Of a stretch of 64,000 nucleotides of DNA, positions 1 through 64,000 are shown piece by piece. Location of the stretch: positions 4,332 to 68,331 of the forward strand of contig JANWWP010000066.1 of assembly GCA_025055575.1 (NCBI GenBank), in the 5' to 3' direction. The stretch is from Flavobacteriales bacterium. Its GTDB lineage: Bacteria; Bacteroidota; Bacteroidia; CAIKAF01. How positions within the stretch are numbered: position 1 is the stretch's first letter; the number at the start of each line of letters is the position of its first letter. The position numbers and the translations under genes were made by a program. Below the pieces are notes generated by a model. The model saw only the letters and a list, made by a program, of their open reading frames with translations. It had not been told where the DNA came from and made no database searches.

Positions 1-57
1 TTCGGCGCCCCGGAGGCCATCCTCTCTGATCCTGAATTGAATGAGTTACTGGGATGA
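1..57 (+). CDS. 3-prime end of an upstream gene (frame 1, ...FGAPEAILSDPELNELLG*), product unknown. Its stop TGA overlaps the next ATG (ATGA), which suggests translational coupling with the HlyD-family gene.
   Basis: Open frame from nt 1 to TGA at 55-57. The ATG of the next ORF sits at 54-56, forming an ATGA overlap. Confidence 0.3.
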   Translation, partial: FGAPEAILSDPELNELLG

Positions 58-1448
58 GTAGATTTTCCAGGAAACGCAAGACACTGCTGCGGCGGCTGAG
101 CCGCGAGGTGCACATTCCGGCCCAACTGGTGGGGCTGGAGAAAGTGTACCAGCCGCGCATGGCCCGGCGCGTGAGCTTGTGGCTTAGAATCCTGATGCTG
201 GTGGGGCTGGGGCTCATGTTTTTGCCCTGGACGCAGAACTTCCAGACCGAAGGCCAGCTCACCACCCTCACACCGGGCGACAGGCCCCAGGAAGTGCCCA
301 GCACCATCGCCGGCAGGGTGGTGAAATGGCACGTGCGCGAAGGCCAGTTTGTGGAAGAAGGCGACACCTTGCTGCAACTGACCGAGGTGAAGACCGAATA
401 TTTTGATACCCAACTCATTCGCCGCACCCAGCTGCAGGTGGAAGCCAAAGAGTCAGCGGTGGATGCCTACATCAATAAAATAAAAGCTTACGACGCGCAA
501 ATCATGGCCCTGGAAAGCAACCTGCCTTTGAAACTGAACCAAGCGCGCAACAAACTGAAGCAAACCGCCCTGAAAGTGCGCACGGACAGCATCGCCGTGG
601 TGGCCGCCGATACCAACCTCACCGTGGCCCGGCGCCAGCTGGAACGCGCGCAGATCCTCTTCAGGGATGGCATCAAACCCCGGCAGGAATTGGAGGATAA
701 ACTCAATAAATTCCAGGAAGCCGAAGCCAAATTAATCAAGTGCAAAAACGACCTTCTCATCAGCCAGAACGAATACATCAACGCTCAGATAGAACTCAAT
801 GCCATTCTGAATGAGTTTAATGAAAAAATTTCCAAAGCCGAAAGCGAACGCGAAGCGGCCAAATCCCAGTTATATGCCACAGAAGCGGAGATTGCCAAAC
901 TGCAGTCCCAGCTGTCCAGTTATATCATACGTTCCGGTTTTTATGTCATCACGGCCCCGCAGTCCGGCTACGTGGTGAGAACATTAAAAGCCGGGATAGG
1001 CGAAATCGTGAAAGAGGGGGAAGCGGTGGCCACCATCGTACCGGCCTCCCAACAGCAAGCCACAGAATTGTATGTGCGCCCCATGGACCTTCCCTTGGTG
1101 CGGCTTGGACATAAAGTGCGGCTCTGGTTCGACGGATGGCCGGCCCTTGTCTTTAGCGGATGGCCTAATGCCAGCTACGGCACCTACGGCGGTATCGTGG
1201 CCGCCATAGATTACAATATCAGTCCCAACGGCAAGTACCGCGTTCTCGTAAAACCCGATCCGTCCGACCATCCCTGGCCCTCGCTGTTGCGCATGGGCAC
1301 CGGCGCCAAAGGAATATTTTTGCTCAACAACGTGCCGCTCTGGTATGAGTTGTGGCGCCAGTTCAATGGGTTTCCACCGGATTTTTATACGGGGGAAGGT
1401 TTGAATGCAAAACCCGCAATCAGTGCCGGAGGTGATGCAAAAAAATAG
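54..1448 (+). CDS. HlyD-family secretion / membrane-fusion (periplasmic adaptor) protein
   Basis: N-terminal TM segment (WLRILMLVGLGLMFL), a biotin-lipoyl-like beta hairpin (GRVVKWHVREGQFVEEGDTLLQL), a long coiled-coil region, and a C-terminal beta domain. It is followed directly by a TolC-like gene. The true start may be the internal Met at about nt 159. Confidence 0.72.
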   Translation: MSRFSRKRKTLLRRLSREVHIPAQLVGLEKVYQPRMARRVSLWLRILMLVGLGLMFLPWTQNFQTEGQLTTLTPGDRPQEVPSTIAGRVVKWHVREGQFVEEGDTLLQLTEVKTEYFDTQLIRRTQLQVEAKESAVDAYINKIKAYDAQIMALESNLPLKLNQARNKLKQTALKVRTDSIAVVAADTNLTVARRQLERAQILFRDGIKPRQELEDKLNKFQEAEAKLIKCKNDLLISQNEYINAQIELNAILNEFNEKISKAESEREAAKSQLYATEAEIAKLQSQLSSYIIRSGFYVITAPQSGYVVRTLKAGIGEIVKEGEAVATIVPASQQQATELYVRPMDLPLVRLGHKVRLWFDGWPALVFSGWPNASYGTYGGIVAAIDYNISPNGKYRVLVKPDPSDHPWPSLLRMGTGAKGIFLLNNVPLWYELWRQFNGFPPDFYTGEGLNAKPAISAGGDAKK

Positions 1449-2871
1449 ATGGCTGGCAGGCCTTTGGGCTTTATTCTTCCTCGTTCAGACAGGCGCCTCC
1501 CAAAAGGTGCTGTCCGAAAAAGACTTCCTGGACTGGGTGTGGCGCTTCCACCCTGTGAGTTACCAGGCAAGCCTGACGGCGTCTATTGCAGAACGCGAAG
1601 TTGGGGCCGCCCGCGGGCTATTTGATCCGGTGCTTTCCGGCAGCTGGGATAATAAAAGGTATGACGCTAAAGAATATTGGCGTGTCTTTCACTCCGAAGT
1701 GAAAGCTCCAATCCTATTCGGACCGGATGTGAAAGTGGGATATGAAAGAGCCGAAGGCATCTTTCTCAACGACGAAAACACGCTTCCCGCAGCCGGGCTG
1801 GTATATATGGGCTTGAGCGTACCTCTTGGCAAAGATCTTATCACGGACGAGCGCCGCACCGCCCTGCGCAGGGCTCAAAACTTCAAAAATATGGGGCTTG
1901 CAGAGCAGGAAACTCTGCTCAATGATTTATTTTTTGATGCTGTAAAAGCCTACTGGGAATGGGCCCTCGCTTATGCCAACCGCGAACTTTTTTCCCAGTT
2001 TGTCACGCTGGCCGACATCCGTTTTCAAGCCGTAAAACGCGGCTATCTGGAAGGCCTGTATGCTGCCATTGATACTGTGGAGGCTCTGATCTTGTTACAA
2101 ACTCGGCAAAATTCCCTGCAGGAGGCCCTACAGGAGTATGTGAATGCCACATTAAAACTTTCAAATTTTTTGTGGGACGAGTCCGGCCGCCCCGTTCTGC
2201 TTCCGGATACATTGATTCCTGTGCGCCTGGGTCCTGAACTTCAGGTGCCGGTGATTAATCAGGCCCAAGCCTTGCGTTTTTTAGAAGCCTTGCAGGAGCA
2301 TCCGGAGTTGCGGATCAAAAGGTTTAAAGTACGTGAGCTTCAACTGGATCAACGATTAAAATTCAACTATCTGCTCCCAGATCTCCGCTTTCAATACAAC
2401 TTTCTGGCAGAACCCATAGGCACAAATCCGATGAATTGGAATTTCAGCCCCTTCCGAAATAATTTTAAATACGGCGCGTCTATAAAATTCCCACTTCTGA
2501 TTCGAACGGCCCGAGCCCGCTACGACGCCGCGCGTTTCAAAACCCGTCAGGGTCTGTATGATGTGGATTTAAAAGAGTTGGAGCTTCGACTCAAGCTGCG
2601 TCAGACCTTTAATAATCTGGAACAAACCGCCCTTCAGGCGGTCATCCAACAAAACATGGTAGAAAATTACCGCCGCCTGAACCAGGCCGAACAAGCCAAA
2701 TTTGAAATTGGTGAAAGTTCGGTCTTTTTGCTTAACCAACGAGAAATAAAATTGATCGAATCCCTTCAAAAAGTGAATGAATTGAAAGCAAAAGGCCGAA
2801 AATTCTTCGCAGAAACCTATTATCGCGTGGGGTCTCCTTGGAAAGGATACACGCCCTACAACGCTCCTTAA
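1405..2871 (+). CDS. TolC-family outer-membrane efflux protein
   Basis: Signal-peptide-like N-terminus, about 480 aa, alpha-helical coiled-coil-rich sequence with the two-repeat architecture typical of outer-membrane factors. It overlaps the HlyD-like gene by about 40 nt (operon). The start may be the ATG near 1435. Confidence 0.62.
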   Translation: MQNPQSVPEVMQKNRWLAGLWALFFLVQTGASQKVLSEKDFLDWVWRFHPVSYQASLTASIAEREVGAARGLFDPVLSGSWDNKRYDAKEYWRVFHSEVKAPILFGPDVKVGYERAEGIFLNDENTLPAAGLVYMGLSVPLGKDLITDERRTALRRAQNFKNMGLAEQETLLNDLFFDAVKAYWEWALAYANRELFSQFVTLADIRFQAVKRGYLEGLYAAIDTVEALILLQTRQNSLQEALQEYVNATLKLSNFLWDESGRPVLLPDTLIPVRLGPELQVPVINQAQALRFLEALQEHPELRIKRFKVRELQLDQRLKFNYLLPDLRFQYNFLAEPIGTNPMNWNFSPFRNNFKYGASIKFPLLIRTARARYDAARFKTRQGLYDVDLKELELRLKLRQTFNNLEQTALQAVIQQNMVENYRRLNQAEQAKFEIGESSVFLLNQREIKLIESLQKVNELKAKGRKFFAETYYRVGSPWKGYTPYNAP

Positions 2872-2916
2872 TTCCAAAAATTCCAATCCTATGAAATTTC
2901 GACTGAGCTTGTCAAA

Positions 2917-3879
2917 ATGGCTGTTTTAAGAAATAAAATCCTAATTCTTTGTTATGGTATTGCCTTGGCAGGAGGCTGGCGTTGCTCGCCCCAAATCATA
3001 CGCCGCGCTCATGTTGCTCATTCAAACAATCCATGTCATTTGACGGCCTACACCATGCCTTCAGAAGGTTTTTTGTGGAACGAAGAAATCCCCTCAAAAA
3101 CCGACGAGAAACTAAATGCACATTTGAGCCTACAAGCCTTAAAGGTGGCCGAGCTCATCGGTATTACTCCTATTTTAGCCCGGCTGTTGGCTTCCGAAAA
3201 TCCAAATCTTTCCTCTCAGGAAACGGTACAACTGACTCAAATAGTTACTCAACGTCTTTTGTGGGCCTCGATGGAAGTGTCTGCCATGGCAGGAGAAATT
3301 GATTGTGAAGAAGAAAAAGCTGATCAGGTGGCAGTGTATTTAGACAATATCATTCAAAACCGACAAAAAAAATTAACAGCTGGGGCTATTATTATAGGCG
3401 CTGTTGGCGCCATAGCCAGCGGCAGCTTACTGGCCCTAGAAAATGGCGGAGATGCTCCAGAATTAATTGGAATTTTTACTGGACTATTTGAGACCACGTT
3501 AGGAGGGTTAATTCTTCTTGATAAACCAAAAATTTTTTTCAGCCATCCACGCAATGCCTTACGCGATATATGGAATGCTCCCACTGCGCCCGAAGCCATC
3601 TCGCCTCTTGTTTGGAGGTTTTTAAACTCCACCTTTTCTCCAGAGGATGGAAAAACCTTACGAATGATCCTTGTAGAACGCTGGTCTGGCTATGGTCAAT
3701 TGGAAAAGACGGCTTCCAAAAAAGGCTCTGGCACCGATTTTCTGTATTTTGGCGACGGTGGTTTTTACACAGCCGACGCACTTCAGAACCGGGCTAATAT
3801 GCTGGACCAGTTAGAGTCCTACATTAACCTGATGAAACAAAGTCTTGCCGAGCTGGCTTCTGCCCTGAATAGAAAATAA
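2917..3879 (+). CDS. Hypothetical protein (320 aa) with one central hydrophobic/Gly-rich helix (GAIIIGAVGAIASGSLLAL). No recognisable family.
   Basis: Long ORF downstream of the HlyD-TolC pair on the same strand. No motif I can assign. Confidence 0.4.
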   Translation: MAVLRNKILILCYGIALAGGWRCSPQIIRRAHVAHSNNPCHLTAYTMPSEGFLWNEEIPSKTDEKLNAHLSLQALKVAELIGITPILARLLASENPNLSSQETVQLTQIVTQRLLWASMEVSAMAGEIDCEEEKADQVAVYLDNIIQNRQKKLTAGAIIIGAVGAIASGSLLALENGGDAPELIGIFTGLFETTLGGLILLDKPKIFFSHPRNALRDIWNAPTAPEAISPLVWRFLNSTFSPEDGKTLRMILVERWSGYGQLEKTASKKGSGTDFLYFGDGGFYTADALQNRANMLDQLESYINLMKQSLAELASALNRK

Positions 3880-3971
3880 AACCACATGGAGTGTGGACCA
3901 ACTTGAATCATACTTAAGGATTTGAAATTAGTGCCCTCCAGGCCTAACTCTGCTCTACCTTTGAAACCAGA

Positions 3972-5615
3972 ATGAATAACAAAATTTTTAGTAAACTTTT
4001 TAATGGGATAGTGGTAGGCATCCTGATTCTCTATGCGGTAGAAGTCAGGGCCCAATGGTTAAGCAAAAGCGCTGAAAAACGACTTCAGAGGCATGTGGCC
4101 TTTCTGGCTTCCGATAAACTCGAAGGCCGGGAACCAGGAACCGACGGCATCGAGAAAGCCGCCCGCTACATTGCCTCAGAATTCAAAAAAGCTGGACTGA
4201 AGCCGGCTGGCGATTCCCTCTGGTTTCAGTATTTTGAATTGCCAGTTAATCCCTCGGATTATAAGGTGAACGTCCATCTGAACGGTAAAGTCTGGGCAGA
4301 TTTTAAGGGGTTTGCCCTTCCCTATTCTGCCTCGGGAGAATTTACTGGTGCCGTGTATTATATGGCTCAGCCCGACACCGTGGCGCGGGTCAGTCTTGGA
4401 GGTATGGCTCTGGCCGTGGAATTGAAGCCCTTGGCCACCCACCAGGCCCACCATAGGCATCCGGATTACCTGGATATGGTGCGTTGGGCCGAAAGAAAAG
4501 GGGCCAAGGCCTTGATTTTTGTGGATAACCATGGCATCCAGCCGGGCTTCAGCGAATTCAAAACCACCGATAAGTTTTTCCGGACCTCGCTTTTGTGTCT
4601 CTTTGCCGGGCCTGGGCTTTCGAAGGCGCTGTCCGATGGTGGGGGACAACTGCACCTCACAGTCCGTCGGCCGAATCCAGTGCGCTCGGCCAATGTAATC
4701 GGATTCTGGGACAATAAAGCGCCCACCACGGTAGTGATTGGGGCCCATTACGACCATTTGGGCCGCAACCACCCCGGATCGCGCAGCGAAGTGCCGGGGC
4801 AAATTCACAATGGCGCAGACGACAACGCCTCCGGAACAGCCGGCCTTTTCGCGCTTGCCCGGGTGCTCCGCCGACCTGAATTTAAAGGCAATAATTATTT
4901 GTTTATTGCTTTCACGGCGGAGGAAAGCGGCCTGCTCGGCAGCGCCTGGTTTGTGCGGTCGCCTTTGTTTTCGAAATACACTTTCAACTACATGCTCAAC
5001 ATGGATATGATAGGCCGGCTTCATCAGCAGTTGGCCATCAGCGGTGTGGGCACATCGCCGGTGTGGGGCAACAATATCAACACTCTGCGCACGGAAGGTT
5101 TTACTGTGAAAACCAGCGCTTCCGGGGTAGGACCTTCAGACCATACTTCTTTTTACTACAAAAACATCCCGGTGTTGCATTTTTTCACTGGCTTGCATGA
5201 AGATTACCATAAACCTTCAGATGATGCGGACAAAATCAACTATGCCGGAATGCGCCAGGTGCTGAACCTTATGCTGGATCTCGTGGCCACTCTGAATAAT
5301 CAGGGGCGCTTGCCCTTCGAAAAAACCCGCGATCAGGAAGATACGCCAACGCCACGCTTCAAAGTAACCTTAGGTATTATGCCGGATTATTTGTACGACG
5401 GTAAAGGCATACGGGTAGAAGGGGTGGTTCCCGGTAAGCCAGCCGATAAGGCTGGACTTCGCGGAGGGGATATTATTCTTGCCATTGGTGCACATGAAAC
5501 TCCAGACATGACAACTTACATGAAGGCTTTGGCATCGTTTGAAAAAGGCGATACCACACCGGTGAGAGTGCTACGCAACGGCGCAGAACAAGTGATGGAA
5601 GTGGAATTTAAATGA
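3972..5615 (+). CDS. M28-family zinc aminopeptidase with a C-terminal PDZ domain, secreted
   Basis: Signal peptide. M28 metal-ligand motifs HYDHLGR, GADDNASGTAGL and FTAEESGLLGS. C-terminal PDZ-like segment GIRVEGVVPGKPADKAGLRGGDIILAIG. Confidence 0.78.
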   Translation: MNNKIFSKLFNGIVVGILILYAVEVRAQWLSKSAEKRLQRHVAFLASDKLEGREPGTDGIEKAARYIASEFKKAGLKPAGDSLWFQYFELPVNPSDYKVNVHLNGKVWADFKGFALPYSASGEFTGAVYYMAQPDTVARVSLGGMALAVELKPLATHQAHHRHPDYLDMVRWAERKGAKALIFVDNHGIQPGFSEFKTTDKFFRTSLLCLFAGPGLSKALSDGGGQLHLTVRRPNPVRSANVIGFWDNKAPTTVVIGAHYDHLGRNHPGSRSEVPGQIHNGADDNASGTAGLFALARVLRRPEFKGNNYLFIAFTAEESGLLGSAWFVRSPLFSKYTFNYMLNMDMIGRLHQQLAISGVGTSPVWGNNINTLRTEGFTVKTSASGVGPSDHTSFYYKNIPVLHFFTGLHEDYHKPSDDADKINYAGMRQVLNLMLDLVATLNNQGRLPFEKTRDQEDTPTPRFKVTLGIMPDYLYDGKGIRVEGVVPGKPADKAGLRGGDIILAIGAHETPDMTTYMKALASFEKGDTTPVRVLRNGAEQVMEVEFK

Positions 5616-6319
5616 CCTTTCCTACACCTCTTTCAGGACCCCGTGCCATTTTGTTCGATATGGACGGGGTCATCGTGGATTCTGAACCCCTCTGGCGCAA
5701 GGCCGAGATCGAGGTTTTCAGTCGTTTTGGTATTTTCCTCACGGATGAAGCGTGCCGGAGCACCCAAGGTCTGCGCTTGGACGAAGTGGTGCGCCTGAGG
5801 ATGCCCCTGCATCCCCCTGCAGAACAGCGGCAGGCGAGGCGGTCTATCATGCGCAGGGTGGCTGAGCTGGTGGAGCGCGAGCCTGTTGACCCGGGTCTGA
5901 TCGAATTTATGAACTTAACAGAAAGTTTAAAAATCCAAAGGGCTTTGTGCACATCCTCTCCGCCCCGGCTCATTCATGCCGTTCTGAAACACACGGGCTG
6001 TGCGTTCCATAAGGTGGTAAGCGCCTGGACCATGAAACGACCCAAACCCCATCCAGCCTGTTATATCCTGTGTTTGCAGAAACTGGGATTAAAAGCTGAA
6101 GAATGTTGGTGTATCGAGGATTCGTTCCGCGGGATGGTCAGCGCCCTAGCAGCCGGCCTACCCGTATGGATCAAGGCGGAAAACACATTAGACCACCAAC
6201 CCTGGCATGGGGCAGCTGTGGGCGTTTTTTTCGATTGGAAAGAGCTTGCACATCGCCTGTTGGCGGCGTTTAATCCAAATACAAGGTCTGCGAACAATCG
6301 GCACACATTCCCCGCATAA
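5612..6319 (+). CDS. HAD-superfamily hydrolase (subfamily IA, phosphatase / beta-phosphoglucomutase-like)
   Basis: Motif I ILFDMDGVIVDSEPLW near the N-terminus. ATGA start/stop overlap with the upstream M28 gene. Confidence 0.7.
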   Translation: MTFPTPLSGPRAILFDMDGVIVDSEPLWRKAEIEVFSRFGIFLTDEACRSTQGLRLDEVVRLRMPLHPPAEQRQARRSIMRRVAELVEREPVDPGLIEFMNLTESLKIQRALCTSSPPRLIHAVLKHTGCAFHKVVSAWTMKRPKPHPACYILCLQKLGLKAEECWCIEDSFRGMVSALAAGLPVWIKAENTLDHQPWHGAAVGVFFDWKELAHRLLAAFNPNTRSANNRHTFPA

Positions 6320-6728
6320 ACAAGTTGGCGTGCCGGACATTAAAGCCTGCAGGAAGTTGCGGACGCGGCATAGGCACTTCTTCCAAGCACAAAGTCCGGG
6401 CACATTTTTCACATTGAAAATGCACATGGTTATCCTTCGACTTCGAATGTTCCTCATAAGGTGCATGGTCATGCCGGCATACGGCAAATCGGACGGTCCC
6501 CTCAGCATCCACCACTCTGTGCACCAGTCCGCTCTCTTCAAAACCCGTGAGGGTTCGATAAAAGGTCACGCGGTCCACATGTTCGGACAAGGCGCTTAAA
6601 ATCTGATGTTGGGTGAGCGCGCCTGCGGCACGGCAAAGGACTTCCAAAATTTTCTGGCGGATGACCGTGGCACGAAGGCCGTGAGAGGCCAATATTTTTT
6701 TCGCCTCCGGCGGCATTTTATTTACCAT
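6270..6728 (-). CDS. Fur-family metalloregulator (Fur/Zur/PerR type)
   Basis: N-terminal winged-helix region (HGLRATVIRQKILEVL). C-terminal His/Cys-rich metal sites (HDHAPYEEH..., HVHFQCEKC...CxxC). Confidence 0.75.
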   Translation of the reverse strand: MVNKMPPEAKKILASHGLRATVIRQKILEVLCRAAGALTQHQILSALSEHVDRVTFYRTLTGFEESGLVHRVVDAEGTVRFAVCRHDHAPYEEHSKSKDNHVHFQCEKCARTLCLEEVPMPRPQLPAGFNVRHANLFMRGMCADCSQTLYLD

Positions 6729-7389
6729 CCAATGAGTGGCTCAAGGCAAAAATAATACAACCAGAAATTACCATCAGCCAGAAAGTAAGGGTTGTTTGAC
6801 CCGACCGACGACGGGCCTGAAGCGCCGCCCGGATGTGGAGGAGGCCGCTCAAAGCCAGTCCCAAGGCCACAAAGTTTTCAAGCCAATACAAACCGCTCTG
6901 GGGGATGTGCACACACAATCCCCCAAGCAGAACTGCCACAACTGTGAGGAAGGCGAGATGAAAAGCTTTGGCAGAAGTGCATCCAAGGCGCCTGAAAAGA
7001 CTTACCAAGGCGGCTTTGTGCAACCACTCATGCAAGCCGAAAATCAGGGATGCTGTGGGAAAGCCTCCACGCGACATATCCAAGGTCAACGCCATCACCG
7101 TTCCTAATAATGTATGCAACCCGTTCAGACTAAACAGAGCCCACACCTGGCCAGATTTTTCCCACCTCCAGCCTCTTTGAAACTCAACAGGCACAAAAAG
7201 CGCTAAGGCCAAAGCCGGCACCACGGACCAGGCGGAGGAAAGCGCCCACTCCGAAAGATGCCCAAATCCAAGCCCCACAAAGCCCCCGGCCAAAAAAGCA
7301 CTGACCAGCCCATCCAAGCGACGGGTCCTAAGGGACATTAATACACCCGCCAAGGAAAACACTGTGATTAAAAGCACGCCAACCCCCAT
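6718..7389 (-). CDS. Polytopic membrane protein, possibly a ZIP-family metal cation transporter. Co-transcribed with the Fur-family gene, with an 11-nt overlap.
   Basis: About 7 predicted TM helices, His/Glu-containing helices (GFGHLSEWAL, GLHEWLHKAAL), and its position directly upstream of the Fur-family gene. The family assignment is weak. Confidence 0.35.
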   Translation of the reverse strand: MGVGVLLITVFSLAGVLMSLRTRRLDGLVSAFLAGGFVGLGFGHLSEWALSSAWSVVPALALALFVPVEFQRGWRWEKSGQVWALFSLNGLHTLLGTVMALTLDMSRGGFPTASLIFGLHEWLHKAALVSLFRRLGCTSAKAFHLAFLTVVAVLLGGLCVHIPQSGLYWLENFVALGLALSGLLHIRAALQARRRSGQTTLTFWLMVISGCIIFALSHSLDGK

Positions 7390-7409
7390 ACAGGGGCAAA
7401 AATAAAATC

Positions 7410-7426
7410 TTGCAACAATGTTGCAA
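7410..7426. promoter_or_regulatory. Perfect inverted repeat TTGCAAC-aat-GTTGCAA. Candidate operator for the downstream Fur-family operon. Alternatively an intrinsic-terminator hairpin for the upstream M50 protease gene.
   Basis: Read directly from the sequence. A 7-bp arm and 3-nt spacer lie in the 41-nt gap between the stop of the M50 gene (7431) and the start of the membrane-protein/Fur operon (7389). A T-rich run follows on the minus strand. Confidence 0.35.
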
Positions 7427-7430
7427 AATT

Positions 7431-8522
7431 TTATGAAGCCGATGGCTTCAGCAAAAGAGCTTCTAAAATATTTTCCGTGTTGATAACACCCACCAGCTTT
7501 TGATTGTCCATCACCGGGGCAATAGACAATCCTTCGCTTTGCAGAATGCGAAAGGCTTCGTTGAGATCGGATTCCGGACTGAAAAAGACCGGCTTAGGGC
7601 AGTCACAGGCCGCGAGGGGGGTGCCCCGATCATGCTGCGCTAAGGCCTTTACCAAAAGATCGCGTGTGATGATGCTTTGAGGCATACCGCCGTCATCCAC
7701 CACCACAAATTCTTTTTCCTGGCCTTTTAAAATGATATCCACCACATCTTGTAAAGTGTGCTGCGGATTCAAGAGTGTAAACCGCGTCATCATAGCATCG
7801 GCCACACGACGGTTGACCAAAATGTGGCTCTGCTGTACCATTTGGAATTCCTGGGCCGCTCCGAAAAAGATGAAAAGACCTATAAAAATGAGAAATGGAT
7901 TGGTCTTGAAACCCCAAAAAATAAATAAGATAGCCATGGCCTGTCCCACCCACATGGCAAGGCGCGTGGCCTGCACACGGGGAATCAGGCTTGCCAGCAC
8001 CGCCCGCAGCACCCGGCCGCCATCCATCGGGAACGCAGGAAGCAAATTAAACAGGGCCAGAAAAACATTGACAAATGCTAAGTTGAGCAGAAAATTATGG
8101 CTATTGACAGCAAGCGCTATCTCCTCCAAATAATATACCTCGGGCGACAACGCCAGCCCCAGAAGCACCAAACCTGCGATCAGGACATTTACGGCAGGTC
8201 CTGCCAAAGCCACCACAAGCTCTTGAACGGGCTTTTCCGGCATGCGCTCCAGCATGGCTACGCCTCCGATTGGATAGAGTGTGATACTCTTAGTGCGGAT
8301 ACCGTAACGCAAAGCAGCCAAAGCGTGTCCCAGCTCATGAAGCGTCACGCAAAAAAATAATGCTAAAATGAAAAGTACAGCCCACATCACTTGGCTAGGA
8401 TCCTGGCTTAGTTTATAATTCACATAGGCCACATAACCGATAATTAATAAGAAGCTCCAGTGCACCCGAATTGGAATGCCCTTTACACTCATGATTTCTA
8501 AGCTAGAAGATGAGAGTTTCAT
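7431..8522 (-). CDS. M50 site-2-protease-family zinc metalloprotease with a C-terminal CBS-domain pair
   Basis: HELGHALAA (HExxH) in a TM helix, multiple TM segments, and a C-terminal tandem CBS region. Confidence 0.75.
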   Translation of the reverse strand: MKLSSSSLEIMSVKGIPIRVHWSFLLIIGYVAYVNYKLSQDPSQVMWAVLFILALFFCVTLHELGHALAALRYGIRTKSITLYPIGGVAMLERMPEKPVQELVVALAGPAVNVLIAGLVLLGLALSPEVYYLEEIALAVNSHNFLLNLAFVNVFLALFNLLPAFPMDGGRVLRAVLASLIPRVQATRLAMWVGQAMAILFIFWGFKTNPFLIFIGLFIFFGAAQEFQMVQQSHILVNRRVADAMMTRFTLLNPQHTLQDVVDIILKGQEKEFVVVDDGGMPQSIITRDLLVKALAQHDRGTPLAACDCPKPVFFSPESDLNEAFRILQSEGLSIAPVMDNQKLVGVINTENILEALLLKPSAS

Positions 8523-8555
8523 ACATTTTAAATCTTCAAAGGTATTATTAATTTG

Positions 8556-9587
8556 CTATACCGCCAGACGCAGCGTCAGTTCCGTCATGAGCACTTCCTC
8601 ATCGGCGCGGGCACCGACGCCTTTGGCTTTTAGGTCGTATTCCAATAAAAGGGCCAAAATCCGGCTGACATCTTCAAAACTGTGATGGTTAAGGGCTTCC
8701 ATATAATCCTGACGGGCGTAAAAATTCAGATTCATGGTTTGTGCCGCCTGTTCCGGCGTGAGTTTTTCGCGTCGGATATAATACATGAAGAGCAGGAGAT
8801 TGGAATAAAAACCAAATATCTGGTTCACATTGCGCAAGAGCGGATTATCACGGGTATTACGGGCCATATTGAGGCCAATACGAAGAATTTGCGTTTTGTT
8901 TTTTCGGGCTAAAGCTTTGTACAATTCAAAAATGTTATACTGGCGGCTAAAACTGACCTTCTCAATCACTTCCTCCCGGTTCACTTCAGCGCCAGGTCCT
9001 ACGGCGATGGCCAGTTTTCGGATTTCGTTGTCCAAACGCACCAGATCAGCCCCCACCAATTCCATCAGCGCCTGGATGGCCTCCGGGGTCAGCCTCACGC
9101 CGGCGTCAGACGCCAAGGAAGCAATGACCGACGGCAAATTTTGCTCACGGGGCTTTTCGCTCTGAAAAAACCGGATCCGTGGGGCATTCATGACATTTTT
9201 CCACACGCTTCTCCGCTTATCGGGCTTACCCTTGTAAGTCATTACAAATACAGTGGAAGGCGTAGGATTTTGAAAAAACGACGTCATGAATTCCATAAAA
9301 TCGCTGCTCTCTCTCTCTTTTTCTGCATCCTGGGCTTCTTTGAGCAGAACGAGCCGCCGAGGTCCCTGCAGGGGAAAACTCCGGCAGTCTGCCAGGAGAC
9401 TTTGCTTCACCAGGCCTTTGCCATAATGCTTTGAAAAATCAAAGGCCTTGGCTTCTTCAGGCAGCACTTGCTCTTCAAACGCATCGCAGAGTTTATCAAT
9501 ATACCAGGGTTCTTCCCCGGTCAGGATATACACCGGCTCCAGCTTTCCGGAGCGGATTTCAGCCATTATTTCCTCAAAGCGGGCCAT
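8556..9587 (-). CDS. holA: DNA polymerase III delta subunit
   Basis: N-terminus MARFEEIMAEIRSGKLEPVYILTGEEPWYIDKL is typical of HolA. About 340 aa. Confidence 0.75.
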   Translation of the reverse strand: MARFEEIMAEIRSGKLEPVYILTGEEPWYIDKLCDAFEEQVLPEEAKAFDFSKHYGKGLVKQSLLADCRSFPLQGPRRLVLLKEAQDAEKERESSDFMEFMTSFFQNPTPSTVFVMTYKGKPDKRRSVWKNVMNAPRIRFFQSEKPREQNLPSVIASLASDAGVRLTPEAIQALMELVGADLVRLDNEIRKLAIAVGPGAEVNREEVIEKVSFSRQYNIFELYKALARKNKTQILRIGLNMARNTRDNPLLRNVNQIFGFYSNLLLFMYYIRREKLTPEQAAQTMNLNFYARQDYMEALNHHSFEDVSRILALLLEYDLKAKGVGARADEEVLMTELTLRLAV

Positions 9588-9701
9588 CGGGTTGCAATTT
9601 TAGAATGTTCCAGACGGACTGTACATAAATTGTGGAAAAGTATTCAACAAATTCAATAACATCCTGCTAAACAAAAAATTTCCTGGTCCCGGCATGTATT
9701 T

Positions 9702-10349
9702 TTATTTAAGGGATGACTTTAAAAGCCTTGGAGGGCTTTTATAAAAATTCATTTCGTCCAGATAACGCCAGGCGGCTTCCGGCATAAGGTGACGCACCGA
9801 ACGCCCCTGTCCAACCCAATGCCGTATCAAGGTGGCTGTAATCTCAATGACGGGCGCCTTGGCGAATACAAAATTTTCATAAAGTGGATCCTTAGCCGGA
9901 AGTGCGTCCTGCACACGACCTTCTTTCAGACGCGGATACACCAGAAAATGGCAATTTCGGGCAAGCCAAGCGCATTCTTTCCACTTCGGAAAACCCAAGG
10001 CATTATCCGAACCCATGATTAGAAAAAACGGATGGTGTGGATACCGATCCAATAAAAGCCGCATGGTTTGAACAGTGTAGCTGGGCAAGGGCATGTGGCG
10101 CTCTACTTCAGAGACGCGCAGGCGGCTGTCATCGCCCACAGCGCGCCGCAACAATTCCACACGATGGTGAAAGGGCAGTAAGGTTTCGCGGCGCTTGTGC
10201 GGGTTTTGGGGCGACACTACAAACCACACCTCGTCCACATAGTTCTCTCCCAGAAAGTAGGCAGCCAGGGCTAAATGACCAATATGCACAGGGTTGAAGG
10301 AACCGAAAAGAAGCCCTGTGCGCGGGGGCGGTTTAGGATTTTTTCCCAT
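9702..10349 (-). CDS. nadD: Nicotinate-nucleotide adenylyltransferase
   Basis: GLLFGSFNPVHIGHLAL nucleotidyltransferase (H/T)xGH motif. About 200 aa. Confidence 0.85.
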   Translation of the reverse strand: MGKNPKPPPRTGLLFGSFNPVHIGHLALAAYFLGENYVDEVWFVVSPQNPHKRRETLLPFHHRVELLRRAVGDDSRLRVSEVERHMPLPSYTVQTMRLLLDRYPHHPFFLIMGSDNALGFPKWKECAWLARNCHFLVYPRLKEGRVQDALPAKDPLYENFVFAKAPVIEITATLIRHWVGQGRSVRHLMPEAAWRYLDEMNFYKSPPRLLKSSLK

Positions 10350-11604
10350 ACTGTTTTTTTAGTTCTTTGATGTAATTTCTCAATTCGGCAACGGATTGGA
10401 ACGGCACCGCATTCGTGGAGTCGGGCAAATGGTACTGACGAAATATGGTAAAGAAAGCGTTGTTGGCCTGGCGCAGTTGATGACGCAGATTTTCGCAGTA
10501 AACCGGGGGAACGGTGGCCTGCAAATGGTCCGAACAACGTTCTGCAAACATGTGGAAATACCATTTTTTCAAGGAATCTTTTTCGGAAGGATGGGCCGCT
10601 AAAAACGCCGGATGCTGATAAAGACTGTCTAACCGGGCCGCACATTGGTTCAGGTAACGAACGTATCTTTTTTCAGTTTTTAAAATCTCCAAGTAGTTTT
10701 GATATCTTACGCTCCCTGGGCCGTATTTGGTTTTCAGATACAAAAGGGCTCCAGCATCACCCACGCGGGTGGCCAAACCTTCACTCAACTCCGTGCTGTC
10801 TGGAATGTACAGAGTGGCATGAAACATTTCGTGGATCAGCACATTGGCCAGATTCTCCTCGCCGGTCTGTAACATTCCCGTTGTCACAGGATCCGGAAAA
10901 TAACCCAGGGTGCTCCAGGCATCCACTATACGCAAACGAACGTCGTAGCCCCTGGCCAGAAGCTCTTCCCATTCCCGCCGCGCCATGATGGGATCCAAAA
11001 AACCCTTGTAACTGACGGAACCAATCACCGGGAATTTCCATAGATACGGCCTCAGGCTGTATTTTTCACATGCCGTGAGCACATACAGTAGGCCTTCCGT
11101 GTGCGCGTAGTAGCGGGTGTAATTGCGGTTTTTTGTGAGTCCCAAAGAGTCGGTGGCAAATTGACGAATGTCCTGCACCCATTTCAGTTTCTGACGCAAA
11201 GTATCCGGCGTGGCCGGATCGCTGAGCATTTTTTCGATACGGCGGGATTGGAGAAGAATGCGCATTTGTCCTTGAAGCAGGTGCCATCCGTACGTGATGT
11301 CCCGTCCAAAATGGAGGCCGGATGAAAAAATTAAAAGCCAGAAAAGATCCAGCGCCAATAGCTTTGTACCACTTTTTCCGCGGAACCATTTTTTTGAAAC
11401 AGTTTTGAAGTCCCGGCTACGCTCCTTGAAGCCAATATTTAAAAACACTCTGAGTTTTCTCACGGTGTTATGGGTAAGCCTGCCCGGAAAGCCACAGGAT
11501 ACAAATTTGGTACAAAAACTTCTCCATGAAAAAACTTTGGAAGGCGCTTCATGGTCTGTGATGGTGCGGCGTTGCTCGGACGGACAGGTGCTTTTGGCCC
11601 ACAA
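10333..11604 (-). CDS. Putative zinc-dependent peptidase (HExxH; predicted-aminopeptidase / DUF2265-like). Start uncertain.
   Basis: HEMFHATLY motif. 17-nt overlap with nadD suggests an operon. The first ~100 codons overlap the opposite-strand PBP4-like ORF, so the true start may lie downstream of 11604. Confidence 0.4.
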   Translation of the reverse strand: MWAKSTCPSEQRRTITDHEAPSKVFSWRSFCTKFVSCGFPGRLTHNTVRKLRVFLNIGFKERSRDFKTVSKKWFRGKSGTKLLALDLFWLLIFSSGLHFGRDITYGWHLLQGQMRILLQSRRIEKMLSDPATPDTLRQKLKWVQDIRQFATDSLGLTKNRNYTRYYAHTEGLLYVLTACEKYSLRPYLWKFPVIGSVSYKGFLDPIMARREWEELLARGYDVRLRIVDAWSTLGYFPDPVTTGMLQTGEENLANVLIHEMFHATLYIPDSTELSEGLATRVGDAGALLYLKTKYGPGSVRYQNYLEILKTEKRYVRYLNQCAARLDSLYQHPAFLAAHPSEKDSLKKWYFHMFAERCSDHLQATVPPVYCENLRHQLRQANNAFFTIFRQYHLPDSTNAVPFQSVAELRNYIKELKKQYGKKS

Positions 11605-12862
11605 TGAAAAACTGCGGCTCCTGCCGGCTTCGGTTCAAAAAATTCTGATTTCATTCGCCGCATTAGAGCTTCTGGGTCCTTCCCATACGTTTTTTTCAGA
11701 TTTTTACCTACAAGAACATTTTTCCGGAAACGGCGTTTGGGAAGGCGCTCTGGTGGTGGACGTCCGGCAAAATCCAGCTTTTGGAACACCAGGGCTGACG
11801 TCTCCTTCCGTCGATTCGCTCACAGCCCTTCTCACAGCAGAATTCAAAAACCGCGGCGCCCAGCGCGTGGCGCTTCAAGTGGTGCCGCTCCTGCGTAGGC
11901 ATACCATGAGCCTGCTGCCAGAAGCCTGGTATGTGGAAGATCTGGCTTTCCGCTATGGCACCCCGCCTCAGCCATTTGTTTATAAAGAAAATCAGGCCGA
12001 ACTAAAAATCACCTGGAATGGAGATCAGCCATTACCTGTTTTTAATGGACGGGAGCGCACCCCAGAATGGCTAAAGACAGACATTCTAGTTGATAGATCG
12101 GCCCGCCGGGGTGGTCAGTGGGAAGGCTCTCTGCAGTGGCAGAATGGCCGGCTTTATTGGCGGCTTGCCCTGCGCATCAAGCCGGGGGATACGGCTGTTT
12201 TTCAAATCCCGAATCCCCGGCCAGAATGCGCATTTTTTGAGGATTTGGCCTCTGGCATAGAACAAAGATTGGGCATTGGCCAGTTCGAAGGGGAGCTGCA
12301 TTATGAGACGGATCCTTTTGCGTTACAGGCGCCCTGGCTTAGGATGGAAAGCCTTTCCTTGGACCGCCTGGATTCTGTGATCAACCACCAAAGCCATAAT
12401 TTCTATTCAGAAATGCTTTTATGGAATTTGTTTGATACTGAAACTGATTACGATGGAAAACTGGAGGCTTTGAAAAAATTCTGGGAAGAGCGCGTCGGCC
12501 CTGGTCTCCGCCTCCGTGACGCCAGCGGGCTCAGCCGGAGCAATTGGATGACCGCTGACTGGATGACACGATGTTTGATGTACATCTATTCCAGCCCGCT
12601 TTTCCCGGCTTTTTATCTTACCTTGCCTCAATGGGGCCTTTCCGGCACTTTAAAAAATCTTGGAAATCCTAAGGATGCCGCACGCGGTTGCGCCCGTGCC
12701 AAAAGCGGCTCCATGCAAGGCGTGCAGGGCTATGCGGGATTCCTGAACACAGCACGCCACGGCACGCTTTGTTTTGCTTTCTTTTTCAACCATTTCTCCG
12801 GCCCTGCCTCGGATATCCAGAAATTATGCACAAGGCTTTTGAACGAATTTTGTAAACCCTGA
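11426..12862 (+). CDS. D-Ala-D-Ala carboxypeptidase/endopeptidase of the PBP4 (S13) family. Proposed TTG start at 11426; the track ORF starts at 11294.
   Basis: SxxK motif (PASVQK), KSG motif (KSGSMQG), about 480 aa. A TTG start at 11426 gives a signal peptide (LKPIFKNTLSFLTVLWVSLPG) and places the active Ser about 68 aa from the N-terminus, as in DacB. It also removes most of the overlap with the opposite gene. Confidence 0.65.
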   Translation: MKPIFKNTLSFLTVLWVSLPGKPQDTNLVQKLLHEKTLEGASWSVMVRRCSDGQVLLAHNEKLRLLPASVQKILISFAALELLGPSHTFFSDFYLQEHFSGNGVWEGALVVDVRQNPAFGTPGLTSPSVDSLTALLTAEFKNRGAQRVALQVVPLLRRHTMSLLPEAWYVEDLAFRYGTPPQPFVYKENQAELKITWNGDQPLPVFNGRERTPEWLKTDILVDRSARRGGQWEGSLQWQNGRLYWRLALRIKPGDTAVFQIPNPRPECAFFEDLASGIEQRLGIGQFEGELHYETDPFALQAPWLRMESLSLDRLDSVINHQSHNFYSEMLLWNLFDTETDYDGKLEALKKFWEERVGPGLRLRDASGLSRSNWMTADWMTRCLMYIYSSPLFPAFYLTLPQWGLSGTLKNLGNPKDAARGCARAKSGSMQGVQGYAGFLNTARHGTLCFAFFFNHFSGPASDIQKLCTRLLNEFCKP

Positions 12863-12866
12863 CTTC

Positions 12867-13451
12867 ATGGACCAAAAATATTGGGACCAACGCTGGATGT
12901 GTGGAGACACTGGCTGGGATATCGGCTATCCCGCCCCGGCGATCCTCGATTATGCTGCCGGACTGCCGGATAAAACGATCCGCATTTTAATTCCTGGCTG
13001 CGGCAATGCCTACGAAGCTCAAGCCTTGCTGGATATGGGATTTAAGGATGTGCATCTCCTGGATATCTCCCCCACCCTGACGGACCGCCTGAAAGAACGT
13101 TTTCAGCCATGGTCTGGTCATATTCACATTCATTGCGAAGATTTTTTTGAGCACCAGGGCTCCTACCACCTTATCCTGGAACAAACATTCTTGTGCGCCC
13201 TGAATCCCTCCCAGCGCGAGGCTTATGCCCAAAAATGCCAGCAACTTCTCTATGCCGGCGGACGCTTGGCCGGGCTCCTGTTCGACACAATCTTTGAACA
13301 GGAGGGTCCGCCCTTCGGTGGAACAGCGATGGAATACCGTGCATTATTTGGAAAATATTTCCGCATTCTGAAGCTGGAAAAATGCCTTCTGAGTATTCCA
13401 CAGCGCCAGGGCCGGGAGGTATTTTTTGAAGTCGAAAAAATAGGCCCCTGA
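12867..13451 (+). CDS. TPMT-family (thiopurine S-methyltransferase-like) SAM-dependent methyltransferase
   Basis: N-terminal WDQRWMCGDTGWD motif and glycine-rich SAM site ILIPGCGNAYEA. Confidence 0.65.
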   Translation: MDQKYWDQRWMCGDTGWDIGYPAPAILDYAAGLPDKTIRILIPGCGNAYEAQALLDMGFKDVHLLDISPTLTDRLKERFQPWSGHIHIHCEDFFEHQGSYHLILEQTFLCALNPSQREAYAQKCQQLLYAGGRLAGLLFDTIFEQEGPPFGGTAMEYRALFGKYFRILKLEKCLLSIPQRQGREVFFEVEKIGP

Positions 13452-13591
13452 TGCACGATACGCATACAGGTTTGGGTTGTGGTAACTTTATTTTAGAAAT
13501 TTATTTTACAATACTTACACAAATAAAAAATTACTCAGTTAGTCATAATTCACCTTAAATGATTTAAGTTTAATTTATACCAATGTAAGTT

Positions 13592-15487
13592 TTGAAAAAT
13601 CTTCCAGGGATATTCAATGGCCTCGGAATTGGTTGGCATGGTCTAACAGCCACTTGTATAATTCTTTTCACTTTTCCGGCCCTTGATTTTCAAACTTTTT
13701 CGGGTCTGGACCCCGCTTATTTTTATGCGTTAAATTATTTCTTTAATCAACGCCTCGTAGCTGGGCAGGATTTTATTTTTTCTTATGGCCCTTTAGGTTT
13801 CCTGAAAGACCCGCAGGCAGCCGCTGGCTTAGACCTGGTGGGGGTTGTAGGTATCCTGATTTTACGATGGGTTCTAGCAGGGTATTTATTGCAGTTGTCC
13901 TGCCTGCATGCACGTCTTCCCCTGCCTCTGGGAATATTTCTGGTTTTGTTGACTCTGGCTCAGCTTCAAAGTTTGGACTATGTGCTTATTCTGTTGGCGG
14001 CTTCAGCTCGTATGGAATTCGGCCGATCCGGGCGCTGGATTCATGCTTCTGTGGCGTGGGCCACAGTGGCTCTTGGAGCTTTGGTGAAAATCAACATTGG
14101 CTTCACAGCCCTGACCCTGACCGGTGCACTGGTCTTTCTGGAAACGATTCAAAACGGGCAATGGAAACGGTTTTTAACTGAACTGACCTTGCTGCCCAGC
14201 TTTTACTCTATATTTTGGTTTTTGGTCTATGGCCACTGGAAAGGCGCCCTAGACTATGTGCGCAATAGCTTTCTCTTGTCTCCCGATAATCTTCATACCA
14301 CACACCTGCCCACCGCACTGGACTTGGACGCCTTGTGGGCCGCTTTAGGTCTGTTTTTTTTGGCAGGGCTTTGGAAAGCCCGCTTTCAGAGGGATTGGAT
14401 GGGGTGGAGTATGGTGCCCGCATTCTTTTTAGTTTTTAAATACAGCGTCGCCCGTTGTGATTTCAGCCATGTGATCCATGGATTCCACTTTCTGGTAGTG
14501 GCTGGGGCGTTGTGGATTTTTTCAGGCCGGGGAGGTTCGGCCACGATAGCGTTTTGGGGTTTGGCGCTCATGTTGTGGCGGTCGGCCTTGCATTCTCTGC
14601 CCTACGTGCCACAGCCCGTCGCTTTTCCGGAAATCAGCCTGCGCGGATTTCGACAATCGGTGTGGAATTATTCTCAAACACATCAAAAAGCCCTCGACAT
14701 GCTCCCCGATAATCTGCGCGCTGATACGCTCCCCGGGCCATGGTTGCAAAGACTGAAGGATGCCAAAGTGGATTTTTTCCCCTGGGTCACCTCGTCGGTG
14801 GCATTGTACGGGCTCCGTTATCATCCCCGACCTTTTATGCAGCATGGACTGGCTTCCGGACCTTTTTTCGATCGTTTGAATGCCGGATGGCTGCTTTCAT
14901 CCAAAGGGCCCGATTATGTCATTTGGCACGGCGGATGGGACAGCTCAGGCATAGCCACTATGGACGGGCGATATGTGGGACTGGAACACACCCGCACCCT
15001 GGAAGCATTGATGCAAGGCTATGAAGTGGCGGAATCGGACAGCCGAATGGGCCTTCTCCTGAAAAGAAAAACGTTTAAAACCACCCCCGCAATTCCAGAA
15101 CCGAATGAATTGAAATGCTTTGAACGGTTAATGTGTAGATGGAATCAATGGGTTTTCATTCCTTCTGAAAATAAAGACAGTAGGCTTTTAGGCCGTCTTT
15201 CAGGAAATGTAAGTTTAAGTGGATTTTTGAGAAAATGGCTGTTTAAAGACGCCGTGTTGGATGTGGAAATTCAGGACCATTTGGGTAGGATTTTCAGGCA
15301 CAGGCTAGCGTTGCCGGGCGCTATGGATAGAATGTACATACATCCTTACTTTCCCGAATTCCCCTTTTTGCACTTAGGAGTTTCGGTCAAAGCTTTACGC
15401 TTAATATTAGTGGAAGGCGTGCCTGTGCTGAAGGAACCCTTCGTTCTGGAACTGTTTCAACAAGAAACGCTCCCTGTGGCCCCTTAA
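13592..15487 (+). CDS. Large polytopic membrane protein (631 aa): about 10 N-terminal TM helices plus a ~300-aa soluble C-terminal domain. GT-C-like architecture, no recognised family.
   Basis: Hydrophobic helices through about aa 330, then a hydrophilic C-terminus. Preceded by a 140-bp AT-rich promoter region. Immediately upstream of gmd/fcl. Confidence 0.4.
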   Translation: MKNLPGIFNGLGIGWHGLTATCIILFTFPALDFQTFSGLDPAYFYALNYFFNQRLVAGQDFIFSYGPLGFLKDPQAAAGLDLVGVVGILILRWVLAGYLLQLSCLHARLPLPLGIFLVLLTLAQLQSLDYVLILLAASARMEFGRSGRWIHASVAWATVALGALVKINIGFTALTLTGALVFLETIQNGQWKRFLTELTLLPSFYSIFWFLVYGHWKGALDYVRNSFLLSPDNLHTTHLPTALDLDALWAALGLFFLAGLWKARFQRDWMGWSMVPAFFLVFKYSVARCDFSHVIHGFHFLVVAGALWIFSGRGGSATIAFWGLALMLWRSALHSLPYVPQPVAFPEISLRGFRQSVWNYSQTHQKALDMLPDNLRADTLPGPWLQRLKDAKVDFFPWVTSSVALYGLRYHPRPFMQHGLASGPFFDRLNAGWLLSSKGPDYVIWHGGWDSSGIATMDGRYVGLEHTRTLEALMQGYEVAESDSRMGLLLKRKTFKTTPAIPEPNELKCFERLMCRWNQWVFIPSENKDSRLLGRLSGNVSLSGFLRKWLFKDAVLDVEIQDHLGRIFRHRLALPGAMDRMYIHPYFPEFPFLHLGVSVKALRLILVEGVPVLKEPFVLELFQQETLPVAP

Positions 15488-15511
15488 ATTATCTAATTTT
15501 GCCTTTAGTTT

Positions 15512-16627
15512 ATGACCAAACGCGCGCTCATCACAGGCATCACCGGACAAGACGGGGCCTATTTAGCAGAATTTCTCCTACAGAAGGGCTATGAAGTACA
15601 CGGCATCAAACGCCGCAGCTCCTTATTTAATACCGATCGGATTGATCATCTGTACCAGGACCCACATGATGCCAACACCCGCTTTCATTTGCATTATGGA
15701 GATCTGACGGACTCTCTCAATCTGACGCGGATTATTCAGGAAGTCCAGCCCGATGAAATATACAATCTGGGCGCCATGAGCCATGTGAAAGTGAGTTTTG
15801 AGGAGCCGGAATACGTAGCCAGCGCCGATGGCCTGGGGGCCTTACGCATTCTGGAAGCTGTACGGCTTCTGGGTTTGGCCGAGCGAACGCGGGTGTATCA
15901 GGCTTCCACCTCAGAATTGTATGGCTTGGTGCAAGCTATTCCCCAAAACGAAAAAACCCCGTTTTATCCCAGGTCTCCTTACGGTGTTGCCAAATTGTAT
16001 GCTTTCTGGATCACTGTCAACTACAGGGAAGCCTACAACATTTTTGCTGTGAATGGGATTTTGTTTAATCACGAAAGTCCTGTACGGGGCGAAACTTTCG
16101 TCACCCGAAAAATCACACGCGCTGCAGCCCGCATTGCGCTGGGTCTTCAGGATTGTTTGTATTTGGGCAACCTGGATGCCAGAAGGGACTGGGGGCATGC
16201 ACGGGACTACGTGGAAGCCATGTATCTGATGCTCCAGCAGCCCGAACCGGAGGATTACGTCATTGCAACTGGCGTCACGGTGCCCGTGCGTCAGTTTGTG
16301 CACATGGCCTTCTCGGAACTGGGTATCGCCCTTGCCTTCGAAGGCCAAGGCAAAGAAGAAGTGGGCCGTGTGGCCCATTGCAGCCACCCGGAATTTCAGC
16401 TTCCGGAAGGCAAAGTGGTGGTTCGGGTGGACCCAAAATATTTCCGTCCCACCGAAGTGGATCTGCTTGTGGGCGATGCCTCCAAAGCCCGAGAAAAGCT
16501 GGGTTGGACACCTAAATATAATTTGGAAGCCTTGGTGCAGGAAATGGTGGCTTCTGACCTGGCTCTATTTCGTAAAGAGAAATATTTAAAAGAAGGCGGC
16601 CATCGGATTTTGCATTACGGAGAGTAA
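15512..16627 (+). CDS. gmd: GDP-mannose 4,6-dehydratase
   Basis: [37 protein letters not shown]..., highly characteristic of Gmd. About 370 aa. Confidence 0.95.
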
Positions 16628-16638
16628 AAAAGGTCTTC

Positions 16639-17613
16639 ATGGAACGTTCCAGCAAAATTTATGTCGCAGGCCACCGGGGTATGGTAGGGTCAGCCATTGT
16701 CCGACGGCTTCAGGCAGAGGGCTACAACAATCTCACGCTTCGTACCTCCACAGAACTCGATTTGCGCAACCAGAAAGCTACAGAAGATTTTTTTGATACG
16801 GAAAGACCCGAATATGTTTTTCTGGCGGCGGCCCGCGTGGGCGGCATTTGGGCCAACAGCACCCGACCGGCGGATTTTTTATATGATAATCTGCTCATTC
16901 AGTGCAACGTCATTCACGCAGCATGGAAATTTGGAGTGAAGAAACTTTTGTTTCTTGGTTCCTCTTGCATTTATCCCCGCCTTTCACCGCAACCCATTCG
17001 AGAAGAATATTTGCTTACGGGGCCTTTTGAGCCGACTAATGAGCCCTACGCGCTGGCTAAAGTGGCCGGTTTGAAAATGTGTACTGCCTATCGGCGTCAA
17101 TATGGTTGCAATTTTATTACCATCATGCCCACCAATTTGTATGGGCCCGGGGATAATTATGATTTGTATTCATCCCATGTTTTGCCGGCTCTTCTGCGTA
17201 AATTTCACGAAGCCAAAATCCAAAATTCAAACAAGGTCATAGTATGGGGCACTGGAAGCGTATTACGAGAATTTATGCATGTGGATGACCTGGCGGATGC
17301 ATGTCTTTTCCTTATGCTGCATTATGACGAAGAATTGTGGATGAATTGCGGAACGGGGGAAGAACTTTCCATTCGCCAGTTGGCTGAAATTATTCAGGAA
17401 ATCACAGGCTGCAACGCCGCCATAGAGTTTGACCCGCAAAAGCCCGACGGAATGCCGAGAAAATTACTGGACTCCAGCCGCCTAAGAGGTCTGGGATGGC
17501 AACCACGCATCGGATTAAAGGAAGGAATACGGGATGTGTACCAAAATTCTTTCCTAAAAGAGTACAATTCTGCGCTCATGCGGGAAAAAGCCATTCCCAT
17601 GGCTTCAAATTAA
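16639..17613 (+). CDS. fcl: GDP-L-fucose synthase (GDP-4-keto-6-deoxy-D-mannose 3,5-epimerase/4-reductase)
   Basis: KIYVAGHRGMVGSAIVRRL Rossmann motif, catalytic Cys in LFLGSSCIYP, His in SSHVLPALLRKFHEA. Confidence 0.9.
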   Translation: MERSSKIYVAGHRGMVGSAIVRRLQAEGYNNLTLRTSTELDLRNQKATEDFFDTERPEYVFLAAARVGGIWANSTRPADFLYDNLLIQCNVIHAAWKFGVKKLLFLGSSCIYPRLSPQPIREEYLLTGPFEPTNEPYALAKVAGLKMCTAYRRQYGCNFITIMPTNLYGPGDNYDLYSSHVLPALLRKFHEAKIQNSNKVIVWGTGSVLREFMHVDDLADACLFLMLHYDEELWMNCGTGEELSIRQLAEIIQEITGCNAAIEFDPQKPDGMPRKLLDSSRLRGLGWQPRIGLKEGIRDVYQNSFLKEYNSALMREKAIPMASN

Positions 17614-17630
17614 CGGAAGAAATCGGCTGC

Positions 17631-18635
17631 ATGGCAATGGACTTGGACAGCCGGATTTTTGTGGCCGGCCATAGGGGGCTGGCAGGGTCGGCCGTGCTTC
17701 GAAGGCTTCAAAAAGAAGGCTTTAGACACCTTTTCACGGCCCCGTCTTCCATTTTGGACTTACGCCGGCAGAAGGATGTCCAGATTTTTTTCAATGAGAC
17801 TCGGCCCGAATTTGTTTTTATGTGCGCTGCCACAGTGGGAGGCGCCGAGGATAATCTTCAAAGACCCGGGGCGTATTTGTATGACAATCTGATGATGCAA
17901 GCCAACGTCATTAATGCGGCTCAGGCTTCAGGAACCCAAAAACTTCTTTTAATAGGTTCCTCCTATTTGTATCCAGCTCAAGCACAGCAACCCATGGTGG
18001 AAGATGCGCTGTTGACAGGCAGCTTTGAACCCGTAAAAGAATTTTACTCCCTTTCCAAAGTGGTGGGCATTAAACTTTGCGAAGCTTTTAAGCGACAAAT
18101 GGATCTAAACTTTTTTTCTGTGATGCCCCCCAACCTCTATGGACCTGGCGACAAATATGATACCAGGTCCGCACACGTCATTGCTGCCTTGTTAAGACGG
18201 TTTCATGAAGCCAAAGAAAAAGGCACGCAGGAAGTGGTCATTTGGGGCAGCGGCTCGGCTCTTAGGGAGTTCCTTCATGTAGATGATTTGGCTGATGCCT
18301 GCGTGTTTCTCATGAAAAACTTTAATCCGGAAAGTTTTCCCGATAACCTTGGGATGCCTTGGATCAATTGCGGATCCGGAGAGGAGATCAGTATTCGGGA
18401 TTTGGCCCAACTCATTCAAAAAATCGTAGGATATACTGGAAAAATAATTTTCGATCCCACCCGGCCCGAAGGTGCGCCCAGGCGCCTTTTAGACAGTTCC
18501 CGGCTGCGAAGGTTGGGGTGGCAGCCCACCAAGGATTTGCGAAAAGGTCTTGAAGAAGTGTATCAAAATTTTTTCTTAGCCGATTATGCCCGCAGCCTTG
18601 AGCGGGAGGCCCGCAAGTCCTCTGCCGCATCATGA
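17631..18635 (+). CDS. Second Fcl-like SDR paralog (GDP-sugar epimerase/reductase family) with the catalytic Cys replaced by Tyr
   Basis: RIFVAGHRGLAGSAVLRRL, LLLIGSSYLYPA (Cys replaced by Tyr), SAHVIAALLRRFHEA. Start taken at ATG 17631, just after the fcl stop. The track ORF start at 17496 overlaps fcl. Confidence 0.75.
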   Translation: MAMDLDSRIFVAGHRGLAGSAVLRRLQKEGFRHLFTAPSSILDLRRQKDVQIFFNETRPEFVFMCAATVGGAEDNLQRPGAYLYDNLMMQANVINAAQASGTQKLLLIGSSYLYPAQAQQPMVEDALLTGSFEPVKEFYSLSKVVGIKLCEAFKRQMDLNFFSVMPPNLYGPGDKYDTRSAHVIAALLRRFHEAKEKGTQEVVIWGSGSALREFLHVDDLADACVFLMKNFNPESFPDNLGMPWINCGSGEEISIRDLAQLIQKIVGYTGKIIFDPTRPEGAPRRLLDSSRLRRLGWQPTKDLRKGLEEVYQNFFLADYARSLEREARKSSAAS

Positions 18636-19570
18636 AAAATTTCCACCCGCGGGTGAAATGCAGTGCCTTTTCCCTCAACAGGGATGAAGAACTGAAAAAT
18701 CTCTTGTTATCTGTATTTCCTGAAGCGGTCATCGGCCCCACAGACGAGAATATTCCACTCGACGAATTTTTAGATTTTGCCTCGGATGCCGAAGCCCTCA
18801 TTGTAGGGCGGGAAAAGGTGGATGAACGGCTGTTCGAGGCAGCGCCCCATTTAAAGGTGATTTCCAAATATGGGGTCGGTGTGGATAATATTGATTTCAA
18901 TGCCTGCCAGGCTCATGGAGTCCACGTTCTCCATGCAACGGGTGTCAACCGCCAATGTGTGGCCGAACTCACGCTGGGCTTCATTCTGGCCAGCCTGCAC
19001 AACATCGTTTTCTCCGACAGACTCCTGCGCCGGGGCCAATGGGTGAAAGACGGAGGATGGGACCTGGCCGGAAAAACAGTAGGTATTGTAGGCTTTGGTA
19101 ACGTAGGAACGCAGCTTGCCAGGCTGTTGCAGCCCTTTGAGGTGAAAATCTTGGTGCATGATATTTTAGACAAAACAGATGCTTGCAAACAATTTTTACA
19201 TACCCAACAAACAGACCTGAACACGCTTCTTACAAGTTCAGATATAGTTTCCCTGCATGTACCCCTAACATCTCTGACAAGGAAAATGATAGCAGCACCT
19301 CAATTTGCCATCATGAAAACAGGGTCCATTTTAATTAACACCGCACGCGGCGGAATCCTCGATGAAAGCGATCTTTTGAATGCCTTAAATTCGGGGTCAA
19401 TACGAGCAGCCTGTCTGGACGTCTTTGAAGAAGAACCACTTACCCAACACCCTTTATTGCAGCACCCACGGGTTATCACCACGCCACATATCGGAGGAAA
19501 CAGCCGTGAAGCCCGTCGCGCAATGGCACATGCCGCTATTTCGATGTTAGCGGAATATTTAAAAATTTAA
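18632..19570 (+). CDS. D-isomer-specific 2-hydroxyacid dehydrogenase (phosphoglycerate/glycerate dehydrogenase-like), NAD-binding
   Basis: GKTVGIVGFGNVGTQLARLL NAD-binding motif. ATGA overlap with the upstream gene. Confidence 0.8.
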   Translation: MKNFHPRVKCSAFSLNRDEELKNLLLSVFPEAVIGPTDENIPLDEFLDFASDAEALIVGREKVDERLFEAAPHLKVISKYGVGVDNIDFNACQAHGVHVLHATGVNRQCVAELTLGFILASLHNIVFSDRLLRRGQWVKDGGWDLAGKTVGIVGFGNVGTQLARLLQPFEVKILVHDILDKTDACKQFLHTQQTDLNTLLTSSDIVSLHVPLTSLTRKMIAAPQFAIMKTGSILINTARGGILDESDLLNALNSGSIRAACLDVFEEEPLTQHPLLQHPRVITTPHIGGNSREARRAMAHAAISMLAEYLKI

Positions 19571-19654
19571 ATCTTAAAAAATACTAAGATTTCAGGCAAC
19601 TATTCGTTAAAAAGAGGTCTACTAAAAAAGGTAAGACAAAGGATTACTATTTAA

Positions 19655-20830
19655 TTGTCACATTTTTGGGTCTTGGAAAATTCTGAAAAAAAGAAAATTT
19701 GGCTTTCCTCACCGCACATGTCTGGCTACGAGGAAGCCTATATTAAGGAAGCGTTTGCATCGAATTGGATCGCACCCTTGGGTCCGCATGTGGATGCTTT
19801 TGAAAAAGCGCTGTGTTCTTATACTGGAGCTCGGCATGCCGCAGCCTTATCCTCCGGTACGGCAGCTTTGCATTTGGCTTTAATGCTGTGCAATGTGCAG
19901 CGGGGGGATGAAGTGATTTGCCAGTCTTTTACCTTTTCAGCTTCCGCCAATCCCATTGTTTATCAGGGGGCAACTCCGGTATTTGTGGACAGTGAGGAAG
20001 ACACTTGGAATATGGACCCCCAACTGTTGGAAGAAGCCCTGAAAGATCGACTGGCACGCGGTAAAAAAATAAAAGCGGTCATCGCAGTGCATTTGTACGG
20101 CATGCCGGCAAAATTGAATGAAATTAAAGCGCTGTGCGAAAGGTTTGAAGTACCTTTAATTGAAGATGCGGCTGAGGCTCTGGGTAGTCAATACCGAGGT
20201 CGTGCATGCGGCACTTTTGGTCGTTTTGGGATTCTCTCCTTCAATGGCAATAAAATAATCACCACCTCTGGGGGCGGTGCCCTATTGGGCGAAGAGGCTC
20301 AAGCCATCGAAAAAGCCCGGTTTTTGGCTACACAGGCACGCGATCCCGCACCCCACTATCAGCATTCACATATCGGATATAACTATCGACTTAGCAATGT
20401 GTTGGCTGGAATAGGAAGAGGTCAAATGCAAGTGTTGGATGAACGCGTCGCTCAAAGACGTAGAAACTTCGATAGATATGTGCGGATTTTCTCTGGTTTT
20501 CCGGGTATTGATTTCCAACCGGAAAGTCCAGATAATTTTTCCAACCGCTGGCTCACTTGTATCCTGATAAATCCTGAGTTGGCAGGTTTTGACAGAGAAA
20601 AATTGAGGTTGGCTCTGGAAAATGAAAACATTGAAAGCCGTCCTTTGTGGAAACCCATGCACTTGCAACCGGTGTTTAAAGATGCGCCTGCCTATGGCGG
20701 CAGCGTCTGTGCCCGTTTATTTCAGGATGGATTGTGTCTTCCTTCCGGCTCCAATCTGAGCCCGCAAGATTGGGAAAGAATTGAAGAGACGCTGTATTCT
20801 GTTCTAGAATCTAATACGGTCTCACGATAA
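19655..20830 (+). CDS. DegT/DnrJ/EryC1/StrS-family PLP-dependent sugar aminotransferase (PglE/WbpE-like, nucleotide-sugar 4-aminotransferase)
   Basis: N-terminus LSSPHMSGYEEAYIKEAFASNWIAPLGPHVDAFEKAL closely resembles PglE-type enzymes. PLP lysine in SFNGNKIITT. Confidence 0.85.
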   Translation: MSHFWVLENSEKKKIWLSSPHMSGYEEAYIKEAFASNWIAPLGPHVDAFEKALCSYTGARHAAALSSGTAALHLALMLCNVQRGDEVICQSFTFSASANPIVYQGATPVFVDSEEDTWNMDPQLLEEALKDRLARGKKIKAVIAVHLYGMPAKLNEIKALCERFEVPLIEDAAEALGSQYRGRACGTFGRFGILSFNGNKIITTSGGGALLGEEAQAIEKARFLATQARDPAPHYQHSHIGYNYRLSNVLAGIGRGQMQVLDERVAQRRRNFDRYVRIFSGFPGIDFQPESPDNFSNRWLTCILINPELAGFDREKLRLALENENIESRPLWKPMHLQPVFKDAPAYGGSVCARLFQDGLCLPSGSNLSPQDWERIEETLYSVLESNTVSR

Positions 20831-22788
20831 TGAGAAGGATAACTTTTCGTCTCAGCGGTCATCTTGGGCGGTATCTATCCAGAAGGTACATGTCCCGCAT
20901 CACTGTTCTGGTGACGGATATTTTCCTTTCTGGCGTGGCATACGCTATAAGTTTTATCATTTTTTGGCAGTATGTAAAAAAGACCCCGCTTCTGGAGCAT
21001 CTTCCGGCGCTTGTATGTGTGAGCATGGTGGTTAAGGGCTTGTGGTTTTTTGTTTTCAAGACCTACAATGGAGTTGTCCGCTTTGCAGGAGAGAAAGATG
21101 CTTTTCGCATTTTGGCGGCCCACTTTTTTGCTTTGGCCAGTGGCCTGGCCATAAATAAATTTTTGTTAGAACCTCTCCTGGGTTACAGAGGGCCTAACTC
21201 TGTTTTGTTTTTTGATTTTCTCACCGGTACTTTCTTTTTGGTAGGCTATAGAGTTTTTATCCGGATCATTCTGGATAAAAGTCAGGCCGGATTTGGTCTA
21301 AAAATTCCCACCCTCATTTACGGGGCCGGTCAATATGGCTACATCACAAAAAGAGCTCTAGAAAAAGATCCTCAAAACCGCTTCAGGATTGTAGCCTTTG
21401 TGGATGACAACCCCGCTCTGAATAAAAAGATTGTGGACGGCGTTCCGGTGTATCACACGGAAACAAACCTAGAACGGCTCGTCCGGGAGAACGATATTCG
21501 GCAAATAATTATTGCTATTCAAAGCCTGAGCGAAAAACGTAAGAAAGACATCATCGAACAATGCCTTGCACTCAATTTAAAAGTGCTGAAGGTGCCTTCC
21601 GTGCGCAGTTGGATTCACTCCGAAATGAGCGCGGCCAAGCTGAAAGATGTCCGGCTAGAAGACCTGCTTGGTCGCGAACCTATCGTCATTCACACCGAAG
21701 CCATTTCCAACCAATTAAAAGATCGTCGAGTGCTTATTACGGGAGCTGCCGGTTCCATCGGGAGCGAAATCGCCCGCCAGGTGGCAGGGTTCCAGCCGGC
21801 CGAACTGGTGCTCCTGGATAATGCAGAAAGCCCCTTGGTGGAAATTCATCTCGAATTGCAGGAAAGCGCCCAGGATCAAAATATCGCCGCTGTAGTGGCC
21901 GATGTTTCTGACAGCGGCCGAATGCAAGAAATCTTTTCCCGCTTTAAGCCTGAAATAGTTTTTCATGCGGCTGCATACAAGCATGTGCCCATCATGGAAC
22001 TCAATCCCTCTGAAGCCGTTCGGGTGAACGTGCTGGGCACAAAACTGCTGGCAGATCTTTCGGTGGAGTATGGAGTGGAAAAATTTGTCATGGTGTCCAC
22101 CGATAAAGCCGTTAACCCCACGAACGTGATGGGGGCCAGCAAGAGAATTGCCGAAATCTACACCCAGTCCTTGGATAAACTGGCTTTAGAAGGTCGGCAT
22201 CGGACCCGATTTGTGACCACCCGTTTTGGTAATGTGTTGGGCTCCAACGGGTCTGTGATTCCCCGTTTCCGTAAGCAAATAGAAAACGGCGGACCGGTCA
22301 CCGTCACGCATCCGGACATTACACGCTACTTCATGACCATTCCCGAAGCCTGTCGTCTGGTGCTGGAGGCCGGAGTGATGGGCCAGGGAGGTGAAATTTT
22401 CCTTTTCGACATGGGCGAAAAAGTGCGAATCCTGGATTTGGCCGAAAAAATGATCAAACTCTCCGGTAAAAAACCTTATGAGGAAATAGATATTGTCTTC
22501 ACGGGTTTGCGTCCCGGGGAAAAGCTCACCGAAGAGCTGCTCTGCGACTCAGAAAAAGCGCTTCCCACCCACCATCAGAAAATCATGAAAGCGCGCGTGG
22601 CCGAATATAATTTTACCTATGTTCAGTCTAAATTACAGGCCCTGATTCGGGCTTACGAAACCCGCGAAGACATGGCCCTCGTGGCTGTCATGAAAGAGAT
22701 GGTCCCTGAATATGTGAGCAACAATTCTGTTTTTTCAATTTTGGATAAGTCGCCCGTGATGAATGATTTGTCCGGAGAAGGCCTCTAA
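20830..22788 (+). CDS. Membrane-anchored NDP-sugar 4,6-dehydratase of the PglF/CapD/WbpM family
   Basis: 4 N-terminal TM helices, Rossmann motif VLITGAAGSIGSEIARQV, and TDKAVNPTNVMGASKRIAE (YxxxK-type SDR). TAATG stop/start overlap with the aminotransferase. Confidence 0.85.
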   Translation: MRRITFRLSGHLGRYLSRRYMSRITVLVTDIFLSGVAYAISFIIFWQYVKKTPLLEHLPALVCVSMVVKGLWFFVFKTYNGVVRFAGEKDAFRILAAHFFALASGLAINKFLLEPLLGYRGPNSVLFFDFLTGTFFLVGYRVFIRIILDKSQAGFGLKIPTLIYGAGQYGYITKRALEKDPQNRFRIVAFVDDNPALNKKIVDGVPVYHTETNLERLVRENDIRQIIIAIQSLSEKRKKDIIEQCLALNLKVLKVPSVRSWIHSEMSAAKLKDVRLEDLLGREPIVIHTEAISNQLKDRRVLITGAAGSIGSEIARQVAGFQPAELVLLDNAESPLVEIHLELQESAQDQNIAAVVADVSDSGRMQEIFSRFKPEIVFHAAAYKHVPIMELNPSEAVRVNVLGTKLLADLSVEYGVEKFVMVSTDKAVNPTNVMGASKRIAEIYTQSLDKLALEGRHRTRFVTTRFGNVLGSNGSVIPRFRKQIENGGPVTVTHPDITRYFMTIPEACRLVLEAGVMGQGGEIFLFDMGEKVRILDLAEKMIKLSGKKPYEEIDIVFTGLRPGEKLTEELLCDSEKALPTHHQKIMKARVAEYNFTYVQSKLQALIRAYETREDMALVAVMKEMVPEYVSNNSVFSILDKSPVMNDLSGEGL

Positions 22789-23762
22789 TCTGCTGAAGAA
22801 GGTTCCAGGTGTTCCAGATGAAAACCTGAATTCTCAAGTCCGTTTAAAAAACCGGCATTATCCTGAATTTTTCGACCGGCTCTTTGGATACTTTCAGGAA
22901 CAATCCAGCCATCTCGACACCTAATTTTAAGTATTGTACCCTGACGAACTAAAGTTCCAGGCTTCCAAGTTGAAAATCCAACAGAATCTGATTCAGCCCG
23001 CGCTTTATATATTTTCCAAATCTCCTGGGCGCCCGTTTTTTTTGTCATCCTGCACCAAGCTCCTGGATAGGGCGCCAAACCACGAATGAAATTTCGAAGA
23101 TATTGGCAGGATAGGGTCCAATCTATCTGAGTGTTTTCAGTCGTCAGCTTTGGAGCAGGGGTTGGCATTTTCCCTAACTGGCTTTGGGGAAGGGCATCCC
23201 GAATATCATGATTTTTCAGCCATTCCAGCGTCTCATCTACGATAGCGGGCGCTATGGTCTTCATTTTTTCATAGACATCACCCGCGGTGTCTTCCTCATC
23301 AATTTCTATCGTTTTTTGGAGGATAATTTTCCCTGCATCAATATTTTCATTGATGAAGAAAGTGGTGAGTCCGGTGGTTTTTTCACCCTGAATCACAGCA
23401 TGCTGAATGGGCGCAGCGCCTCTATATGAGGGCAGCAAAGAAGCATGTAAATTGATAGTACCCCGCGGGGGAATTTTCCACACCTCCTCTGGAAGCTTTC
23501 TGAAAGCTACCACCAGAAAAACTTCTGCATCAAAGCTTTTGAGTTTTTGGATGAACTCTGAATCCTTTAGATTTTCAGGCTGAAGCACCGTAATTCCAGA
23601 ATTCAGGGCTAAATCCTTCACAGGAGAAGGCAGGACTTGGAGGCCCCTGCCCGAGGGCTTGTCCGGGGCTGTCACAACAGCTACAACCTGATGATTGGCT
23701 TGCAGCAGATGTCGTAAGACTTGGGCAGCAAAATCCGGTGTTCCAAAAAAAACCAGACGCAT
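22785..23762 (-). CDS. fmt: Methionyl-tRNA formyltransferase
   Basis: MRLVFFGTPDFAAQVLRHLL, and the Formyl_trans N- and C-domain layout. About 320 aa. Confidence 0.9.
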   Translation of the reverse strand: MRLVFFGTPDFAAQVLRHLLQANHQVVAVVTAPDKPSGRGLQVLPSPVKDLALNSGITVLQPENLKDSEFIQKLKSFDAEVFLVVAFRKLPEEVWKIPPRGTINLHASLLPSYRGAAPIQHAVIQGEKTTGLTTFFINENIDAGKIILQKTIEIDEEDTAGDVYEKMKTIAPAIVDETLEWLKNHDIRDALPQSQLGKMPTPAPKLTTENTQIDWTLSCQYLRNFIRGLAPYPGAWCRMTKKTGAQEIWKIYKARAESDSVGFSTWKPGTLVRQGTILKIRCRDGWIVPESIQRAGRKIQDNAGFLNGLENSGFHLEHLEPSSAD

Positions 23763-23829
23763 GGTTGTTGATATAATGTTAATTCGCTTAATTCTTGCTT
23801 AATATTCCCGAAACGATGGGTTTTCTTCA

Positions 23830-26800
23830 ATGCACTTTATTTGCCCCGTGAAAAAATTCATACTTTCTTATCTAATAATCACGATTTTACATTTTAATTT
23901 TAATTCTAAAATATGGGGTCAATGCTTTGAAATTGAAAGCATTCTTGTGGATGCCTGTGGAAGTCCGGAGTCTAATAATGAAATGCTTATCTTCAGAGTG
24001 GGCAATACACCCCTTAATGTCAATAACATGTCGGTCACATGGCCGAATAATCCATTTTTGGGCATCTGCCAAAATGCTGTGACAGCCAACAATGTAGCTT
24101 GGTTCAATTCCACAGTGCAGGGTTGCGGATATTTTCTTGAACCGGTTAACGGTATTCTGCCGGCTAACAAGCGTGTGTTTTTGTTCACAAGCACAAATAT
24201 TGTGCAAAGTGCCCACACGTTTCCCAATCTGAATGATACTGTGATTGCTTTGTTCCAATGCCCGGGCGCCACTTCAGGCCATTTTGCCAACTATGACGGA
24301 AGTCCGGGTTTACGGACGACCATCATCACTTTTTCTCAACCCTCCCCTTGTTCTGACACAGTCACCTACAATAAAATCAATCTCATCAATATTAATGGCG
24401 GCTATGGCGGCGGCTCGGCTCTGCAGAACGGAGCCACCGTTCTGTTTGCACCCGATGGCACGCCCACCTATGTAAATCCCGGATGCAATCCACAGTATGT
24501 TCCTTTCACCCTCAGCATCAACAATCCTCCCGCCTCGGCCTGCCCTGGCGACCTCCTTTTCCTGAATGCTTCAGCCACAGGGCAGATCTTTTCGATCCAA
24601 TGGTCTGGAGGCAACGGAACCCTGCTGGGCGCCGGCCTCCTCAATCCCAATTACCAGGTGGTGCCTGCAGACGCCGGAGGTTTTACGATCAGTGTCACCG
24701 CCACGGATGTATGTGGTAACACCCTCACGCAGACGGCCAACATCAATGTGCCGGTTCAACAAAATCTCACGGTTTCTCCATCCGGACAAATACAGGCCTG
24801 TCAAGGGCAGTCGGTTACCCTAAATGCCTCGGGCGGCAGTGGCAGCTACAGTTGGAACAGTGGTCAAAATACAGCCCAAATTACTGTGGGTGTGCCCGGC
24901 ACTTACGTGGTGACCTCCTCAGATGCCTGCTACTCCTACACAGATAGTGTGTCGGTGGCATTTCTGCCTGTTCCTACCCTTACACTCAATCCCAACGGCA
25001 ACCAAAACTTATGCCAGGGCAATACGCTGCAACTTACGGCTTCTGTGAATACAGGCACTCCTGTCTGGTCCACGGGCCAATCCGGTAATTCAATATCCGT
25101 GAGCACCGGTGGCACCTATTCTGTGAGTGTTTCTAATAGTTGTGGAACAGCTTCGGACTCTGTTCAAATTACAGTTACTAACGCGCCTTCTCTGAGTGTT
25201 TCGCCGGCCGCCACAGTCCAAATCTGTGCAGGTCAATCCCAAACCATCACGGCTTCCGGAGCTCAGGCTTACGTGTGGTCCACAGGGGCCTCGGGGGCTT
25301 CGGAAACATTCAGTCAAACCGGTACTTTTTGGGTGGCCGGATCTAACGCCTGCGGCACGGATACCGTGAACATCACGGTGAACCAAGGCCAAGCCCCAGT
25401 GGCCGAAATTTCTTTTCAGGGTGACACCGTACTCTGCCCAGGCGAAACCTTAACGCTCACCTCGGTCAACGGATCCTCCACAGACCAATGGAGCACCGGG
25501 ACGGTGGGAAATCAAACCACCATCACGGCAGCGCCGGTGACAGTGACGCTCACGGTGAGCAATGCCTGTGGTACCAGCACCGATGTCGTCTCGATTAGCG
25601 CAGGCACCTTGCCCGTGGCGTCCATCACCACCTCCACAGGCGGCACCACACTGTGCAGTGGCTCCAGTCTCACACTTACAGCTTCGGGTGGAGATACATA
25701 CCAGTGGTCCTCAGGCGCCACGGGTGCAACACTTAATGTGACGACGGCCGGTACTTTCACCGTCACAGCATCGAACATTTGCGGTTCCGATACAGAAAGC
25801 CTGACCACGACAGTGATCAATCCGCCGGTGGCGCAGATTACACCCGGGGGAAGCACGTCTTTCTGTGACGGTGATTCGCTGCTTCTCACAGGTTCCGGTG
25901 GTGATACTTATACTTGGAGCACAGGCGAAACAACTTCCTCTATTTACGTGAGTTCAGGTGGAACTTACACCCTTACCGCCACCAACGCATGCGGGTCTAA
26001 TCAAGCCTCCATCACCTTAACGCTCATTCCGCTGCCAGAAGTCAACATCACCACGCCCGGCCCGGTGAATCTTTGCCAAGGGTCGCAAATTACGATTTCC
26101 GCCACTGCCAACGAACCTGTCTCGTGGAGCAATGGAGGTATCGGTCCTTCCACCACCGTATCCTCCGGCGGCACTTTGACGGCTTCAGCCACCAACGCCT
26201 GCGGCACCTCCACTTCCACCATTGTCATCAACGAAACCCCCTTGCCCCAGGTCAATATCTTACAAAACAGTCCCTTGGTGGCTTGCTCGGGAAACACCGT
26301 GCAGTTGGAGGCCATAGCCAACACTCCTGTGCAATGGAATAACGGCCTTACGACCAACACGGTTTCTGTGAATGCTTCAGGTACTTATGTGGTGACGGCA
26401 AGCAATACTTGTGGCACAGCCAGTGATTCGGTGCAGGTGATCATCACGGGGCCGCAGGCGGGTATTGTCGCTGATCCGCCCAGCGGCAATGCTCCTTTAA
26501 ACGTTCTGCTTTCAAGTTCTTCCACCGGCGCTACAGGGCTCTCCTGGAATGTTGCAGGGGCCACTTACACGTCCAATTCTTTCAATCATGTATTTTACGA
26601 GGCCGGCACATACGATGTAGTTTTGGTGGCGTCAGACGACAATGGCTGCAGCGACACAGCCACGCTTAAGATAGTGGTGGGCGACCAGTTTGAGGTATTC
26701 ATTCCCAACGTTTTCACGCCCAATGGAGATGGTATTAACGATGAATTTAAAATTGTTGCCACGGGAGTTAAATTATTTCGATGCACCATCTTCAACAGGT

Positions 26801-26964
26801 GGGGCAATGAAATATTTTCATGGGATGACGTCAACGAAGGTTGGAATGGGAAATCCGTTTTCGGAGGACGTGCCCCCAGCGGCGTGTATGTGTTTGTTGC
26901 TGAAATTACTAACCTTTCTGGGGACATCAAATCTCTCCGAGGCCACATCACTTTGTTTGAATAA
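23830..26964 (+). CDS. Large secreted adhesin-like protein with tandem Ig-like repeats and a T9SS type-B C-terminal sorting domain (gliding-motility-associated CTD)
   Basis: C-terminal FIPNVFTPNGDGINDEFKI... is the hallmark of the type-B CTD. About 9 tandem ~77-aa repeats with the pattern LCxGxxLTLTASGGxxYxWSTG...GTYTVTASNxCG. Confidence 0.7.
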   Translation: MHFICPVKKFILSYLIITILHFNFNSKIWGQCFEIESILVDACGSPESNNEMLIFRVGNTPLNVNNMSVTWPNNPFLGICQNAVTANNVAWFNSTVQGCGYFLEPVNGILPANKRVFLFTSTNIVQSAHTFPNLNDTVIALFQCPGATSGHFANYDGSPGLRTTIITFSQPSPCSDTVTYNKINLININGGYGGGSALQNGATVLFAPDGTPTYVNPGCNPQYVPFTLSINNPPASACPGDLLFLNASATGQIFSIQWSGGNGTLLGAGLLNPNYQVVPADAGGFTISVTATDVCGNTLTQTANINVPVQQNLTVSPSGQIQACQGQSVTLNASGGSGSYSWNSGQNTAQITVGVPGTYVVTSSDACYSYTDSVSVAFLPVPTLTLNPNGNQNLCQGNTLQLTASVNTGTPVWSTGQSGNSISVSTGGTYSVSVSNSCGTASDSVQITVTNAPSLSVSPAATVQICAGQSQTITASGAQAYVWSTGASGASETFSQTGTFWVAGSNACGTDTVNITVNQGQAPVAEISFQGDTVLCPGETLTLTSVNGSSTDQWSTGTVGNQTTITAAPVTVTLTVSNACGTSTDVVSISAGTLPVASITTSTGGTTLCSGSSLTLTASGGDTYQWSSGATGATLNVTTAGTFTVTASNICGSDTESLTTTVINPPVAQITPGGSTSFCDGDSLLLTGSGGDTYTWSTGETTSSIYVSSGGTYTLTATNACGSNQASITLTLIPLPEVNITTPGPVNLCQGSQITISATANEPVSWSNGGIGPSTTVSSGGTLTASATNACGTSTSTIVINETPLPQVNILQNSPLVACSGNTVQLEAIANTPVQWNNGLTTNTVSVNASGTYVVTASNTCGTASDSVQVIITGPQAGIVADPPSGNAPLNVLLSSSSTGATGLSWNVAGATYTSNSFNHVFYEAGTYDVVLVASDDNGCSDTATLKIVVGDQFEVFIPNVFTPNGDGINDEFKIVATGVKLFRCTIFNRWGNEIFSWDDVNEGWNGKSVFGGRAPSGVYVFVAEITNLSGDIKSLRGHITLFE
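24770..26450 (+). repeat. Tandem in-frame ~230-bp coding repeats (Ig-like, SprB/HYR-type, with a conserved Cys pair) inside the T9SS adhesin gene
   Basis: Visible periodicity in the translated ORF. The boundaries are approximate. Confidence 0.55.
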
Positions 26965-26978
26965 AAATTAAACTATTT

Positions 26979-27464
26979 TTGCAGGCCATGAGATTTTTAT
27001 GCTATGGCCTTTTGGTCTTGTTTGTATCCTGGGGATGTAAAAAAGAAAAACCCCTGGAGAAAGGCCAAATGAAAATGAAAATCAATGGAAAAAGTATACG
27101 GCTTACCTTCGGAGGTCAAATCACTATCGTTCAAGATACTATTGCCACGGCCACAGCCAACAGCGGCCCGCAAGGTCCATTCAAAAGAATGACGCTTCAG
27201 TTCAACCGATTTGGCACGGGTGAGCTCAATAACACTCCGGAGTATCCCATCCGAACGATCATGACCTATCAGGAAAGCAACGCCACTTTTTCATCCCATT
27301 ATCTCAATAATCTCATAGGCGAAGCTTCTGCCACTGTGGAAGAGATCAACACTGGCGAACGGTTTGTAAAAGGTAAATTCAAAGGATATCTAAGGGGCCT
27401 CACCGGCTCATTAGAAACACGGAATATCGAAGACGGCGAATTTTTCCTGGCAATTAGCCTGTAA
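26979..27464 (+). CDS. Hypothetical small lipoprotein (161 aa)
   Basis: Signal peptide with Cys (LLVLFVSWGCKKEKP). Lies 15 nt downstream of the adhesin gene. Confidence 0.45.
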   Translation: MQAMRFLCYGLLVLFVSWGCKKEKPLEKGQMKMKINGKSIRLTFGGQITIVQDTIATATANSGPQGPFKRMTLQFNRFGTGELNNTPEYPIRTIMTYQESNATFSSHYLNNLIGEASATVEEINTGERFVKGKFKGYLRGLTGSLETRNIEDGEFFLAISL

Positions 27465-27562
27465 AAGGCATTTGTACTTAAATTTGTTTGCATGGAAGAA
27501 TTTATTGATTGCCGTCCATAACTCTTAAATGGATTTTCAAAAATCCATAAAAATTGATACCA

Positions 27563-28621
27563 TTATTTTGGGATGAGCAAGGCGGTTATTTTTACCATTG
27601 TTAATAATAAAAACACCGCCACCAACTGATGGGCCACCCCAAGAACCAAGGGCACGGCCAGCACAAGTGTCAAAATGCCCAACAACACCTGCACATGCAC
27701 CCACAGAATTAACTGACGTCCCGAAGCGGACCAAATGCCCCCCGCTCTTACCAACCGAAAACCCATCCAGGTGAGAAGACCATACACTACCCAAGCCCAG
27801 GTGCGGTGAAAAAATTGAAGCCCGGATTCATTTTCCAAAAAATTCACATACCAAGGCTGAGCCGCCCACACCGACTCCGGAATCCAGGCATCCCCCATGC
27901 GCGGCCAGGTATTGTATAGCTGCCCCGCATCTTTCCCGGCCACAAACGCACCGTAGATAATCTGGAGAATGAGGGCCAAAAGGGAAATCCACAGCAGGCT
28001 TTTTTTGACAGGAGGAGTTCCCTGTGCGGTTTGAACCCGCGGAGGATTCAAACGCAGCAACTGCCAGTAAATGGCCACGGCAATGGTCAGGGCCGTGCAT
28101 AGATGGGCCGCCAGCCTAAAGTGGCTCACGCGCGGTTCATCCACCAGGCCGCTTTTCACCATATACCAGCCCAAGAAGCCCTGAACACCTCCCAGAATTC
28201 CAATCAACAAAATACCAGGCAGCATAGGCCGGGGTATCTGACGGCGAATCCAAAAAGCAGCAAGAGGAACAATATAAACAAGCCCTATAAGGCGGGCAAT
28301 GAACCGATGGATCCATTCCCACCAGAAAATGGTTTTGAAATCCTGCAGGGTAAAGCCAGAATTTTTATATAAAAACTCCGGTGAATTTTTGTATTTATCA
28401 AATTCGTTCTGCCAGTCCTGTTCTGTTAAGGGCGGAAGAACTCCGGTCACGGGCCGCCAGTCGGTGATGGAGAGTCCGCTTTCTGTGAGACGGGTGATAG
28501 CGCCTACCACCACCATCAGCACCACCAGCACCAAGCCCGTGCGCAGCCAAAGGCGCACAGGATGCAGTGCGCGGTGAGGTGAATTCTCGGGCGTCAGGGA
28601 TGCGCTGGTCGGAGGTACCAT
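27563..28621 (-). CDS. ctaA: Heme A synthase (COX15/CtaA family)
   Basis: AITRLTESGLSITDW motif and multiple His-containing TM helices. Confidence 0.8.
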   Translation of the reverse strand: MVPPTSASLTPENSPHRALHPVRLWLRTGLVLVVLMVVVGAITRLTESGLSITDWRPVTGVLPPLTEQDWQNEFDKYKNSPEFLYKNSGFTLQDFKTIFWWEWIHRFIARLIGLVYIVPLAAFWIRRQIPRPMLPGILLIGILGGVQGFLGWYMVKSGLVDEPRVSHFRLAAHLCTALTIAVAIYWQLLRLNPPRVQTAQGTPPVKKSLLWISLLALILQIIYGAFVAGKDAGQLYNTWPRMGDAWIPESVWAAQPWYVNFLENESGLQFFHRTWAWVVYGLLTWMGFRLVRAGGIWSASGRQLILWVHVQVLLGILTLVLAVPLVLGVAHQLVAVFLLLTMVKITALLIPK

Positions 28622-28639
28622 TTCGGCCGAATCGGATTT

Positions 28640-31459
28640 TTACTTTTCTGGTTTCAAAACAAACAAAGCTTCGTGGGTGTCGTTAAAATATTTCTGGGAC
28701 CATTCCTGTAATTTTTTGATTGTCAAGGCATCTAGCCAAGTATTGTAAGCGGTGAAATCAAAGAAAGGTTTTTGATAGAGGGCCATTCTGAAAAGTTGAC
28801 CTGCCCACCATTCGTTGGTTTTTTGATCGGTTTCCAGCTCACGACGTAAGGTTTCCCGCACTTTTTGAAGATAGGAAGCCTCCGTGCCTTTTTCCTTCAC
28901 TTCGCGTACCACGCGGCGCGTTTCAGATACAAGCTCCTCCACTCTCTGTGGATCACAACTAAATTCGATCTCAGATTCAAAATGGGGCTCCGGCCATGGG
29001 GCCACGACAGTGCGGCACCGCACATAATAAACACCGCCCTTGTCTTCCCTCAGAACTTCGCGAAGCCTGATGGCCATCAGACTTGCGGCCGCCTTGGCCT
29101 CCCAAGCGCTTTCATCCGAAAATTCCGAAGCGCCATGGATTTTGAAAACCACCTGAGATTTGGGATCCAGGCCTTTGTTAAGGATATATGAATATTTGCC
29201 CTTCACAGGACGATCGCCGCGGTCCACCCAGTTTTCCCTCTGCCTCGATGCCGGCAGGGAAGCTATGTAGGTCGTCACCAGGTCCTGACATATTTCCTCG
29301 TCCAGACTTCCCACAATGATGAAGGCAAAATCGCCGGGATTGGCCAGCCGCTCCTTCATGATGGCCCGGGCCCGCTCCGGATTAACTGAATTCAGCTTCT
29401 CCGCTATAGGCCTCAGGTAGCGCGGGTGGCGGTTGTGGTACAAAAAATTCACACTGTCATTGAATACCACTTCGGGGTTGTTCACCATCAAGGCCAGCGC
29501 CGTTTTTTCTTTTTCCAAAGCCAAGCGCACTCCATTGTCGTCCATCCGGGGATTTTGGAAGTACAAGTACACCATTTGAAACAAGGTTTCAATGTCGCCT
29601 TTTGCGCTTTCTCCGTTCAAAGTTTCGTAATATTTTTCCACAGAGAACGACAGGTTCAGATTTTTGCCCTTCATCATTTTCTCAAGAGTGGAAGCGTCAA
29701 AGGGGCCCAGGCCGCTCTCCCGCATCATGGCATCCACCATTTCGGCATGTATCAAATCTTGGTCCTCATATATAGAGGTGCCCCCTCGGCTCACAGCCCG
29801 GAACAGGATCTGATCATTTTTGAAATGGGTGGGCTTAAAATAAACCCGCGCCCCATTGGCCAGGATAAATTCACGGATATCTGTGTCCGGTAAGGTTCGG
29901 GTCATGCGCACGGCGCCTTTTTGAGGTTTTTGGTCCAGAAGGCTCTCCGCAACCCGCACTTCCGAGAGGGGCTCCGGACTGGAAGACAGGGCTTTTTCAA
30001 AAGCCTGGCGAAAATCCTCTTCTTTAGGCGGTATTTCACCTTCTTTTTCAGCCCCCATGGAAATGATCTTAGGAAAAGCCAGCCGGCTTATATATTCCGG
30101 CAAAAGGGCTTTCACATCGGCCATGGAGAGTTCAGAAAGAAGGCGCTTTTTCTTTTCGTATTCTGCCTCAGGGGCCGGAAAAGGCTGATCCTGAAGAAAA
30201 TGACCCACCAGGCGCATGGCCAGTTTGTCGGATTCCCGCTTATCCCGCTCGTTGTATTCTGTTTCGGCTTGTTTTAAAAGATCGGCTTTTTGACGGTCCA
30301 ATTCAGCCTGGGTGAAGCCATGAAGTTGCACGCGGCGCAATTCGGTGGCCAGCCATTCGGTGGCAAGAACATCCTGACCCGGCTTGGGCACCACCACCCC
30401 AAAAAAGGCACTGTTGTTCCGAAGAAAATCAAAAGCCCCCGCAAAACCAAACAGATAGGGGCTTTCAGGCTTTTTAGCCAGATCCGAGAGCCGTTCGTTC
30501 AACATACCGTTGATCAGGTCTGTGGTGAGCTTCCGCTTGTAATCAGCCTCTGTTTTAAAGGGCTTTTTTTCCAGCATATAAATCAATTGCACGGCGTTGA
30601 ACATGGCTTCGGGATCACGCACCACGGCCACTTGAAGACGGTCGTTGGCAGGCACCTTGTAAGACTCACGACGCCGCGGTACGGACGGCTTGGACAGGGT
30701 TGAAAAGTGCTTTTTGATTTTACCTTCCATATCGGAGGGGTTAACATCCCCCACCACCATCACGGCCATCAGGTCCGGCCGATACCAATCGCGGTAGAAC
30801 CGCCGGAGCACCTCATGCTTAAAACTTTCTAAAATGTCTTTTTTTCCGATGGGCAGACGATCGCCATAGCGCGTGCCTCCAAATATCACAGGCCAGTATT
30901 TCTGCCGCATACGCTCCTCAGCGCCCTGCCCCAACCGCCATTCTTCCACCACCACGCCGCGCTCCTTCTCTACTTCCTCCGGATCGAACGCCAGTCCCCC
31001 AGCCCAGTCGGCCAGGATTTCAAGCGCTTTGTCCACCACGCCGGCGCTGTCGGTGGGCACCTGCAGCATGTACACGGTTTCGTCAAAACTGGTAAATGCA
31101 TTCAAATGGGGTCCAAACTTGGTGCCCACGCTTTCAAGAAAGTTCACCAATTCGTTTTTCTGGAAACGGCGGGTTCCATTAAATGCCATGTGTTCACAAA
31201 AGTGGGCCAAACCTTGTTGGTCGTCATCTTCCTGGCAGGAGCCCGCGTTTACCGCCAGGCGCATTTCCACCCGTTTTTCGGGCTTGCTGTTACGAAGAAT
31301 GTAATATTTAAGTCCATTGGGAAGGACACCGGTGCGGACGGCAGGGTCCAATGTGAAAAAAGGCGGATTAGAGGCCTTTTGGCACCAACTCTTGCCCGTC
31401 CAAAAAAACAAAAAAATGGGAAGGACCCTTAAAAGGTATGGCCTGAAATAAGTGTACAT
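28640..31459 (-). CDS. M16-family (pitrilysin/insulinase-like) zinc peptidase, single-chain two-domain, secreted
   Basis: Inverted zinc motif HFCEHMAFNGT (HxxEH), signal peptide, about 940 aa. Confidence 0.8.
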   Translation of the reverse strand: MYTYFRPYLLRVLPIFLFFWTGKSWCQKASNPPFFTLDPAVRTGVLPNGLKYYILRNSKPEKRVEMRLAVNAGSCQEDDDQQGLAHFCEHMAFNGTRRFQKNELVNFLESVGTKFGPHLNAFTSFDETVYMLQVPTDSAGVVDKALEILADWAGGLAFDPEEVEKERGVVVEEWRLGQGAEERMRQKYWPVIFGGTRYGDRLPIGKKDILESFKHEVLRRFYRDWYRPDLMAVMVVGDVNPSDMEGKIKKHFSTLSKPSVPRRRESYKVPANDRLQVAVVRDPEAMFNAVQLIYMLEKKPFKTEADYKRKLTTDLINGMLNERLSDLAKKPESPYLFGFAGAFDFLRNNSAFFGVVVPKPGQDVLATEWLATELRRVQLHGFTQAELDRQKADLLKQAETEYNERDKRESDKLAMRLVGHFLQDQPFPAPEAEYEKKKRLLSELSMADVKALLPEYISRLAFPKIISMGAEKEGEIPPKEEDFRQAFEKALSSSPEPLSEVRVAESLLDQKPQKGAVRMTRTLPDTDIREFILANGARVYFKPTHFKNDQILFRAVSRGGTSIYEDQDLIHAEMVDAMMRESGLGPFDASTLEKMMKGKNLNLSFSVEKYYETLNGESAKGDIETLFQMVYLYFQNPRMDDNGVRLALEKEKTALALMVNNPEVVFNDSVNFLYHNRHPRYLRPIAEKLNSVNPERARAIMKERLANPGDFAFIIVGSLDEEICQDLVTTYIASLPASRQRENWVDRGDRPVKGKYSYILNKGLDPKSQVVFKIHGASEFSDESAWEAKAAASLMAIRLREVLREDKGGVYYVRCRTVVAPWPEPHFESEIEFSCDPQRVEELVSETRRVVREVKEKGTEASYLQKVRETLRRELETDQKTNEWWAGQLFRMALYQKPFFDFTAYNTWLDALTIKKLQEWSQKYFNDTHEALFVLKPEK

Positions 31460-31842
31460 GACTTTAGAGGCGTGATTAGATTTCGGCCCCTAAAGTACGT
31501 CCAGAATAAAAAATTGTTCGGAAGAAAATTTTGATTTATTGAAATAGAAACTTTTAAATAAACTTTCCCTGATTTTAGAAGACTTTCTGATATTGGGTTG
31601 AGTCATTAGGATTTAAACCCAAGCCGCCTTGTGAACAATTAAATTTTCATTGAATAATTTATAAAAACTTATATATTTGAATCGCTAAAATTATTGTTTT
31701 TTTATTGAATTCCATAAAATCTAAACCCAAATATTAGGCTAAAACTGTCTTTGGAACCGCGGGTGAGAAAATCATGTTATTGCCAGTTAAACAAGCAGAA
31801 TTAAAAATAAATATAATACGGCAAAAGAATCACCAATACTTA

Positions 31843-32325
31843 CTAAGGAGCATCCATAAATTCTGCTTCGATGGAAGATTCGCCGCACTTATTGGTACCT
31901 TTCATTCCGATATTATCTGGACGATCATTAAACCGGCCAATCTTTAAAAAGAAATTATTGCGACACCAGGAAAAGTTGGACGGTAAATAATCGCTGGAGC
32001 GCACACCATTATCGGAAAATTCAATTCGGTTATCGCTGGGGTAAACATTCCCTTTGACATTAGTAGTACGACGATAATCCCTGGAATCCAATCTAAAAGT
32101 TTCTTCTAAAATACCTGTAAATGAGTTGTCATCATAGACCTTCACCCCGTATAACTTATACTGAAGGTAACCATACCCTCCTTCTAAAATACTTGCAGAA
32201 AATCTGCCGCCCCCATACCAAGTGCGTTCCAAAACTTCTTTCACGCTTTGGGCATGAACTACTAAAAGGTCAATAGAAAAACAGATGATGAAAACAAAAA
32301 AATTAATCAAATATTTTTTTATCAT
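31843..32325 (-). CDS. Hypothetical small secreted protein (160 aa), low GC
   Basis: Signal peptide MIKKYLINFFVFIICFSIDLLVVHA. Lies directly downstream of the large tail-fibre-like gene. AT-rich codon usage, unlike its neighbours. Confidence 0.4.
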   Translation of the reverse strand: MIKKYLINFFVFIICFSIDLLVVHAQSVKEVLERTWYGGGRFSASILEGGYGYLQYKLYGVKVYDDNSFTGILEETFRLDSRDYRRTTNVKGNVYPSDNRIEFSDNGVRSSDYLPSNFSWCRNNFFLKIGRFNDRPDNIGMKGTNKCGESSIEAEFMDAP

Positions 32326-32370
32326 TTTACAAAGATGCCAAAAATCTTTTATAAAAATTCAAAATATGGG

Positions 32371-35300
32371 TTACTCATGAGCGGATACGTTACCGGAAGC
32401 ATTAAAGATCCAAGACCTAAGCTGGCTGTTTTCTTGTTTTAATTGCTTTAATTCTTGCTCTAACTGAAGGACCAATTTTTCGAGATATTCCTGTTTTTGA
32501 GCTGCCTTTTGGCTTCTCTCGTTCAAGGCTTGAATGCCTAAAAGAGCCACCCCGGCCACATCAGAAGCCGCCAGAGAATGAGAGGCTCCCGGTGCGTTTT
32601 GAACCCCTGTATGAAAGGCAGAGAAGAAATCTTCGGCATAGGGCCCGATGTGATATTCATCAGATTCTTTATAAAACCAACCTTCCACTTTTAGTTGGGA
32701 TATTTTTTGAAGCACTTCGTCCGGAACCAAGGCCGTGAATCTGTCTTTTTTGCCGCGCGTGGAAACGTTTGTCCAGACTCCGCCAGCTGAAAGATAGGCG
32801 CCATTTCCATTGCTGCTGTTCGTACCCACATGGATGGGGTGGTCCCCATCGAAACGATTGACCACCAAAAAGCCGGATGGGCTGCCTGATCCGCTTCCAA
32901 AAAAGTACACGCGATGGGTTTCAGTAACAGTGGGGGAAACGTTTTGTCCAAAAACAAGATTGAAAGAAGCATTTGCCGTATTACCAATTCCGCCCAGAAC
33001 CGTGCTGTAACCACCTGATACTACGTTATCCTGCCCTCCAATAACAGAGCCATAAGAAGCGGAGCTATAGATGGCGTTATTTGTGCCACCGGCTATGGTA
33101 CCACCAGAGGCTAAAACCGAATTATTGTCACCGCCTCCCACTGTGGCATAATCATTGTCAATCTGGTTATTAGACCCACCTGAAATGGTGCCTGTGGTCC
33201 ACCCCTCATTAATGACATTATTGTATCCACCCGAAATTACGTGGTAATAGTCCGTCCCTCCGCTGCCTCCAATTTGATTGAACGCACCGCCGCCGATACA
33301 TGAATAATATCCGTTCACGGAATTATTTGCTCCCCCTGCAACCACTGAACCTTCATAATTTACGAAATTGGCGTTACCCCCGCCTATGAAACCATAATCT
33401 GATCCAACAAGATTACCCTGGCCCCCTGAAACCGCACCATACTGCGAAATCACTTGGTTATCGGAGCCACCCCCAATAAATCCATAAGGCCCTCCGGAAT
33501 TGATGCTGTTATTAATGCCTCCAAATAGGGCAGAACCATATGAATTGGCGTCATTAGAATAGCCACCCCCGATGGAGGCGAACTGTCCAGCTACAGTGTT
33601 TGTAGACCCTCCCAACAATGCGCTTGAGTTTCCAGTAGCACTATTTAATATGCCTCCAGCAATCACCGAGTAAGTGCCGCTGGCAGAATTATTTGCCCCC
33701 CCGCCGATGGATGAAGTATTCCCTGTGGCAAAGTTGGAAGATCCCCCAGCCACCGTGGCCGTTGTGTTGGAAGCCTGATTTTGAAATCCTCCTGCCACCA
33801 CGGAAGCCCCTCCCGTAGCCTGATTCTGGTATCCACCTCCCACTGCGCTGTATATGGCGGCACTCGAATTGCCTTGACCTCCTCCAATGAAGCTGTTGTC
33901 GCCTGAACTGGTGTTGTTAAGGCCTCCGGCCACCACCGCGTCGGCTCCACTGGCCGTGTTGCGCCGGCCACCAGAAATGACCGCGTGATTCCCGGATGCC
34001 ACTTGTGTGGCTGACATTCGATCTATTTGCCAATCCACTGCCCTAAGACCCCGTGGATTCCCACCGAGGTCCCTTTGGATGCTCCAGGCCGGAGCAGAAA
34101 ATCCCGGAGGATTCAAAATCAGTGAATTTTGGTTTTGGACACGCAACTGGAGGGGTTGATTGTCCAGCGTTCCCACAAATGCCGCCGTGCCAGATTGAAG
34201 ACCAATATTACCATTCACGACGAGGCGTTCACTGGGACTTGTGGTATTTATACCCACATTCCCCCCGCTTGTCACACGGAGTCTTTCACTATTATTGGTT
34301 CTGACAACCAGCGGATTGGCATCCGTGGTTCCCAGAAAATTCGTGGTAGGATCGGTTCCACCATTCCCATTCAGCAGCCAACCACTTCCACCGCCTCCCA
34401 GAACCGAAGGGTCTAACCAGGACAAATTGCCACTGCCATCCGTCTGAAGAATTCCAGCGGAAGGCGTAGTTACCGGAGACAATGTAGAAGGCCAAGTGTA
34501 GGTGATGTTTGAAGTTTGACTTTGGGCCCTGAAAGCTGTGTACTCAGCGCTGCCGCTGGCATTGGAGGTGGGTTCATAAAAACGCAATTCCCGGGCTGTG
34601 TTGTCTCGGTTGTAGAGCCAAAGATTAACGTCTACGAAGGCTGCAATATTAGAGAATGAACTTAAGTTGGTGGAAGTTGGAGTAATCTGTCCACTATAGC
34701 CAAAACTATAACTTCCAAGAGTGAGCCTTTGTCCTCCAGCGATAGCACTGTATGCTCCTGAAGCAGAATTGTGCGCGCCACCGCATACAACACTGGTGTT
34801 TCCAGAAGTCTGATTGTTGCTGCCTCCCCCTATAAAACTGTGGTTGCCAGGGGCCTGGTTACCGCCTCCCCCAGAAATTGTGGAAGCATATCCATTGGCC
34901 ACATTCACGCCCCCACCTCCTACTGTTGCATATTCACTACTGGCAACATTGGACCTACCGCCGGCAACCGTGGTGTAGTAATGCGAACTTTTATTGTATA
35001 TGCCCCCGCCGATGACACTCGCATATCCGCTAGCCACTTCGTCCAGGTTCGCTCTGGCACTTTGCAAATCCACAGCATGCTCCCCTCTTGTGTTTCCCGT
35101 ACCGCGTTGAATACTCCAGTTGCCTGGTGAAGTACCGGGTACATTCATTCGAAACACCTCGGTGTTGTTGGCGCGGAATACAATTGGTTGATTATCAGTA
35201 GTTCCTATAAAATTTGTGGCCGGATTCGTACCGCTGTTACCCGTTAGGTTCCAAAAGTTGCTATTAGTCCACACAGGAGTGCCCGCTCCACCTATCGTCA

Positions 35301-36153
35301 GAATTTGATTTGCCGTACCTGGAGCCAACCAGGTGGGGGGCAGGGAAGCGCCTGAAGAAAGGAGCAAACTACCGTTTAATCCGGCAGAGTTGTTAGGCAT
35401 GAAAGCATTATCAAGGCGAAGATTTCCGCTCACATGAAGACGCTCTGTCGGAGTGGAGGTACCCACCCCAACGTTACCTGAGGCTGAAATCCTTAAACGT
35501 TCGTTACTATTGGTTGAAAAAGCCAACTCATTGGCAGCGGCCCTGTACATACCCATGCTGGTCGTAGAGTTAAATCGAAAGGCAGGGACAGAAGCCGTCC
35601 CGTCGTTGGCAATAAATCCACTCTCGGCCCGCACCCCCCCAGCCACATGCAACTTATGACTGGGGGATCCGGTGACTCCAATCCCCACAGAACCCGAGCC
35701 TGTAAACCGAAAATCAAAACCAGCCTGGGCAATATCTGTGTTTTGAAGAAGCGTACCGCCCAGCTGAATATGGCTACCCGTCATTGTGAGCCCATTGTCG
35801 GCCGTCACGTTGGCTACACCATTTTGAAGCCGAGTCCATTGAGTGCCATTCCAATAATAAAATCCAGGCGTCACATTCGTCGGAGGAGTGCCCGCCGTGG
35901 CGGTATTGTAAACCAAAAGGCCTGTAGCGCAACAGCTCACCACGGTTGTGTTGTCCAAAGTTCCTGTGAGAGCAAGCCTTGGAACCAACACACCACGATT
36001 CCCCGCCTTGATATCTAACTGAGCGCTGGCATCCGGAGAGGATCCGTCCGTATTTATACCCACATTTTGACCCAAGAGGCCAAAGGGCAAAGTTATCAAC
36101 AAACCACTGTAAAAAATTTTATTCAAAGTGTAGTTATTATTTTTTATTTTCAT
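32371..36153 (-). CDS. Surface fibre protein with phage-tail-fibre-like architecture: signal peptide, long Gly-rich YadA-head / Hep_Hag-like repeats, C-terminal peptidase-S74 intramolecular-chaperone domain and coiled coil
   Basis: Repeats of the form NxASGxYSxIgGGxxNxAsGxxSxVaGG across aa ~370-1000. C-terminus STRGKKDRF...IGPYAEDF...SDVAGVALLGIQALNERSQ...LEQELKQLKQENSQL matches the S74 auto-cleaving chaperone domain of phage endosialidase / L-shaped tail fibres. Confidence 0.65.
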   Translation of the reverse strand: MKIKNNNYTLNKIFYSGLLITLPFGLLGQNVGINTDGSSPDASAQLDIKAGNRGVLVPRLALTGTLDNTTVVSCCATGLLVYNTATAGTPPTNVTPGFYYWNGTQWTRLQNGVANVTADNGLTMTGSHIQLGGTLLQNTDIAQAGFDFRFTGSGSVGIGVTGSPSHKLHVAGGVRAESGFIANDGTASVPAFRFNSTTSMGMYRAAANELAFSTNSNERLRISASGNVGVGTSTPTERLHVSGNLRLDNAFMPNNSAGLNGSLLLSSGASLPPTWLAPGTANQILTIGGAGTPVWTNSNFWNLTGNSGTNPATNFIGTTDNQPIVFRANNTEVFRMNVPGTSPGNWSIQRGTGNTRGEHAVDLQSARANLDEVASGYASVIGGGIYNKSSHYYTTVAGGRSNVASSEYATVGGGGVNVANGYASTISGGGGNQAPGNHSFIGGGSNNQTSGNTSVVCGGAHNSASGAYSAIAGGQRLTLGSYSFGYSGQITPTSTNLSSFSNIAAFVDVNLWLYNRDNTARELRFYEPTSNASGSAEYTAFRAQSQTSNITYTWPSTLSPVTTPSAGILQTDGSGNLSWLDPSVLGGGGSGWLLNGNGGTDPTTNFLGTTDANPLVVRTNNSERLRVTSGGNVGINTTSPSERLVVNGNIGLQSGTAAFVGTLDNQPLQLRVQNQNSLILNPPGFSAPAWSIQRDLGGNPRGLRAVDWQIDRMSATQVASGNHAVISGGRRNTASGADAVVAGGLNNTSSGDNSFIGGGQGNSSAAIYSAVGGGYQNQATGGASVVAGGFQNQASNTTATVAGGSSNFATGNTSSIGGGANNSASGTYSVIAGGILNSATGNSSALLGGSTNTVAGQFASIGGGYSNDANSYGSALFGGINNSINSGGPYGFIGGGSDNQVISQYGAVSGGQGNLVGSDYGFIGGGNANFVNYEGSVVAGGANNSVNGYYSCIGGGAFNQIGGSGGTDYYHVISGGYNNVINEGWTTGTISGGSNNQIDNDYATVGGGDNNSVLASGGTIAGGTNNAIYSSASYGSVIGGQDNVVSGGYSTVLGGIGNTANASFNLVFGQNVSPTVTETHRVYFFGSGSGSPSGFLVVNRFDGDHPIHVGTNSSNGNGAYLSAGGVWTNVSTRGKKDRFTALVPDEVLQKISQLKVEGWFYKESDEYHIGPYAEDFFSAFHTGVQNAPGASHSLAASDVAGVALLGIQALNERSQKAAQKQEYLEKLVLQLEQELKQLKQENSQLRSWIFNASGNVSAHE

Positions 36154-36358
36154 GTATTAATTGTTTTGGTTTAATGTTCACAAATTTAATAAATTAAATA
36201 CCCAGAAGTATTCATTTTGTTTTTTTTAACTATGTAATAATGCCAAAAGATCAAACTTTAGCATTTGTTTATTTTTTTCAAACAATAGTTATGTTTATAT
36301 TGTAACAAAAAATTTGAATAAAAACTTGATTTTAAATAATTTATTATTTATTTGAAAA

Positions 36359-36373
36359 TTATTTTGCCATCCC
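36359..36373 (+). promoter_or_regulatory. TTATTTTGCCATCCC motif (Bacteroidetes -7-like TAnnTTTG variant) about 70 nt upstream of the hotdog/GT2 operon
   Basis: The identical 15-mer recurs 13 nt upstream of panB at 43627..43641. Confidence 0.3.
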
Positions 36374-36442
36374 CTATCGTATTTCCACCCGAGTTATACC
36401 CCGAGAATAATTAATTATTTACTTTAGCCACGTAGATCCACG

Positions 36443-36850
36443 ATGAGTTTTAATTTAGTTACGTATATTAAGGAAACTGAAACTTTGTTCCAAATTAAGG
36501 CTGAAAGAAACTTGCATGGCACATCGTGGCAATGGGAAGTGCATGTGTCCAGCAGCCATCCCATTCTGGCCGCTCATTTCCCCGGACTGCCTGTAGTGCC
36601 GGGCATCATGCAACTGCATCTGGTGCGCCGGGCTGCAGAACATGTATTAAAAAAATCTCTGGCTTGGGAAGGTCTTCAGAAAGCCAAGTTTTTTAATCCC
36701 TGGACGCCGTCCCAAGCCCCAGTTGCCTTGCTCATGCTTTCCATCCAGGAAGGGCCGGACAAAACCACCGGACGCTGGCGCGTGGATGCCCGGATTGCCC
36801 ACGGGGAAATGGCCATTTTGCAGGTAAAAGGACAACTGCGCGCATGCTAG
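36443..36850 (+). CDS. FabZ/FabA-like hotdog-fold (3R)-hydroxyacyl-ACP dehydratase-family protein
   Basis: HFPGLPVVPGIMQLHL matches the FabZ active-site region HFPGxPVxPGVL. Confidence 0.6.
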   Translation: MSFNLVTYIKETETLFQIKAERNLHGTSWQWEVHVSSSHPILAAHFPGLPVVPGIMQLHLVRRAAEHVLKKSLAWEGLQKAKFFNPWTPSQAPVALLMLSIQEGPDKTTGRWRVDARIAHGEMAILQVKGQLRAC

Positions 36851-38070
36851 TCCCTGAGGAAAAAGCTGAAATCATTCGGCTAAGCCGGCAATTCCGGGTG
36901 TGTTGCGTGGTACCGTTTTTCAACAACCGACAGCATGTCACTCAAGTTCTAAAGCAGCTCCTGGCTCTGGGCTTTCCGGTGATTGCTGTGAGCGATGGCA
37001 GCACCGATGGTTCTGCAGAGGAAGTTCAGCCATTGAATCTTCGCGCCTTTCTGAAATATTCCCCCAACCGCGGAAAAGGCTATGCCTTGCGCCTGGCCTT
37101 CCAGAAATCTCTGGAACTTGGCTACGCATATGCCATCACGGTGGATGCGGACGGGCAGCATGTCCCTTCCGAAGCGCTGGCGCTTCTGAAAGCGCTGGAG
37201 GCCCACCCGGGTGCCCTGGTGGTGGGAGCGCGCCGCATGGAAGGAAAGGAGCAGTCCCAAGCCGCCGGATTTGCCAATCGCTTTTCCAACTTCTGGTTTG
37301 GCGTGCATGCCCTCCAAAGGCTTTCCGATACCCAAAGCGGCTTCAGGCTGTATCCGCTGAGAGCTGTGACAGGCTTGCGCCTGATGGGCCGACGTTATGA
37401 ATTTGAAGTGGAAGTCCTTGTGAAAGCGGCCTGGCGGGGCATTAAAATTGTGGAAACCCCGGTAGATGTCTGCTACCCGCCCCGGTCCGAACGGGTGAGT
37501 TTTTTCAGGCCCGGCTGGGATTTTTTCCGTATTTCCCTCATGAATACCTACCTCACGTTGGGGGCCCTGCTTTACGGACACTGGGTCATTCTGGCCCGGA
37601 GGTTGTCTTGGAAAAGTCTGACCAGCTTCCTGCGCCGTCATGTTTTCAGCCGCGAGGAACCTGTGTGGAAAAAAGCCGCCAGCATTGGCCTGGGGGTGTG
37701 CATGGGCATCGTGCCTGTGTGGGGTTGGCAAATGCTGTCGGCCGGTATTTTAGCCCACATGCTGAAATTAAATAAAGGTTTGGCCGTTATCAGCTCCAAC
37801 ATCTCCATGCCGCCCATGTTACCTTTTATTATTTGGGGAAGTGTGGAAACCGGCGCCCTTTTCTTTCCTCCAGAACGGCGGTTCAAACCTCGTTGGGAAT
37901 ACCTGCAAGCCGATCCCTGGCAAGCCTTAGGAGCGGGAGGTATGCAATATGTCCTGGGCGCTGTGGCACTGGGTATCCTGGCCGGTCTTGCGGCTTTTGT
38001 TATTTCTTTGCCCCTACTTCATTTAGTCCGCCAGAAGAATTGGAAGAAACAAGTCCCGCCCTCCGCCTAA
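36844..38070 (+). CDS. GT2 polyprenyl-phosphate glycosyltransferase (GtrB/ArnC/DPM1-like) fused to a C-terminal DUF2062-like membrane domain
   Basis: VVPFFNN...SDGSTDGS, NRGKGYAL, ITVDADGQH and DTQSGFRLYP motifs. C-terminal TM helices. 7-nt overlap with the hotdog gene. Confidence 0.7.
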   Translation: MLVPEEKAEIIRLSRQFRVCCVVPFFNNRQHVTQVLKQLLALGFPVIAVSDGSTDGSAEEVQPLNLRAFLKYSPNRGKGYALRLAFQKSLELGYAYAITVDADGQHVPSEALALLKALEAHPGALVVGARRMEGKEQSQAAGFANRFSNFWFGVHALQRLSDTQSGFRLYPLRAVTGLRLMGRRYEFEVEVLVKAAWRGIKIVETPVDVCYPPRSERVSFFRPGWDFFRISLMNTYLTLGALLYGHWVILARRLSWKSLTSFLRRHVFSREEPVWKKAASIGLGVCMGIVPVWGWQMLSAGILAHMLKLNKGLAVISSNISMPPMLPFIIWGSVETGALFFPPERRFKPRWEYLQADPWQALGAGGMQYVLGAVALGILAGLAAFVISLPLLHLVRQKNWKKQVPPSA

Positions 38071-38087
38071 GAAACCTTCTCCGGCAC

Positions 38088-40589
38088 TTGTCCAGCCCGC
38101 ACCTGCTATCACTTGCGGCTGGGGTTGTTGCCTTTGCATTTCCAATTTTAAAAGGTTGGATGCAAGCGCCGGCTTACAAAGTGAGCGGCCATGTGATAAA
38201 CGAAAAAACCGGCGAGCCTGTGGCATTTGCCAATATTGTCTTTAAAGGCACCCTCATCGGCACCGTAACAGATACCGCCGGCTTTTTCAAGTTGGAAGCC
38301 CGAAAGCCCCATGACAGCCTGAAGATTTCCGCCGTCGGTTTTAAAAGCCGGACCGTGGCGGCCCGCTTTGACGGCAAACCTTTGTGGATACAACTGACTC
38401 CGGCTACCATCGAAATCGGACCCGTGGTCGTGAAAGCCGGCGAGAATCCTGCGTTTCGCATCCTGCGCCGGGTCCATGAACGAAAGCCCTATCACAGCCT
38501 CGAAGGCCTGGACTACTTCCAGTATGAGGTGTACAATAAAATGGAATTTGATATCCATGATTTTAATAAAAAACTCACGCGGAATTTTTTACTCAAACCT
38601 ATTGACTTCATCTTTGAAAATGTGGACACCACACAGGAAGGTAAAGCCATGCTTCCTGTTTTTATCTCTGAAACCATTTCGGATTTCTATTTCCGGCGCG
38701 AACCCAAAGCCGCCCGGGAATACATCCGGGGCAGTAAATTCAGTGGAGTACAAAACCCCAAGCTCGTTCAGATTCTGGGGCAAATGGGTTTCCAGGTGGA
38801 CATTTACAAAGACTTTAATGTGATTTTCAACAAGAATTTTCCCAGCCCCCTCAATCCAGCCCTCAATTTGTATTACCGATATTACCTGGACGACAGCCTC
38901 CATGTGGAAGGACGTCTGACATACCTCATCAACTTTAAACCCCGCAACGACCGCGATATTGGCTTTGAAGGCACCTTACTGATAGATGCCGAGGATTACG
39001 CCGTCAAAGATGTGGACATGCGCTTCTCTGAAAAAGGGAATGTCAACTTTGTCCGCGCCTTTCGGATCAAGCAGGTATTCGAACGTATAGACAGCGCCGG
39101 CCGCTGGTTTTTATCCAAAAATGCCATCATCGCCGATCTTACTGTCTTAGAAAAGGAAAAAAACCTGATGGGTGTGCTGGCCCGCCGCACCACCACCTAC
39201 CGCAAAATCACTCTGAACCAGCCCGCGGAAGCGCGATTTTATGGTGGTGTGGATGATGTGGTTGTGCTGGAAGGCGCCGACCAGAGGGATGATCAATTCT
39301 GGCGTGAAGTGCGCCATGAGGCTTTGGTGAAGCGCGAAGAAAATATTTATAAAATGGTGGATAGCCTGAATAAAAACAAATATTTTAAGTTTTTAAAGGA
39401 ATCGGTGCGGGTTTTAGGTTCAGGCTATGCGCGGGTGGGTAAATTCGACATTGGCAACATCCACACATTTGTCAGCTGGAACCCTTCAGAAGGCTGGCGC
39501 GGCAAGATCGGCGCCCGCACCAACCGTTTTCTGAGCAAATATGTGGAAGGCAACGGCTGGCTGGCTTACGGCTTTCGCGACCGCACGGTGAAATACGGGG
39601 CCGAATTTGTGTACTTCCCATTGAGCATGTTCCGCCGCCGGCACAACGTTGGCGCCTCCTACAAATTTGATATGGAGCAGATTGGCCTCAGCAACAACGC
39701 TCTTTCGGTGGATCACTTTATGACGGCCCTCTTTCGCACCGGCCCGTTTGACCGGCTCACCCTCACACGCGAAGGTATCCTGTGGTACGAACACAATTGG
39801 TTTGCAGGGTTCGTGACGCGTCTTTCCTTTATTTACCGCGACGTGGCGCCGCGGGGCACTTTCCGCTTCCAAACCCTGGATGCCCATGGCGACCTGGCTG
39901 AGTTTCCCAGCCTCCAAAATGCCGAATTGCGCTTCAACCTGCGCTTTGCTTTCCGCGAACGGGTGCTCAGCAGCGATTTCAGACGCCGGGTTTTCATCAA
40001 CAAATATCCCGTTGTGGCCGCCGAGGTGGGCAAAGGATTCTCGGGCATTTTAAACAGCGACTTTGACTTCCTGCGTGCCAAACTTCAAATCAACCACAGA
40101 CTGCGCATCGGCAAACTGGGCTTCATTGATTATATGCTGGAAGGCGGTCGCACCTGGGGCCGGGTACCCTATTACATGATGGAAATCCACACCGCCAATC
40201 AGAACATCGTGAATGACGAAGCGGCCTTTAACCTCATGAAATTCTACGAATTCGTGAGCGACCGCTATTTGGCTTTTTACATGGAAAACCACTTCGAAGG
40301 TTTTTTCTTTAACCGGATTCCGGGAATCCGAAAGCTCAAATGGCGTGAATTTTTAGTGAACAAAATCCTGATCGGCTACATGGATCCTCAAAACCGCAAC
40401 TATCCTCTGCTTTACCCCGCGGGTCTCAACAGTTTGAACCCCCGCCTTCCCTACTGGGAAACCGGCTTTGGGTTGGAAAATATTTTCAAAATCCTACGGA
40501 TTGATTTTCTCTGGCGCGTCACCTACCGCACGAGCAACCGCTTTGATTACGGCTGGTCCATCAAGCCTTCTCTCTATTTGAGATTTTAA
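38088..40589 (+). CDS. Large secreted protein with an N-terminal carboxypeptidase-regulatory-like (CarbopepD_reg) domain and a ~700-aa beta-rich domain (DUF5686-like). Start uncertain.
   Basis: VSGHVINEKTGEPVAFANIVFKGTLIGTVTDTAGFFKLE is a typical CarbopepD_reg fold. The track ORF start at 37833 overlaps the GT2 gene by 240 nt. An in-frame TTG at 38088 gives a signal peptide, and the first ATG is at 38160. Confidence 0.5.
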   Translation: MSSPHLLSLAAGVVAFAFPILKGWMQAPAYKVSGHVINEKTGEPVAFANIVFKGTLIGTVTDTAGFFKLEARKPHDSLKISAVGFKSRTVAARFDGKPLWIQLTPATIEIGPVVVKAGENPAFRILRRVHERKPYHSLEGLDYFQYEVYNKMEFDIHDFNKKLTRNFLLKPIDFIFENVDTTQEGKAMLPVFISETISDFYFRREPKAAREYIRGSKFSGVQNPKLVQILGQMGFQVDIYKDFNVIFNKNFPSPLNPALNLYYRYYLDDSLHVEGRLTYLINFKPRNDRDIGFEGTLLIDAEDYAVKDVDMRFSEKGNVNFVRAFRIKQVFERIDSAGRWFLSKNAIIADLTVLEKEKNLMGVLARRTTTYRKITLNQPAEARFYGGVDDVVVLEGADQRDDQFWREVRHEALVKREENIYKMVDSLNKNKYFKFLKESVRVLGSGYARVGKFDIGNIHTFVSWNPSEGWRGKIGARTNRFLSKYVEGNGWLAYGFRDRTVKYGAEFVYFPLSMFRRRHNVGASYKFDMEQIGLSNNALSVDHFMTALFRTGPFDRLTLTREGILWYEHNWFAGFVTRLSFIYRDVAPRGTFRFQTLDAHGDLAEFPSLQNAELRFNLRFAFRERVLSSDFRRRVFINKYPVVAAEVGKGFSGILNSDFDFLRAKLQINHRLRIGKLGFIDYMLEGGRTWGRVPYYMMEIHTANQNIVNDEAAFNLMKFYEFVSDRYLAFYMENHFEGFFFNRIPGIRKLKWREFLVNKILIGYMDPQNRNYPLLYPAGLNSLNPRLPYWETGFGLENIFKILRIDFLWRVTYRTSNRFDYGWSIKPSLYLRF

Positions 40590-40654
40590 ACCCGGAAAAA
40601 AAGTGTCGAGATTTTGAACGAAAAAATCAGGCATAGGGTCTTACTACCCACCCA

Positions 40655-43324
40655 TCATCTTTGAATGACAAATCTCTGTCTGGCCGCTCCTTTATCATAT
40701 ACATATTCCAACCAATACACGCCCGGGGCAAAGTGTTCGCAAGGCAGAACGAGAGAAGTTGTGCCCGCTGGCAGGATCATCCGATGCACGCGGCGGCCCT
40801 GAGCATCTGTCAAATGTAAAGCAGCCGACTGCGAACTTTCCGGTAAGTCCCGTATCATCACATGAAGTGTGGCTGGATTGGGATACATTAAAAAGCCCGG
40901 GGCATAGGACGGTGCATCCAGTGCAACGGAGGACTGGGCATATACGGTGGTGGCTGTGTTGGTGCGGATAGGCAGATTGTAGTCAAAATAGATATCGGCA
41001 AAGTTGCCCACCACTTCATTTAAGGACCAGGTGGGCACGTGTTGGATCCGAAATTTAACAAATCCGCAGGAACCGATGGGGTCACTGGCGCTGTCGGGCA
41101 GCATGATGTTGTCAAAGCGGAACTCGAGGATGTGGCCGTCCCGAAAAGTCCAATCCATCGGCTGGTGGCTGGAACTGATGATTTGAATGGTTTGGGGAAG
41201 CAGGAGAGACGATAAGGTGTCGCGCAGGAGCACAGTGTGAGCCGGCGCATTACCTACATTTTGGAAATGAATGGTATATGTGAGAAACGAAGGCGGATTC
41301 ACGGACCACAAAGTGTCTTTGTCCACTTCCTTATAGTTGGGATCGTAAGGGCCCACCACAGTAAGATTGGCCACCGAAACATTATCGGCCGGCTGATTGT
41401 CATTGGCTTGCGGATACACCTGAGCTGTGGCCGCGACAGGCGCTCCGAGCGGCGCGGAAACCGGCACCTGAAACTGCACCACCATCACCGCCGAAGCGAG
41501 TGGATTGAGGGTTCCAAGATTCCAAGTCAGCGTGTTGGCATTAAAGTAATCGAAAGGGGGCGCCGCCGTCAGAAAATTGACGAGCGGTGAAAATTCCAAA
41601 GACACAGAGGCATTCTGAGCTACGGTGCCCACATTCTGGCACGTGATCAAATAGGCCAGAACATAGCCTGGCTTTGGCAAAGTGAGGGCGGTCAGGTCCA
41701 CCCGGAGATCGTGCACGTTGCCTTGAGGCATGAGGGGAAAATCATGGCCCGACGAAATGGCTCCCAAAGCGGGAAAAGCAACCGTGTAATTAGAAGGCCC
41801 TGTGGGTGTATAGTATTGAGGCACTGTGGCCAGCGCCACACTGTGAGAACCTTGGGGAACAGGTAGATCATAAAAGCCGTTGGACCCCGAATGCGTGATG
41901 AACGCGGGATTATTATTAGCCCACACAACCACCTGGGGCAGAGCCATTTCCGTACTATCCCAAAGACCATTGCCATTGAGATCAGAATAAATCTTACCCT
42001 GAATCCTGTTGCCTTCCGGATGAATTTTAGCCACAAGCCCGACACTCACTGTGGCTGAAAGCCCCCCCAGGGTCGTATGGCCATAGGCCACGGTGCCCAC
42101 ATACAAGGCGTCCGAGGACATCGCCAGGGATTGCATCAGATGGTTGTTGGAAGCGCCGTCGGTCTGAATGACCCAGTCCGGGCTTCCGTCTGGATTGAGG
42201 CGGGCTACAAAATTTCGGTATGTTCCATTGGCGGAGAGCAGATGCGTGCCCCAAGGAAAGGAAACATTAAAATTGCCCACAACAAATACGTCCCCATTGG
42301 GTGCGCAGCGCAACTCCTTGCCTTCCTCATTGCCCGGTCCGCCCACATTATAAACCCACTCGTAGGCGCCACCGGCATTGATTTTGCCCAGCAAAATATC
42401 ATCCCCTCCAAGTCCGGTTAGCTGAATTGTATCAAATTGGGCCTGGGTATCAAAGTTTCCTGTAAAATAGAGGTTGCCTTGTGCATCGGCACTTGCGCCT
42501 ACCACTTCGCCGCTAAAAGAGGATAAGGCGCTCCACTGAAACTGTCCGGCGCCATTGAACTTGGCTATAAAATGATTATGGCCCTGCATGCTCTGGCTGC
42601 TGCCTGCATAGGAAACCGTGGCCGATGTGCTGAAACCGCAGACATACACATTGTCCCAGGCATCGCTGGCCAGGGTCCACATGGATTCAATGCCCGGCCC
42701 CCCAATAGAGGCTCCCCATAATAAAGTGCCGTTATTATCCAGCTTAATGAGAAACACCTCATAGCTTGGACCCGACATGTTAAAACTGCCATACGAAAAG
42801 TTCCCCACAAAAATTCCGGAGACATAGATCTCTCCAGCCGGATTGATCTCCAGGCCCAAACCTGAATCATTACCAGCACCACCGGCGCGGGCGGCGTACA
42901 AAACGGCGCCGCTGGCCGCGTCTAATTTTACGATAAACACATCGTTGCTGCCCAGGGAAGTGAGAGTATAGGAACCGATGGTTAAGGTTCCCTGGAAAAT
43001 ACCTAAAACCCATACGTGCCCATTATGGTCATACTCAATATCATAGACGTAATCACCTCCGGTGCCGCCCCAATTCTGAACCCATAATACCTGGCCGGCC
43101 GGGTTGCGTTTGACCACGGCCACATCTTGCTGCCCTAAAGAATTGAGGGTTTGGCCTCCAATGTTGGCCGTACCCACAAACTGTCCTGCAGCAAAGGAAT
43201 TATTCAGTATATCAGTGCACAAACGCCCGGGCGCCAAATCATCCGTCTGAAGCCATTCCGAAACCTGACCATAAGCGCATCCGAAGAGAAGATAAGAAAA
43301 AGCAAAAAAAAGATTTTTGTACAT
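40655..43324 (-). CDS. Secreted beta-propeller (SBBP-repeat) protein with a T9SS type-A C-terminal sorting domain
   Basis: Repeated YxxGxxxGxDxGxxIxxDxxGNVYVxGxF units. C-terminus ...FAPGVYWLEYVYDKGAARQRFVIQR is typical of Por_Secre_tail. Confidence 0.65.
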   Translation of the reverse strand: MYKNLFFAFSYLLFGCAYGQVSEWLQTDDLAPGRLCTDILNNSFAAGQFVGTANIGGQTLNSLGQQDVAVVKRNPAGQVLWVQNWGGTGGDYVYDIEYDHNGHVWVLGIFQGTLTIGSYTLTSLGSNDVFIVKLDAASGAVLYAARAGGAGNDSGLGLEINPAGEIYVSGIFVGNFSYGSFNMSGPSYEVFLIKLDNNGTLLWGASIGGPGIESMWTLASDAWDNVYVCGFSTSATVSYAGSSQSMQGHNHFIAKFNGAGQFQWSALSSFSGEVVGASADAQGNLYFTGNFDTQAQFDTIQLTGLGGDDILLGKINAGGAYEWVYNVGGPGNEEGKELRCAPNGDVFVVGNFNVSFPWGTHLLSANGTYRNFVARLNPDGSPDWVIQTDGASNNHLMQSLAMSSDALYVGTVAYGHTTLGGLSATVSVGLVAKIHPEGNRIQGKIYSDLNGNGLWDSTEMALPQVVVWANNNPAFITHSGSNGFYDLPVPQGSHSVALATVPQYYTPTGPSNYTVAFPALGAISSGHDFPLMPQGNVHDLRVDLTALTLPKPGYVLAYLITCQNVGTVAQNASVSLEFSPLVNFLTAAPPFDYFNANTLTWNLGTLNPLASAVMVVQFQVPVSAPLGAPVAATAQVYPQANDNQPADNVSVANLTVVGPYDPNYKEVDKDTLWSVNPPSFLTYTIHFQNVGNAPAHTVLLRDTLSSLLLPQTIQIISSSHQPMDWTFRDGHILEFRFDNIMLPDSASDPIGSCGFVKFRIQHVPTWSLNEVVGNFADIYFDYNLPIRTNTATTVYAQSSVALDAPSYAPGFLMYPNPATLHVMIRDLPESSQSAALHLTDAQGRRVHRMILPAGTTSLVLPCEHFAPGVYWLEYVYDKGAARQRFVIQR

Positions 43325-43626
43325 AACAATTTCAATTCTTAAACTTTAACTGTTTGTTGGAACGTTCATGAGACGCCTGAAATTCTGGAAAGGTTGCTTT
43401 CACAGAACCTAATTTATTCTTTGAAAATTAAAATTTAATATTAATAAATATATTTGGCTCATGTAGAAAAATTTATTTCAAATTCGGAAAGATGCTTTCA
43501 ATATATTTTTTGCTATTCTCCGCCTAGAAATCTTTTAAATAAAATATTTAGAAAAATTCAATTTCTAATTTTGAACTACTGAAAAATATAATGGATGTTA
43601 TGAATTATTTTGGAGATTTTCTGATG

Positions 43627-43641
43627 TTATTTTGCCATCCC
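43627..43641 (+). promoter_or_regulatory. TTATTTTGCCATCCC motif 13 nt upstream of the panB start, with a TTTG about 16 nt further upstream as a -33-like element
   Basis: Identical to the 15-mer at 36359..36373. Confidence 0.3.
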
Positions 43642-43654
43642 ATTCCAAACCATT

Positions 43655-44470
43655 ATGTCCACGCACGGCGAAATTAGAAAGGTGACCACCCACCGGCTTC
43701 AGGAAATGAAACAAGCCGGGGAAAAAATCGCCATGCTCACGGCATACGACTTCACGATGGCGCGTCTGATTGACAAAGCAGGCATCGATGTCATTTTAGT
43801 GGGGGATTCGGCCTCCAATATCATGGCAGGCCACGAAACCACGCTTCCCATCACCTTAGACCAAATGATTTATCACGCCGCTTCGGTGATTCGTGGAGTC
43901 CAACGGGCCCTGGTGGTGGTGGATCTGCCCTTTGGCAGTTATCAGGGCAATTCCAAAGAAGCCTTGAACTCAGCCATCCGCATCATGAAGGAAACCGGAG
44001 CCCATGCTGTGAAAATGGAAGGGGGCAGCGAAATTGAGGAATCTGTGCGGCGCATCCTATCGGCTGGAATTCCCGTGATGGGCCACCTGGGGCTCACCCC
44101 TCAATCTATTTACAAATTTGGAACATACACCGTACGGGCCCGGGAAGAAAAAGAAGCCGCCAAGCTCCGGGCGGATGCGGCCTTGCTGGAAGAACTGGGA
44201 TGTTTTTCTATCGTGCTTGAAAAAGTGCCGGCGGCCCTGGGCAGAGAGGTGGCACAATCTTTACACATTCCCGTGATTGGTATTGGCGCCGGATCGGGTG
44301 TGGACGGCCAAGTGCTCGTGACGCACGATATGCTGGGCATTAACCACGAATTTCGACCCCGCTTTCTGCGTCAATATTTGCAACTGCATGAACTGATGAC
44401 CCACGCTTTCCAGCAATACATCCAGGACGTTAAAACCGGGCAGTTTCCCTCTACCTCCGAACAATACTAG
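43655..44470 (+). CDS. panB: 3-methyl-2-oxobutanoate hydroxymethyltransferase
   Basis: [29 protein letters not shown], and the PanB active-site context. Confidence 0.9.
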
Positions 44471-45288
44471 GCCGGTGATACGACGTCCTCAACCCGACCC
44501 AGTTGGGCCAGAGCTTTGATATTTTTTAAAACAATCTTTTTTCCAGGGGTGTCAATCAGACCCTCAGCTTTCAGGTCGCTTAGGATGCGAATCAGGGATT
44601 CGGTGGCTGTGCCCACAAGGCTGGCCAGATCATCCCGGGTCAGCCGCACGTCGACAGCATTATCGGAGTCGGTTCCAAAATCCTGACGAAGGAGTAATAG
44701 TATCTCTGCCACCCTTTCTTTCACAGATTTTTGAGCCATGTTGGTGATAATACGTGCCGCTTCTCCCAACTCATGGCAGGCCCGCCTCATCAGGACCATG
44801 GAAAATGTGGCCTCGCTCCGAAGAAGCCTTAGGATCACTTCTTTGGGGATGAAACACACTTCGGTTTCTTCCAGGCACGCCGCGGAGGACGAATAAGGTT
44901 CCCCGCTCAGAAGGGCTCGGTAGCCAATGAGATCCCCGCTTTTGGCAAATCGGATTATTTGGTCGCGGCCGTCGATGCCGGTCTTGTATAGCTTTATTTT
45001 CCCTTTACTAACACAATACACGCCATGCGGAAAACCTCCCTCATGAAAAATATTTTCTCCTTTTTTAAAAGTGTAACAAACTTTTTTCTGGTCTAATTCC
45101 TCATAGGACAGATTTTCAAAATCGCAAAAAGCCGATTGATGGCGGCTTGAGCAAAATACGCAGGGCGGTTTCTCGGAGCTTTTTCTCACTTTCTGATAAG
45201 ACTTTTCAAAATTATGATAAAACTGACAAAAATCATTTTTACACTTCTCAAATACTTCCAATTTTGATGCCTGATGCTGGAGACTCAA
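44467..45288 (-). CDS. Crp/Fnr-family transcriptional regulator with an N-terminal Cys-rich extension (FNR-like)
   Basis: cNMP-binding beta-roll ([25 protein letters not shown]), C-terminal HTH ([22 protein letters not shown]). N-terminal cysteines CQFY...CVFCSS...C. Confidence 0.75.
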
Positions 45289-47712
45289 CTAGACAGCTCC
45301 CAAAATGTGGATACTGAACGTCTTTCCTGTTTTCATTGCGGGCAGAAGTGCGAAGGCCAACCGGTGGTGTGGGATGAGCATGCTTTCTGCTGCCAGGGCT
45401 GCGCTGTGGTCTACGACCTTCTGACCACCCATGGCCTTGACACCTATTATGCTCTGGGAGAAAAACCGGGCATTTCCATGCGTCAGAAACCGGACAACGA
45501 CCAATACGCCTTCCTGGATATTCCTGAAGTCGTGGACGCCCTGGCTGACTTCCATGATGGGAAGACACTCCGACTGACCTTTGAAATTCCGGCTATCCAC
45601 TGTGCTTCCTGCGTGTGGCTCCTGGAAAATTTGCACAGACTGGAACCGGGCATCCGCCAGGCTCAGGTGCAGTTTCTTCGGAAAGAGGTAGCCTTCATCC
45701 TGGATACCGAACACATCACCCTGAGGCAGCTGGCCGAACGGCTGCACAGTTTGGGTTATGGCCCCCGCATTCAGCTGGACGCCACAGAGAAAAAAAGACC
45801 CCTCCGGAATTCTGGAAAAGATTTTTTGAATCGGCTGGGAGTGGCGGGCTTCTGCTTCGGAAATATTATGCTGCTCAGCTTTCCGGAATATTTCCACCTG
45901 GATGCGGTGGCTGAATCTTCCTTTCGCCGATTCTTTGGCTGGCTGAATCTGTTTTTGGCTCTGCCGGTGCTATTTTATAGCTCCAGGGATTTTTTTCACT
46001 CGGCTTTTGTGGCGTTGCGCCACAGGGTGGTCAATATTGACGTGCCCCTGGCACTGGGCATCGTGGTCATGTTTGTACGCAGTGCTTGGGAAATCATTTC
46101 CGGCACCGGTGCCGGATTTATGGATGCCCTGGCCGGCCTTGTTTTCCTCCTTTTAGTGGGTCGTTGGTTTCAAAATAAATCTTTTGAAACGCTCTCTTTT
46201 GAACGCCACTTTAAATCTTATTTTCCCCTCAGCGTCAACGTGGAGACCCCGCAAGGCCTCAAGCCGGTCCCTTTAGAGGGTTTAAAACCCGGGGATGTGG
46301 TGGTGCTTAAAAATCAGGAACTCATCCCGGCCGACGGGGTGGTGGAAGAGGGCGTGGGGCAAATCGATTACAGCTTTGTGACGGGCGAAACCTTACCTGT
46401 GCAACGCGTGCCCGGCGAAAAAGTATTCGCCGGCGGCCGGCAAACAGGAGGCATGTTGAAAGTGCGACTGACAAAAAATATTTCCCAAAGCTACCTCACC
46501 GCCCTCTGGAATGCTCCAGCCTTTCAGAATGCCCGCCCGGCTTTTCTCTCTTCCAGAACCCATGTGGTGAGCCGCTATTTTACTTTAGCCCAATTGCTCG
46601 TTGCCGGCCTGGGGGCCGCCATATGGCTGCCCGTGGATGCCGGGCGTGCGCTGCACGTTTTTACATCCGTCCTCATCATCACCTGCCCCTGCGCCTTGGC
46701 ACTCACAGTGCCCTTTGCTTTCGGAAATTCTCTCCGGATTCTGAGCCGCCGAAAGTTTTATCTCAAGAATGCCGACGTTATTGAAAGTCTGGCGCGGGTG
46801 GATACTGTAATCTTTGACAAAACAGGCACTTTGACGAAACCGGATGAAAAATCCGTGGAATATACAGGAACACCCTTGACGGAGCAAGAGCAAAGCCTTA
46901 TCCGATGGGCATGCCTCACTTCCACCCATCCTCTTAGCGCCAGCCTGGCCTCCCATCTTGAAAAGATTCCCATACCTGAGCAAGGCCCACCCGTACAAGA
47001 AATTCCCGGGAAAGGCCTTTCGTGTGGCCCTCTTCAACTGGGCTCTGCAGAATTTTTAGGACAGGAGGCCCGGGCCGCTGATGCGTTTCTGGACAACTCC
47101 AGCGCGCAAGTGTATGTGGCGTTCGGGGAAGAAGTCAAAGGGCACTTTACCATCCAAAGTCATTTTCGGGAAGGCCTCCCGGAGCTCTCAGAACACCTCA
47201 CGCGAATGGGACAACGGTTGGCTGTCCTCTCCGGCGACAAAGACCACGAGAAACCCATTTTGCAACAAATTCTCGGGGCCCAAGTGGAAATGGCCTTTCG
47301 CCAAAAGCCTGAAGATAAAATGCATTTCATTCAGAAGCTTCAAAAAACGGGTCGTTGCACCCTGATGCTGGGGGATGGCCTCAACGATGCCGGCGCCTTG
47401 CGCCAGGCGGATGTCGGTGTGGCCCTCACAGAAGAAAACGGCGTCTTTTTCCCGGCCTCAGATGCCATGTTGCGGGCTTCCGCCTTGCCACAACTGCCGG
47501 CTTTTTTGAAGCAGGCCCGCCACACTCTTCTCACTGTCCGCCTGTCCTTTATCATTTCCTTGTTTTACAACAGCGTAGGGCTATATTTTGCCTTAACAGG
47601 AACGTTGAGGCCGGTGGTGGCCGCCGTTCTCATGCCAGTGAGTTCTGTGACTGTAATGCTGTTTACAGTGGGAACCACATTTTTATTCGCACGAAAAAAT
47701 AAATTACTATAA
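45274..47712 (+). CDS. ccoI: P1B-type heavy-metal (copper) translocating ATPase of the CcoI/FixI type
   Basis: N-terminal CFHCGQKC...FCCQGC, TM CPC motif (IITCPCALAL), DKTGTLT, GDGLNDAGAL. Confidence 0.85.
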   Translation: MLETQLDSSQNVDTERLSCFHCGQKCEGQPVVWDEHAFCCQGCAVVYDLLTTHGLDTYYALGEKPGISMRQKPDNDQYAFLDIPEVVDALADFHDGKTLRLTFEIPAIHCASCVWLLENLHRLEPGIRQAQVQFLRKEVAFILDTEHITLRQLAERLHSLGYGPRIQLDATEKKRPLRNSGKDFLNRLGVAGFCFGNIMLLSFPEYFHLDAVAESSFRRFFGWLNLFLALPVLFYSSRDFFHSAFVALRHRVVNIDVPLALGIVVMFVRSAWEIISGTGAGFMDALAGLVFLLLVGRWFQNKSFETLSFERHFKSYFPLSVNVETPQGLKPVPLEGLKPGDVVVLKNQELIPADGVVEEGVGQIDYSFVTGETLPVQRVPGEKVFAGGRQTGGMLKVRLTKNISQSYLTALWNAPAFQNARPAFLSSRTHVVSRYFTLAQLLVAGLGAAIWLPVDAGRALHVFTSVLIITCPCALALTVPFAFGNSLRILSRRKFYLKNADVIESLARVDTVIFDKTGTLTKPDEKSVEYTGTPLTEQEQSLIRWACLTSTHPLSASLASHLEKIPIPEQGPPVQEIPGKGLSCGPLQLGSAEFLGQEARAADAFLDNSSAQVYVAFGEEVKGHFTIQSHFREGLPELSEHLTRMGQRLAVLSGDKDHEKPILQQILGAQVEMAFRQKPEDKMHFIQKLQKTGRCTLMLGDGLNDAGALRQADVGVALTEENGVFFPASDAMLRASALPQLPAFLKQARHTLLTVRLSFIISLFYNSVGLYFALTGTLRPVVAAVLMPVSSVTVMLFTVGTTFLFARKNKLL

Positions 47713-47902
47713 GATGTTAAAATGTTTATTATCAAGACAGTGGAGTTTATTTTCCTTGATTAAATTTCTTGGATAACACAAGGAATGGGTTACGGGTTGA
47801 GACAATATAATATCCCATTTCTCAGATAGGTCCTGAGACTCCATACGGGCTAAAGGATTTAGACTCCGACATTGGTGTCTTTTTCTTTTTATTTGCCAAT
47901 GT

Positions 47903-48691
47903 GTGACCAACCCGAAAAAAAATGGTATCTCACCGGGGGAAAGTTGCTGTATGAAAAAGGAAAAATCCGGAACCTGTCAGAAAAAAATTCCTGATCTGGC
48001 ACACAGAATTGTTTACGAAGACAACCATCTTCTGGTGATCAATAAATGGTCTTCCGAAATCGTTCAGTCGGATAAAACCGGAGACCTTCCCTTGTGTGAA
48101 CAGGCAAAGTCTTTCTTGAAAACAAAGTATCAAAAGCCTGGACAGGTTTTTTGTGGGGTGGTGCATCGGCTGGACCGCCCGGTGTCGGGGTTGGTGCTAT
48201 TTGCCAAAACAGGAAAAGCCTTGGCGCGGTTAAATAAATTGCTTCAGGAACGTCAAATCCGGAAGTTTTACTGGGCGCTCACACGGCAGGCTCCCCCTCA
48301 GGATGCAGGAATCCTCGAAGGCTTTCTGACGCGCAATAAACGCTTGAATAAAAGTTTTTTTTCTCCGACGGAGTCCCCTGAGGCTCTTTCGGCTTCTCTG
48401 GCATTTAAAGTCCTCCACAGGTTTGACCGTTTAACTCTTTTAGAAATTGAATTATTCACAGGTCGCCACCATCAGATACGCGCATCTTTGGCTTTTTTGA
48501 AGTGCCCCGTGGCCGGTGACGTCAAATATGGGGATCGAAGGGCCTTGAGAGACCAGTCTATTGCCCTACATGCACGAAGGCTCGAACTGGTCCATCCCGT
48601 CAGCGGGGAAAGACTTCTTTTGGAAGGCCCTTGTCCCTCGGGCGGCATTTGGGAATCCGTAGGCTTATGCAATGAAGGAGATCCTTATTAA
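47903..48691 (+). CDS. RluA-family pseudouridine synthase
   Basis: HRLDRPVSGLVLFAKT catalytic-Asp motif. Confidence 0.8.
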   Translation: MTNPKKNGISPGESCCMKKEKSGTCQKKIPDLAHRIVYEDNHLLVINKWSSEIVQSDKTGDLPLCEQAKSFLKTKYQKPGQVFCGVVHRLDRPVSGLVLFAKTGKALARLNKLLQERQIRKFYWALTRQAPPQDAGILEGFLTRNKRLNKSFFSPTESPEALSASLAFKVLHRFDRLTLLEIELFTGRHHQIRASLAFLKCPVAGDVKYGDRRALRDQSIALHARRLELVHPVSGERLLLEGPCPSGGIWESVGLCNEGDPY

Positions 48692-48743
48692 CTTTGCGGC
48701 CCGAAAATTGCATACAACCCCTGTGTTAAATACTAATTCCATC

Positions 48744-49301
48744 ATGAAATTCATTTTAAGAAGCGTCGGTTTGGCTGGTTTCTGTGCTGTATTCTTAATT
48801 GCCCGCCCCTGCAATGCCATAGCTCAAAACAAAAAGTTCGGCCACATCAATTCCGAAGATATCATTCGTCTGATGCCGGAGTCTGTGGAAGCCGACAGCA
48901 CGCTGGCCCGATTCGAAAGAGAACTTCAAAATGAACTCTACGCCATGTACAAAGAACTGGAAGACCTTGCCAAGGACTACCGGGATAAGTTTAAAGAGAG
49001 AAGTGAAGCCGTAAATCGCATTAAAGAAGAAAACATCCGCGACAAGCAACAAAAATTCGAAGATACCCAGCGTATTTTCCAGCAGGAAATCATGGAAAAA
49101 CAACAGAAAGTCTTCGCGCCGATCAAAGAAAAATTTGATAAAGCCGTGCGTGAAGTGGCAAAAGAAATGGGTTTATCCTATGTTTTTGACAGCAGCATGG
49201 GCACCTTCATCTACTATGATGAAAGCGATGATATATCGGCACAAGTGAAAAAGAAACTGGGGATCTCTTCCTCTGGCACACCGCCCTCCCAAAATAAATA
49301 A
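48744..49301 (+). CDS. OmpH/Skp-family periplasmic chaperone
   Basis: Signal peptide (MKFILRSVGLAGFCAVFLIARPCNA), then a highly charged coiled-coil-rich sequence. About 185 aa. The track ORF begins upstream at 48672. Confidence 0.65.
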   Translation: MKFILRSVGLAGFCAVFLIARPCNAIAQNKKFGHINSEDIIRLMPESVEADSTLARFERELQNELYAMYKELEDLAKDYRDKFKERSEAVNRIKEENIRDKQQKFEDTQRIFQQEIMEKQQKVFAPIKEKFDKAVREVAKEMGLSYVFDSSMGTFIYYDESDDISAQVKKKLGISSSGTPPSQNK

Positions 49302-49362
49302 AAAATTGAAAGAGAGGGTTTAATCCGCAGAATGCCCCTCTCCGGCAAGCCTTTTTACATTT

Positions 49363-50559
49363 GTGCCCATGGGTTGTGACGGCGCGTGCGATGCGCGGGT
49401 CAAAATTGGGAATACCCCGGTTGCAGGATGCGGAAGCTCCGGCCGGTGCGGCACAAGCACTTGTAACAAGCTCAACACCTACGATTGGTTTCCGGCCGAA
49501 ATATTTGAAGACCGGCGGAAAGCATTTCCCTGGGTAGAAGTGCGCTTCAAAAACACCCGTAAGGATTTTTTTCTGAATACTGTGGGTTTCCGCCTTCGGC
49601 AGGGAGAAGTTGTGTGTGTAGAGGGCGCTCCTGGCTTCGATGTGGGCGTAGTGTCCCTGACGGGGCCTTTGGTGCGCCTGCAAATGAATAAATTGAACCT
49701 GGACCCAGAAAAAATGGTGGAGGCAAGGAAAATTTTGAGGCCCGCACGCCAGTCGGACGTGGACCGCTGGCAGAACATCATCCGGCAGGAGACAGAGTTC
49801 TTGAAAAAAGCCCGGGAAATCGCTTCTGAATTGGCTTTGGACATCAAAGTGAGCGATGTGGAAGCCCAAGGCGACGGCACAAAAGTGATTGTGTATTTTT
49901 TTTCGGAGGAAAGGATTGATTTCAGGGAAATGGTGAAAAAGCTGGCCCATAGTCTAAAAATGCGCGTGGAAATGCGGCAAATCGGGGCCCGGCAGGAAGC
50001 CGGCCTCATGGGCGGGTTGGGGAGTTGTGGCCGCGAACTCTGCTGTGCCACCTGGCTGAGGGATTTCAGAACTGTGACCACCAGCGCTGTGCGCTACCAA
50101 TTTTTAAGTATCAATTCTCAGAAACTGGCCGGGCAATGCGGTAAATTGAAATGTTGCCTGAACTACGAGCTGGATATGTACCTGGAAGCTTTTCAGGAAA
50201 TGCCTTCCTACAAAACAGCTTTGCATTTTGAGCAAGGAAAAGCCGTCGCAGTAAAGGTGGATATTTTCAAGCGTCAAATCACCTACGAGAGCCTGTGGCA
50301 GCCGGGTCATTTTTTCACGCTGGATGAAGCTCTTATCCTTTCGGTGATGGAAGCGAATAAACGGGGAGAAAAACCTGCGGCTCCGGATGTTTCTGCGCCG
50401 TCCGTGGTGCAGCGTACGCTTCAAAACATGGAAGATTCCTTGGATTTTGTCCTGGAAAGCCCTGCTGAACTGAATGCGGAGCATTCCCAGTCAAATCAAA
50501 ATTCCAAGAAACACCGACATGGGAAAAAACCAAAACGCAAATCCAACCCCAATGAATAA
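49363..50559 (+). CDS. PSP1-domain protein (YaaT-like)
   Basis: N-terminal Cys cluster (GCDGAC...GCGSSGRCG...C...LNTYDWF). PSP1 C-terminal signature ELCCATWL...CGKLKCCLNYE. Confidence 0.8.
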   Translation: MPMGCDGACDARVKIGNTPVAGCGSSGRCGTSTCNKLNTYDWFPAEIFEDRRKAFPWVEVRFKNTRKDFFLNTVGFRLRQGEVVCVEGAPGFDVGVVSLTGPLVRLQMNKLNLDPEKMVEARKILRPARQSDVDRWQNIIRQETEFLKKAREIASELALDIKVSDVEAQGDGTKVIVYFFSEERIDFREMVKKLAHSLKMRVEMRQIGARQEAGLMGGLGSCGRELCCATWLRDFRTVTTSAVRYQFLSINSQKLAGQCGKLKCCLNYELDMYLEAFQEMPSYKTALHFEQGKAVAVKVDIFKRQITYESLWQPGHFFTLDEALILSVMEANKRGEKPAAPDVSAPSVVQRTLQNMEDSLDFVLESPAELNAEHSQSNQNSKKHRHGKKPKRKSNPNE

Positions 50560-51064
50560 GTCCGTAACGCGGCGGCTGCTTGGATTTGTAGCGTTTTCAA
50601 TTTTCCACATTACCGGATGCAAAAAAGCTCCTTATTACGAAAAAACAGTGGAAATTCCCCACGCACAATGGAAAGAAACGGACACCTTGCGTTTTACATT
50701 AGCGAAACCCGACACCGGGATGCGCTATACATTAAGCTTGGGGTTCCGGATTGGCAATTCCTATCCCTATTCTAACCTGTACATTATTTTCATTTCGCGT
50801 TTTCCAGATAAACGCTTTTCTCAAGACACCCTGCAGTTTCTTTTATCGGATGCGCGCGGCCGGCCCACGGGAAATTGTTCAGGGAAAGTGTGCGATTACA
50901 ATTTTGACTTGCGGAAAAATCTGAAGTTTCCCTTGCATGGCGATTACATATTTGAGGCGGTGCAGGCCATGCGCACTCCAAACGGCAATTTGGCTGATGT
51001 GAGGGCTCTATATTTGCGGGTGGACCCAGATGCGCCACCCGCCAGTGTGTCTCCTCGCCAGTGA
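50552..51064 (+). CDS. gldH: Gliding-motility lipoprotein GldH-like (about 170 aa)
   Basis: Lipoprotein signal LLGFVAFSIFHITGC. Its size and its position between the PSP1 gene and a PBP1A gene match the conserved Bacteroidetes gldH neighbourhood. Assigned from context and memory, not from a motif. Confidence 0.5.
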   Translation: MNKSVTRRLLGFVAFSIFHITGCKKAPYYEKTVEIPHAQWKETDTLRFTLAKPDTGMRYTLSLGFRIGNSYPYSNLYIIFISRFPDKRFSQDTLQFLLSDARGRPTGNCSGKVCDYNFDLRKNLKFPLHGDYIFEAVQAMRTPNGNLADVRALYLRVDPDAPPASVSPRQ

Positions 51065-51085
51065 ATCCAAATGTTTTCGTAGAGA

Positions 51086-53371
51086 ATGAATAAAGCAGCA
51101 ACGAAACCATTCCGTCCCCGTAGGATTTGGCTGGTGGTATTTTTTCCGTTGCTTTTCTTTCTGTTGCTTCTCGCGCTCGGACGCCTTGGGGTCTTTGGAA
51201 GCCTGCCTTCCTTCAAGGAATTGGAAGACCCGCGCAGCCAGATGGCTTCCATTGTGTATTCGGCGGATGGTTATGTGCTTGGAAAATACTACATTCAAAA
51301 CCGCTCGCCGGTGACCTTTGACGCCCTGAGTCCTTCGCTTGTGGACGCCCTTGTGGCCACGGAAGACGAACGGTTTTTCAGCCACACCGGCATTGATGTG
51401 GAAGCCCTTCTGCGAGCGGTGTATGGTGTATTTACCGGACGCAGCAAAGGAGGCGGCTCCACCATTACACAACAGTTGGCAAAAAATCTTTTTCATGAAG
51501 TGCCGAGATCCAAAATCAAGCGTGCCCTACAAAAAATAAAAGAATGGATTATCGCCTTGCAATTAGAACGTGCTTATACCAAAAAGGAAATCATTGCCAT
51601 GTATCTGAACACTGCGGACTTTGGCCATCAAATTTTTGGAGTTGCCACAGCATCCTACGTGTTTTTCAATAAAAAGCCTTCCGAACTGGAACCCCAGGAA
51701 GCAGCTCTCCTCGTAGGCCTTTTAAAAGCGCCCACCTACTATAGCCCCATCCGCCATCCCGAACGCGCCTTGCAAAGACGCAACACAGTGATAGAACAAA
51801 TGGTAAAAAATAAGAAATTGGATGAAGCCCAAGGGGAAACCCTTAAAAGTCTGCCTTTGTTGACCCAGGATCAAGGTCTGAGCGAGCGCCTCAAAAAAAA
51901 CCAATACGGCGTCGGTGAGCTGGCGCCCTATTTTCTGGCTGAAGTGCGGAAAGACCTTATTCAATGGTGCAAAACACATATCAATCCTACCACAGGCGAG
52001 CCTTATAATCTCTACACCGATGGACTCCGGATTTACACCACCATTGACTCCCGCATGCAACGCTATGCCGAACAGGCGGCCCGCGAACACATGGCGGAAT
52101 TGCAGCATCTGTTCTTCACCACCAAAAAAGGCGCTCCCAACGGCCCCTTCGACAGCCGTATGAAAAAGGAAGAAGTGACCCGGCTTCTGGAGCAAAGCGT
52201 GCGCACTTCACCCCGCTACAAAGCCATGCGGGAAGAGGGCCTCAGCGATGAGGAAATTCTCCGCTTTTTCCGAACCCAGAAGGTCCCCATGCGCGTTTTT
52301 TCTTACAAAGGAGAACGAGATACTCTCATGACACCATGGGATTCCATCGTGTACTATAAATATTTCCTTCAAACCGGCCTCCTGGCCTTGGAAAACAAAA
52401 CCGGACACATCAAAGCCTGGGTGGGTGGTATTGATTTTACGCATTTTAAATATGACCACGTCCGGGACAGCCGGCGCCAAGTGGGATCTACATTCAAACC
52501 TTTTGTGTATGCCATGGCCATGCAGGAAGGCATTTCCCCTTGTTTCATGGTACCCAACGTGCGCGTATGTATAGGCAATTGGTGCCCCAGCAACTCCAAC
52601 GACTACAAGGAGGGCATGATGGTATCCCTGAAGGAAGCTCTGGCCAATTCAATAAATTATGTATCGGCATATTTAATGAAAAAATACGGCCCTCACGCTA
52701 TTATAAAATTGGTCAGGAAGATGGGCATCACAGCTGAAATTCCTCCGGTGCCCTCTATTTGTCTGGGAACGGCCGATATTTCCGTATACGAAATGACCAG
52801 CGCCTTTAGCGTGTTTGGGAACAAAGGCATGTATGTGAAGCCCAATTACCTGTTACGCATTGAAGACCGCAACGGAAACCTGATTGAAGAGTTTTTTTCG
52901 GACCGCCACGAAGCCATGGACGAGCGCTCGGCTTTTCTCACTTTGGCCCTGATGAAAGGCGTGGTGGAGAGCGGTACGGGGAGCCGCCTGCGCTACCGGT
53001 ATAAATTTACTTTTCCCGTGGCCGGAAAAACCGGCACCACTCAAAACAATTCGGACGGTTGGTTTATTGGCATCACCCCGGACATCACCGCCGGCGTATG
53101 GGTGGGTGCGGAAGACCGTACAGTGCGATTCAGCAGCACTTTCTACGGGCAGGGTGCCAATACAGGACTGCCTGTATGGGCCCTTTTTATGTTGAAGGTA
53201 TATCAAGACCACACCCTCAACTACCACCGAGGCGACTTTGAACCGCCCCCCGGAGAAATCCGGACAAAAATCAACTGTGCCGAATGGCGACCTGAAGAAC
53301 AGGAAGAAAACACCCGCATCATTGAAAACTTTGATAACCTGCCCCCGGCCGAATCCACTGATGTCCCCTGA
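51086..53371 (+). CDS. mrcA: Class A penicillin-binding protein 1A (bifunctional transglycosylase/transpeptidase)
   Basis: GT51 motifs EDERFFSHTGID and GGSTITQQLAKN. Transpeptidase motifs STFKPFVY (SxxK) and KTGTT. Confidence 0.9.
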   Translation: MNKAATKPFRPRRIWLVVFFPLLFFLLLLALGRLGVFGSLPSFKELEDPRSQMASIVYSADGYVLGKYYIQNRSPVTFDALSPSLVDALVATEDERFFSHTGIDVEALLRAVYGVFTGRSKGGGSTITQQLAKNLFHEVPRSKIKRALQKIKEWIIALQLERAYTKKEIIAMYLNTADFGHQIFGVATASYVFFNKKPSELEPQEAALLVGLLKAPTYYSPIRHPERALQRRNTVIEQMVKNKKLDEAQGETLKSLPLLTQDQGLSERLKKNQYGVGELAPYFLAEVRKDLIQWCKTHINPTTGEPYNLYTDGLRIYTTIDSRMQRYAEQAAREHMAELQHLFFTTKKGAPNGPFDSRMKKEEVTRLLEQSVRTSPRYKAMREEGLSDEEILRFFRTQKVPMRVFSYKGERDTLMTPWDSIVYYKYFLQTGLLALENKTGHIKAWVGGIDFTHFKYDHVRDSRRQVGSTFKPFVYAMAMQEGISPCFMVPNVRVCIGNWCPSNSNDYKEGMMVSLKEALANSINYVSAYLMKKYGPHAIIKLVRKMGITAEIPPVPSICLGTADISVYEMTSAFSVFGNKGMYVKPNYLLRIEDRNGNLIEEFFSDRHEAMDERSAFLTLALMKGVVESGTGSRLRYRYKFTFPVAGKTGTTQNNSDGWFIGITPDITAGVWVGAEDRTVRFSSTFYGQGANTGLPVWALFMLKVYQDHTLNYHRGDFEPPPGEIRTKINCAEWRPEEQEENTRIIENFDNLPPAESTDVP

Positions 53372-53395
53372 CCGGCATTTTCACTTCCAAACAGC

Positions 53396-54871
53396 ATGGG
53401 GGTAATCATCCGGCAAAGCGCCAGAAATCTTATTTTTAATTATGGTGGCTTTGCGCTGGGCGCTTTCAATACCCTTGTCCTGATGCCCCGCTACCTTTCA
53501 CGGGAACAGATTGGGGTCTTGAATACTTTCACTTCTTATTCCTGGATTCTGGCCACCATATGCCTGTTCGGCATGCCTCTTGTCATCGTACGCTTTTATC
53601 CCGCTACGGAGGGCATACAACGCCGGCAACTCATCCAGTCGGCCGCCACCCTACCCTTATTGCTGGCCATCACGGCAGCCCTCGCAGGCCTCCTGTTTCC
53701 ACAACTGGTGACCCTTGTGGTACCGAATCCAGAGCCCATTTTTTTGCGCTATCACTCCTGGATATTTTTTATGGTGATAATGCACGTGGCCTTCGAAATT
53801 GTGGCCGCCATTCTAAGGTCCGAACTCAGGACAGCCCCGCCGGTCTTTTGGCGCGAAGTTTTTTTAAGGGTCTTCAACCTGGTACTATACCTTGCCTACG
53901 GCGCCGGATTATTTGATTATTCTATGCTGGTGGGCGGCTTCGCCTTGTCATCGGCCGTCTTGCTTTTGGGATTGATAAGCCATGTGCGCTCCAAAATCGG
54001 ATTTAACCCAGGCCTTCACTTTAAAAAGGAATGGTTAAAGTACGGGAGTTATAATTTGATTGGGGCCAGTTTGGTTTTTGTTGTGTATCAATTGGATATC
54101 GTGATGTTGCACCGCTATGGGTATTTAAATTTGATTGCAGTGTATACCATAGCCATGTTTATGGCTTCCACCATTCAGCTGCCTTTCAGGGCTTTTTCCG
54201 TGGTGGCAGTTCCTGTGCTGGCCAAAGCCTTCGCAGCCCACGATCTGAAGCAGGTGGGCCAGATTTACCGGAGAAGTTCTGAAGTCATGTTGGTGGCCGG
54301 CGGGGCCTTATCCTTATGGATCCTTTGGTGTGCCGAAGATTTTCGGTACTTCCTGCCTGCGGACTACCGACCCCATCTTGTGGCTCCCTTAGGGTTCCTT
54401 GTGCTGGCCAAATGGCTCGACATGGCCATGGGGCTCAATGGCGCCATCATCAACCAATCCCACCACTACAAGTTTGATATATGGGCCAACCTGATACTGC
54501 TTGCCACAGCCCTAGTTTTTAATGTTCTTCTCATACCTTCCATGGGTGTGCCCGGGGCTGCCCTTGCCACTTGCATCAGTGTTTTTCTGTACAATGTGGT
54601 GCGCTATGTCTACATCATTTTTCGTTTGGGCATCCATGGTTTCGGCTGGAATGCCCTCCACATAGCCCTGTTTTATGTCATTTCGTGGTGGACCCTCACA
54701 CGTATTTCTTTTTCGGGTCATCCGGTAGCGCTCATCTTTCTGAAAACGGTCATAACAGCCCTTTTAGTAGGGATTTGGATATGGGTTTTAAAACCCTCCA
54801 GAGAAGTCTGGGTCCTGTTTCAAAATACCATAAAATCTTTAAAAAATACAGAAATAAAAAATTTATTTTAA
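53396..54871 (+). CDS. MOP-superfamily polysaccharide-biosynthesis protein (Wzx-like oligosaccharide flippase)
   Basis: About 12 TM helices. N-terminal RQSARNLIFNYGGFALGAFNTLVLMPRYLSREQIG is typical of the polysacc_synt family. Confidence 0.7.
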   Translation: MGVIIRQSARNLIFNYGGFALGAFNTLVLMPRYLSREQIGVLNTFTSYSWILATICLFGMPLVIVRFYPATEGIQRRQLIQSAATLPLLLAITAALAGLLFPQLVTLVVPNPEPIFLRYHSWIFFMVIMHVAFEIVAAILRSELRTAPPVFWREVFLRVFNLVLYLAYGAGLFDYSMLVGGFALSSAVLLLGLISHVRSKIGFNPGLHFKKEWLKYGSYNLIGASLVFVVYQLDIVMLHRYGYLNLIAVYTIAMFMASTIQLPFRAFSVVAVPVLAKAFAAHDLKQVGQIYRRSSEVMLVAGGALSLWILWCAEDFRYFLPADYRPHLVAPLGFLVLAKWLDMAMGLNGAIINQSHHYKFDIWANLILLATALVFNVLLIPSMGVPGAALATCISVFLYNVVRYVYIIFRLGIHGFGWNALHIALFYVISWWTLTRISFSGHPVALIFLKTVITALLVGIWIWVLKPSREVWVLFQNTIKSLKNTEIKNLF

Positions 54872-54990
54872 AAATAGATTTTTCCAAAATGAAAAAAAGA
54901 CTATAGGCCATGAATTTTGAAAATATTTTCAATCTAATAACCTAAAGATTAAATAATTTCCACTATCCTTGACGACTGTTTTTTGACCAC

Positions 54991-56103
54991 ATGAAACCAT
55001 TGGCTTCAGGCAAAGATCCCCAGTCAAAAACTTTTTTCCGAACCCCTAAAATAGATTGGCCCAAATTAATTCCCTTCATAGCCTGCACAGCCCTCGTTTT
55101 TTCAGCAGAGAACTACCTGTCATCCGCATTACCGGATACCCTAATTTATCGTTTTCCCCTGACGCACAATCAGGTACTCAGTGGGTCGTACCTTTTCACT
55201 TCGCTACTTTTTCTTTTCTTCGGATATCTGTACTTTAGGAAAGGTGATTCAATCCTTAAATATAAAAAATTCCTGCCCATAATGTTAGGAATTTTCAGTG
55301 CTCTGGCCGCGGCACTGCTTTTCATAAAAAACGTTGTTTTTTTTTGGTTTGCTTCCCTTCTCATTCTGATTGTCTGGGTGCATTTACAAATTCTTGCAAT
55401 GGAGGCTTTTGCAAAATATGCATCCGCCCGCATCATGAGCATGGCTTTCGGATATTATTTCTTAGTTATATGTATATTCAGTAGCGGTTTCTCGCTGCTT
55501 TTTCTGGTACTATTTAAGAACTTTTCAGGAATTTGGATTTCGGCCGCCTGTGCTCTGATGGGTATCATTTTAATATCAAAATCCCCAAAATTTAACTTAG
55601 AAAATTCAGAAGAAAATATTCCGCCCAAGCGGAATACGAAACTATTTTTTCAATTTTTAATAACTTTTCTGTTTGGTTTAATGGCCGGCTTTGCCTGGGG
55701 AATTCCGGAAATTGAACTGCCCGCCTTGGTGAGGGGCCATGGGGCCCAGGAAATCCTTTTTAGTGTGAACTCATTATATCTTTTTTCCCTGGCTTTCCTT
55801 GGATTTTTTGCCTGGCCGTCGGGAATTGCACAAAAATACCGGGATAGTGATATTATGTTTTTAGTTTCTTTCCTGATAGGTTTAATAATTTATATTACAA
55901 TTATATCTTTTCAAGAAAATCCATTTCTTACGCTTTTATTACTCGTTTTTTTCTTAGCTTTTTTAAGCAGTTTGGTCGTTGCCGCGTGCACCTCCACGGC
56001 CAAACGCATTCAAATAACGGAGAAGAAGGGCGCCTGGATGACCGGCGCTTTGCTTTGGAGTGGATTTATGCTCGGACGGGCTCTTGCTGCATTTTTTCTA
56101 TGA
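54991..56103 (+). CDS. Polytopic membrane protein (about 10 TM), low GC, no recognised family (possibly Wzy-like or a transporter)
   Basis: Hydrophobic helices throughout. AT-rich codon usage unlike its neighbours. Lies adjacent to the Wzx-like gene. Confidence 0.4.
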   Translation: MKPLASGKDPQSKTFFRTPKIDWPKLIPFIACTALVFSAENYLSSALPDTLIYRFPLTHNQVLSGSYLFTSLLFLFFGYLYFRKGDSILKYKKFLPIMLGIFSALAAALLFIKNVVFFWFASLLILIVWVHLQILAMEAFAKYASARIMSMAFGYYFLVICIFSSGFSLLFLVLFKNFSGIWISAACALMGIILISKSPKFNLENSEENIPPKRNTKLFFQFLITFLFGLMAGFAWGIPEIELPALVRGHGAQEILFSVNSLYLFSLAFLGFFAWPSGIAQKYRDSDIMFLVSFLIGLIIYITIISFQENPFLTLLLLVFFLAFLSSLVVAACTSTAKRIQITEKKGAWMTGALLWSGFMLGRALAAFFL

Positions 56104-56905
56104 GCTCTCCGTAGAGCGCCGCCACCTTGTCAGAGGACTTTCGGGCCGCCTCTAAAACCATGTCATGCGACACTTCCTCCACCTGGCCTTCGATACCCAG
56201 ATCGGTGATAACACTTAGGCAACAGACTTCCATACCCAAATAACGGGCCATTATCACTTCAGGCACCGTGCTCATACCCACCGCATCGGCTCCTATGATG
56301 CGGATGTAGCGATACTCTGCCGGTGTTTCAAAAGCCGGTCCACGCACCCCGGCATACACGCCTGAATGCAGGTGGATGCCTTTTTCCGTGGCGATACTCC
56401 GGAGCAGCTGATTGAGTTTGTTGCTATAGGCTGCGCTCATATCGGTGAAACGCGGGCCCAGATTGTCATCGTTTTCACCGCGGAGCGGGCAATCCCCCAT
56501 CAGGTTGATGTGGTCTTCCACCAACATAATGTCTCCTACCCTAAACGATGGATTCACGCCACCTGAGGCATTGGTAATGAGTAACTTTTTCACACCCAAC
56601 AGGTAGGCAAGCATCACGGGTGCCACCACCTTGCGCATGGGAAGCCCTTCGTAGTAATGCAGTCTTCCTTCAAAGATCAGACCCGTGCGCTGTCCGTAAC
56701 GGCATACCGACAAACGGCCGGAATGACCTTTCACACGGCTCTTCGTAAACCCTGGAATTTCGGAGTATGGCACCGAATGAATTTTTTCAAAATATTCCAC
56801 GACGGAGGCCAAACCCGAGCCCAGGATGATGGCGAATTCGAACTCTAAAAGCCCGGATTGCTGCTTAAAATTTTGCGCAAAATCTCTAAGTTCTGAAGGT
56901 ATCAT
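56066..56905 (-). CDS. Purine nucleoside phosphorylase (PNP family I, PunA-type)
   Basis: IILGSGL, GHSGRL...GLIFEGRLHYYEG and GMSTVPEVI motifs. Start taken at Met 29 of the track ORF (about 279 aa). Confidence 0.8.
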   Translation of the reverse strand: MIPSELRDFAQNFKQQSGLLEFEFAIILGSGLASVVEYFEKIHSVPYSEIPGFTKSRVKGHSGRLSVCRYGQRTGLIFEGRLHYYEGLPMRKVVAPVMLAYLLGVKKLLITNASGGVNPSFRVGDIMLVEDHINLMGDCPLRGENDDNLGPRFTDMSAAYSNKLNQLLRSIATEKGIHLHSGVYAGVRGPAFETPAEYRYIRIIGADAVGMSTVPEVIMARYLGMEVCCLSVITDLGIEGQVEEVSHDMVLEAARKSSDKVAALYGELIEKMQQEPVRA

Positions 56906-57926
56906 GTATTTTCTGGTAGAATAGTTCTTCCTGGTGGACATCTTTAAACTGGAACTCCGAACGGGCCACCCAGAGGATGTGTTTTCCAAGCCCTGACTTC
57001 CAGCTATCGAGTTCCCTAATCTTCACCCAATCTTTTTCTGTAGTGACCAAGGCTTTATTCTGAAAAGGCAACATGTCAAATTCTGTGACAATCTCCCGAA
57101 AATCGTTTTCTGAATAGGTATGATGGTCTGCAAACATACGCTTTCCGCAAATTTTTCCCCAAGGTCTTAAGGTATTCAGAAAATGTTCCGGGTGGCCGAT
57201 ACCGCAAAACACAAAAAAAGCATCTCCTTCCGGTCGTTCAAAAACATGGCCTCCCGGAAAAGCCTGAAAACCTGTGATGCAAACTTCCCCTTCTAAAACT
57301 AGGGTACGGGGATGAAATTGTATTTTTGAAACCTCTGGGTAAGGGGGTTGAAGTTTGGTCCACACCACCACATCGGCCCTTCTCAGGGCGCTCAGAGGCT
57401 CCCTCAGGCGACCGGCCGGAAGAAGCCAGCGCGGAAACCGAATATCCCGACCACTCAAAAGCACGACCTGAAGCCCAGGTGTGACAGCTCTGTGCTGGAA
57501 TGCGTCATCCAAAATGATGAGCGCCCCCTCTCCGGTCATTTGCAGAGCTTTCTCCACACCGGAAACCCGATTTTCGGCCACCACCACAGGCACTTCAGGA
57601 AATCTCCGGGCGACCATCACGGCTTCATCCCCCCCGTGCCGTGTGGAAGTTTCCGGACTTACCACCAGGGCCCCGCGGGTGGTCCGCCCGTACCCCCTGG
57701 ACACATACGCCACAGCCTTATCCTCGGCTCTAAATTTTCCTATCAAATGGATGCAAAAAGGGGTTTTTCCACTGCCACCGACGGAAATGTTGCCCACACC
57801 AATCACGGGACTGGAAAATGTTTTAGATTGAATCCATCCGGCATCGTACAAAGCATTCCGAATGGCGACAGCCAGTGCATACACCCAGGAAAGTGGCCAT
57901 AAAAGCCCTGCTAAAAAAGTTTTCAC
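56886..57926 (-). CDS. lpxK: Tetraacyldisaccharide 4-prime-kinase
   Basis: P-loop GNISVGGSGKTP, about 345 aa. Confidence 0.85.
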   Translation of the reverse strand: MKTFLAGLLWPLSWVYALAVAIRNALYDAGWIQSKTFSSPVIGVGNISVGGSGKTPFCIHLIGKFRAEDKAVAYVSRGYGRTTRGALVVSPETSTRHGGDEAVMVARRFPEVPVVVAENRVSGVEKALQMTGEGALIILDDAFQHRAVTPGLQVVLLSGRDIRFPRWLLPAGRLREPLSALRRADVVVWTKLQPPYPEVSKIQFHPRTLVLEGEVCITGFQAFPGGHVFERPEGDAFFVFCGIGHPEHFLNTLRPWGKICGKRMFADHHTYSENDFREIVTEFDMLPFQNKALVTTEKDWVKIRELDSWKSGLGKHILWVARSEFQFKDVHQEELFYQKIHDTFRT

Positions 57927-58051
57927 CTAGGATTGGGTCTTCTGTGGGTTGAGAAAACGCAAAAAAAAGTCCCGGCAAACATAATTTAGGAAAAAAATTT
58001 TTTCTTATTTAGCAGAAATTAATAATTTTGTCCTTTGAACAGAACCACTTT

Positions 58052-58393
58052 CCTATGAAAAAATCCCTGTTTTTACTTTCTACCGCACTGATATTGAGCA
58101 CTTCGGCTCTTTTCTCAACCCCTGTACTCCCACCCGCTATTAGACCTTTTGCTGTGGAAGGCCTTCAGCAGGAACGTGCCATTCCGGCCCATAGCTTTAT
58201 ATATATTTCCAGCAAATATGCGCTTGAAATGATAGAAATTTTCGATGATCAGGGCAACCTGTACGAGAAAATTCCACTTCAGGCCACCACATACTATGCT
58301 CTGGATATCCGCAAATGGCCTCTGGGCGTTTATACGGTTAAAGTGACGAACAATATCAGCACCCTCAAAAGAAAAATTTTAAAGGTGCGTTAA
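58052..58393 (+). CDS. Very small secreted protein (113 aa) consisting essentially of a signal peptide plus a T9SS type-A C-terminal sorting domain
   Basis: MKKSLFLLSTALILSTSALFS signal. C-terminal ...EMIEIFDDQGNLYEKIPL...LDIRKWPLGVYTVKVTNNISTLKRKILKV matches the Por_Secre_tail pattern (iFDxxGr..., GvYxVKV, Kxxk). Confidence 0.5.
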   Translation, partial: PMKKSLFLLSTALILSTSALFSTPVLPPAIRPFAVEGLQQERAIPAHSFIYISSKYALEMIEIFDDQGNLYEKIPLQATTYYALDIRKWPLGVYTVKVTNNISTLKRKILKVR

Positions 58394-58414
58394 AGACGGG
58401 TTCCCTCTTTTGTT

Positions 58415-59335
58415 TCAAATTCTTCCTGAAGAGGCCGGTATCGATACCGGCCTTTTTTGTTGGTTTTTCACCTCTTCAAAAAGCGTGTGGATGAGACCGT
58501 CGGATAAGCCCAGTTTTGGCACCACAATGCTAGAGACGTTCAAACGGTCGGCTATTTTCAGGAACACCTCGGCGGCGGGTACAATCACGTCGGCCCTGTC
58601 CTGATTGAGACCCAATTTTATCAACCTATCCTCGTAAGAAAGGCGGCAAAGCTGCTGATACACTTCTTCCAGTTTTTTTCGCTTCAGAATTTGGCCCTCT
58701 TTCAATCCGGCCAAACGATGCAATTTGTTGATATTGCCGCCGGTGCCTATAATCCGGATACTGCGTTTGCCCCGAAACAGATTCAATTGACGAAACATGC
58801 GTTTCCATTCCGATTTAAGATTTTGTCCTTTGAGCATGCGCAAAGTCCCAATATTATAGGATCCCGAAAATACCACGTGGCCATTGGCATAGAGGGTAAG
58901 CTCTGTACTGCCGCCGCCTACATCCACATACAAATACTGAAACTTTTCAGGCAGATTTAAATCGGATAGATTGGCAAAGATTAACCCGGCCTCAGACTGG
59001 CCATCAATAATTTGTATCTCGAGACCTGTTTGGTAATAAACCTCCTGTACTACCTGAAGACTGTTAGCGGCTTCCCGCATAGCGGATGTGGCTACAATCC
59101 GAAAATGATCGCACTGGTGCACTTCCGTCATTAGGGCAAAAATCCTGAGCGCCTTCACCAGAGTCTGAACTTTTTCAGGACTGATTTTGCCTGCTTCAAA
59201 AACTTCATCCCCAAGCCTGACCGGCAGCCGGACCACAGAGATTTTTTTGAAAACCGGGCCGGAAGGCCCTTCGTACACATTATAAAATATAAACCGGACG
59301 GCGTTAGAGCCAATGTCGGCTGCTGCAAGCCTCAT
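58415..59335 (-). CDS. Ppx/GppA-family phosphatase (exopolyphosphatase / guanosine pentaphosphate phosphohydrolase)
   Basis: N-terminus MRLAAADIGSNAVRF (the actin-like ATPase fold of Ppx/GppA). Start taken at Met 10 of the track ORF. Confidence 0.8.
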   Translation of the reverse strand: MRLAAADIGSNAVRFIFYNVYEGPSGPVFKKISVVRLPVRLGDEVFEAGKISPEKVQTLVKALRIFALMTEVHQCDHFRIVATSAMREAANSLQVVQEVYYQTGLEIQIIDGQSEAGLIFANLSDLNLPEKFQYLYVDVGGGSTELTLYANGHVVFSGSYNIGTLRMLKGQNLKSEWKRMFRQLNLFRGKRSIRIIGTGGNINKLHRLAGLKEGQILKRKKLEEVYQQLCRLSYEDRLIKLGLNQDRADVIVPAAEVFLKIADRLNVSSIVVPKLGLSDGLIHTLFEEVKNQQKRPVSIPASSGRI

Positions 59336-59561
59336 GGGGCGCAAAGGAAAGGATTTATACATGCCAACGCTCCGATTTCGGAAAACGTTTTATTATGCCC
59401 CAGAAATCTCATAAAAAATGTTATTGTTCCCTTCTCGTGTGAGATTTCGGCAGAAAAAGTGATATCCCGCCATCGGGCCATTTTTGGAGACCCTCAAAGA
59501 AAAAACTCGAAAAACTTTGGAATGAGGTTCTCCTTGGATTTTTTTTAACAAAAAGAGAAAT

Positions 59562-60623
59562 CTATCCTGCCTGCTTCTGCCACCGCGCCACCAAGGGATC
59601 CATCCGCCGGAACCAGAGCGGCGGGAGAAGACTCAGCCACATGCTGCCCGGGTAGCCCAAAGGCAACTGGGGTGTCTGTTCAAAGTAGCGCAAATTCTGG
59701 TACTTCCGGGAGGCTTTATAGTGATGGTCGCTGTGGCGCGTCAATTCATACAGCAAAATACGGCCCAGCACATGCTCTGAATTCCAAGAGTGATAGGGTT
59801 TCACGGATTCATACAAACCCGGGCGGACTTCTTTTCGACGCAGACCGTAATGTTCGATGTAGTTCACCGTCTCCAGCAGGAGAATACCGCCCACGGCGGC
59901 CGCCAGAAAAGCCAAAAGTCCTTTGGCTCCGAAAACAATGCCCACAAGCACCAACAGAGCGGTTTGAAAAAAAACATACCACAACATTTCATTATGCCAG
60001 CTCCACACTCTCTTGCCTTCGTTTTTGAGTCTTTGCACTTCCAGTTCCCATGCCGACCTCAGACTTCCAGAAACAGAGCGCCACCAAAATCTGTATACAT
60101 CCATGCCTTGGGGCGCAGAAGCAGGATCCCGGGGGGTACTCACATAGCGGTGGTGTCCGCGGTTGTGCTCAATATAAAAATGCATATACAGGCAACCTAA
60201 AAGCTGAAAGCGGGACAGAAAACGATCTAAAGGACGCGCATGATGCCCCAGTTCGTGGGCCAGGTTGATGCCCATAACCCCACAAAGAATGGCAGCCGTC
60301 CAGGCTGACCCCATCACTTCCCACCAAGACATAGGCACACGGCTCAAACGCACCAAATACATCCCCATCAATAACCAAAATAAAGGGATATTGACGTACA
60401 ACAACACATCGAAGAACCGATGGCTTTGCCGAGAATCTTCCAAATCCTCAGGGATATTCCTATAATCAAACGGAAGATAATATTCCAAAACCGGAATCAG
60501 GACAAAAGCCACAAAAGGCAAAAGAAATGTGAAAGCCCCTCCCCGATGAAAAGCCAAAAATCCTAAAACTGGGATGAGGTAGGCATATAAATACTTCCAG
60601 TCCCGCTTTAAAATGCTTTTCAT
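59562..60623 (-). CDS. Integral-membrane alkane 1-monooxygenase-family (AlkB-like) fatty-acid-desaturase-superfamily hydroxylase
   Basis: His boxes HELGHH, EHNRGHH and LTRHSDHH, plus the NYIEHYGL (HYG) motif. Confidence 0.72.
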   Translation of the reverse strand: MKSILKRDWKYLYAYLIPVLGFLAFHRGGAFTFLLPFVAFVLIPVLEYYLPFDYRNIPEDLEDSRQSHRFFDVLLYVNIPLFWLLMGMYLVRLSRVPMSWWEVMGSAWTAAILCGVMGINLAHELGHHARPLDRFLSRFQLLGCLYMHFYIEHNRGHHRYVSTPRDPASAPQGMDVYRFWWRSVSGSLRSAWELEVQRLKNEGKRVWSWHNEMLWYVFFQTALLVLVGIVFGAKGLLAFLAAAVGGILLLETVNYIEHYGLRRKEVRPGLYESVKPYHSWNSEHVLGRILLYELTRHSDHHYKASRKYQNLRYFEQTPQLPLGYPGSMWLSLLPPLWFRRMDPLVARWQKQAG

Positions 60624-60796
60624 AGATGCGCCCCCTATTAAAAATTTTACTTCAAAATTAACTCAAACTGTTTTTTAAAGTTTAAGCTACTGCAATCATC
60701 CGTATATCAAAAAGAACCACCCTGCGGAAAAAGAAAAAAGTAAGAAGAAAACCAAGAGCCTCCCTACCCGTTGATAGTTTTGCATCCAAAATTCAA

Positions 60797-61480
60797 GTGA
60801 GCCGCCTGTATGTGGTGCCCACGCCTTTGGGCAATCTCGGTGACATCACCCTCCGGGCCCTGGAGGTGTTGCGCGGTGTCCATTTCATCCTTGCCGAAGA
60901 TACAAGGACCTCTGGCCACCTCCTGCGTCATTATGGCATTGAGAATGAACTGGTGGCATATCACCAGCACAATGAGCACCGCATCACCCCTCAAATCGTG
61001 CAACGCATCAGGGAACATGGACCGGCTGCCCTTGTGAGCGATGCCGGCACCCCGGGCATTTCGGATGCCGGCTACTTGCTAGTGCAGGCCTGCGTGGAAG
61101 CCGGGGTGGAGGTGGAGTGTCTGCCGGGTGCCACAGCGCTCATCCCCGCGCTCATTCAGTCGGGTTTTCCGGCCCATGCTTTTGTATTTGCTGGTTTTGT
61201 GCCGCATCATAAAGGGCGGCGCACTTTTTGGGAGGGGCTGCGCCACGAAACCCGCACGGTAATTTGTTACGAATCGCCCCACAGGATAGCCAAAGCGGCG
61301 GGCGAGATGGAAGAAGCGCTGGGACCCGAAAGAAAGGTGTGTTTGGTGCGGGAAATTTCAAAAAAGTTTATGGAAACCTGGCGGGGCACAGCACGGGAAT
61401 TTGTAGCCCATGTGCAGGAAAAGAAACCCCGCGGTGAAATGGTGCTTGTGATACATGGCGCGGAAAAAAAACAGAGCTGA
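60797..61480 (+). CDS. rsmI: 16S rRNA (cytidine1402-2-prime-O)-methyltransferase
   Basis: LYVVPTPLGNLGDITLRALEVL, tetrapyrrole-methylase fold. About 225 aa. Confidence 0.85.
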   Translation: MSRLYVVPTPLGNLGDITLRALEVLRGVHFILAEDTRTSGHLLRHYGIENELVAYHQHNEHRITPQIVQRIREHGPAALVSDAGTPGISDAGYLLVQACVEAGVEVECLPGATALIPALIQSGFPAHAFVFAGFVPHHKGRRTFWEGLRHETRTVICYESPHRIAKAAGEMEEALGPERKVCLVREISKKFMETWRGTAREFVAHVQEKKPRGEMVLVIHGAEKKQS

Positions 61481-62867
61481 ATACCACATTCTCACCGTCA
61501 CCGGGTGGGCTGGAGAAGGGCATGGTGTAGGACGTCTTCCGGATGGCCGGGTGGTGTTTGTGCCCTGGGCTTTACCCGGAGATGAAGTGGAGGTGGCCTG
61601 TCTTCGAACTAAAAAAAACTTCTTACAAGGGCGCGTGGTGCGCCTGATCCAACCCTCTCCCCAGCGCCAGGAAGCGCCCTGCCGCCATTTTGGCCAGTGT
61701 GGCGGATGCACTTTACAACATACACCGTACGCATATCAGCTCCAGTTGAAACAGCAGCATTTGGAAGGCCTGCTGCGCCATCTCGGACGCTTTCCCGCTC
61801 CGCCCGTGGAGGCGCCCCTGGCCTGTCCTGAGCCCTGGGGCTATCGCAACAAATTGGACTTTGCTTTTTCTGAACGGCGGTGGCTCCCTGCGGAGCAGCT
61901 CGGAAATCCGGATGTTCCGGCCGCACCCGGTTGTGGTTTTCATGTGGCGGGTCATTTCGATAAAGTGCTGCACATTGAAAAGTGCCTCCTTCAACCGGAA
62001 AATAACGACCAACTCCGGAAAGCTTTTCACGAGGCGGCCCAAAAACGTGGAATCTCCTACTACAATGCCCGAACCGGCCAAGGCATGCTCAGGGGTTTGA
62101 TATTACGCTGCAACCGGCGCGGAGATTGGATGGTTGTTTTGGTTGTGAACGCTGGGGGTGCCTCCATTGCAGAGGAGATGCTGGCCTCTGTCGCTGAGGA
62201 TTTTCCATCCGTCGTTTCATGGTTCTATATTGTCAATGGTAAAGCCAACGATAGCCTGCACGACTTAGTTCCGGTGCTTTGGAAAGGTCAGCCTTGGCTG
62301 GAGGAAAGTCTTGCGGGTCTGCATTTTCGGATCCATCCGAAGTCTTTTTTCCAGACCAACCCTTCCCAGGCGGAACGGCTTTATCTTCTGGCCCGTGAGA
62401 TGGCCGAAGCCGGGCCTGAAACGCGACTTCTGGACCTGTATTGCGGCACCGGCACCACCACGGCCATCCTGGGCCGCTATGCCCGTCAGGCCTTAGGTGT
62501 GGATGTGGTGCCCGAAGCCATAGAAGATGCACGGTACAACGCTCTGAGGAATGGCCTGCACCACGTGGAATTTATCTGCGGGGATTCCGCCCGGATTCTC
62601 ACCGGCGATCATGTGGCCCGATGGGGCCTTCCCGACGTCCTGGTCACCGATCCACCCCGCGCCGGCATGACTCCCACCGTGTGCCAGGAAATCCTGCGGC
62701 TCCGACCGCAGCGGATGGTGTACATCAGTTGTAATCCGGCCACTTTGATCCGCGATCTGAATCACCTTTCCGAGGCCTACGAAGTGCGCCGCATACAACC
62801 GGTGGACATGTTTCCCCACACCCGACACCTGGAATGTGTGGCCCTTCTCACCCTAAAACCCCACTGA
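61455..62867 (+). CDS. rlmD: 23S rRNA (uracil-5)-methyltransferase RlmD/RumA family (TRAM domain, Fe-S cluster, SAM MTase)
   Basis: TRAM-like N-terminus, CRHFGQCGGCTLQH cluster, SAM site LDLYCGTGTT, catalytic region near DPPRAG. Confidence 0.85.
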   Translation: MARKKNRAEYHILTVTGWAGEGHGVGRLPDGRVVFVPWALPGDEVEVACLRTKKNFLQGRVVRLIQPSPQRQEAPCRHFGQCGGCTLQHTPYAYQLQLKQQHLEGLLRHLGRFPAPPVEAPLACPEPWGYRNKLDFAFSERRWLPAEQLGNPDVPAAPGCGFHVAGHFDKVLHIEKCLLQPENNDQLRKAFHEAAQKRGISYYNARTGQGMLRGLILRCNRRGDWMVVLVVNAGGASIAEEMLASVAEDFPSVVSWFYIVNGKANDSLHDLVPVLWKGQPWLEESLAGLHFRIHPKSFFQTNPSQAERLYLLAREMAEAGPETRLLDLYCGTGTTTAILGRYARQALGVDVVPEAIEDARYNALRNGLHHVEFICGDSARILTGDHVARWGLPDVLVTDPPRAGMTPTVCQEILRLRPQRMVYISCNPATLIRDLNHLSEAYEVRRIQPVDMFPHTRHLECVALLTLKPH

Positions 62868-62889
62868 AACAGCCTTTTAAATTTGTTCT

Positions 62890-64000
62890 GTGAAAATAGC
62901 CCTCGCTCAAATCAACACCATCATCGGACACTTTGAAAACAACGTCCGGCGCATTCAAGCCGCCATTCTTGAAGCGGAAGAGGCCGGCGCCCGCCTGGTG
63001 GTGTTTCCAGAACTTTCAATTTGCGGCTACCCACCCCAGGATTTTTTAGAGTTTCAGGAATTTATTGACAGCAGCCTTAAAGCGGTGGAAGACATCGCAC
63101 GCTTCAGGCCGAATATGCCGGTGGTATTGGGGGCGCCTATGCCCAACCCACACGTCCTGGGCAAAAATTTGCTTAACTGTGCCTTATGGCTTCAGGGTGG
63201 GAAGATTCATCACCAGACTGCCAAAGCCTTGCTCCCCAACTACGATGTGTTTGACGAATACCGGTATTTTGAGAGCGGCCGACGGTTTGAGACGGTGGCT
63301 TATGAAGGCTATCGTTTTGCCCTCACCGTATGCGAAGATATCTGGGATACTGAGGAAGACAGGGCCTATGTGGTCTCCCCTCCTGAAGCTTACATTCCCC
63401 TCCAACCCCATTTTCTCATCAATATTTCCGCCTCGCCTTTTCATCCCGATCAGCAGGAAGCCCGCTACAACGCCATGGGACACTGGTGTGCGCGCCTGGG
63501 CGTGGAGGGACTGTACTGCAACAGCGTGGGAGCCCAGACTGAATTGATTTTTGATGGAGGGTCGTTTCGGATGAATGCACGGGGTGCGGTCACGCATCGG
63601 GCCTCTTTTTTCACCGAGGATCTCTTGATCACAGACCACGGAGCGCCGCCTTTGAACTATAACGACCCGGACGGCTTTGAAAAGGTGTATCAGGCCCTCC
63701 TGCTGGGCCTGCGGGATTATTTCAGCAAGCAAGGTTTTCGCAAAGCCATTGTGGGGTTGAGCGGGGGCATTGACTCGGCTCTGGTGACCGTGTTGGCCAC
63801 CCGAGCCCTCGGGCCGGATAATGTGCTGGCCCTGCTGATGCCGTCCCCATTTTCGTCAGAGCACTCTGTGACAGATAGCATGATGCTGTGCGAGAATTTG
63901 GGCATTCGGTATGAAGTGCTTCCCATCGGCCCGGTGTTTGAGACTTTCCTCAAGACCCTGGAAAGGCCCTTTAAAAACACCGAATTCGGGGTGGCCGAAG
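62890..64000 (+). CDS. nadE: Glutamine-dependent NAD+ synthetase, 5-prime partial (runs off the window end), GTG start
   Basis: CN-hydrolase domain (VKIALAQINTIIG...VVFPELSICGYPPQDF) followed by the NAD-synthetase PP-loop (VGLSGGIDSALV). Absent from the ORF track because no stop falls within the window. Confidence 0.8.
   Translation, partial: MKIALAQINTIIGHFENNVRRIQAAILEAEEAGARLVVFPELSICGYPPQDFLEFQEFIDSSLKAVEDIARFRPNMPVVLGAPMPNPHVLGKNLLNCALWLQGGKIHHQTAKALLPNYDVFDEYRYFESGRRFETVAYEGYRFALTVCEDIWDTEEDRAYVVSPPEAYIPLQPHFLINISASPFHPDQQEARYNAMGHWCARLGVEGLYCNSVGAQTELIFDGGSFRMNARGAVTHRASFFTEDLLITDHGAPPLNYNDPDGFEKVYQALLLGLRDYFSKQGFRKAIVGLSGGIDSALVTVLATRALGPDNVLALLMPSPFSSEHSVTDSMMLCENLGIRYEVLPIGPVFETFLKTLERPFKNTEFGVAE

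Follow-up and report, generated by a model that had tools for sequence, protein, structure and literature searches.

Aryl-polyene and flexirubin clusters are among the most widespread families of bacterial gene clusters, and the step assigned to ApeJ or to a DUF2062-containing glycosyltransferase is the least understood part of their biology. In the proteobacterial aryl-polyene clusters compared here, those of E. coli CFT073 and Xenorhabdus doucetiae, this step belongs to an ApeI-ApeJ system. The E. coli apeI and apeJ genes (c1196/c1194) overlap by 10 nt, with a FabZ-like hotdog protein encoded directly upstream of the GT2 glycosyltransferase, and the pair sits in an 18-gene cluster together with KS, ACP, ApeP, LolA and MMPL genes. 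The C-terminal half of E. coli ApeJ is reportedly an acyltransferase. The second system is the FlxS/FlxT type of flexirubin clusters (Chitinophaga pinensis, Flavobacterium, Chryseobacterium), where an ApeI-like hotdog gene likewise lies upstream of a gene for a GT2-DUF2062 fusion, the DUF2062 protein being gene '79' in the F. johnsoniae-based numbering. Deletion of apeJ in Xenorhabdus leads to accumulation of a lipid intermediate without GalNAc-APE, and a glycerophospholipid intermediate has been proposed as the ApeJ acceptor (bioRxiv 10.1101/2020.12.19.423268). The DUF2062 protein is listed in published flexirubin cluster maps; as flexirubin is not known to carry a sugar, what the GT2-DUF2062 protein does is not established even in canonical clusters (PMC3992019).

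Here we analyze a gene pair of this known kind in the window, by which we mean the whole 64,000-nucleotide stretch of Flavobacteriales DNA that was studied. What is new is the arrangement, a hotdog-GT2-DUF5686 unit devoid of polyketide genes (Table 1).

Organization of the locus

Table 1 Features of the hotdog-GT2-DUF5686 locus (positions within the window).
Feature	Position	Strand	Description
Hotdog ORF	36443..36850	+	135 aa; ApeI-like
GT2-DUF2062 ORF	36844..38070	+	408 aa; ApeJ/FlxT-type membrane glycosyltransferase
CarbopepD_reg/DUF5686 gene	38088..40589	+	833 aa; predicted outer-membrane protein
Hotdog/GT2 overlap	36844..36850	+	7 nt, ATGCTAG; hotdog stop and GT2 start
Divergent intergenic region	36154..36442		AT-rich, 23.5% GC; between a 1260-aa minus-strand gene and the hotdog gene

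The original prediction, made from the sequence alone, placed a 7-nt overlap between the hotdog and GT2 genes. The ORF coordinates and the positions of the hotdog stop codon (TAG, 36848-36850) and the GT2 start codon (ATG, 36844) agree with this, and the overlap, comparable to the 10 nt in E. coli, suggests translational coupling. The divergent intergenic region is presumably the promoter region of the three-gene unit. The number of sigma-70-like matches in it was not above expectation (8 versus 4.6 +/- 2.2 in shuffled sequence), and the Bacteroidetes TAnnTTTG motif was absent from it.

In contrast to the E. coli cluster, no KS, CLF, ACP, ApeP, LolA or MMPL gene was detected in the 64-kb window using Pfam and blastp with cluster seeds. 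Counted from the pair, KS, CLF, ACP, ApeP, LolA, deacetylase and MMPL genes are missing for 36 kb upstream and 26 kb downstream, and in the relatives with 97% and 68% identity the same genes are missing within 10 kb. Neither the window nor the related loci L001, L005, L006 and L089 contain LolA-like, MMPL, ammonia-lyase or AMP-ligase genes. The predicted likeness to accessory genes of aryl-polyene/flexirubin loci without KS or ACP thus holds in both parts, as homologues of the pair do sit in such clusters (see below).

The GT2-DUF2062 glycosyltransferase

The 408-aa protein matches Glycos_transf_2 (4.5e-15) and DUF2062 (7.6e-16) in Pfam, and consists of an N-terminal GT-A (GT2) domain (aa ~1-220) and, C-terminal to it, the helical DUF2062 membrane domain (aa ~225-405), whose hydrophobic segments lie at aa 285-330 and 361-392. 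As predicted, it carries DADGQH, DTQSGFR and the DUF2062 fusion, and among 81 homologues the residues D101, D103, Q105, H106, D162-G166 and R168 are invariant. The best NCBIfam matches are AglJ and PpgS. The GT2 domain is 30% identical to the GT domain of E. coli ApeJ (E 3e-31), and the likeness extends past the GT-A domain; ApeJ is, however, a protein of 558 aa with no DUF2062 match in its C-terminal half. The flexirubin FlxT-type proteins share the complete GT2 and DUF2062 architecture at 37-43% identity.

An AF2 model of the protein (pLDDT 93.7) predicts the DUF2062 helical bundle with high confidence, and a Foldseek search with the model placed ArnC, DPMS and GtrB on top (E 1e-10 to 3e-8). 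DPMS (5mlz), GtrB (5ekp) and ArnC (9asc, 9bhc) are the best matches in sequence and fold among solved structures, albeit at only 15-20% identity, and share with the window protein the GT-A fold, the DxDxQ(H) motif, the D..SGF acceptor-side motif and membrane anchoring; DADGQH aligns with DADLQH of DPMS. In sequence and predicted fold the GT2 domain therefore resembles polyprenyl-phosphate glycosyltransferases, as originally claimed for the DPM1/GtrB/ArnC type. The membrane part is a larger helical bundle, these enzymes having only two to four helices at the C-terminus, and the acceptor, which in DPMS, GtrB and ArnC is polyprenyl phosphate, may here be a glycerophospholipid. Across the window clade the GT2 gene has a dN/dS of 0.11-0.12, indicating purifying selection and showing that it is not a pseudogene.

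The ApeI-like hotdog protein

A profile HMM built only from the hotdog proteins of other Bacteroidota clusters recognizes the hotdog protein with 73 bits (E 6e-21), and its best PDB match is 6qsr_A, the ApeI orthologue of an ApeI:ApeP complex (chains A and B). It is 28% identical to ApeI of E. coli CFT073. With 14.1 bits it falls below the 28.5-bit gathering threshold of the Pfam family ApeI-like (PF22818), which its relatives from L005 (29.8) and L003 (33.7) exceed. The possibility raised at the outset, that the protein is an acyl-CoA thioesterase unrelated to the GT2, does not agree with these matches to ApeI-type proteins, and a 4HBT thioesterase identity was ruled out in favor of the FabZ/ApeI type.

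The FabZ/FabA-type histidine motif (G)HFPxxPxxPG, also written HFPGxPxxPG, is kept as AHFPGLPVVPGI at aa 43-54, where it aligns with a motif that at least 80% of 59 ApeI-like proteins share. These proteins also conserve an acidic residue in the central helix; counted from PGV, it is an Asp at +4 in proteobacteria and a Glu at +8 in Bacteroidota. In the motif alignment the window protein has neither, carrying a His at +4 and an Arg at +8, and the loss of the Glu at +8 makes its catalytic competence doubtful. A Glu is found at +11 instead, and this clade-specific residue is common to the hotdog proteins of the window, L005 and L089. The hotdog protein also evolves fast, being ~40-47% identical between loci where the GT2 protein is 63-68% identical, with a dN/dS of 0.36-0.5. 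No homologue of the ApeP partner was found in the window by blastp with the cluster seeds.

The DUF5686 protein

DUF5686 proteins are, to our knowledge, unstudied, although common and strongly conserved in Bacteroidota. The third protein matches CarbopepD_reg_2 (5.4e-15) and DUF5686 (3e-57), and is composed of a signal peptide, a CarbopepD_reg domain resembling the NTE domain of SusC, a middle domain rich in beta structure and, at the C-terminus, the DUF5686 barrel. The structure prediction suggested as a check models DUF5686 as a 16-stranded barrel of the Omp85 type, making the protein a candidate outer-membrane biogenesis factor. It differs from the Omp85 superfamily (BamA, TamA, Sam50, Toc75, FhaC) in that Pfam detects only CarbopepD_reg and DUF5686, with neither POTRA domains nor an Omp85/Bac_surface_Ag match, and its periplasmic part would instead be formed by the SusC-NTE-like domain and the uncharacterized beta-rich domain.

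In homologues the signal peptide stands directly ahead of a Y[KR]V[ST]G[RH]V motif, and TTG 38088, 17 nt past the GT2 stop codon, is the only in-frame start yielding this order. Translation most likely starts there, in line with the predicted lack of an ATG at the N-terminus. A start at ATG 38160 would cut away the signal peptide. As only the maximal ORF, with its start at TTG 37833, overlaps the GT2 gene, the overlap originally claimed for these two genes could not be upheld.

Related loci

Related Bacteroidota GT2-DUF2062 loci were collected for comparison (91 loci, 71 with full flanks). In most of the 91 the gene is held in a flexirubin/APE-type cluster with KS, CLF, ACP, deacetylase, LolA and MMPL-acyltransferase genes, and many MAGs also have homologues inside such clusters. 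Within 10 kb of the GT2-DUF2062 gene, KS/CLF genes were found in 49/71 and MMPL-AT genes in 55/71 full-flank loci. The canonical order, TE-KS-ACP-KS-CLF-deacetylase-LolA-(LolB-like)-ApeI-GT2_DUF2062-MMPL/acyltransferase-...-AMP-ligase, is seen in C. pinensis, Flavobacterium, Chryseobacterium gleum and others. Co-occurrence of the pair across Bacteroidetes, a check proposed earlier, is borne out by 40 of the 91 loci having an ApeI-like hotdog gene directly upstream, with overlaps of 1-14 nt in 24 of these 40.

In the window clade (GT2 62-97% identical) hotdog-GT2-DUF5686 is kept as a three-gene unit. Where canonical flexirubin loci continue with an MMPL-acyltransferase-methyltransferase gene this clade has DUF5686, and unlike these loci it has no KS/CLF/ACP, deacetylase, LolA2/LolB2 or aryl-starter genes. 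It also branches as a sub-family of its own.

Function of the gene pair

The reading we prefer, at a probability of about 60%, is that the hotdog and GT2-DUF2062 proteins correspond in Bacteroidota to ApeI and ApeJ, that their genes have parted from the KS/CLF/ACP core, and that they serve an envelope lipid, with the other genes elsewhere in the genome. Homology, synteny, fold, conserved catalytic motifs and purifying selection are shown by the data, whereas the donor sugar, the acceptor lipid and further pathway genes elsewhere are inferred. The pair would then be of FlxS/FlxT type and part of an aryl-polyene-type pathway that attaches its product to a membrane lipid anchor. The GT2 domain, held to the inner membrane on its cytoplasmic side by the DUF2062 helices, would bind metal and nucleotide sugar at DxDxQH and pass the sugar to an acceptor lipid that carries a phosphate. 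Judging from the AglJ/PpgS matches and from the GalNAc in the APE lipid of Xenorhabdus, this sugar is probably a HexNAc donated by UDP-HexNAc. The hotdog protein, putatively co-translated with the GT2, would represent the His-bearing half of a FabZ/FabA-like dehydratase, which in proteobacteria works by pairing with ApeP in a heterodimer. The two genes seem in this lineage to have been cut loose from the KS/CLF/ACP core as a reduced sub-family with no aryl-starter or MMPL genes nearby, and their most likely role is still to serve an envelope lipid of polyene or fatty-acyl type. Lipid A and an ornithine lipid, two of the targets originally proposed, found no support in the analysis. A lineage that has the ApeI-like/GT2-DUF2062 pair alone is a genetically simpler setting in which to ask which lipid is glycosylated and whether the hotdog protein is catalytic.

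Possible, though we hold it only as a minority view, is a pair independent of dedicated polyketide machinery, where the GT2-DUF2062 protein glycosylates a phospholipid or a housekeeping carrier (polyprenyl phosphate, as for GtrB, ArnC and DPMS) and the hotdog protein either partners it in a structural or regulatory role or takes ordinary FAS acyl-ACPs as substrates. This would agree with the lack of KS and ACP genes in 64 kb, with a predicted fold closest to polyprenyl-phosphate glycosyltransferases, and with a hotdog protein under relaxed constraint and without the usual acidic residue. The window clade and its sister clades moreover form a separate branch of the GT2-DUF2062 family, with no MMPL-AT or aryl-starter genes in the retrieved flanks (<=10 kb each side), and some members of this branch (L007, L090) are bare hotdog/GT2 pairs. 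Yet in the nearest outgroup (GT2 47-51% identical; L002, L008, L091, L092) the pair is still immediately preceded by ACP-KS-CLF-deacetylase-LolA, and 22/71 full-flank loci have no KS within 10 kb yet do have other cluster genes, so that split clusters are common in the family. The keeping of a GT2-coupled ApeI-type hotdog protein is also hard to explain without an acyl-ACP-linked pathway.

It appears unlikely that all three genes act as one unit, with the DUF5686 barrel delivering the glycosylated lipid to, or inserting it in, the outer membrane in place of MMPL/LolA/LolB-type export genes. The triple stays together amid three different sets of flanking genes (window/L001, L005/L006, and L089), with GT2 and DUF5686 on the same strand and only the 17-nt gap between them. 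Distant DUF5686 genes (27-29% identity) abut a GT2_DUF2062-MMPL module in two other arrangements, upstream on the same strand in L072 and convergent in L019/L021, and in L093 the DUF5686 gene adjoins a homologue of a flexirubin-cluster oxidoreductase. On the other hand, 0/80 metagenome DUF5686 loci had any APE-type gene nearby, and in the L007 genome the DUF5686 orthologue lies ~120 kb from the pair; with DUF5686 usually unlinked to APE-type genes elsewhere, a link to the pair is only putative, and looser than their adjacency would imply. LolA2/LolB2-type carriers are already part of canonical clusters, and the conservation of DUF5686 (87%), far above that of GT2 (67%) and hotdog (~40%), fits a housekeeping protein of the outer membrane that has a separate function. 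We give slightly less credence still to a self-contained envelope module, in which a lipid glycosylated at the inner membrane would be handed to the POTRA-less Omp85-like barrel for outer-membrane insertion; if true, this widespread uncharacterized Bacteroidota family would take part in the biogenesis of lipids instead of proteins.

That the pair is a decaying, functionless remnant of a lost flexirubin/APE cluster, as the absent cluster core and the fast-evolving, sub-threshold hotdog protein could indicate, is very improbable, since both ORFs are intact in five loci (GT2 62-97% identical), the GT2 dN/dS is about 0.12 with all catalytic residues invariant, and the 7-nt coupling overlap is preserved in the window, L001, L005 and L006.

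Layout of the three genes

Three open reading frames lie where the original prediction had placed them, with the stop codon of the hotdog gene 7 nt inside the GT2-DUF2062 gene (hereafter GT2), and the DADGQH and DTQSGFR motifs are both found in the GT2 protein. The predicted overlap of the third gene with GT2 holds only for the maximal ORF, which starts at TTG 37833 and runs into GT2. Homologues of the third protein open with a signal peptide that directly precedes Y[KR]V[ST]G[RH]V, the conserved start of the CarbopepD_reg domain, and TTG 38088 is the one start in the window that yields a signal peptide of this type (LSSPHLLSLAAGVVAFAFPILKGWMQA). We therefore take TTG 38088 as the likely start, 17 nt past the GT2 stop, which makes the three genes a tight same-strand array. 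Upstream of the array is a 289-bp region with 23.5% GC, where no Bacteroidetes -7 motif was found in the promoter scan, and matches in the promoter and terminator scans did not exceed shuffle expectation.

Features of the window and of related loci
Feature	Locus	Coordinates	Strand	Remarks
Nucleotide-sugar cluster	window	15512-22788		GDP-mannose 4,6-dehydratase, two epimerase/reductases, 2-hydroxyacid dehydrogenase, DegT-type aminotransferase, Polysacc_synt_2 dehydratase
160-aa secreted protein	window	31843-32325	-	no family match
1260-aa secreted protein	window	32371-36153	-	Gly/Ser/Asn-rich, repetitive; coiled-coil tail at end
Hotdog	window	36443-36850	+	135 aa
GT2-DUF2062	window	36844-38070	+	408 aa; start ATG; Pfam Glycos_transf_2 and DUF2062
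DUF5686 protein	window	38088-40589	+	likely start TTG; Pfam CarbopepD_reg_2 and DUF5686
T9SS-sorted protein	window	40655-43324	-	889 aa
Fatty-acid desaturase	window	59562-60623	-	adjoins Ppx/GppA
T9SS-sorted protein region	L001	13816-16530		several short called genes
Antibiotic_NAT-family gene	L007	11227-12141		aminoglycoside 3-N-acetyltransferase-like; overlaps GT2-DUF2062
Antibiotic_NAT-family gene	L090	11181-12146		as in L007
Phytoene-desaturase-like oxidoreductase	L093	7800-9308
ApeJ	L095 (E. coli ape locus)	31213-32889	-	558 aa

The pair in aryl-polyene/flexirubin clusters

The GT2-DUF2062 architecture is matched more than 4,000 times in Bacteroidota at E <1e-10. Neighbourhoods of homologues were collected by exact-sequence look-ups and by scanning a single genome for each species, the scan giving 80 named loci, and the cluster gene families were mapped across loci by blastp and HMMs built in this analysis. 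Canonical loci run thioesterase-KS-(unknown)-ACP-KS-CLF-polysaccharide deacetylase-LolA-(LolB-like)-ApeI-like hotdog, followed by GT2_DUF2062-MMPL/acyltransferase/methyltransferase-oxidoreductase-Ntn hydrolase-AMP ligase, the gene order of a flexirubin/aryl-polyene-type cluster; it is present in Chitinophaga pinensis, several Flavobacterium species and Chryseobacterium gleum, among others. KS/CLF genes are found no more than 10 kb from GT2 in 49 of the 71 loci with full flanks, and the MMPL-acyltransferase in 55. The pair is indeed conserved together elsewhere, an ApeI-like ORF adjoining GT2 in 40 of 91 Bacteroidota loci; most of these neighbours overlap by 1-14 nt.

Published flexirubin cluster maps list a “DUF2062 domain-containing protein” and an adjoining dehydratase, and Schoner et al. 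placed the glycosyltransferase among putative export genes acting “by yet unknown mechanisms” (PMC3992019). The layout of the proteobacterial prototype, in E. coli CFT073, is like that of the window pair, with apeI (117 aa) and apeJ overlapping by 10 nt. E. coli ApeJ ends in ~320 residues that had no Pfam match at E 0.01 and are termed an acyltransferase in the literature, whereas Bacteroidota carry the acyltransferase domain as a fusion with the MMPL exporter. It is clear from homology and shared synteny that the pair represents ApeI/ApeJ-type genes, a known kind, and that its likening to aryl-polyene/flexirubin accessory genes was essentially right; the predicted gene layout, apart from the overlap of the third gene, was likewise confirmed in the window.

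A reduced sub-family

What is new is that in a reduced sub-family the pair stands alone, without the cluster core, and has DUF5686 as its partner gene. The predicted absence of KS and ACP genes extends to the whole 64-kb window, where Pfam and blastp searches found none of the other cluster families (KS, CLF, ACP, deacetylase, LolA, MMPL etc.). The order hotdog-GT2-DUF5686 is shared by the window, L001 (97% GT2 identity), L005/L006 (68%) and L089 (62%), which together provide three unrelated flanking contexts. Two loci (L007 and L090, GT2 identity 49-51%) have the bare pair followed by an Antibiotic_NAT-family gene, and in four (L002, L008, L091 and L092, 46-50%) a mini-cluster of ACP-KS-CLF-deacetylase-LolA-(LolB-like) is directly upstream of the pair, with no MMPL or aryl-starter genes at these four loci. 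Since the three groups form one branch in a neighbour-joining tree, sister to all canonical clusters, we assign the window pair to a reduced sub-family. The gene 3' of the pair varies by clade, being MMPL-acyltransferase, DUF5686, NAT or a CHU_C/PKD protein.

We consider it probable (roughly 0.6) that the pair provides a detached lipid-anchor glycosylation step in an aryl-polyene-like envelope lipid pathway whose other genes are located elsewhere in the genome. The main rival, that the pair functions independently of any dedicated ketosynthase genes, is favoured by the lack of such genes in the window but is rather unlikely in our judgement. The family as a whole often has its clusters split, with KS missing within 10 kb in 22 of the 71 full-flank loci.

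In the mini-cluster clade the ACP-KS-CLF genes are flanked by a desaturase. A KS mini-cluster beside the fatty-acid desaturase of the window was ruled out, as this gene is followed by a TP_methylase-family methyltransferase gene; a desaturase next to Ppx/GppA is seen in L093 too.

The DUF5686 protein

The model of the DUF5686 protein (pLDDT 81.3) consists of a signal helix, a CarbopepD_reg sandwich matching the SusC NTE domain, a beta-rich middle domain and, at the C-terminus, a barrel, and Foldseek agrees with this domain reading. The barrel is predicted from the model to be Omp85-like, the most unexpected by-product of our analysis, but unlike Omp85 the protein has neither a POTRA domain nor an Omp85 sequence match. 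A LolA/LolB-like middle domain was ruled out, as the hhalign probabilities for LolA2 and LolB2-like alignments were at most 0.5%. A DUF5686 family member has been detected in Tannerella outer-membrane vesicles, and we found no functional study of DUF5686 in the literature.

A functional tie between DUF5686 and the pair appears improbable. In its favour, the triple is kept despite three different flanking contexts, distant DUF5686 genes adjoin a GT2-MMPL module at L072 and, in a different arrangement, at L019/L021, and in L093 DUF5686 is near, and divergent from, a homologue (36% identity) of the flexirubin-cluster oxidoreductase. However, none of the 80 metagenome DUF5686 loci among the matches listed, all at 39% identity or less, has an APE-type neighbour, which weakens the idea of a three-gene module. 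Furthermore, the DUF5686 orthologue in the L007 genome is ~120 kb from the pair, the far stronger conservation of DUF5686 would suit a separate housekeeping function, and canonical clusters already contain LolA2/LolB2-type carriers.

The phytoene-desaturase-like oxidoreductase, 36% identical to the one after MMPL-AT in flexirubin clusters, lies directly and divergently beside DUF5686 in three further loci (L105, L106 and L114), while in L093 a minus-strand Leu/Phe-tRNA protein transferase gene is situated between the two.

The hotdog protein

The hotdog protein matched Pfam FabA and PKS_DH_N weakly and scored 14.1 bits against Pfam ApeI-like, missing the cut-off of 28.5, and a word-indexed search returned a 92% relative as its sole match. 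Against an HMM made solely from the hotdogs of other Bacteroidota clusters it scored 73 bits (E 6e-21), and it is 28% identical to E. coli ApeI. Its top solved-structure match is 6qsr_A; one chain of 6qsr matches ApeI of E. coli (E 4e-40) and the other matches ApeP (E 2e-47), and the entry is thus an ApeI:ApeP heterocomplex. On the cluster-HMM score, homology and synteny we file the protein as ApeI-like despite the sub-threshold score in curated Pfam.

The FabZ-type histidine (AHFPG) is kept. The Asp at +4 after PGV of proteobacterial ApeI is missing, and so is the Glu at +8 that at least 80% of the sequences have in an alignment of 59 ApeI-like hotdogs, drawn almost entirely from Bacteroidota; the hotdogs of the window clade have a Glu at +11 instead. 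The original prediction named an acyl-CoA thioesterase unrelated to GT2 as a finding that would undo it; a 4HBT-type acyl-CoA thioesterase was ruled out by the FabZ His motif and by top matches to ApeI and FabZ.

The glycosyltransferase

Residues D101, D103, Q105, H106, D162-G166 and R168 are invariant in 81 homologues, and the GT domain is 30% identical to E. coli ApeJ over residues 13-242 (E 3e-31). Its closest solved relatives are dolichyl-phosphate mannose synthase (DPMS), GtrB and ArnC, with DADGQH and SDTQSGF aligned to DADLQH and KDPVSGF of DPMS. The AlphaFold model (pLDDT 93.7, pTM 0.83) shows a GT-A domain and, from ~residue 225, a helical bundle, and Foldseek placed ArnC, DPMS and GtrB on top. 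In NCBIfam the top matches were AglJ and PpgS, a polyprenyl-phospho-GalNAc synthase. The Xenorhabdus aryl-polyene lipid contains GalNAc, and apeJ deletion there leads to build-up of a lipid intermediate without it (bioRxiv 10.1101/2020.12.19.423268). Taken together, these likenesses and the apeJ phenotype suggest that the protein would act at the inner membrane, transferring a sugar, probably HexNAc, from a nucleotide-sugar onto an acceptor of phospholipid type.

In canonical Bacteroidota clusters GT2 is accompanied by a NodB-type deacetylase and an acyltransferase, suggesting that glycosylation is followed there by de-N-acetylation and N-acylation; neither gene was found in the window. Lipid A or an ornithine lipid, earlier proposed as substrate, was dismissed because no neighbour or homology supports it, LpxK being 19 kb away in an unrelated context. 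The nucleotide-sugar cluster 14 kb upstream of the pair might be a source of an amino-sugar donor.

Selection

Between the window and L005, where synonymous sites are saturated, dN/dS was 0.04 for DUF5686 (87% amino acid identity), 0.12 for GT2 (67%) and 0.36 for the hotdog (39% global, 46% local). Elsewhere in the family, where GT2 is 60-70% identical, the hotdogs are typically 52-60% identical, which places the window-branch hotdog among the faster-evolving ones.

Neighbouring secreted proteins

The gene for the 1260-aa protein is divergent from the hotdog gene and is followed by that for the 160-aa protein; the near-identical L001 copy of the 1260-aa protein has a PTL_trimer match. In L001, a 97%-identical Logan contig, the gene for the T9SS-sorted protein is broken up, which could reflect either an assembly error or pseudogenisation.

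Follow-up and report, generated by a model that had tools for sequence, protein, structure and literature searches.

[quoted passage not shown] T9SS CTDs are regarded as interchangeable address tags that are discarded after export. In the small protein, purifying selection on the CTD is very strong whereas the remaining residues drift, and it is probably the domain that carries the function, not a cargo or a peptide. Small CTD proteins are already acknowledged (Fjoh_0547; ‘very small proteins’, PMC10202324), and automated annotation labels the window protein. What is new is that a CTD-only gene forms a conserved family, and that its CTD is constrained much more than the neighbouring housekeeping genes, the opposite of what is seen for an ordinary CTD in the same genomes.

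Gene and protein architecture

The initial annotation described a 113-aa ORF at 58052-58393. The ORF is real and ends at the same stop (TAA, 58391-58393, + strand), but its first ATG lies 3 nt further downstream, at 58055, which gives 112 residues. Initiation at an in-frame TTG at 58028 would yield 121 aa; the 112-aa start is preferred because every homologue in the alignment begins at the MKK position. The exact window protein is deposited at NCBI under three accessions (MCS6980290.1, MCX7649304.1 and MDW8432891.1; MAG ‘Flavobacteriales bacterium’), where the identical protein is named ‘T9SS type A sorting domain-containing protein’.

The gene occupies a 488-nt gap between two genes on the opposite strand, and the 128-nt spacer upstream of it is AT-rich and carries a promoter box (Table 1). 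TAnnTTTG is the Bacteroidota -7 promoter consensus, and a box of this form is found 30-48 nt 5′ of the ATG in all nine orthologous loci; a sigma-70 promoter scan gave no meaningful match, as expected for Bacteroidota. Downstream of the stop, the orthologous loci that were inspected have a comparable GC-rich hairpin and T-rich tract. Because the box recurs in nine of nine loci, the hairpins at the loci inspected, and the gene size is constant across different neighbourhoods, the gene appears to be a self-contained transcription unit whose size was kept through rearrangements. At gathering thresholds, Rfam had no match anywhere in the window, and no antisense ORF of at least 40 aa overlapping the gene is present in the ORF list. 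Eight homologue clusters, dN/dS well below 1 and the conserved promoter and terminator elements together indicate that the ORF is far beyond chance.

The hairpin in the window sits within the last ~14 codons of the ppx ORF as listed. One possibility is a bidirectional terminator used by both genes and reaching into the 3′ end of ppx; another is that the true end of ppx lies earlier; the ppx of locus L012 is called as 306 aa, compared with 315 aa in the window.

Table 1. Features of the small CTD gene, its flanking genes and other T9SS-related genes of the window
Feature	Position	Strand	Basis
Bacteroidota-type -7 promoter box TAATTTTG, 32 nt 5′ of the ATG	58023..58030	+	read from sequence
Complete CDS, 112 aa plus TAA stop; monocistronic	58055..58393	+	ORF list, sequence, homologue lengths
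Sec (SPase I type) signal peptide, residues ~1-21, MKKSLFLLSTALILSTSALFS	58055..58117	+	judged by inspection
Variable linker rich in Pro, Ser, Thr and Ala, predicted disordered, residues ~22-39	58118..58171	+	alignment, pLDDT 43-53
Type A T9SS CTD-fold domain, residues 40-112, seven-strand Ig-like beta-sandwich	58172..58390	+	motifs IPA, DDQG, GVY, Lys107
Intrinsic-terminator-like 13-bp hairpin followed by T-run; overlaps 3′ end of the convergent ppx ORF	58428..58457	+	
lpxK, upstream neighbour, divergent, intact	56886-57926		
Ppx/GppA-family gene, downstream neighbour, convergent, 315 aa	58415-59362	-	
Ordinary type A cargo used as control, 889 aa, DUF11 + DUF7619 + PF18962 (27.2 bits)	40655-43324	-	
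PKD and Ig-like protein, 1044 aa, type B T9SS CTD (CHU_C, 63.6 bits)	23830-26964	+	
OmpH/Skp-like chaperone	48672-49301	+	
GldH gliding lipoprotein	50474-51064	+	

The protein begins with MKK and a 17-residue hydrophobic stretch, by inspection a canonical Sec signal, as had been claimed initially. There is no lipobox, because the N-terminus holds no Cys. MKK and the hydrophobic core are common to all homologues; the actual sequence differs, and AlphaFold2 assigns the signal peptide pLDDT values below 50. About 30 residues had been thought to precede the CTD, but only ~18 lie between the signal peptide and the domain, the conserved folded block being residues 40-112. The linker has a roughly constant length of ~15-20 aa in the homologues, and P23 is its only invariant residue in the family alignment. 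A passenger (cargo) domain is thus absent, its place being taken by these ~18 non-conserved, disordered residues. The CTD makes up 73 of the roughly 91 mature residues and ends at the last one.

Type A CTDs are compact Ig-like beta-sandwiches of about seven strands (PMC11285876), marked by an N-terminal PxP, a DxG loop, GxY and a near-invariant Lys close to the C-terminus (PMC10994853). AlphaFold2 predicts residues 41-112 of the small protein to form an all-beta sandwich of seven strands (pLDDT 90-97), with residues 1-40 disordered. AIPAH, DDQG, LGVY and K107 (six from the end, position -6) are invariant in the family alignment, AIPAH standing for YPNPA with the second Pro kept and the first replaced by Ala. 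The HMMs named for checking the initial annotation, PF18962 (Por_Secre_tail) and TIGR04183, both match the protein, but just below their cut-offs: residues 44-108 score 26.3 bits (E=9.5e-6) with PF18962, for which the gathering cut-off is 27, and the TIGR04183 score is 22.1 bits, where 23 would be required. PF18962 matches all nine family members at E<=0.01 (best E=7.7e-7). DUF3244 (PF11589) matches eight of the nine weakly (best E=2.8e-4) and scores 19.6 bits on the window protein, below its gathering cut-off of 25. When the family alignment was compared by hhalign with 15 canonical CTDs, ten of them from orthologues of the 889-aa cargo of the window and five from remote matches, the probability was 99.1% (E=5.6e-19, 70 columns). 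This result, the CTD motifs and a linker of only ~18 residues bear out the original reading of the ORF as a signal peptide and a type A CTD with almost no cargo.

Compared with canonical type A CTDs such as those of RemA, NucA and FspA (PDB 8gl6, 8glk, 8glj) and mirolase (8qb1), the small protein stands out in having no passenger and in the replaced first Pro of the PNP motif (AIPAH). BLASTP of its CTD against the 889-aa type A cargo of the window detected no similarity, so the domain is no recent copy of the CTD of that cargo. A profile search of PDB sequences returned only chance matches, to exosome Csl4 at E about 0.46.

Selection on the sorting domain

The codon alignment was divided at residue 40 into an N-terminal and a CTD part. 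In the N-terminal part (signal peptide and linker), pN reaches 0.5-0.66 and amino acid identity between lineages is about 6-35%. In the CTD part, pS is 0.6-0.9, which is saturated, and pN is about 0.01-0.19. Where dS is estimable, dN/dS of the CTD ranges from 0.012 to 0.073 in the pairs that include the window and in other close pairs, and is 0.12 in the single distant pair with measurable dS (L016-L005).

The same loci provide the housekeeping genes with which the domain can be compared. Between the window and L013, the small CTD is 96% identical, whereas LpxK is 51%, PNP 65%, Ppx 71% and the desaturase 72% identical. For L001 the respective values are 95% and 51%, 65%, 68% and 70%, and for L017 they are 93% and 44%, 56% and about 62-63%, the desaturase lying outside that locus. 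Even in the most distant loci (L016, L005, L008 and L018), the small CTD retains 77-79% identity to that of the window; Ppx is at 63-67% (L018, L008) and the desaturase at 68% (L008). Two other sources of such high identity were considered and rejected. Recent horizontal transfer and constraint at the nucleotide level, from an RNA or an antisense gene, are both excluded because synonymous sites are saturated; the diverged signal peptide and linker also speak against transfer, and the lack of an antisense ORF of at least 40 aa against a second coding constraint.

The 889-aa type A cargo of the window served as a control. Across its orthologues, the passenger is 39-65% identical and the CTD only 19-37%. 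In P0020, an orthologue of this cargo from the same sample as L018, the passenger is 65% and the CTD 27% identical, while the CTD of the small protein there is 78% identical. The CTD of the small protein thus stays 77-96% identical across lineages where ordinary CTDs fall to 19-37%. In ordinary CTDs, the motifs do no more than specify the fold, and conservation is poor on the translocon-facing surface, one Lys excepted (PMC10994853); near-total conservation therefore points to an extra constraint. Judged from these alignments, the CTD of the small protein appears to be conserved far beyond the needs of a sorting tag.

Distribution, gene neighbourhoods and host

A search of 5.8 billion proteins recovered eight homologue clusters at 56-95% identity, and the nine orthologues are all 107-114 aa long once an over-extended start is corrected. 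The public 151-aa call of that protein, P0002 (5001-5456 in L013 and L014, 4622-5077 in L015), starts 39 codons early and runs through the promoter region; its conserved MKK start gives 112 aa. The real start of P0003 (107 aa) is probably five codons upstream, at ATGAAAAAG.

Three gene neighbourhoods were found. In the window, L012, L013, L001 and L017, the gene lies between a divergent lpxK and a convergent ppx, followed by a desaturase gene. In L008, L009 and L018 the order is topA, the gene, ppx and desaturase, and in L005-L007 a TonB-dependent receptor gene is followed by the gene and a GT2 glycosyltransferase gene. The comparison of conservation and synteny in relatives proposed at the outset thus shows a constant size of 107-114 aa across all three settings. 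The Ppx/GppA-family gene is the most persistent neighbour and is convergent in seven of the nine lineages examined. PMC12152298 mentions a report of T9SS gene repression by ppGpp in P. gingivalis; the adjacency of ppx to the small CTD gene may be plain synteny.

In an HMM search of 1.84 billion representative proteins, the family constitutes a single 50%-identity cluster. Next among the genuine matches, at E 4e-7 to 9e-4, come CTDs at the very C-terminus of proteins of 318-618 aa and a few short CTD proteins, one of which, P0016, has 160 aa with a signal peptide. P0009 and P0011, adhesin-like proteins built of tandem repeats, were rejected as spurious because their matches consist of many short stretches. 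Among 185,579 GTDB species genomes there is one locus, in the MAG Flavobacteriales bacterium SKYG26. Given the single cluster among representative proteins and the one GTDB MAG, the family appears to have derived from the type A CTD within one lineage of uncultured Flavobacteriales. So narrow a distribution would be odd for a core regulator of a phylum-wide machine, and counts against such a role. A literature search on SKYG26 and on CTD-only or smallest cargo found nothing relevant.

Does the host secrete by the type IX route? Both classes of CTD occur within 64 kb, in the type A cargo and in the type B protein, and the host genome is accordingly predicted to encode other T9SS substrates. SkpA, a Skp homologue, is part of the extended T9SS translocon of F. 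johnsoniae (PMC10994853). Because the window holds the type B CTD protein, the type A cargo, GldH and an OmpH/Skp-like protein, the organism probably has a working T9SS. Within the 64-kb window there are no genes for the T9SS core components (SprA/Sov, PorV, GldKLMN), nor for PorX, PorY or SigP.

Several other features of the window were recorded. Three large ORFs have no Pfam match at E<=1e-5: 32371-36153 (-, 1260 aa), 13592-15487 (+, 631 aa) and 53396-54871 (+, 491 aa), the last of which is kept in L012, also without a Pfam match there. An ORF at 54991-56103 (+, 370 aa) is very hydrophobic and likewise lacks a Pfam match. It lies in a low-GC stretch (54600-56100, 0.31-0.40 as against 0.50-0.58 in the flanks), and genes of similar size without a Pfam match occupy its position in L012, L001 and L013; a membrane protein resembling a polymerase or flippase is one candidate identity, and foreign DNA is another. 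Sugar-nucleotide genes at 15512-22788 (+) form a run that resembles an LPS or O-antigen sugar cluster; they encode a GDP-mannose 4,6-dehydratase, two epimerase/reductases, a 2-hydroxyacid dehydrogenase, a DegT aminotransferase and a Polysacc_synt_2 protein.

Possible roles of a sorting domain without cargo

So, what could a sorting domain with nothing to sort be for? We propose that Sec export and removal of the signal peptide would leave a ~10 kDa, essentially free CTD in the periplasm, and that this CTD would itself be the functional product, acting by engaging partners that recognise CTDs. The domain is favoured as the product because there is no conserved passenger and because conservation extends over its whole length. 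Of its 45 invariant positions, many are polar and alternate through the strands (S52, S53, K54, E61, D64, Q66, E71, K72, K87, K96, N99, N100, K107, K110 and R112), and many of the conserved polar residues are probably surface-exposed. From this freezing of the whole length, invariant polar residues included, we infer specific contacts over much of the surface. Two routes can be envisaged. The protein could act in the periplasm as a ligand, its level serving to report or tune T9SS throughput, in the way that the PorA CTD acts on PorY, or it could be a dedicated ligand of the PorV/SprA substrate pocket, that is, a pseudo-substrate. The statement as a whole, that an independently transcribed CTD-only protein engages CTD-recognition partners by such a mechanism, may well be right, and we place it a little short of probable. 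The specific mechanism, a PorA-like signal or a translocon ligand, is drawn from analogy and is put forward more tentatively.

The best mechanistic analogy is PorA (PGN_0123) of P. gingivalis, which is the smallest verified type A cargo in that species (PMC7712824, PMC12152298). In the periplasm, the last 69 residues of PorA suffice to bind the sensor kinase PorY and thereby turn on T9SS genes; the features associated with such a ligand CTD are an intact last strand, more than six strands and at least six basic residues (PMC12152298). The same 2025 paper predicts equivalents in other Bacteroidota (PMC12152298). PorA, too, is a small T9SS-type protein, and one in which the CTD, not the passenger, carries the activity. 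The two CTDs share an abundance of basic residues and an intact last strand: that of the small protein has seven strands and 11 Lys/Arg among its 73 residues, seven of them invariant (K54, K72, K87, K96, K107, K110 and R112), a count that does not discriminate because an ordinary CTD in the window has eight basic residues. PorA differs in being 246 aa long with a FimH-like N-terminal domain, for which the small protein has no room, and the family of the small protein is restricted to one uncultured Flavobacteriales lineage. No sequence link to PorA was detected in the profile search of PDB sequences, which should include the PorA N-domain (6KJK) and gave only matches at E>=0.46.

The initial annotation had suggested that the ORF could be a CTD decoy or a regulator. 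A role of this kind gains indirect support from the excess conservation of the CTD and, by analogy, from the precedent of the PorA CTD. In its strongest form, the idea would be that of a natural ‘free CTD’, a sorting domain turned into a stand-alone periplasmic signalling or regulatory molecule and a minimal counterpart of PorA. Such a molecule might report secretion load to a sensor kinase, or gate or prime the PorV/SprA pocket, which buries about 40% of the surface of a CTD (PMC10994853). This would account for nearly every residue being frozen while ordinary CTDs drift; we nevertheless regard it as a possibility on the unlikely side.

Also unlikely, and somewhat more so, is that the protein is an ordinary, very small T9SS effector, exported by SprA/PorV and acting externally or at the surface while keeping its CTD, as PorU and PorZ of group III do. 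Its conservation would then reflect external binding by the beta-sandwich instead of contact with the machinery of secretion or signalling. An exported effector fits the complete range of type A CTD features, T9SS effectors range upward ‘from very small proteins’ (PMC10202324), and other small CTD proteins exist, namely P0016 (160 aa) and Fjoh_0547 (112 aa). The latter, a CTD protein of F. johnsoniae that is reported to be secreted even in sprA and porV mutants (Lauber et al. 2018, as cited in PMC7712824), belongs to the same size and class of very small T9SS CTD proteins. However, a 73-residue domain that is both recognised and released by the translocon and functional outside has no precedent, the sequence gives no hint of a ligand site, and the three gene neighbourhoods offer no functional clue.

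We give still less credence to a co-opted CTD fold that works independently of the T9SS, as a periplasmic or outer-membrane beta-sandwich comparable to DUF3244 of Bacteroides (PDB 3d33, 3sd2, 4g5a). DUF3244 proteins have the same fold as the CTD of the small protein, and the layout is also alike, with one Ig-like sandwich (~90-100 aa) following a signal peptide. The small protein nonetheless scores better as a type A CTD (26.3 bits with PF18962 versus 19.6 with DUF3244), and it keeps the CTD motifs, all of them invariant, including the near-C-terminal Lys. Its closest remote homologues are genuine C-terminal CTDs of larger proteins, and the host genome has other T9SS substrates. To our knowledge, the function of DUF3244 is not known, the family being known only from structural genomics; a literature search on DUF3244 returned only unrelated mentions.

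Export of a short peptide had also been raised initially. The CTD would then be only a tag, and the ~18-residue linker, released by PorU, the active product. The architecture would permit this, and the linker is Pro-rich and of roughly constant length (~15-20 aa). Yet the linker, the sole possible passenger (residues ~22-39), is nearly unconserved (identity 0.06-0.35, pN 0.5-0.66, P23 alone invariant) and the supposed tag almost invariant, which is the opposite of a bioactive peptide on a generic tag and the opposite of the ordinary-cargo control; we find this reading very improbable. The proposal that the ORF is a 3′ remnant of a degraded cargo gene, or is spurious, has only its short length in its favour and can be dismissed with near certainty: the upstream DNA, where a frameshifted cargo might have been sought, is a gap of only 128 nt that holds the promoter box, both neighbouring opposite-strand genes are intact (lpxK being divergent), a length of 107-114 aa is kept across lineages with saturated synonymous divergence under strong purifying selection (dN/dS about 0.01-0.07), and BLAST finds no similarity to the CTD of the window’s cargo.

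Whichever role applies, a CTD-only gene lends itself to a clean natural test of what CTDs do beyond sorting, with no passenger to confound it. The 45 invariant positions are a ready-made mutational map, and the ~10 kDa protein could serve as a probe for how CTDs are read by PorV, SprA or sensor kinases. Should it turn out to be no more than a tiny effector, or a beta-sandwich that works without the T9SS, the outcome is modest, a new and narrowly distributed family of small proteins. If instead the domain does act as a free CTD, type IX secretion would have its first regulator encoded by a gene as a CTD alone.
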